From IMG/VR virus record IMGVR_UViG_2061766007_000208: DNA of 20,000 nucleotides; one strand, written 5' to 3'. The notes under the pieces are model-generated. The model saw nothing but the letters and a program-made list of their open reading frames with translations, searched no databases and was not told where the DNA came from. Below are positions 1 through 20,000 of this stretch, piece after piece (positions within the stretch are counted from its first letter, which is position 1; each line of letters begins with the position of its first letter). The stretch is from an uncultured virus (IMG/VR IMGVR_UViG_2061766007_000208) (taxonomy: Duplodnaviria; Heunggongvirae; Uroviricota; Caudoviricetes). The position numbers and the translations under genes are program-made.

Positions 1-1672
1 TTTTCATATACACGCTGACGTTATCGTACAGATAATCCGCTGTATCCGAGAAGGCTGAAAAGATCAGGACCTTCTTATTACCTGCATTGATGGGATGAGC
101 GATTTTCTCATCAAGCAACTGAAACAACGTCTGCAGCTTGGTGTCGTGTTCCGGTGTAATGTCAGCCACCATCAGAGTNNNNNNNNNNNNNNNNNNNNNN
201 NNNNNNNNNNNNNNNNNNNNTCAATCTTCACCTTTTTCCCGACCGTAAAGAAGTCTGTGTTGCCGTCTTCCATATCGAAGTCATTTTCAGAGGCCTCGAA
301 CATATCCAGATCCGCGCTGCCGTACTGTTCAAAGCGGTCGATAGCTTCAATGGTATTTTTTATCAGTTCCAGAATACGCTTCAGGGTCAGATTGAAGGAA
401 TACACAGAGCTTTCCAGACGCTTCAGAAGATTGATCGCCATCAAGCGCTGGATGCCTTGCTCACGACCACGCTGGGTCAGATTGTTCCCTTTATTATGAG
501 TCAGGTCAACATACTTTGAGAGCTTACTTGGAAAGATATAATTCGATGGCGTATAGATGACCAGACTCAGGAGCATCAGCTGCTCGTAAATCTGATTGTA
601 ATTGATAGCCTCATTTAGATCGGTCAGGCTGGGCCGCTTGGAGATTGGCTTAAGCCGCTCCGGGAACTTTCCGATCTCGGCGGTGTTGTAATATTTCTCT
701 ATGTGTTTTCTGGACCGGGCTATGGTAACGCTATCCAGCACCTCAAAGAAGTCGAAATCAAGTGTCCGCAACAGTGCATCCGTGGTACGGTCCTCCGGGT
801 CCAGTTTGCTCCATGCATTAAAAGCCTTCTGGGCCTGTCGGAAAATCTCCTCTATCGGCTTCTTGGTATCCAGCTTATCGTTGATGAATTCCGAGTTTCC
901 TTCGTAGGCAAGCGCCAGCTGATTCTTCAGGTCCACAAATCTGTTGTTGACCGGTGTTGCGGAGAGCATGAGGACCTTAGTCTTCACGCCTGCGCGGATC
1001 ACCTTATCCATCAGCCGTACATAGCGATTCTCCTGCGTGTTGGCATGGGTTCCGGCACCATTACGGAAGTTGTGCGACTCATCAATGACCACCAGATCGT
1101 AGTTGCCCCAGTTCAGGCGGTCCAGATCGAGGCCGTTGGAGAAGCCGCCGTTGCGGGAANNNNNNNNNNGGTGTTCCAGTTCTCAGCCAGCTTCTTAGGG
1201 CAGAGAACAAGTACGGACTTGTTCCGGTTCTCATAATATTTGATAACAGCCAGCGCAGTGAATGTTTTACCNNNNNNNNNNCATCAATGGTCATAAAACC
1301 ACCCATGTTCTCGCCGGTCACGTTGGATTTGAAGACTGCCTTCTGGCTGATCCATTGTGCACATTCCTTGGCAATGGATCTCTGAGTCATTTCGTTTCGT
1401 AGCTTGATTTCAAACTCCGTCCCATACAAGCTGGTCTCACGGCTTAGACGCGGGATATAAAACTCCCGTTTCTGTTTTTCAGCACGCTCCCGGATGAATG
1501 TTGGCGAAGTGAAAATAAAGCGAAATTGTTCCACCTTTTCCAGCTGGTCCTTCAGTTCCTGATAGGCATACATAGAGAAGCAAGCTGCAGCGATAGAAAC
1601 CTTGCTCCCTTTTTTGATGGTTTGCTCCATGTCGTCCCGGACGATCTCCGTGACATTGTCAAATATCTTCAT
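1..1672 (-). CDS. SNF2/DEAD-like superfamily 2 helicase with an N-terminal PLD-like domain; fragmented by gaps and continuing off the left edge
   Basis: Start MKIFDNVTEIVRDD at 1672 with GGAG RBS. Fragment 1170-1271 reads GKTFTALAVIKYY. 221-1159 has motif II VVIDESHNFRN and motif III LMLSATPVNN. 1-178 reads KKVLIFSAFSDTADYLY (helicase C domain). Frame changes occur only at N gaps. Confidence 0.88.
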
Positions 1673-1715
1673 TCTAACCGCTCCCTGCTTATTGGGCTTT
1701 CTTTTTGCCGCTCAA

Positions 1716-2346
1716 TTATTCGTCATCCAGTTCTGTGAGCGTTCCATCCTTAATGTGGTACGCTATACCATTCTTGTCACAAAATTCAATTACCTGCAGT
1801 GCACACTGATTATAAAAGTCCTTTTGCTGCGGGAAAGCCGTCACTTCTTTACTATAATTTGTGCGTCCAAAGATGATCCGATCAGTGAATGATACTGCAT
1901 CCAAAAGACTACCCAACTTCTGCCGCACAAGATTCGGAGTCGGATAGGGTTCCATGCTCACCCATGTTTTGCATCCTCGATCATGCAAGGCCTTAAGAGC
2001 TGCCAGTCGGTCCTTGTATTGTGCCGAGTGAGGTTCCATTCGTCTTCTAAAAGCCTCTGTCATAGAAACCAACGTAATTCCATATTCGTTCTCATGCGAA
2101 AGATCAGCCAGTTCAATTGGAAGGATTCCCTTTGTTAAGGCTGTACATTTTATCCCATTACTATTGAGTTTTTTAATCGCAGCAAGGCTCATTGCACTGA
2201 CCTCATCATATCGGTACATGAATGGATCAGTTGTAAAACATAAATGCACTGACTTTATTTTATCCTTGAGTTTTGGAATCTCCGCATCCAGAAGCTCAAG
2301 GGTGTTTTCAACTAAATATGGCTCCAACCATTCTTCATAAGAGGAC
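1716..2346 (-). CDS. Radical SAM protein (spore-photoproduct-lyase-like), C-terminal part
   Basis: VHLCFTTDPFMY, LTKG, YGITLVS, TWVSMEPYPTP and IIFGRTNY are typical of SPL-like radical SAM barrels. Stop TAA at 1716-1718. The ORF track's fusion to the helicase occurs only across an N gap. Confidence 0.8.
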
Positions 2347-2356
2347 NNNNNNNNNN

Positions 2357-3326
2357 TCAGTCGGTCGCTGGCGATGGGATTATTGACATAGTTGTCCTTA
2401 TAGGTATTCCAGTTCTCCGCCAGTTTCTTCGGACAGAGGACGAGGACAGACTTGTTCCGGTTCTCGTAATATTTTATAACAGCCAGTGCAGTGAAGGTTT
2501 TACCAAGGCCCACGCTGTCGGCAAGAATGCAACCGTTGTACTGTTCCAGCTTATTGATGATGGCCAGAACAGCATCTCGCTGGAAATCGTAGAGCATGCT
2601 CCAGATCTTGCTCTGCTTAAAGCCTGTAGCCTCGTTGGGCAGAACATCCTCGGAAATGTCATCAAGAAACTCGCTAAATACATGAAAGAGAATGATGTAG
2701 TAGATGAACTCCGGTGAGTTTTCATTGTAGGCAGTGGCGATATTTTCAATGATGGTATCCGTCACATCCTGCATCTTTTCCCGGTCATTCCAGAGGGAAT
2801 CGAACAGCTGCAAATACTGCGTAGCAAACGGAGCCTCCATTCGGTTGACCATGTTGTAGCTGTTGTTGCCGCGCTCGCAACCGATATCTACCGTTGTGAA
2901 TCCGCCCAGAGGCATATAGGCTACCTGCTCTGACGGATCATCAATGGTCATAAAGCCGCCCATGTTCTCGCCGGTCACGTTGGATTTAAAGACCGCCTTC
3001 TGGCTGATCCATTGTGCACATTCCTTGGCAATGGACCTCTGGGTCATCTCGTTTCGTAGCTTGATTTCAAACTCTGTCCCATACAAGCTGGTCTCACGGC
3101 TCAAGCGCGGGATATAGAATTCCCGTTTCTGCTTCTCAGCACGTTCCCGGATGAAAGTCGGTGACGTGAAAATAAAGCGAAATTGATCCACCTTTTCCAG
3201 CTGGTCCTTTAGTTCCTGATAAGCATACATAGAGAAACAAGCTGCGGCGATAGAAACCTTGCTCCCTTTTTTAATCGTTTGCTCCATGTCGTCCCGGACG
3301 ATCTCCGTGACATTGTCAAATATCTT
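2357..3326 (-). CDS. Second allele of the SNF2 helicase N-terminal region (PLD-like domain through motif I)
   Basis: Protein nearly identical to 1282-1672 (VEQ vs VDQ) with many synonymous changes. Contains LYDFQRDAV and Walker A GCILADSVGLGKT. Flanked by N gaps. Confidence 0.85.
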
Positions 3327-3426
3327 NNNNNNNNNNNNNNNNNNNNNNNNNNNNNNNNNNNNNNNNNNNNNNNNNNNNNNNNNNNNNNNNNNNNNNNNNN
3401 NNNNNNNNNNNNNNNNNNNNNNNNNN

Positions 3427-3559
3427 TCAAGAAAGCGTAACAGGGATATTTGCACCCATGTGCGCATCCAAGGACGTGGTTCATGGTGTAATCTCCATAT
3501 TCTACGCCCGTTACATACAGCATGGATTTTCTTTGAATGTATCCTTTTACTTTTGCCAT
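3427..3559 (-). CDS. Radical SAM protein, N-terminal part with the Fe-S cysteine motif
   Basis: MAKVKGYIQRKSMLYVTGVEYGDYTMNHVLGCAHGCKYPCYAFL, with AGGAG RBS upstream of ATG 3559. Logically joins 1716-2346. Confidence 0.82.
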
Positions 3560-3570
3560 AGCGGTCACTC

Positions 3571-3750
3571 CTATATCACGAAATCAATGGAGCTCCGATG
3601 GACCTTATAACCTTGTTCCCTCAGCTGATCCTTGATGTCGTTTTTATATAAATCCGATGGGAAAATTGGATGCTCGTCAACGGCATCCCATATCTCTTTA
3701 AGTGGAACATCCATCCTTCCAGAGAAAACCCCAACGATAAATTTCACAAT
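3571..3750 (-). CDS. Probable C-terminal end of the TcmP-like protein (not in ORF track)
   Basis: Manual translation gives IVKFIVGVFSGRMDVPLKEIWDAVDEHPIFPSDLYKNDIKDQLREQGYKVHRSSIDFVI*. TAG at 3571-3573 lies just upstream of the radical SAM start. The TcmP ORF at 7592-8528 lacks its end at a gap. Confidence 0.7.
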   Translation of the reverse strand: MVKFIVGVFSGRMDVPLKEIWDAVDEHPIFPSDLYKNDIKDQLREQGYKVHRSSIDFVI

Positions 3751-3760
3751 NNNNNNNNNN

Positions 3761-5492
3761 TAAAAATCTGCTTTATGTATTTTCCCTCATATTCATGGCC
3801 TTCCAGCCGGACGCTGTTACTGCAAACGCCAAGCATCTCCCGGACAAGAGCGCTCACAATGAAGAGTGCGCTGCTGTCCATACTGGATACCGGGTCATCA
3901 ATGACAACAATTTTGTCTTTTCCGGCATCCTTCTCAGAGGTGCTACCACGGACAATATGGTAGAAATACAAGAAAGCAATGAAGTTCCGTTCACCCTCAC
4001 TCAGGTTTTCGGCAACAGCTCCGTCCTCTCGGATAACCTCATACACACCTTTGACGCCTGATTTCTCACGAAGATAAAAGCCCTCAAAGCCTGAATCTTT
4101 CAGATGGGCATTAATACTGTCCACGGTCATCTTGGTGTTGACTACCTTGGAATTCAGATCAGTGAGCTCCGCAGACAGGTCCTTATATTTCTGCTGAAGC
4201 TCCCGGACTCTTTTGTTCAAGGCTTCGACAGCATCTTCAATTTCTTTTTTGCTTTTTCGGTATGCCGCAACCTCATCATTCAGGATGAAGGCGATTTCCT
4301 CCCACACCTTGCGATAGCAATCCAATTGCTTATCGTGTTTGGTGCTCACAATATCATTATTTATTTGAATCTGCTGATTAATCGATTCGACCATAGCATC
4401 CAGTTCTTCAATCAGCATATCAGTATCTTTCAGTTCTACCTTTTTTGCCGGAGAAGTTATTTTTGACTCGATCAGCTGCAGGTTAGTGGTAACCCTTGCT
4501 TCCAGCTGGTCCAGTTTCTTTTCATAGTCCTTGGTGTCAACCTTCGGGAAGACATCGTTCAGATTTGCCCTATACCAATTGATCAGGCTCTGCATCTTAT
4601 CTGTATAGGCCGTCTGGAAGGACCTCAGATCATCAATATCTTGCTGATATTCTTCGTCAAAGCACTCCGCGATATTCTTTTCAAAAGACTCTGGCAGCGT
4701 TTGCTGACAGAATGGGCATTTACCATCGGCGTGTTTAACATAGGCAAAGTGGCCGGTTTTTACCCAATCTGTAGCCTGCAGAGCCTTCATGAATCTGACA
4801 AAGTCTGTATCCCGGCTACTCGTGATGGATTTTCCCAGAAGCGGCAGACCGCTTAGATCAAAAAAACCGATCAAGTCCTTAGATGCTTTGAACAGGCTGT
4901 AGCTTCTGGCATTCGGGTCATAGGCAATATCGTACTGTTCTTCGATCTCCTCGATAGTGTGGTGAACAGCTTCATGGCGGCCTGACAGGACTTCTTCAGA
5001 AAACTGCTGCTTTTTCTTTTTTCCATTCTGCGTTTTTTCAAAGCGTTTTCTAACTGTCTCGGTATAATCCCAGCATGTTGTTTGGAATGTGGCCAGCAGT
5101 GGGTCCAGCTCCGCCTTCTTTTTATCCCTCTCACCTGCAGTATTTTTACCTTCAGTTATGGTGTCGTCTCTCTCTGCAGTTTTCTCATCAATTTGTCTTC
5201 TGATTTCTACGTTCTCTTCGCTCAGCGTAAAAACACCCTGAAGGTCTCCGTACGTTTCAAAATTGCGGTTTATGAAATCCTGATTGTAAATAAGAATGGA
5301 ATAGCCATCCGGATTCACGCCAGCCTGCCAGCGAAGAGCAGCAGGGTCCATAAAGGCCTTGGCAACAGTGGACTTGCCAGCACCATTTTTACCAAACAGG
5401 AAATTGATGTAGGTGGGTTGAAACTTCTCGCTGTGGAAAGTAGCCGCATCGAGAGTGATTTCTTCAATTATGCCATGCATTTTCTCGGTCAT
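3761..5492 (-). CDS. RloC-like / AAA_13 Rad50-type ABC ATPase with zinc hook; C-terminus lost in gap
   Basis: Walker A FGKNGAGKST, zinc hook CPFCQQ in a long coiled coil, signature LSEGE, Walker B/D-loop IVVIDDPVSSMD. GAAGGAGG RBS before ATG 5492 (MTEKMHG). Confidence 0.85.
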
Positions 5493-5526
5493 GCGTCTGC
5501 CTCCTTCCAGCATAGTTTTAACTGTG

Positions 5527-5736
5527 TCATTCGGAGATTCTTCCTTGTCTGACCCATTCATCGACCTCTGATATCTTGAATTTATAACGCTTCCCGGCGC
5601 GATACACCGGAAGCTTTCCGTTTTTTATCCACGTCCGCACAGTATCCGCGCTAACGCTGAGGTGCTCAGCTATGTCCTCAAGGTTAACCCATTTTTCTGC
5701 TGCTTCCTGCATTGCATTTTCTATTTCTTGGTTCAT
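5527..5736 (-). CDS. Excisionase-like helix-turn-helix DNA-binding protein (HTH_17)
   Basis: KWVNLEDIAEHLSVSADTVRTWIKNGKLPVYRAGKRYKFKISEVDEWV; GGAGG RBS. Confidence 0.85.
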   Translation of the reverse strand: MNQEIENAMQEAAEKWVNLEDIAEHLSVSADTVRTWIKNGKLPVYRAGKRYKFKISEVDEWVRQGRISE

Positions 5737-5762
5737 CTCTTACCTCCAAAGTTCCAACATGG

Positions 5763-6407
5763 TTAACGCTGCATATTGAATACAGGCACCGGCAGATTCG
5801 CTTCGTAAAGCTCCTGAATCAAATCCACTCGTTTTATCGCCCAATGAGTTCTGTTCAGTTCATTGAAACGATTATTACCAACAAGTCCAAGTTCTTCCAG
5901 CATCTCATTTAACCGTTGTTGCACAATATCACTCTTGTAGCCGCAGAAGTATATTTTCACGTCGTTGTCATATATCTTCACATCAGACACAAAACCATAG
6001 ATTACGCGCTGGTCGTCATCCGCCCTGCCATAAGGCCGATTCTCTGCAAGGAACAAAGACGGCAGTGTTTTGATTTCTTCTATTATTTCTGGCGTGAGCA
6101 CCTCGAAGCGTTTCTTAGTTTCATCCGTCATGCATTGGTTAAGCACCCGCTCACGCGGCACCTTAAAATATGGCTTGTCAAACTCCTCAATCCCGATGAC
6201 AAACAGATTATAGTATTCCCGGTTCACTCTCAAAGGCACATAGAAGGTCCCGTTGAGCGGAGGCATCATCGGCTGCGCTTGTACATTGATGTTGACAGTC
6301 CCATAGTTCGGTATCAGGACATTATCATTACCAGCCTGCACATACCGGTCTTGACCGGGAGCGCTTGGGACCGAGGGCTGCACTGTTTGAAGTTTGTTAT
6401 CCTCCAT
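5763..6407 (-). CDS. Hypothetical 214-aa protein with an N-terminal amyloid-like motif and a globular domain (YNLFV...LPSLFLAE...ELNRTHWAIKRVDL)
   Basis: Intact ORF with AGGAGG RBS, in operon spacing with its neighbours. Residues ~22-41 read YVQAGNDNVLIPNYGTVNIN. Confidence 0.8.
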   Translation of the reverse strand: MEDNKLQTVQPSVPSAPGQDRYVQAGNDNVLIPNYGTVNINVQAQPMMPPLNGTFYVPLRVNREYYNLFVIGIEEFDKPYFKVPRERVLNQCMTDETKKRFEVLTPEIIEEIKTLPSLFLAENRPYGRADDDQRVIYGFVSDVKIYDNDVKIYFCGYKSDIVQQRLNEMLEELGLVGNNRFNELNRTHWAIKRVDLIQELYEANLPVPVFNMQR

Positions 6408-6418
6408 TCAAAGCCCTC

Positions 6419-7300
6419 CTATCGCTTGTTAATGTTTATGGTCCCGTAGTTCGGAATCACCATATTGCCATCTCCAGTTTGCTGAATGAAGATGGGATTG
6501 TTATTAACCACGGATGTTGTGCTCTGCTGTGCGGGACCTTCAGACTGGTATGCTTGGCCTTGATCCTCCGGGACAACTTCTATGATTACATCATCATCTG
6601 TATCATCCTGCTCTGCTGATTCAGGCACGTTAACGTGGAGACCATCAAGAATTCCTTCGCCCATGTGTGCCGTATAATCACGCGGTCCTCCTCCGGTGGA
6701 AGGGCACCACTCGTCATAGGTAATCTGGCCCACCTTGTTATTTTTCCTATTTACAACTGCATAGTGCCAAACGCCGAGCAGAAATGCCGGTAGGTACACT
6801 TCTTTCAGACCGCCAAGTGCGGTCTTTTTTATTTTCTGGCCCTCGGCACCGATATAGAAGTCCTCGGACGCACCAATAGTCTCGTCTTGCTGTATCAAAT
6901 CGATGAGTGCCTTGACCAGCAAGGTTGCTTTTCCCACAGCTTCACCTAAATCAAGGTAGTTACAGACGAACGCTGTCATCTCTTTTAACGCGGACTTGTA
7001 GTCCCTCTTGACTCTATCATCAAAAGCGCGAATCTCCTGTGTTTCACCAAATGGGAGATAAGTACCCGTGGAGGTCTTGCAAGTCTTATAGTCATTTGCT
7101 TTCGTTTTCAGAAGATTACGGTCTATTTCCTGATAGTCCGGATTGATCACCTTGATCAGCCCCATCAGCACTTCCGGATCAGTGAGCCCGTCGCGATCAC
7201 CTTTATAGTGTTCTCTTGCTTTCATGCGCTGCCGAAGGTCCTGAAGCACCAGCGTGAAAAAGGTCCCTCCGCACAGACGCGGATAGTCATGTATTGTCAC
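6419..7300 (-). CDS. Hypothetical 293-aa protein: globular N-terminal domain, acidic linker, C-terminal amyloid-like motif
   Basis: GTG start at 7300 behind a GGAGG RBS. Begins TIHDYPRLCGGTFFTLVL, has linker ESAEQDDTDDDVIIEVVPEDQ, ends IQQTGDGNMVIPNYGTININKR*. Confidence 0.8.
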   Translation of the reverse strand: MTIHDYPRLCGGTFFTLVLQDLRQRMKAREHYKGDRDGLTDPEVLMGLIKVINPDYQEIDRNLLKTKANDYKTCKTSTGTYLPFGETQEIRAFDDRVKRDYKSALKEMTAFVCNYLDLGEAVGKATLLVKALIDLIQQDETIGASEDFYIGAEGQKIKKTALGGLKEVYLPAFLLGVWHYAVVNRKNNKVGQITYDEWCPSTGGGPRDYTAHMGEGILDGLHVNVPESAEQDDTDDDVIIEVVPEDQGQAYQSEGPAQQSTTSVVNNNPIFIQQTGDGNMVIPNYGTININKR

Positions 7301-7387
7301 AGATTGTCCTCCGATTGGCTTGCGTTTGCATTCAAACAGGCACGGTTGTAAGAAGCCGTCAACTCCTAACAAACCCCACTAAACCAT

Positions 7388-7416
7388 ATTATACCGCACG
7401 AACCCCTTTTTTTCAA
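7388..7416 (-). promoter_or_regulatory. Sigma-A type promoter for cassette B
   Basis: On the minus strand: TTGAAA (7416-7411), 17-nt spacer, TATAAT (7393-7388). Confidence 0.7.
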
Positions 7417-7516
7417 TCTGTAGAGGTGAACTTGTAGTAGCCGTCTACAACTTTTTTCCCGCTCCGACCTTAAAAACCTTATGAACTATGGCAGCCGACT
7501 TATCGAACGATTGGAT

Positions 7517-7546
7517 AGCTCTTGCGAGAAATCGCAGGAGCTTTTT
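7517..7546 (+). terminator. Intrinsic terminator-like hairpin
   Basis: AGCTCTTGCGA-GAAA-TCGCAGGAGCT followed by TTTT. Confidence 0.55.
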
Positions 7547-7591
7547 CCTTCCTGTGATTTCCGCGGAACTTTTGCAAATCANNNNNNNNNN

Positions 7592-8528
7592 CATCCGTTT
7601 GTGTTGTCATTACAAGGTCTTCAGATTCAGATAAGAAATCAAATGTCAGCTGCCCCGGATCAATCTTTGATTTCTTCATGGAGGATTTCCCTCCGAAAGT
7701 ACTCCATGCGGTGCTTTTATATAGCTTGAATCCTACGATACTGCTTGTGCAGTGGAGCAAATTATAGACAACAGTATTCTTGACGTTAAAAAACGGATAT
7801 GAAGCTATATAATAGCGCTTGTGGTTTTCACCGTTAAGTACCGTAATAATATCTTTTATTCTTTGCTCGAAAGCATCTCGATCACTTCCAAAATCGATCA
7901 AATCCTCGATCTTGGCAAGATACGTTGACTCATATTTAGATATTGTCTCTGGCCGTCTTGCCTGTGAGACCGCTCGGATGGAATCAGACACCATATGGTT
8001 TAAGATAATCTCTCCCCAATTTCGAATAAACGGCAATAAAGCAACCCAGTCTATTGTTGCCTGATATGGATCATAAACCAACAGGTAGTGAATCTTTGCC
8101 TGAGAAGAGAGTCTGCTTCCAATGGCTTTTAGGAGCTCGTTTCCGTCACCGACAGATAGATTCAGATGAAAATTGCGCGTCTCTATCGGCATATGCTTCT
8201 GCAGCTCATTTATTTTCTCTTGTGAAAGGTCATTAAAATACAGCCACGCCTGCTGATTTTGGTAATTTTGCTCACGCATAACATCAGAAAGAATCCTCGC
8301 CACTCTAATAGGAGTACCCTCTACCAGTTCTCCTGTTTCTTCGTTGACATACATTCCGCTATTGCACATGCAGTCGATGAAAACGATGCCGTTGCAATTA
8401 CCAGTATTACGGCCATATTCCAAGAGCTTGTGCGCCCATGCCCGCACATAGGCTTCAATAAGCTCGAATTTTTTAATAGTGTGTGGGCTCGCTTTGCTTA
8501 TAACTTCATTGTTGTTACTGCTTGCCAT
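7592..8528 (-). CDS. tcmP: Three-Cys-motif partner protein (TcmP-like, methyltransferase-like fold); C-terminus continues at 3571-3750
   Basis: HTIKKFELIEAYVRAW, IVFIDCMCNSGMY, GTPIRV, YFNDL, GDGNELL and LLVYDPYQ match the TcmP pattern, and it is linked to a radical SAM gene. Confidence 0.75.
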
Positions 8529-8540
8529 CAAATCACCTCA

Positions 8541-8762
8541 TCACTCTGAAACTTCGCCTTCTTCAGGAATCAGTTCCATGATATCGCCAATATCACATCC
8601 GAGCGTCTTACAAATCTTCATCAAAACCTCCATGCTTACAGTCTCACCTTTGGAGAGTTTAGTCACGGATGCCCAGCTAATGCCTGCTTTTGCCTGCAGG
8701 TCTTTTTTCTTCATATCCTTGTCTATTAAAATCTTCCATAGCTTCTTATAACTGACTTCCAT
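8541..8762 (-). CDS. Xre/Cro-C1 family HTH regulator (HTH_26 type)
   Basis: MEVSYKKLWKILIDKDMKKKDLQAKAGISWASVTKLSKGETVSMEVLMKICKTLGCDIGDIME; GGAGG RBS. Confidence 0.9.
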   Translation of the reverse strand: MEVSYKKLWKILIDKDMKKKDLQAKAGISWASVTKLSKGETVSMEVLMKICKTLGCDIGDIMELIPEEGEVSE

Positions 8763-8812
8763 CTCATCACCTCCATTTGACGGATGTGGCACTATTACGA
8801 CAGCATGAAGGA

Positions 8813-8910
8813 ATTATACCACATCGCCGCCAAAATCACAAGGTAAATCTTCACGAACACTCGAATATTCTTCTATTATCATTGAAATTTCTCTGGTTAC
8901 GTGATATAAT
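8813..8910. promoter_or_regulatory. Divergent sigma-A promoters between xre and the immA-like gene
   Basis: Plus strand: TTGAAA (8882-8887)-17 nt-TATAAT (8905-8910). Minus strand: TTGTGA (8841-8836)-17 nt-TATAAT (8818-8813). Both have a TGn extended -10. Confidence 0.7.
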
Positions 8911-8959
8911 TCATTCCATCCCACCTGATTGACATAGCCAGCGAAAGGAGGAACGCTCC

Positions 8960-10824
8960 GTGGGCAAATATCGAGATGAAATAGAGCGTTTTATTTATGA
9001 GATCTGCTACCAGCCCATTTGGGCAGCTATATCAGAATATGTATCCCAGCACCTTTCGCTTCTGGATCTGACCTACTCCCGTGTTAAGTATCCCGACTCT
9101 GCTTACGTGGAGGATATGCTGCTGGAATTCACAAAAAACATTCGAATTGACGAAGACACCTTATCGTTTGATGCTGTCGTCAGCTGCACGATGAATCTGA
9201 CGGGAGAAAACTATCGTGGGACTGCTTCCTGTGATTTATCTCAATGGTTTCTTGTTTCCTGCGAGGCAGTGATTGAAGATAAGCTCAAATCACTGAATAT
9301 CACAAATGTCTGGCAATACACTCCCGGCCTGCGAACACAAAGCGATGGACAGGCGGTTTCTAAAAACATCGTACCCATCCTGTATAAAAAAGATTTAGAA
9401 GCGGAGGCTTCTTCCTTTTTGGAGAAATACTGTCCAGAAGCTCTTGAGACGCCTATGCCGGTTCCCATTGCTGAGATTGCTAAGACAATGGGCCTTGAAG
9501 TTGTCGAAGGTCACCGCATTACTGATGACTTCAGCATATTCGGAGAAATCTACTTCTCTCCGGGAAGGGCCGAAGTATATGACCTTTTCCAGTGCAGCTT
9601 GCAGGAGATCGTTGTACGTCGCGGTACCATTCTTATTGACGCATACACGTATTGGGAACGTAACCTCGGCTGTGTAAAAAACACGATTGCACACGAGGTC
9701 TATCACTGGCATAAGCATCGCATGTATGCAGCGATCAGGTACATTCTTTATGGCAAAGACTATGTTGCCTGCCGGTGCCCATCGAACATGGTTTACCCCG
9801 ATAAAGAAGCAGAATGGACTGACGAGCAGCGTATGGAATGGCAGGCCAACAGCATAGCTCCCCGCATTCTGATGCCTCTTCGTCCATTCCAGATGAAGGT
9901 TGACGAGCTGTATAAAAGGTATGACTATCAGAACACTCCTCTGAAGATCGCCGTACTTACATGCATCGCTGATGACCTTGCCAAGTTCTACGGAGTCTCG
10001 CGCCAGTCTGCATTGATCCGGATGATGGAAACCGGGTATAAAGAGGCCGCAAGCGTATACAATTATGATTCTGGCTCGCCGTTCCATAACTACGTCAGTC
10101 AGAGTGATGCTTTCTACGCGTATTGCACTGACAGCGAGTTCCGTAAGCTGGTCGATTCAGGCCTGTTCCGCTATGTCAACGGCTACTTCGTTGTGGACGA
10201 TGANNNNNNNNNNNNNNNNNNNNNNNNNNNNNNNNNNNNNNNNNNNNNNNNNNNNNNNNNNNNNNNNNNNNNNNNNNNNNNNNGCAGACCGTACGCCCCT
10301 CTCCGACAGAAAAACGGTTCCCGGATGTTATCTTGCATCGCGCCAACGCCGACCGGAAAGTTTCCAAATATGATGCAAGCCAGAACTCCGACGTCATTAA
10401 GATGTCTGAGGAACTCCGTCATAAGCGCGAGGAATTTGAGCGCCAGAATGCAGCGAGAAAAATCACCGGATTAAACAAAACCTGTTGGCAGCTTATCTTT
10501 GAGATCCTTGAGTCTCGTGGTATGAGCAAATCTCATTTCTGTAGTTTGACTGATCTTGGAGAGGAAGTATTTCGTAAAGCGGAAAAGAATATCGACACTA
10601 AACCAAGCATCCGAACTATTGTTTCTATCGGTAGAGGCCTTGATCTGGATATAGGAACAGTTGAAACACTCATGCGTCTCGCAGGCCACGCCTTTGACGA
10701 GTCTGATGAGCATCAGGCTCTTAAGTTTTGTATAACCGGCTTTCCCGGTGGAACAATTGCTGACGCTAATGAGTTTCTTGAATCATATAATTTTGCCCCA
10801 TTGGGTAGTCAACAACGTAGATAA
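8960..10824 (+). CDS. ImmA/IrrE-family metallopeptidase with a probable C-terminal Xre-like HTH; one gene interrupted by the gap at 10204-10283
   Basis: TIAHEVYHW (HExxH), MEWQANSIAPRILMP, LAKFYGVSRQSALIRM. After the gap another frame gives ILESRGMSKSHFCSLTDLGEEVFRKAE...PSIRTIVSIGRGLDL. AAGGAGG RBS before GTG. Confidence 0.82.
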
Positions 10825-10834
10825 CCACACCATT

Positions 10835-10868
10835 AAGCCGTGCATCCAACCGGATGTGCGGCTTTTTT
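10835..10868 (+). terminator. Intrinsic terminator after the immA-like gene
   Basis: AAGCCGTGCATCC-AACC-GGATGTGCGGCTT followed by a T run. Confidence 0.75.
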
Positions 10869-10876
10869 AAATTTTT

Positions 10877-11040
10877 CCGACTCGACGAGTCGGGTCTAAG
10901 ACAGTTTCTTTTTATCAGAATCCTTCTATATCAACGCTGGTCATGCTGATCAGCGTCCTTTTTTATCCTTTTTCCTTTGAAAAACGCTAAATAATCGCGA
11001 CTTGCCGAGTTTTTACGAAAATAAATCAAGCGCGTATATT
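10877..11040 (+). promoter_or_regulatory. Operator-like palindromes and promoter for the sigma/replication operon
   Basis: Perfect palindrome CCGACTCG-A-CGAGTCGG at 10877-10893. Degenerate copy CGACTTGCCGAGT at 10998-11010 abuts TTTACG (11012-11017)-17 nt-TATATT (11035-11040). Confidence 0.55.
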
Positions 11041-11117
11041 TGCAATAGCACATGGGAGCTGACTGCGCAGGGTGTTTCCCGGTTCCATGTGACTTAACTG
11101 AAAATCAAATCTGCACA

Positions 11118-11238
11118 GACCACCGGAAGCGATGTGCAGCCGAAATGGAGTAATCCATTGGGCTGCTATCGCTACCGCGTGGTCTTAAGGTGCATGTCTG
11201 GGGAGCTCTCCATTTCGGCAAAAGCCGAAGGAGGGCTT
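11118..11238 (+). promoter_or_regulatory. Structured 5' leader with an RBS-sequestering hairpin and an alternative pairing
   Basis: Long stem 11118-11184. Hairpin 11203-11238 covers GAAGGAGG. GCCGAAATGGAG (11139-11150) is the exact reverse complement of CTCCATTTCGGC (11208-11219). Confidence 0.6.
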
Positions 11239-11243
11239 TCTTT

Positions 11244-11756
11244 ATGACAAACAAAGTAAACCAGAGTAAACGTATCTATCTCAAGGCCACCCGTCAGTGG
11301 GTGGAGGTCTCGGAGGAATACTACCGCGACCATGCCCGTCACTACGACGCGTTCCGGAAGCGCCAGCAGTCTCATGGACAGTGTGTTTGTCCGAAGAACA
11401 AGTTCTGGCTCTGTGATGGCGATTGCTTCAATTGCGAATTTCATCGTGCCGGTGACCAGCTTTCTCTCGACTTCACCACTGAAAACGAAGAAGGCGATGT
11501 TTGTTCTCCGCTGGATGCCCTCGCGGATCTGTCTCCGTCTGTTGAAGAGGTTGTCTGCGACAAGGCCGAGCTGGACCAGCTCTTTGACCGCCTGAACAAC
11601 CTGATGCCGGAAGCGGTGCAGATCGGTAAGCTCCGTCAGCAGGGTCTATCCGATGAGGCGATTGCTAAGATCATCGGCATCAAGCGCACCACGTTCCTGT
11701 CTCGCCTGAAGAAAGCCAAGGAGCAGCTTGCCGCTGACTATCCTGATCTCTTCTAA
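11244..11756 (+). CDS. Sigma-70 region-4 domain protein with a Cys-rich N-terminal motif (allele 1)
   Basis: CVCPKNKFWLCDGDCFNCEF, LSLD, C-terminal HTH GLSDEAIAKIIGIKRTTFLSRLKKAK; GAAGGAGG RBS. Confidence 0.8.
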   Translation: MTNKVNQSKRIYLKATRQWVEVSEEYYRDHARHYDAFRKRQQSHGQCVCPKNKFWLCDGDCFNCEFHRAGDQLSLDFTTENEEGDVCSPLDALADLSPSVEEVVCDKAELDQLFDRLNNLMPEAVQIGKLRQQGLSDEAIAKIIGIKRTTFLSRLKKAKEQLAADYPDLF

Positions 11757-11766
11757 TAATGTATGG

Positions 11767-11799
11767 CTCCGGCTGCCGACATGGTGGCCGGAGTTTTTT
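11767..11799 (+). terminator. Intrinsic terminator after the sigma-like gene; second copy at 14410-14441, partial copy at ~13833-13849
   Basis: CTCCGGCTGCC-GACAT-GGTGGCCGGAG followed by TTTTTT. Confidence 0.7.
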
Positions 11800-11817
11800 C
11801 AAAAAAGTTCGTCCTTC

Positions 11818-11849
11818 CTTCGTCAAACCGCCTGCCTCACCTCCAGTGG
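11818..11849 (+). promoter_or_regulatory. Bipartite motif CTTCGTCAAA-N9-TCACCTCCAGTGG, candidate promoter for the element-encoded sigma factor
   Basis: Recurs at 14461-14492, 14539-14570 and 19207-19238 with the same spacing but three different spacer sequences, always just upstream of an RBS and gene. Confidence 0.6.
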
Positions 11850-11897
11850 GAAGTGTAAGGAGCACAAAACGACAAGCTCCGGACGGGAGGTAATGGT

Positions 11898-12058
11898 ATG
11901 CAAAGCATCCACAACAAGAGCCCTGCGGATGAGGAAGCCATCGAAGTGCTGATCGCTATCAGCGACGTATCCGCAAGGCTGGCAAGGAAACTCGCGGTCC
12001 TTGCCGCACAACGACAATCCGAGGAAGGAGGAAAACGACATGAGCAAAATGAACGACA
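11898..12058 (+). CDS. Small hypothetical protein (MQSIHNKSPADEE...); alleles at 14620-14769 and 14785-14934
   Basis: GGGAGG RBS. Protein conserved across three copies. End lies in a gap. Confidence 0.6.
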
Positions 12059-12348
12059 NNNNNNNNNNNNNNNNNNNNNNNNNNNNNNNNNNNNNCTGGC
12101 TGACCACAGCCTTCAGCAGTGATCCAGAGACGGAAGCGGCACCCGTACCTACACCCGCTGCCAAGGAGCCGGAACCGGTACTCGCGTTTGAAGAGGTCCG
12201 CGCCATTCTGGCAGACAAATCCCGCGAGGGCTTCACCGCCCAGATCCGGGAACTGCTGCAGAAGTACGGTGCCAGCAAGCTCTCCGAGGTGGACCCGGCA
12301 CACTACAAATCACTGATCAAGGATGTGGAGGGCCTGAGCAATGGGTAA
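12040..12348 (+). CDS. Conserved phage hypothetical protein (MSKMND...VRAILADKSREGFTAQIRELLQKYGASKLSEVD); allele at 14927-15255
   Basis: GAAGGAGG RBS. Typical small gene preceding DUF2800 in these replication modules. Overlaps the next start codon. Confidence 0.7.
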   Translation: MSKMNDXXXXXXXXXXXXXWLTTAFSSDPETEAAPVPTPAAKEPEPVLAFEEVRAILADKSREGFTAQIRELLQKYGASKLSEVDPAHYKSLIKDVEGLSNG

Positions 12349-12826
12349 TCACGCACTTCTCTCCGCATCCTCATCCCACCGGTGGCTGAACTGCCCACCC
12401 TCCGCACGGCTCTGCGAGAGCTACGACGACAAGGGCAGCAACTTCGCCGCCGAGGGCAGTGATGCCCACNNNNNNNNNNNNNNNNNNNNNNNNNNNNNNN
12501 NNNNNNNNNNNNNNNNNNNNNNNNNNNNNNNNNNNNNNNNNNNNNNNATACGTGCAGTCCGGCTTTGGCACCGGCGACTGCGTCCTGATCGCTGATGGGA
12601 CCTTGCACATCGTGGATTTCAAATATGGTCGCGGTGTGCTGGTGGAGGCCGAGNNNNNNNNNNCAAGAAGACCTGCAGCGATCCGGTGGTCCTGATCGAG
12701 CAGCGCCTTGACTACTCCAAGTACGTGCAGTCTGGCTTTGGGACCGGCGACTGCGTCCTGATCGCTGACGGCACCCTGCACATCGTGGATTTCAAATATG
12801 GTCGCGGTGTGCTGGTGGAGGCCGAG
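12341..12826 (+). CDS. DUF2800 / Cas4-like PD-(D/E)XK nuclease, fragments of several alleles; also 15248-15429
   Basis: HALLSASSSHRWLNCPPSARL, AAEGSDAH, IEQRLDYS, GFGTGDCVLIADGTLHIVDFKYGRG. Confidence 0.8.
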
Positions 12827-13158
12827 NNNNNNNNNNCCAAGTCTCCCAGATTTGACGGGTTTTGGGGCCTTGACAGGTATCCCAACTTCATCCGGTAGGA
12901 TATACGCAGAAGACGAGAGAGCGCGTTATCTGGGCAAAGACCGACTATACCTTTTAATTATATCACTCAGATATGTGTNNNNNNNNNNNNNNNNNNNNNN
13001 NNNNNNNNNNNNNNNNNNNNNNNNNNNNNNNNNNNNNNNNNNNNNNNNNNNNNNNNNNNNNNNNNNNNNCCAATGTGATCGGTCCGAGTGCACAGAAAGG
13101 ATCTGTTCGCCACGGCGGTGACGCTGACAACTGAATAGAAAACCAGCACGCGAACAGC

Positions 13159-13294
13159 TGGACGCAATCTGAAGCGGAGACTTAGTTCTCCTGCTACGGG
13201 TGGGATTTTTGCGTCCATTTTGCCGCTGGCACCCATACGGGCTCTCCGCTTCTCCACAACCTCAGCGGTCGTGGGGCCAGAGGAGGGCCCGTAT
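13159..13294 (+). promoter_or_regulatory. Structured 5' leader of sigma allele 2, same architecture as 11118-11238
   Basis: Outer stem TGGACGCAA/TTGCGTCCA. ATACGGGCTCTCC (13235-13247) pairs with GGAGGGCCCGTAT (13282-13294) over the RBS. GAAGCGGAGA (13171-13180) is complementary to TCTCCGCTTC (13243-13252). Confidence 0.6.
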
Positions 13295-13295
13295 T

Positions 13296-13820
13296 ATGAA
13301 GAACTTTGACAACCAGAGTAAATCCAAGCGCATCTACGACAAGCAGACTAAGACATGGTTCGAGGTCTCACCCGAAGAGTACAAGCAGTTCGATACATGG
13401 CGCACCAATCTCCGGAAGCGTGAGCAGTATCATCACCGCTGCATGTGCCCCAGAAATAAGTGGTGGCTCTGCGACGGCATGTGCGACGACTGTGAATTCC
13501 ATGCAGCCGGTGACATCCTTTCTCTTGATGCGACCACCACCAACGACGAGGGTGACGAGGTCCGTTTGCTGGACAGATTTGCCAGCCCTGAGTCCAACCT
13601 GAACGATATCATCCTTGATCAGATTCTGATGCAGCAGCTCCTGAAACGTCTGGCCGAGCTCATGCCGGAGGCGGCTGAAATCGGGCAGCTCCGCCTTCAG
13701 GGACTGAAGGATGACGATATTGCAGACATCATCGGTGTGAAGAGAACCACCTTCCGCTCCCGGATCGAAAAGGCCAGAGCCAAGCTCCGGGAAGAATACG
13801 GCGAAGACTTCTATTTCTAA
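13296..13820 (+). CDS. Sigma-70 region-4 domain protein (allele 2)
   Basis: MKNFDNQSKSKRIYD, CMCPRNKWWLCDGMCDDCEF, HTH GLKDDDIADIIGVKRTTFRSRIEKA; AGGAGG RBS. Confidence 0.8.
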   Translation: MKNFDNQSKSKRIYDKQTKTWFEVSPEEYKQFDTWRTNLRKREQYHHRCMCPRNKWWLCDGMCDDCEFHAAGDILSLDATTTNDEGDEVRLLDRFASPESNLNDIILDQILMQQLLKRLAELMPEAAEIGQLRLQGLKDDDIADIIGVKRTTFRSRIEKARAKLREEYGEDFYF

Positions 13821-13874
13821 TATGTACCCCTGCTCCGGCTGCCGTCATGNNNNNNNNNNCAGGAGGAAATCAAA

Positions 13875-14387
13875 ATGCAAAACAAGGCAAATCAAAGCAA
13901 GCGCATCTATGACAAACAGACCAAGACGTGGTTTGAGGTAACCCCGGAGCAGTACAAAGAGTTTGATACTTGGCGGACCAACCTTCGGAAGCGGGAGCAG
14001 TATCATCACCGCTGCATGTGCCCCAGAAGTAAATGGTGGCTGTGTGACGGAATGTGCGATGACTGCGAGTACCACGCTCCCGGCGACATTCTCTCGCTGG
14101 ATATGCCGACCAGCAGCGACGACGGCGATGAGGTCACCCTGCTCGACATGCTGGAGGACCCAGCACCTTCCATTGAAGAAGTCATCTGCGACAAAGCCGA
14201 GCTCGATCAGCTCTATGAGCGTCTTAACCAGCTGATGCCGGAGGCCGTTGAGATCGGCAGGCTCCGGCAAAAGGGACTGACCGACGAGGCCATTGCCAAG
14301 ATCGTCGGCATCAAGCGCACTACCTTCCGATCCCGGTTGGAGAAGGCTAAGGCCCAGCTCGCTGCTGAGTATCCGGACCGCTTCTAA
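13875..14387 (+). CDS. Sigma-70 region-4 domain protein (allele 3)
   Basis: CMCPRSKWWLCDGMCDDCEY, HTH GLTDEAIAKIVGIKRTTFRSRLEKAK; AGGAGG RBS. Confidence 0.8.
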   Translation: MQNKANQSKRIYDKQTKTWFEVTPEQYKEFDTWRTNLRKREQYHHRCMCPRSKWWLCDGMCDDCEYHAPGDILSLDMPTSSDDGDEVTLLDMLEDPAPSIEEVICDKAELDQLYERLNQLMPEAVEIGRLRQKGLTDEAIAKIVGIKRTTFRSRLEKAKAQLAAEYPDRF

Positions 14388-15784
14388 CCTTTTTTAATAG
14401 ATACCCCTGCTCCGGCTGCCGCAATGGTGGCCGGAGTTTTTCTAAAAAAGTTCATCCTTCCTTCGTCAATCCGCCTGCCTCACCTCCAGTGGGAAGTGTA
14501 AGGAGCACAAAACGACAAGCNNNNNNNNNNTCGTTTTCCTTCGTCAATCGGCACCCCTCACCTCCAGTGGGAAGTGTAAGGAGCACAGAACGACACGCTC
14601 CGGATTGGAGGTAACCGACATGTACGGGATTCACAACAAGAGCCCCGCGGATGAGGAAGTCATCGACGTGCTGATCGCCATCAGCCATGTATCCGCAAGG
14701 CTGGCAAGGAAGCTCACGGTCCTTGCCGCGCAACGACAATCCGAGGAAGGAGGAAAACGACATGAGCAANNNNNNNNNNACGGTATGCAAAGCATCCACA
14801 ACAAGAGCCCTGCGGATGAGGAAGTCATCGACGTGCTGATCGCCATCAGTCATGTATCCGCAAGGCTGGCAAGGAAACTCGCGATCCTTGCCGCGCAACG
14901 ACAATCCGAGGAAGGAGGAAAACGACATGAGCAANNNNNNNNNNTGGCACAGGCCATCGAAGAACTCCGCAACGCTGCTGCCGCTATTAACGACATCGCC
15001 AACTGGCTGACCGAGGCCTTCAGCAGTGATCCGGAGACTGAGGCGGCACCCGCGCCTGCACCCGCTGCCAAGGAACCGGAACCGGTTCTCGCCTTTGAGG
15101 ACGTCCGCGCCATTCTGGCTGACAAGTCCCGCGAGGGCTTCACCGCCCAGATTCGGGAGCTGCTTCAGAAGTATGGTGCCAGCAAGCTCTCCGAGGTGGA
15201 CGCCAAGCACTACAAGGCGCTGATCGCGGATGTGGAGGGCCTGAGCAATGGGTAATCATGCACTCCTCTCTGCATCCTCAAGCCACCGGTGGCTGAACTG
15301 CCCACCCTCCGCACGTCTCTGCGAGGGCTACGACGACAAGGGTAGCAACTTCGCCGCTGAGGGCAGTGACGCCCACAGTCTCTGTGAGTACAAGCTCCGG
15401 AAGGCGCTGGGCATGGAGGCTAAGGACCCNNNNNNNNNNNNNNNNNNNNNNNNNNNNNNNNNNNNNNNNNNNNNNNNNNNNNNNNNNNNNNNNNNNNNNN
15501 NNNNNNNNNNNNNNNNNNNNNNNNNNNNNNNNNNNNNNNNNNNNNNNNNNNNNNNNNNNNNNNNNNNNNNNNNNNNNNNNNNNNNNNNNNNNNNNNNNNN
15601 NNNNNNNNNNNNNNNNNNNNNNNNNNNNNNNNNNNNNNNNNNNNNNNNNNNNNNNNNNNNNNNNNNNNNNNNNNNNNCTTTCCATTGCCGGTACCTCCTT
15701 AATCCAAGAAGTCGTCCGCGTCGTCGGTGGCGAAGTCGGAAGCAGCGCTGGCNNNNNNNNNNCGCGTTCATGGCGCGTACCTCC

Positions 15785-16284
15785 TCAGTCCAAGAAGTCG
15801 TCCGCGTCGTCGGTGGCGAAGTCGGAAGCAGCGCTGGCTTTACCGCCGAGAGGCTCGCCGTCACGAATCTTCTGCAGGTTGTTCAGGCCGCAAGCGATGC
15901 CCTTGTTGCCGTTCGAGTTGAAGGCGTAGAAGCTGATGCTGGCGCGGCCATAGACACCGGAGTAGACCTCGGAGCGGGACAGGATCGGGTTGCAGTCGGC
16001 ATCCACGATACCCGGCGCGGTGGCGGAGTTGGCATTGATGAAGTAGGCGTTGGCGTAGGCCGGATCATCCGGACGCTCGGTGTCGCCATCTCGGAGCGGC
16101 GTCTTAATCGCGGTCAGAGGCGGGACGGAGCGACCGTTACCCTTGAGCTTGGCCTGACCCTCCTCGTAGGCGGCCTGAATGGCGGCCTTGATCTTCTCGA
16201 CCGTGACCTTATCGGACTTGGGGACGATCAGGGAGACAGAGAACTTCGGGGTGCCGCCGTTGATGGACTTGGCCTCCCAGACGT
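15785..16284 (-). CDS. DUF2815 family phage ssDNA-binding protein (gp2.5-like); gap-bounded and probably inverted. Second allele tail at 15698-15752
   Basis: VWEAKSINGGTPKFSVSLIVPKSD, PLRDGD, YFINANS, VYSGVYGRASISFYAFNSNGNKGIACGLNNLQK, acidic tail DFATDDADDFLD. Confidence 0.85.
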
Positions 16285-16299
16285 NNNNNNNNNNCGACA

Positions 16300-16497
16300 A
16301 TGGAAAACACAGTTATGATCTCGTCCCTTCTCTGCAACATCCTGATCGGCAGCTTCAGCATCGTCGTCTTGACGTGGGCTGCGGTGGGAATCCAGACGCT
16401 CTTCAATGACCGCAAGGAGGAAAAGCGTAAGGAAGCCTCCGAGGCCCGTGATCTGGAATATCACGAGAAGCGCATGAAGGAGCTCGACAGAAAGTAA
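16300..16497 (+). CDS. Small single-pass membrane hypothetical protein
   Basis: 65 aa with a hydrophobic N-half and a charged C-half, directly upstream of the polymerase fragments. Confidence 0.6.
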   Translation: MENTVMISSLLCNILIGSFSIVVLTWAAVGIQTLFNDRKEEKRKEASEARDLEYHEKRMKELDRK

Positions 16498-16621
16498 TCA
16501 CAAGCCAGCGGGTGGTGGGAGCAATCCTGCCACCCTGTTGGCNNNNNNNNNNNNNNNNNNNNNNNNNNNNNNNNNNNNNNNNNNNNNNNNNNNNNNNNNN
16601 NNNNNNNNNNNNNNNNNNNNN

Positions 16622-19201
16622 TCGAGGCTCCGGATTTCGACGTTTTGCTGTTTGGCTACTCCGTGGACGGCGGACCGGTGCAGGTGGTGGACCTTGCTTC
16701 CGGCGAGGAGCTGCCTGCGGAGATCGTGGCCGCGCTGACGGATGACACCGTGATCAAGTGGGCCTTCAANNNNNNNNNNNNNNNNNNNNNNNNNNNNNNN
16801 NNNNNNNNNNNNNNNNNNNNNNNNNNNNNNNNNNNNNNNNNNNNNNNNNNNNNNNNNNNNNNNNNNNNNNNNNNNNNNNNNNNGATGGGCCTGCCGCTCT
16901 CCTTGGAAGGCGTCGGTGCCGTGCTGGGGCTGGACAAGCAGAAGCTCTCCGAGGGCAAGGACCTCATCAAATACTTCTGCCAGCCCTGTGCGCCGACGAA
17001 GACCAACGGTGGCCGGACCCGGAACCTGCCGATGCACGCGCCGGACAAGTGGACCGCCTTCAAACGGTATAACTGCCGAGATGTGGAGGTCGAACAGTCC
17101 ATTCAAAACCGGCTGGCCAAGTTCCCGGTCCCGGACAGCATCTGGGAGGAATACCACCTCGATCAGGAGATCAACGACAGAGGCGTGGCACTGGATATGG
17201 ATCTGGTGCAGCAGGCCATCGACATGGACACCCGCTCCCGGAAGGAGCTCACCGATGCCATGAAAGACCTGACCTCTTTGGAGAACCCCAACAGCGTGAT
17301 CCAAATGAAGCAGTGGCTCGCAGACCACGGTCTGGAGATGGACTCCCTCGGCAAAAAGGAAGTGGCTGAGGTCCTGAAGACCGCGCCGCCTAAGCTGCAG
17401 AAGGTGCTCCTGCTCCGNNNNNNNNNNTGATGCCATGAAGGATCTGACCTCTCTGGAGAATCCCAATAGCGTAATCCAGATGAAGCAGTGGCTGGCGGAC
17501 CACGGTCTGGAGATGGATTCCCTCGGCAAAAAGGAAGTGGCCGAGGTCCTGAAGACCGCGCCGCCTAAGCTGCAGAAGGTGCTCCTGCTCCGNNNNNNNN
17601 NNCTGCAGCGCGTAGTCCTTAATGTCGGAAGCCCAATCCATCAGGTTGTCCAGCTTGCCCAGAATCTCCTCGACCTCTTCGTCGGTCAGGAGAGGCNNNN
17701 NNNNNNGCTGTCCAGCTTGCCCAGAATCTCCTCGACCTCTTCGTCGGTCAGGAGAGGCGGCTGCCGGAATTCATATCTGGCGAGCTCCATGTTGGCTCTA
17801 GCGCGTTCCCGGCAGTCGGCCTTGGCCTTGCAGAACTGGCACCATTCGCCACAGTGGTATTCACCGTCACCGGCGTAGGCGAGCTCTGCGGTCGGGACCA
17901 GCACCGTCTCTGCCCAATCCAGCAACTCCTGCCGGGTAAGGGTAAAGGTGCTGACGTTGGCGCGGCGCGGCTGGTAGATCGTCATGCTGACGGTGTCGAT
18001 GTCGTACAGGCAGTCGAAGATCTCCAGAGCGCCGAGCGCGTAGAGCTTCATCTGCGGGTTGTCCTCGGCCTCCACCAGCACACCGCGACCNNNNNNNNNN
18101 CTGCGCCGATGGCCGTGCCCGTGGGATGTTTCAGTTCTTCGGAGCCAACAGGACCGGTCGCTGGGCTGGCCGCATCATCCAAATGCAAAACCTGCCCCAA
18201 AACCACCTCCCGGATCTGGGACAGGCCCGTGGTCTGGTCCGCGCCGGTGACTTTGACGCCGTGGAGATGCTCTATGAGGATGTGCCGGACACGCTCTCGC
18301 AACTGATTCGGACAGCCTTCGTGCCGAAGGAAGGCTGCAAGTTTATCGTGGCGGACTTCTCGGCCATCGAGGCCAGAGTGCTGGCGTGGTTTGCCGGAGA
18401 GGTCTGGCGTCAGGAGGTCTTCGCAAACGGCGGTGACATCTACTGCGCCTCAGCCAGTCAGATGTTCAAGGTCCCGGTGGAGAAGCATGGCGTCAACGGC
18501 CACCTGCGGCAAAAAGGCAAGATCGCAGAATTGGCGCTCGGCTACGGCGGCTCGGTCGGTGCCCTCAAGGCAATGGGAGCAATCGAGATGGGCCTTGCTG
18601 AGGAGGAGCTCCAGCCGCTGGTCAGCATGTGGCGCTCCTCCAACCCGAACATCACNNNNNNNNNNTGGTGACATCTACTGCGCCTCGGCCAGTCAGATGT
18701 TCAAGGTCCCGGTGGANNNNNNNNNNGAAGTTCTGGTGGGACGTGGACCGCGCCGCTATGAACGCCGTCCAGAAGCATATCGACGGCGATGTGGGCAGTA
18801 TCCACTTCAGCTATAAAAGCGGGATGCTGTTCATCACCCTGCCCTCCGGAAGGAAGCTGGCCTATGTGAAACCGAAGATTGGCACTAACCAATTCGGCAG
18901 TGACTGTATCACCTACGAGGGCACCGGCAGCACAAAGAAGTGGGAGCGGTTGGAAAGCTACGGTCCGAAGTTTGTCGAGAACATCGTGCAGGCCACTTCC
19001 CGCGACATTTTGTGCTACGCCATGCAGACCCTGTCGCACTGCTTTATTACCATGCATATCCATGACGAGCTGGTGATCGAGGCTGACCCGCGCATGAGCT
19101 TGCAGGCAGTCTGTGACCAGATGGGCCGGACGCCGCCTTGGGCTGAAGGGCTCCAGCTCCGCGCCGATGGCTATGAGACTACTTTTTACAGAAAAGATTG
19201 A
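16622..19201 (+). CDS. Phage-type family A DNA polymerase in fragments 16622-16769, 16884-17417, 18101-18655, 18727-19201, with duplicated allele pieces at 17428-17592 and 18666-18716
   Basis: Exonuclease region LLFGYSVD, KWAF and YNCRDVEVE; RTGRWAGRIIQMQNLP; motif A IVADFSAIEARVLAW; motif B RQKGKIAELALGYG; ENIVQATSRD; motif C HIHDE. Confidence 0.9.
17603..18090 (-). CDS. DUF2800 nuclease, central/C-terminal fragments (inverted contig pieces)
   Basis: GRGVLVEAEDNPQMKLYALGAL continues the 12826 fragment. Contains IYQPR and the Cas4-like Cys cluster CGEWCQFCKAKADC. Confidence 0.8.
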
Positions 19202-19206
19202 ACCGT

Positions 19207-19238
19207 CTTCGTCAAAAGCAGGCGTTCACCTCCAGTGG
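19207..19238 (+). promoter_or_regulatory. Bipartite motif copy downstream of the DNA polymerase
   Basis: CTTCGTCAAA-AGCAGGCGT-TCACCTCCAGTGG, at a locus non-allelic to 11818. Confidence 0.6.
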
Positions 19239-19292
19239 AAATTAGAGGTGGACGCCTTTCCCATATGTCCGCCCAGAAAGGAGGCTCTTTTC

Positions 19293-19730
19293 ATGAGTGT
19301 GGATATCCGCAACAGCGAAGGATACGTCGATCCCACCGCTCACGAGGCCCTGTCTGCTATCGAACGTGATGAACGGCAGGCACTTCGCGCTTTCAGGCCC
19401 ATCGTCTACATCTGCTCTCCCTATGCCGGAGATGTGGAACGAAACGTGGCCGCTGCCCGAAGGTACTCGCGTTTTGCTGTGGAGACCGGCTATATCCCAA
19501 TCGCGCCGCACCTGCTGTTTCCACAGTTCCTGAATGACGGCGATCCGGCTGAGCGCGAGCTGGGGCTCTTCTTCGGAAATGCCCTGATGAGCAAGTGCTC
19601 AGAGGTCTGGGTCTTTGGCAGCCGCATCTCAGACGGCATGGCAGCAGAAATCAAACGCGCTCGCTGGAAGAACTACCGGCTGCGCTATTTCACTGACGAT
19701 TTCAAGGAGGTACACGATGTACGAAGTTAG
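19293..19730 (+). CDS. DUF4406-like / nucleoside deoxyribosyltransferase-fold phage protein
   Basis: RNSEGYVDPTA, PIVYICSPYAGD, PIAPHLLFPQF, CSEVWVFGSRISDGMAAEI; AAGGAGG RBS. Confidence 0.75.
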   Translation: MSVDIRNSEGYVDPTAHEALSAIERDERQALRAFRPIVYICSPYAGDVERNVAAARRYSRFAVETGYIPIAPHLLFPQFLNDGDPAERELGLFFGNALMSKCSEVWVFGSRISDGMAAEIKRARWKNYRLRYFTDDFKEVHDVRS

Positions 19731-20000
19731 AGAACACACCCGCAAGATTGACGGCATGGAGATTCCCACCTTTACGCGGGAGATTATCAGCGCCAACGTG
19801 CTCAGCGTCGAGGCCGGGACCAACGGCTTTCAGGGTGGCGACTCCGGTCATGGCAGCCGCACCTATTTCCGCATCACCGACTGCGGCAGCACGGACATTC
19901 ATGTCAATACCCACGGTTTTGACGGCGACGAGGGCTTTGAGGTCTTCCTCGGCGGTGACTGTGAGCTGGAAACCATCATCCGCGCACTGAAGTTCATCAC
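19717..20000 (+). CDS. Conserved phage hypothetical protein, running off the right edge (not in ORF track)
   Basis: AAGGAGG RBS, then MYEVREHTRKIDGMEIPTFTREIISANVLSVEAGTNGFQGGDSGHGSRTYFRI...GGDCELETIIRALKFI, open to the window end. Confidence 0.7.
   Translation, partial: MYEVREHTRKIDGMEIPTFTREIISANVLSVEAGTNGFQGGDSGHGSRTYFRITDCGSTDIHVNTHGFDGDEGFEVFLGGDCELETIIRALKFI

What the first reader, a model, noticed from the sequence alone, without database searches (positions are those of the whole stretch)
11118..13294. Switchable RNA leader upstream of the sigma-like gene, with architecture kept in two sequence-divergent alleles
Seen, allele 1: hairpin 11203-11238 buries the RBS. Its 5' arm CTCCATTTCGGC can instead pair perfectly with GCCGAAATGGAG (11139-11150), which is itself locked near the tip of a long stem (11118-11184). 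Allele 2 has a different sequence but the same logic: ATACGGGCTCTCC/GGAGGGCCCGTAT buries the RBS, and GAAGCGGAGA (13171-13180), inside the TGGACGCAA/TTGCGTCCA stem, is complementary to TCTCCGCTTC (13243-13252). Inference: a cis-regulatory translational switch keeps the element's activator off until a protein, an RNA or transcription kinetics opens the upstream stem.
Basis: partly seen in the sequence, partly recalled or inferred. Interest (0 to 1): 0.72.

Follow-up and report, generated by a model that had tools for sequence, protein, structure and literature searches.

The report
Self-pairing RNA lock on phage sigma
In temperate phages of gut and rumen bacteria, the messenger RNA for the phage's sigma-like activator starts with a folded leader that hides the ribosome-binding site, carries its own unlocking strand, and displays a self-complementary loop, which suggests that two copies of the RNA pair up to decide whether the phage switches on.

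Summary
Both leaders have a hairpin that buries the Shine-Dalgarno sequence and an upstream strand (A) complementary to the hairpin's 5' arm (C). Across homologous leaders A:C keeps at least 8 of 9 pairs in 121 of 121 (one further class of 18 lacks this register), with compensatory changes in four columns, two of which are bulged in the hairpin of these two alleles. The upstream part aligns weakly but end to end with the orphan Rfam motif DUF2800, whose model stops before the hairpin.

Its loop holds a six-base palindrome in 90 of 104 leaders (background 6-15%), in seven different spellings, with position-matched compensatory switches. A linker resembling a host rRNA-spacer motif follows. Unrelated leader types precede 94-98% identical sigma-like proteins, and no constant repressor gene is adjacent.

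Best reading: a default-OFF translational lock on the master activator of Heliusvirales-like prophages. It can open only while the RNA is being made, probably with help from loop-loop dimerisation of two leaders. Architecture is well supported; dimerisation and its direction are inferred. No expression data were obtained.

The parts
11012..11040 (+). Candidate sigma-A promoter of allele 1 (TTTACG, 17 nt, TATATT); start would fall near 11047, the 5' end of P1
   Evidence: 3 sites found, 1.9 expected, so weak alone; -10-like hexamers at the same place in class-5 relatives seen by eye
11047..11094 (+). Allele 1 hairpin P1 (outer stem, 3' bulge Z, inner stem, apical loop)
   Evidence: aligns to the first stem of Rfam DUF2800
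11064..11069 (+). Self-complementary loop hexamer TGCGCA, candidate kissing site
   Evidence: 16 of 18 class-5 leaders, the other 2 are the G-U-compatible TGTGCA. In this allele the single-sequence fold pairs part of it locally
11078..11084 (+). Bulge Z, complementary to Y (11122-11129): candidate P1-P2 pseudoknot
   Evidence: 5 bp here, 5-7 bp in most relatives; swap control only modest
11094..11104 (+). Conserved unpaired linker (boxA-like, degenerate copy in this allele)
11118..11184 (+). Allele 1 long stem P2 holding Y (11122-11129), A (11139-11150) and its local partner B (11154-11159)
11139..11150 (+). Strand A, the anti-anti-SD of allele 1
11203..11238 (+). Allele 1 SD-burying hairpin: anti-SD arm C 11208-11219, SD AGGAGG 11229-11234
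11244..11756 (+). Sigma-like protein, 170 aa: invariant Cys/His cluster, region-3/4-like C-terminal part; probable master activator (inferred)
   Evidence: best fold matches are sigma factors, best E 0.007, none at E<=0.001
11766..11799 (+). Terminator-like hairpin closing the sigma gene
   Evidence: 95% identical to the copy at 14409-14437 that the scan lists; this copy itself was not listed by the scan
11819..11849 (+). Promoter-like motif TTCGTCAA-N11-CACCTCCAGTGG in front of the replication genes; candidate target of the sigma-like protein (also 14462, 14540, 19208)
   Evidence: 4 exact matches, 0 in 200 shuffles; none within 600 nt upstream of sigma in 110 loci
13070..13121 (+). Allele 2 hairpin P1 (5' end cut by the N run 12979-13069); inner stem 13081-13085/13099-13103
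   Evidence: one pair changes on both sides in 4 of 14 rows
13088..13093 (+). Self-complementary loop hexamer GTGCAC
   Evidence: 19 of 20 in its subgroup, the other is the palindrome GTCGAC
13104..13110 (+). Bulge Z (TGTTCGC), complementary to Y 13150-13156
   Evidence: (98% of cells paired, no two-sided change within the subgroup)
13125..13137 (+). Linker TGACAACTGAATA, one base from a motif in a host 16S-23S spacer
13143..13229 (+). Allele 2 stem P2: outer 13143-13147/13225-13229, inner 13159-13167/13209-13217, A 13171-13180, B 13186-13194
13235..13294 (+). Allele 2 SD-burying hairpin: C 13243-13252, SD AGGAGG 13281-13286
   Evidence: base stem has 2 pairs with two-sided changes
13296..13820 (+). 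Second sigma-like gene, 174 aa, 52% identical to the first
   Evidence: (Sigma70_r4_2, E 1.7e-5, just below cut-off)
13875..14387 (+). Third sigma-like copy; only 15 nt of its leader are visible behind an N run

Best explanation
The leader is a default-OFF translational lock on the master activator of a Heliusvirales-like temperate phage. Supported by comparative evidence: hairpin C:D buries the SD, and strand A in the tip of stem P2 is selected to pair with C, which would free the SD. Computed: the finished RNA is stably OFF, so A can capture C only while the RNA is being made, before the SD strand D emerges, or with extra binding energy; P2's lower stems would stay intact (a pseudoknot, or pairing between two molecules). 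Inferred: the palindromic loop of P1 lets two leaders kiss, and this dimer helps the capture, by presenting one molecule's A to the other's nascent C or by reshaping the P1-P2 domain. A lone leaky transcript then stays silent, while a burst of transcripts unlocks itself: a cooperative threshold on induction. Different palindromes give non-cross-reacting specificity groups. Step odds: switch architecture about 0.85; loop mediates RNA-RNA dimers about 0.7; dimer activates rather than represses about 0.6 of that.
For: A:C has at least 8 of 9 pairs in 121 of 121 non-class-1 leaders (110 perfect). Over 20 distinct types, columns 2, 3, 4 and 5 each show two Watson-Crick pair types, and C columns 4-5 are unpaired in the SD hairpin in classes 0 and 5. 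Mean cognate duplex -16.9 versus cross-class -10.1 kcal/mol. A perfect 6-nt palindrome sits at the aligned loop position in 90 of 104 leaders not selected on it, with 7 spellings, within-group switches GTGCAC to GTCGAC, GTGCAC to GCATGC and TGGCCA to CGGCCG, and 3 further G-U-compatible variants; background 6-15%. Unrelated leader classes precede 94-98% identical proteins and upstream genes vary, with no constant repressor among 43 ORFs scanned, so no protein partner is seen to change with the palindrome. No second exact copy of A or C in 5 of 5 class-5 phage records. With the 5' strand of P2 removed, A:C forms with probability 0.99-1.0 in nascent RNA. Precedents: IsrK activates its own mRNA in trans (PMC4825925); HIV-1 DIS dimerises through a GUGCAC loop (PMC7357161).
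Against: No experiment and no usable RNA-seq (contigs only). Among 14 close relatives of allele 2, A:C shows no two-sided change; the covariation comes from comparing classes. Co-folding a short leader with nascent C did not produce A:C in trans (the program cannot draw tip-only contacts). 17 of 18 class-1 leaders have the palindrome but lack the standard A:C register, showing only a shifted, weaker helix found after the fact. Two A:C-type leaders (L024, L164) show no P1 of this kind, 5 leaders keep only a 4-nt core and one (L068) is broken. In allele 1 the loop is partly paired in the single-sequence fold. No conserved U-tract to make a short leader RNA (36 of 139). Twelve class-5 leaders were found with a pattern that contains A.
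Confidence: 0.4

Rival explanations
1. Same switch, opposite role of the dimer. A lone nascent transcript goes ON by intramolecular A:C capture. Leader RNA already in the cell (from the resident prophage or co-infecting genomes) kisses the nascent leader and blocks capture. This would be RNA-based immunity or multiplicity sensing, with palindromes as immunity groups.
For: Same palindrome and leader-swapping data; no constant repressor next to the gene. Tip opening costs 4-10 kcal/mol while A:C yields 17-20, so capture before D emerges looks favourable in a monomer if geometry allows. RNA immunity is known from P4 CI RNA (passage in PMC4825925).
Against: A is an activating strand, so a partner RNA bringing A near C should unlock. 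No conserved terminator for an abundant short RNA. GTGCAC is shared by two leader classes, which weakens it as an immunity code.
Confidence: 0.22
2. Monomeric kinetic switch set by the transcription complex. The conserved linker recruits Nus-type factors that tether the leader at the RNA exit channel and decide whether A meets C before D appears. The palindrome has a side role.
For: The linker is unpaired and conserved across classes. TGAAAACTGAATA lies 138 nt behind both 16S genes of genome G005, and that genome's own prophage leader differs by one base. At least 10 of 13 bases match in 31 of 136 leaders versus 0.5% in shuffles. rRNA complexes nucleated on boxA act as RNA chaperones (PMC8632103, passages).
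Against: The phage linker lacks the CTTT that precedes the host motif. No exact match near the 16S genes of the other 2 of 3 genomes. It does not explain why self-complementarity is kept through seven spellings. It is compatible with the best explanation as a helper.
Confidence: 0.2
4. The repeats and the palindrome are DNA operator sites for a repressor, and the RNA folds are incidental.
For: A and D resemble each other. In class 3, C pairs equally well with D. The palindrome lies just behind the likely start site.
Against: G-U-compatible variants in A:C and in the loop. The palindrome is off-centre to its stem and the stem has a one-sided bulge. Stems covary. SD burial exceeds controls. No co-varying repressor.
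Confidence: 0.06

Closest known systems
Rfam RF02960, DUF2800 RNA motif (orphan cis-regulatory candidate; attribution to Weinberg et al. 2017 is recalled, as the name does not occur in the main text of PMC5737381 and the supplement could not be read)
   Same: Same position before the sigma-like gene and the DUF2800 operon. True members score 124-129 bits in homologous leaders. Both window alleles align over model positions 1-158, with the linker and A in register. The Rfam consensus itself has the palindrome UGAUCA in the P1 loop and the Z and Y segments unpaired.
   Different: The window alleles score 16 and 18.6 bits against a cut-off of 60.2. The Rfam model ends about 45 nt before the start codon and so omits the SD hairpin and the A:C alternative. 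Its nested structure shows neither the pseudoknot nor a dimer.
IsrK of Salmonella prophage Gifsy-1 (PMC4825925; abstract and passages seen)
   Same: A prophage leader whose mRNA is folded translationally OFF and is switched ON by pairing with RNA from the same locus; the controlled product pushes the prophage towards lytic gene expression.
   Different: IsrK is a terminated short isoform acting through long complementarity. No conserved intrinsic terminator here, no sequence relationship shown, and no palindromic loop in the IsrK passages seen.
HIV-1 dimerisation initiation site (PMC7357161; passages seen)
   Same: A six-base palindrome in an apical loop of a 5' leader (GUGCAC, identical to allele 2), linked to a conformational switch that involves the start-codon region.
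   Different: The viral dimer serves genome packaging. The review says the flanking purines are strictly conserved; here allele 2 has A on both sides but flanks vary between classes. No homology is implied.
P4 CI RNA and P1/P7 c4 RNA immunity systems (P4 from a passage in PMC4825925; c4 recalled)
   Same: RNA-only control of a prophage's early leader.
   Different: They repress, by premature termination or antisense pairing from a processed RNA. No C4-type Rfam hit in the window and no second copy of A or C in 5 class-5 records.
rRNA and lambda nut boxA antitermination elements (PMC8632103; passages seen)
   Same: The linker resembles a motif in the 16S-23S spacer of one host genome.
   Different: Only the 3' part matches; Nus binding not tested.

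Membership tests
Rfam DUF2800 (RF02960) | Covariance-model score at or above the gathering threshold of 60.2 bits | tested here: not met
   16 and 18.6 bits; nothing in the whole-window scan
Rfam DUF2800 (RF02960) | Two-stem layout with conserved linker and the AAACGGAG-type tip hairpin | tested here: met
   End-to-end alignments; class comparisons
Rfam DUF2800 (RF02960) | Lies upstream of the operon with the DUF2800 gene | tested here: met
   PF10926 at window 15248; true members precede the same sigma-like gene; 56 of 74 pattern loci had the gene downstream
Anti-anti-SD translational switch | SD-sequestering hairpin | tested here: met
   (prediction only)
Anti-anti-SD translational switch | Mutually exclusive alternative helix with covariation | tested here: met
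   standard register not met in 17 of 18 class-1 leaders
Anti-anti-SD translational switch | Regulated change in translation | not testable with these tools
   No reporter data; uninformative
DIS-type kissing homodimer | Six-base palindrome in an apical loop, kept by compensatory change | tested here: met
   90 of 104, seven spellings; loop position
DIS-type kissing homodimer | Conserved flanking purines | tested here: inconclusive
   A on both sides in allele 2's subgroup, purines in most of class 1, pyrimidines on one or both sides in classes 0b, 3 and 5
DIS-type kissing homodimer | Dimer formed in solution | not testable with these tools
   Co-folding favours an extended P1 dimer by 10.5 and 6.3 kcal/mol, which is expected for a hairpin with such a loop and is not a test
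IsrK-type self-activating RNA | Short terminated isoform from an intrinsic terminator in the leader | tested here: not met
   At least 6 T in 8 nt behind P2 in 36 of 139 leaders; 1 of 18 in class 5 and 3 of 52 in class 0
Leader-peptide attenuator | Conserved start codon and ORF behind the SD-like part of A | tested here: not met
   Start codon in 12 of 52 (class 0), 10 of 48 (class 3), 17 of 18 (class 5) but with different frames and fates
Ca. Heliusvirales | [quoted passage not shown] | tested here: met
   PF10926, PF10991, PF00476 in the window; same order in PV036449, classed as Ca. Heliusvirales
Ca. Heliusvirales | TerL in the heliusvirus clade (profile score above 700) and structural markers | not tested
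   Not in the window; a Pfam TerL is present in 5 of 5 related records including the nearest one, but the heliusvirus profile was not available
Sigma-70 family | Region 4 helix-turn-helix | tested here: inconclusive
   Pfam hits just below cut-off; fold matches to sigma factors, best E 0.007
Sigma-70 family | Region 2 domain | tested here: not met
   No region-2 Pfam hit; the N-terminus is a beta-hairpin, a helix and a Cys cluster

The most novel reading that the evidence does not exclude
A widespread temperate-phage lineage controls its master activator without a dedicated repressor, through an mRNA leader that must dimerise with a second copy of itself by a palindromic kissing loop to unlock its own ribosome-binding site. 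This would be an RNA-only counter of transcript or genome number, with exchangeable palindromes as specificity groups.
Probability: 0.35. Interest if true: 0.92.

Novelty: new variant of a known kind. Interest (0 to 1): 0.74.

Why it matters
It gives an orphan Rfam motif an expression platform and a testable mechanism, widens it to several leader classes that Rfam misses, and points to how a highly prevalent group of gut and rumen prophages decides to switch on. No sigma factor or repressor is mentioned in the main text of the paper defining the group (0 occurrences of either word). If the dimer step is real, it is a bacterial mRNA that senses its own concentration through a DIS-like loop. Six library searches showed no listing of such a case, but that library lacks most subscription journals and the supplement describing DUF2800 was not seen. 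Natural orthogonal palindrome variants would also be ready-made parts for cooperative riboregulators.

Tried and rejected
Whole-window Rfam scan: only a chance hit; the DUF2800 resemblance appears only in short-region scans.
Leader peptide: the TTG ORF of allele 1 that ends on the sigma start codon is not conserved.
Intrinsic terminator behind P2: not conserved.
Z:Y as an opener of P2: it would take only a few base pairs from the lower stem; the cross-class swap control is modest (cognate mean 5.9 bp, cross-class 3.7-5.2), so it is kept only as a candidate tertiary contact.
Separate trans RNA carrying A or C: none in 5 of 5 class-5 records. Extra 9-mer copies in 3 of 5 class-0 records: two lie about 1.15 kb downstream on the coding strand and were judged coding coincidences by position only; those in G561 were not examined.
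Sigma autoregulation through its candidate promoter: 0 of 110 loci have the motif upstream.
RNA-seq: four runs with 5-12% word share, contigs only, no information on ends or level.
Genome surveys were thin: RF02960 in 1 of 150 genomes, the sigma profile in 7 of 401; those loci were not analysed further.
The pattern was mostly chance (3 of 119 loci had the gene downstream).
The first pair count used a misregistered structure string and is void; one search replaces it. The palindrome part crashed and the anchors missed 21 leaders; one search replaces both.
In one search, most class-1 rows and L170 were misregistered, which lowers the cognate mean quoted.
L153 was dropped (clustered with class 5, but its anchors were not found).
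Fold search gave no match at E<=0.001.
Full report
Setting. The locus reads: variable cargo and an IrrE-like/Xre pair on the left, then leader, sigma-like gene, terminator-like hairpin, and a replication module with DUF2800 exonuclease, Enc34-type ssDNA-binding protein and DNA polymerase A. The best annotated relative, PV036449, is classed as Ca. Heliusvirales and has the same order. Five of five related virus records, including the one nearest to the window, carry a terminase. The paper defining the group describes these phages as mostly temperate and Firmicutes-infecting (PMC11283538, passages). The 170-aa protein has weak region-4 hits, an invariant Cys/His cluster and no region-2 hit; its model matches sigma factors best but only at E 0.007. 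A 31-nt motif occurs four times in the window, just behind the terminator copies and before a downstream gene, and never in 200 shuffles. I infer that it is the promoter read by this protein, which would make the gene the element's master activator.

Observation. I call the upstream strand A, its local partner B, the hairpin's 5' arm C and the SD strand D. A:C is 12 bp in allele 1 and 10 bp in allele 2; none of 100 shuffles reached these lengths, although by duplex energy allele 2 alone is not significant.

Comparative test. From 190 loci, 173 had enough upstream DNA, giving 112 unique leaders in 22 sequence clusters. The SD is predicted buried in 105 of 110 scorable leaders versus 73 of 189 neighbouring genes. 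Seven clusters (65 leaders after dropping L153) carry the A-type layout, and pattern scans added 74 unique leaders. In 121 of 121 leaders outside class 1, the 9-bp A:C core keeps at least 8 pairs, and 110 are perfect. Over 20 distinct types, column 2 is A-U or G-C (13/7), column 3 A-U or G-C (18/1), column 4 A-U or G-C (11/7) and column 5 C-G or U-A (14/4), with scattered G-U. Columns 4-5 of C are paired in the SD hairpin in only 0-21% of class-0 and class-5 leaders, so D does not explain them. Caveats: the register was chosen as the best among core-motif matches; 12 class-5 leaders were selected with a pattern containing A; in class 3, C pairs with D throughout; among 14 close relatives of allele 2, A:C is invariant apart from two G-U cells, while P1 and the SD hairpin base do covary; 17 of 18 class-1 leaders lack this register and show only a shifted helix found after the fact.

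Relation to Rfam. Class-3 leaders are true DUF2800 RNAs (124-129 bits). The two window alleles align to all 158 model positions at 16 and 18.6 bits, far below the cut-off of 60.2. The model ends before the SD hairpin. The finding is therefore a diverged relative of an orphan motif plus the expression platform that the model omits.

Upstream of P2 lies hairpin P1, starting near the likely start site of allele 1. Its loop holds TGCGCA (11064-11069) in allele 1 and GTGCAC (13088-13093) in allele 2. Among 104 leaders not selected on the loop, 90 have a perfect six-base palindrome at the aligned position, 3 a G-U-compatible one and 5 a four-base core. One is broken, one is shifted by the aligner (palindromic), two have gaps and two have no such P1. 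Seven spellings occur: GTGCAC, TGGCCA, TGCGCA, TGATCA, GCATGC, CGGCCG and GTCGAC. Three are switches inside one aligned group (two, two and four substitutions, all compensatory). Windows of similar length elsewhere in the leaders hold such a palindrome 6-15% of the time. The rows are related, so the switches, not the count, carry the weight. A 3' bulge of P1 is complementary to the 5' strand of P2 with class-specific sequences, but the swap control is modest. The unpaired linker between the stems resembles a 13-mer found 138 nt behind both 16S genes of genome G005, whose own prophage leader differs from it by one base. It lacks the preceding CTTT, and the exact pattern was not found near the 16S genes of two other genomes. 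Spacer boxA elements nucleate RNA-chaperoning complexes (PMC8632103, passages).

Modularity. Leaders of unrelated sequence precede sigma proteins that are 94-98% identical, for example allele-1-type L015 and allele-2-type L031 at 97%. Of 139 upstream ORFs, 43 were scanned: ABC-three-component, NACHT, GmrSD, methylase, recombinase and a few helix-turn-helix genes, with no constant repressor.

Mechanism. Nested folding puts OFF 28.7 and 19.4 kcal/mol below ON. In RNA ending just after C the gap is 15-17 and 3.5-5. A:C takes over only when the 5' strand of P2 is removed. Opening just the tip costs 4-10 kcal/mol and A:C yields 17-20, so capture of C by the tip of an intact P2 is favourable before D is made and unfavourable afterwards (my arithmetic; pseudoknot penalties ignored). 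The decision is therefore most likely co-transcriptional. The simplest use of a conserved self-complementary loop is leader-leader kissing, as in the HIV-1 DIS (PMC7357161, passages). Because A is an unlocking strand, I favour activation: two transcripts meet and A captures nascent C, so isolated leaky transcripts stay silent and a burst passes the threshold. IsrK of Gifsy-1 is the nearest working precedent for self-activation in trans (PMC4825925, abstract and passages), but no conserved terminator for a short isoform exists here. Repression by the dimer, a Nus-set kinetic switch and a protein opener remain open. Co-folding did not show A:C in trans, and no expression data were usable.

Novelty. 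Library searches for the motif name, its accession and the concept (listings only) showed no description of this switch or loop. A 2026 review of RNA assemblies does not contain the string 'DUF' (PMC12990946, passages). A preprint on these gut phages reports ready induction and does not contain the words repressor or leader (10.64898/2026.01.26.701711, passages). The supplement of PMC5737381, where I recall the motif being described, could not be read and may already note some of this. Two earlier AI notes describe RNA locks before sigma genes in other prophage families; they are leads only. Verdict: real and selected, a new variant of known RNA switches, with an untested but sharp possibility of dimer-gated control.

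Noticed in passing
window 1-20000: 28 N runs and duplicated modules (sigma gene three times, DUF2800 start twice, SNF2-like pieces twice): the window looks like alternative strain paths strung together, not one genome.
   Followed up: partly
window 11819, 14462, 14540, 19208; G558 4324 and 8824; G563 303 and 4869: Bipartite motif TTCGTCAA-N11-CACCTCCAGTGG, twice per record about 4.5 kb apart in 2 of 5 records; seen behind the sigma gene in 25 of 96 loci with a relaxed pattern. Candidate promoter of the sigma-like protein; covariation with its helix-turn-helix was not tested.
   Followed up: partly
L134, L183, L076, L007 and many others, about 25 nt directly 5' of P1; probably inside the N run 12979-13069 for allele 2: A small H-type-pseudoknot-like motif (short GC stem, loop UGAGC pairing with GCUCA behind an A-rich run) recurs with apparent compensatory changes in classes 0, 1 and 3; no Rfam hit in L183.
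   Followed up: partly
leader clusters 2, 4, 6-9 (for example L021, L040, L147, L128, L138): Other leader types bury the SD too and often have an upstream complement of the anti-SD arm at -135 to -200, but lack the palindromic P1; cluster 4 shows no such complement.
   Followed up: partly
L026, L128, L126, L159, about 65-100 nt before the sigma start: ATTATA(T/A)CAC-like segment that reads as an extended -10 on the opposite strand, inside the leader; seen by eye.
   Followed up: no
L032; L512: L032 joins the long P1-P2 of allele 2's subgroup to the SD hairpin of the sister subgroup and keeps A:C. L512 has an inverted duplication that makes P2 a perfect hairpin.
   Followed up: no
window 8541-10824: Divergent Xre-type gene and a probably single 620-650-aa IrrE-like gene cut by an N run; a same-strand ORF of similar length precedes L037, L052, L153 and L018.
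   Followed up: partly
window 1-8531 and upstream regions of related loci: The slot left of the leader is a defence hotspot: an AAA_13 ATPase in the window; ABC-three-component, NACHT, GmrSD and methylase genes in relatives.
   Followed up: no
window 11078-11084: Allele 1 has one more C in bulge Z than most class-5 relatives; one contig lacks it, so it may be a rare variant or an assembly slip.
   Followed up: no
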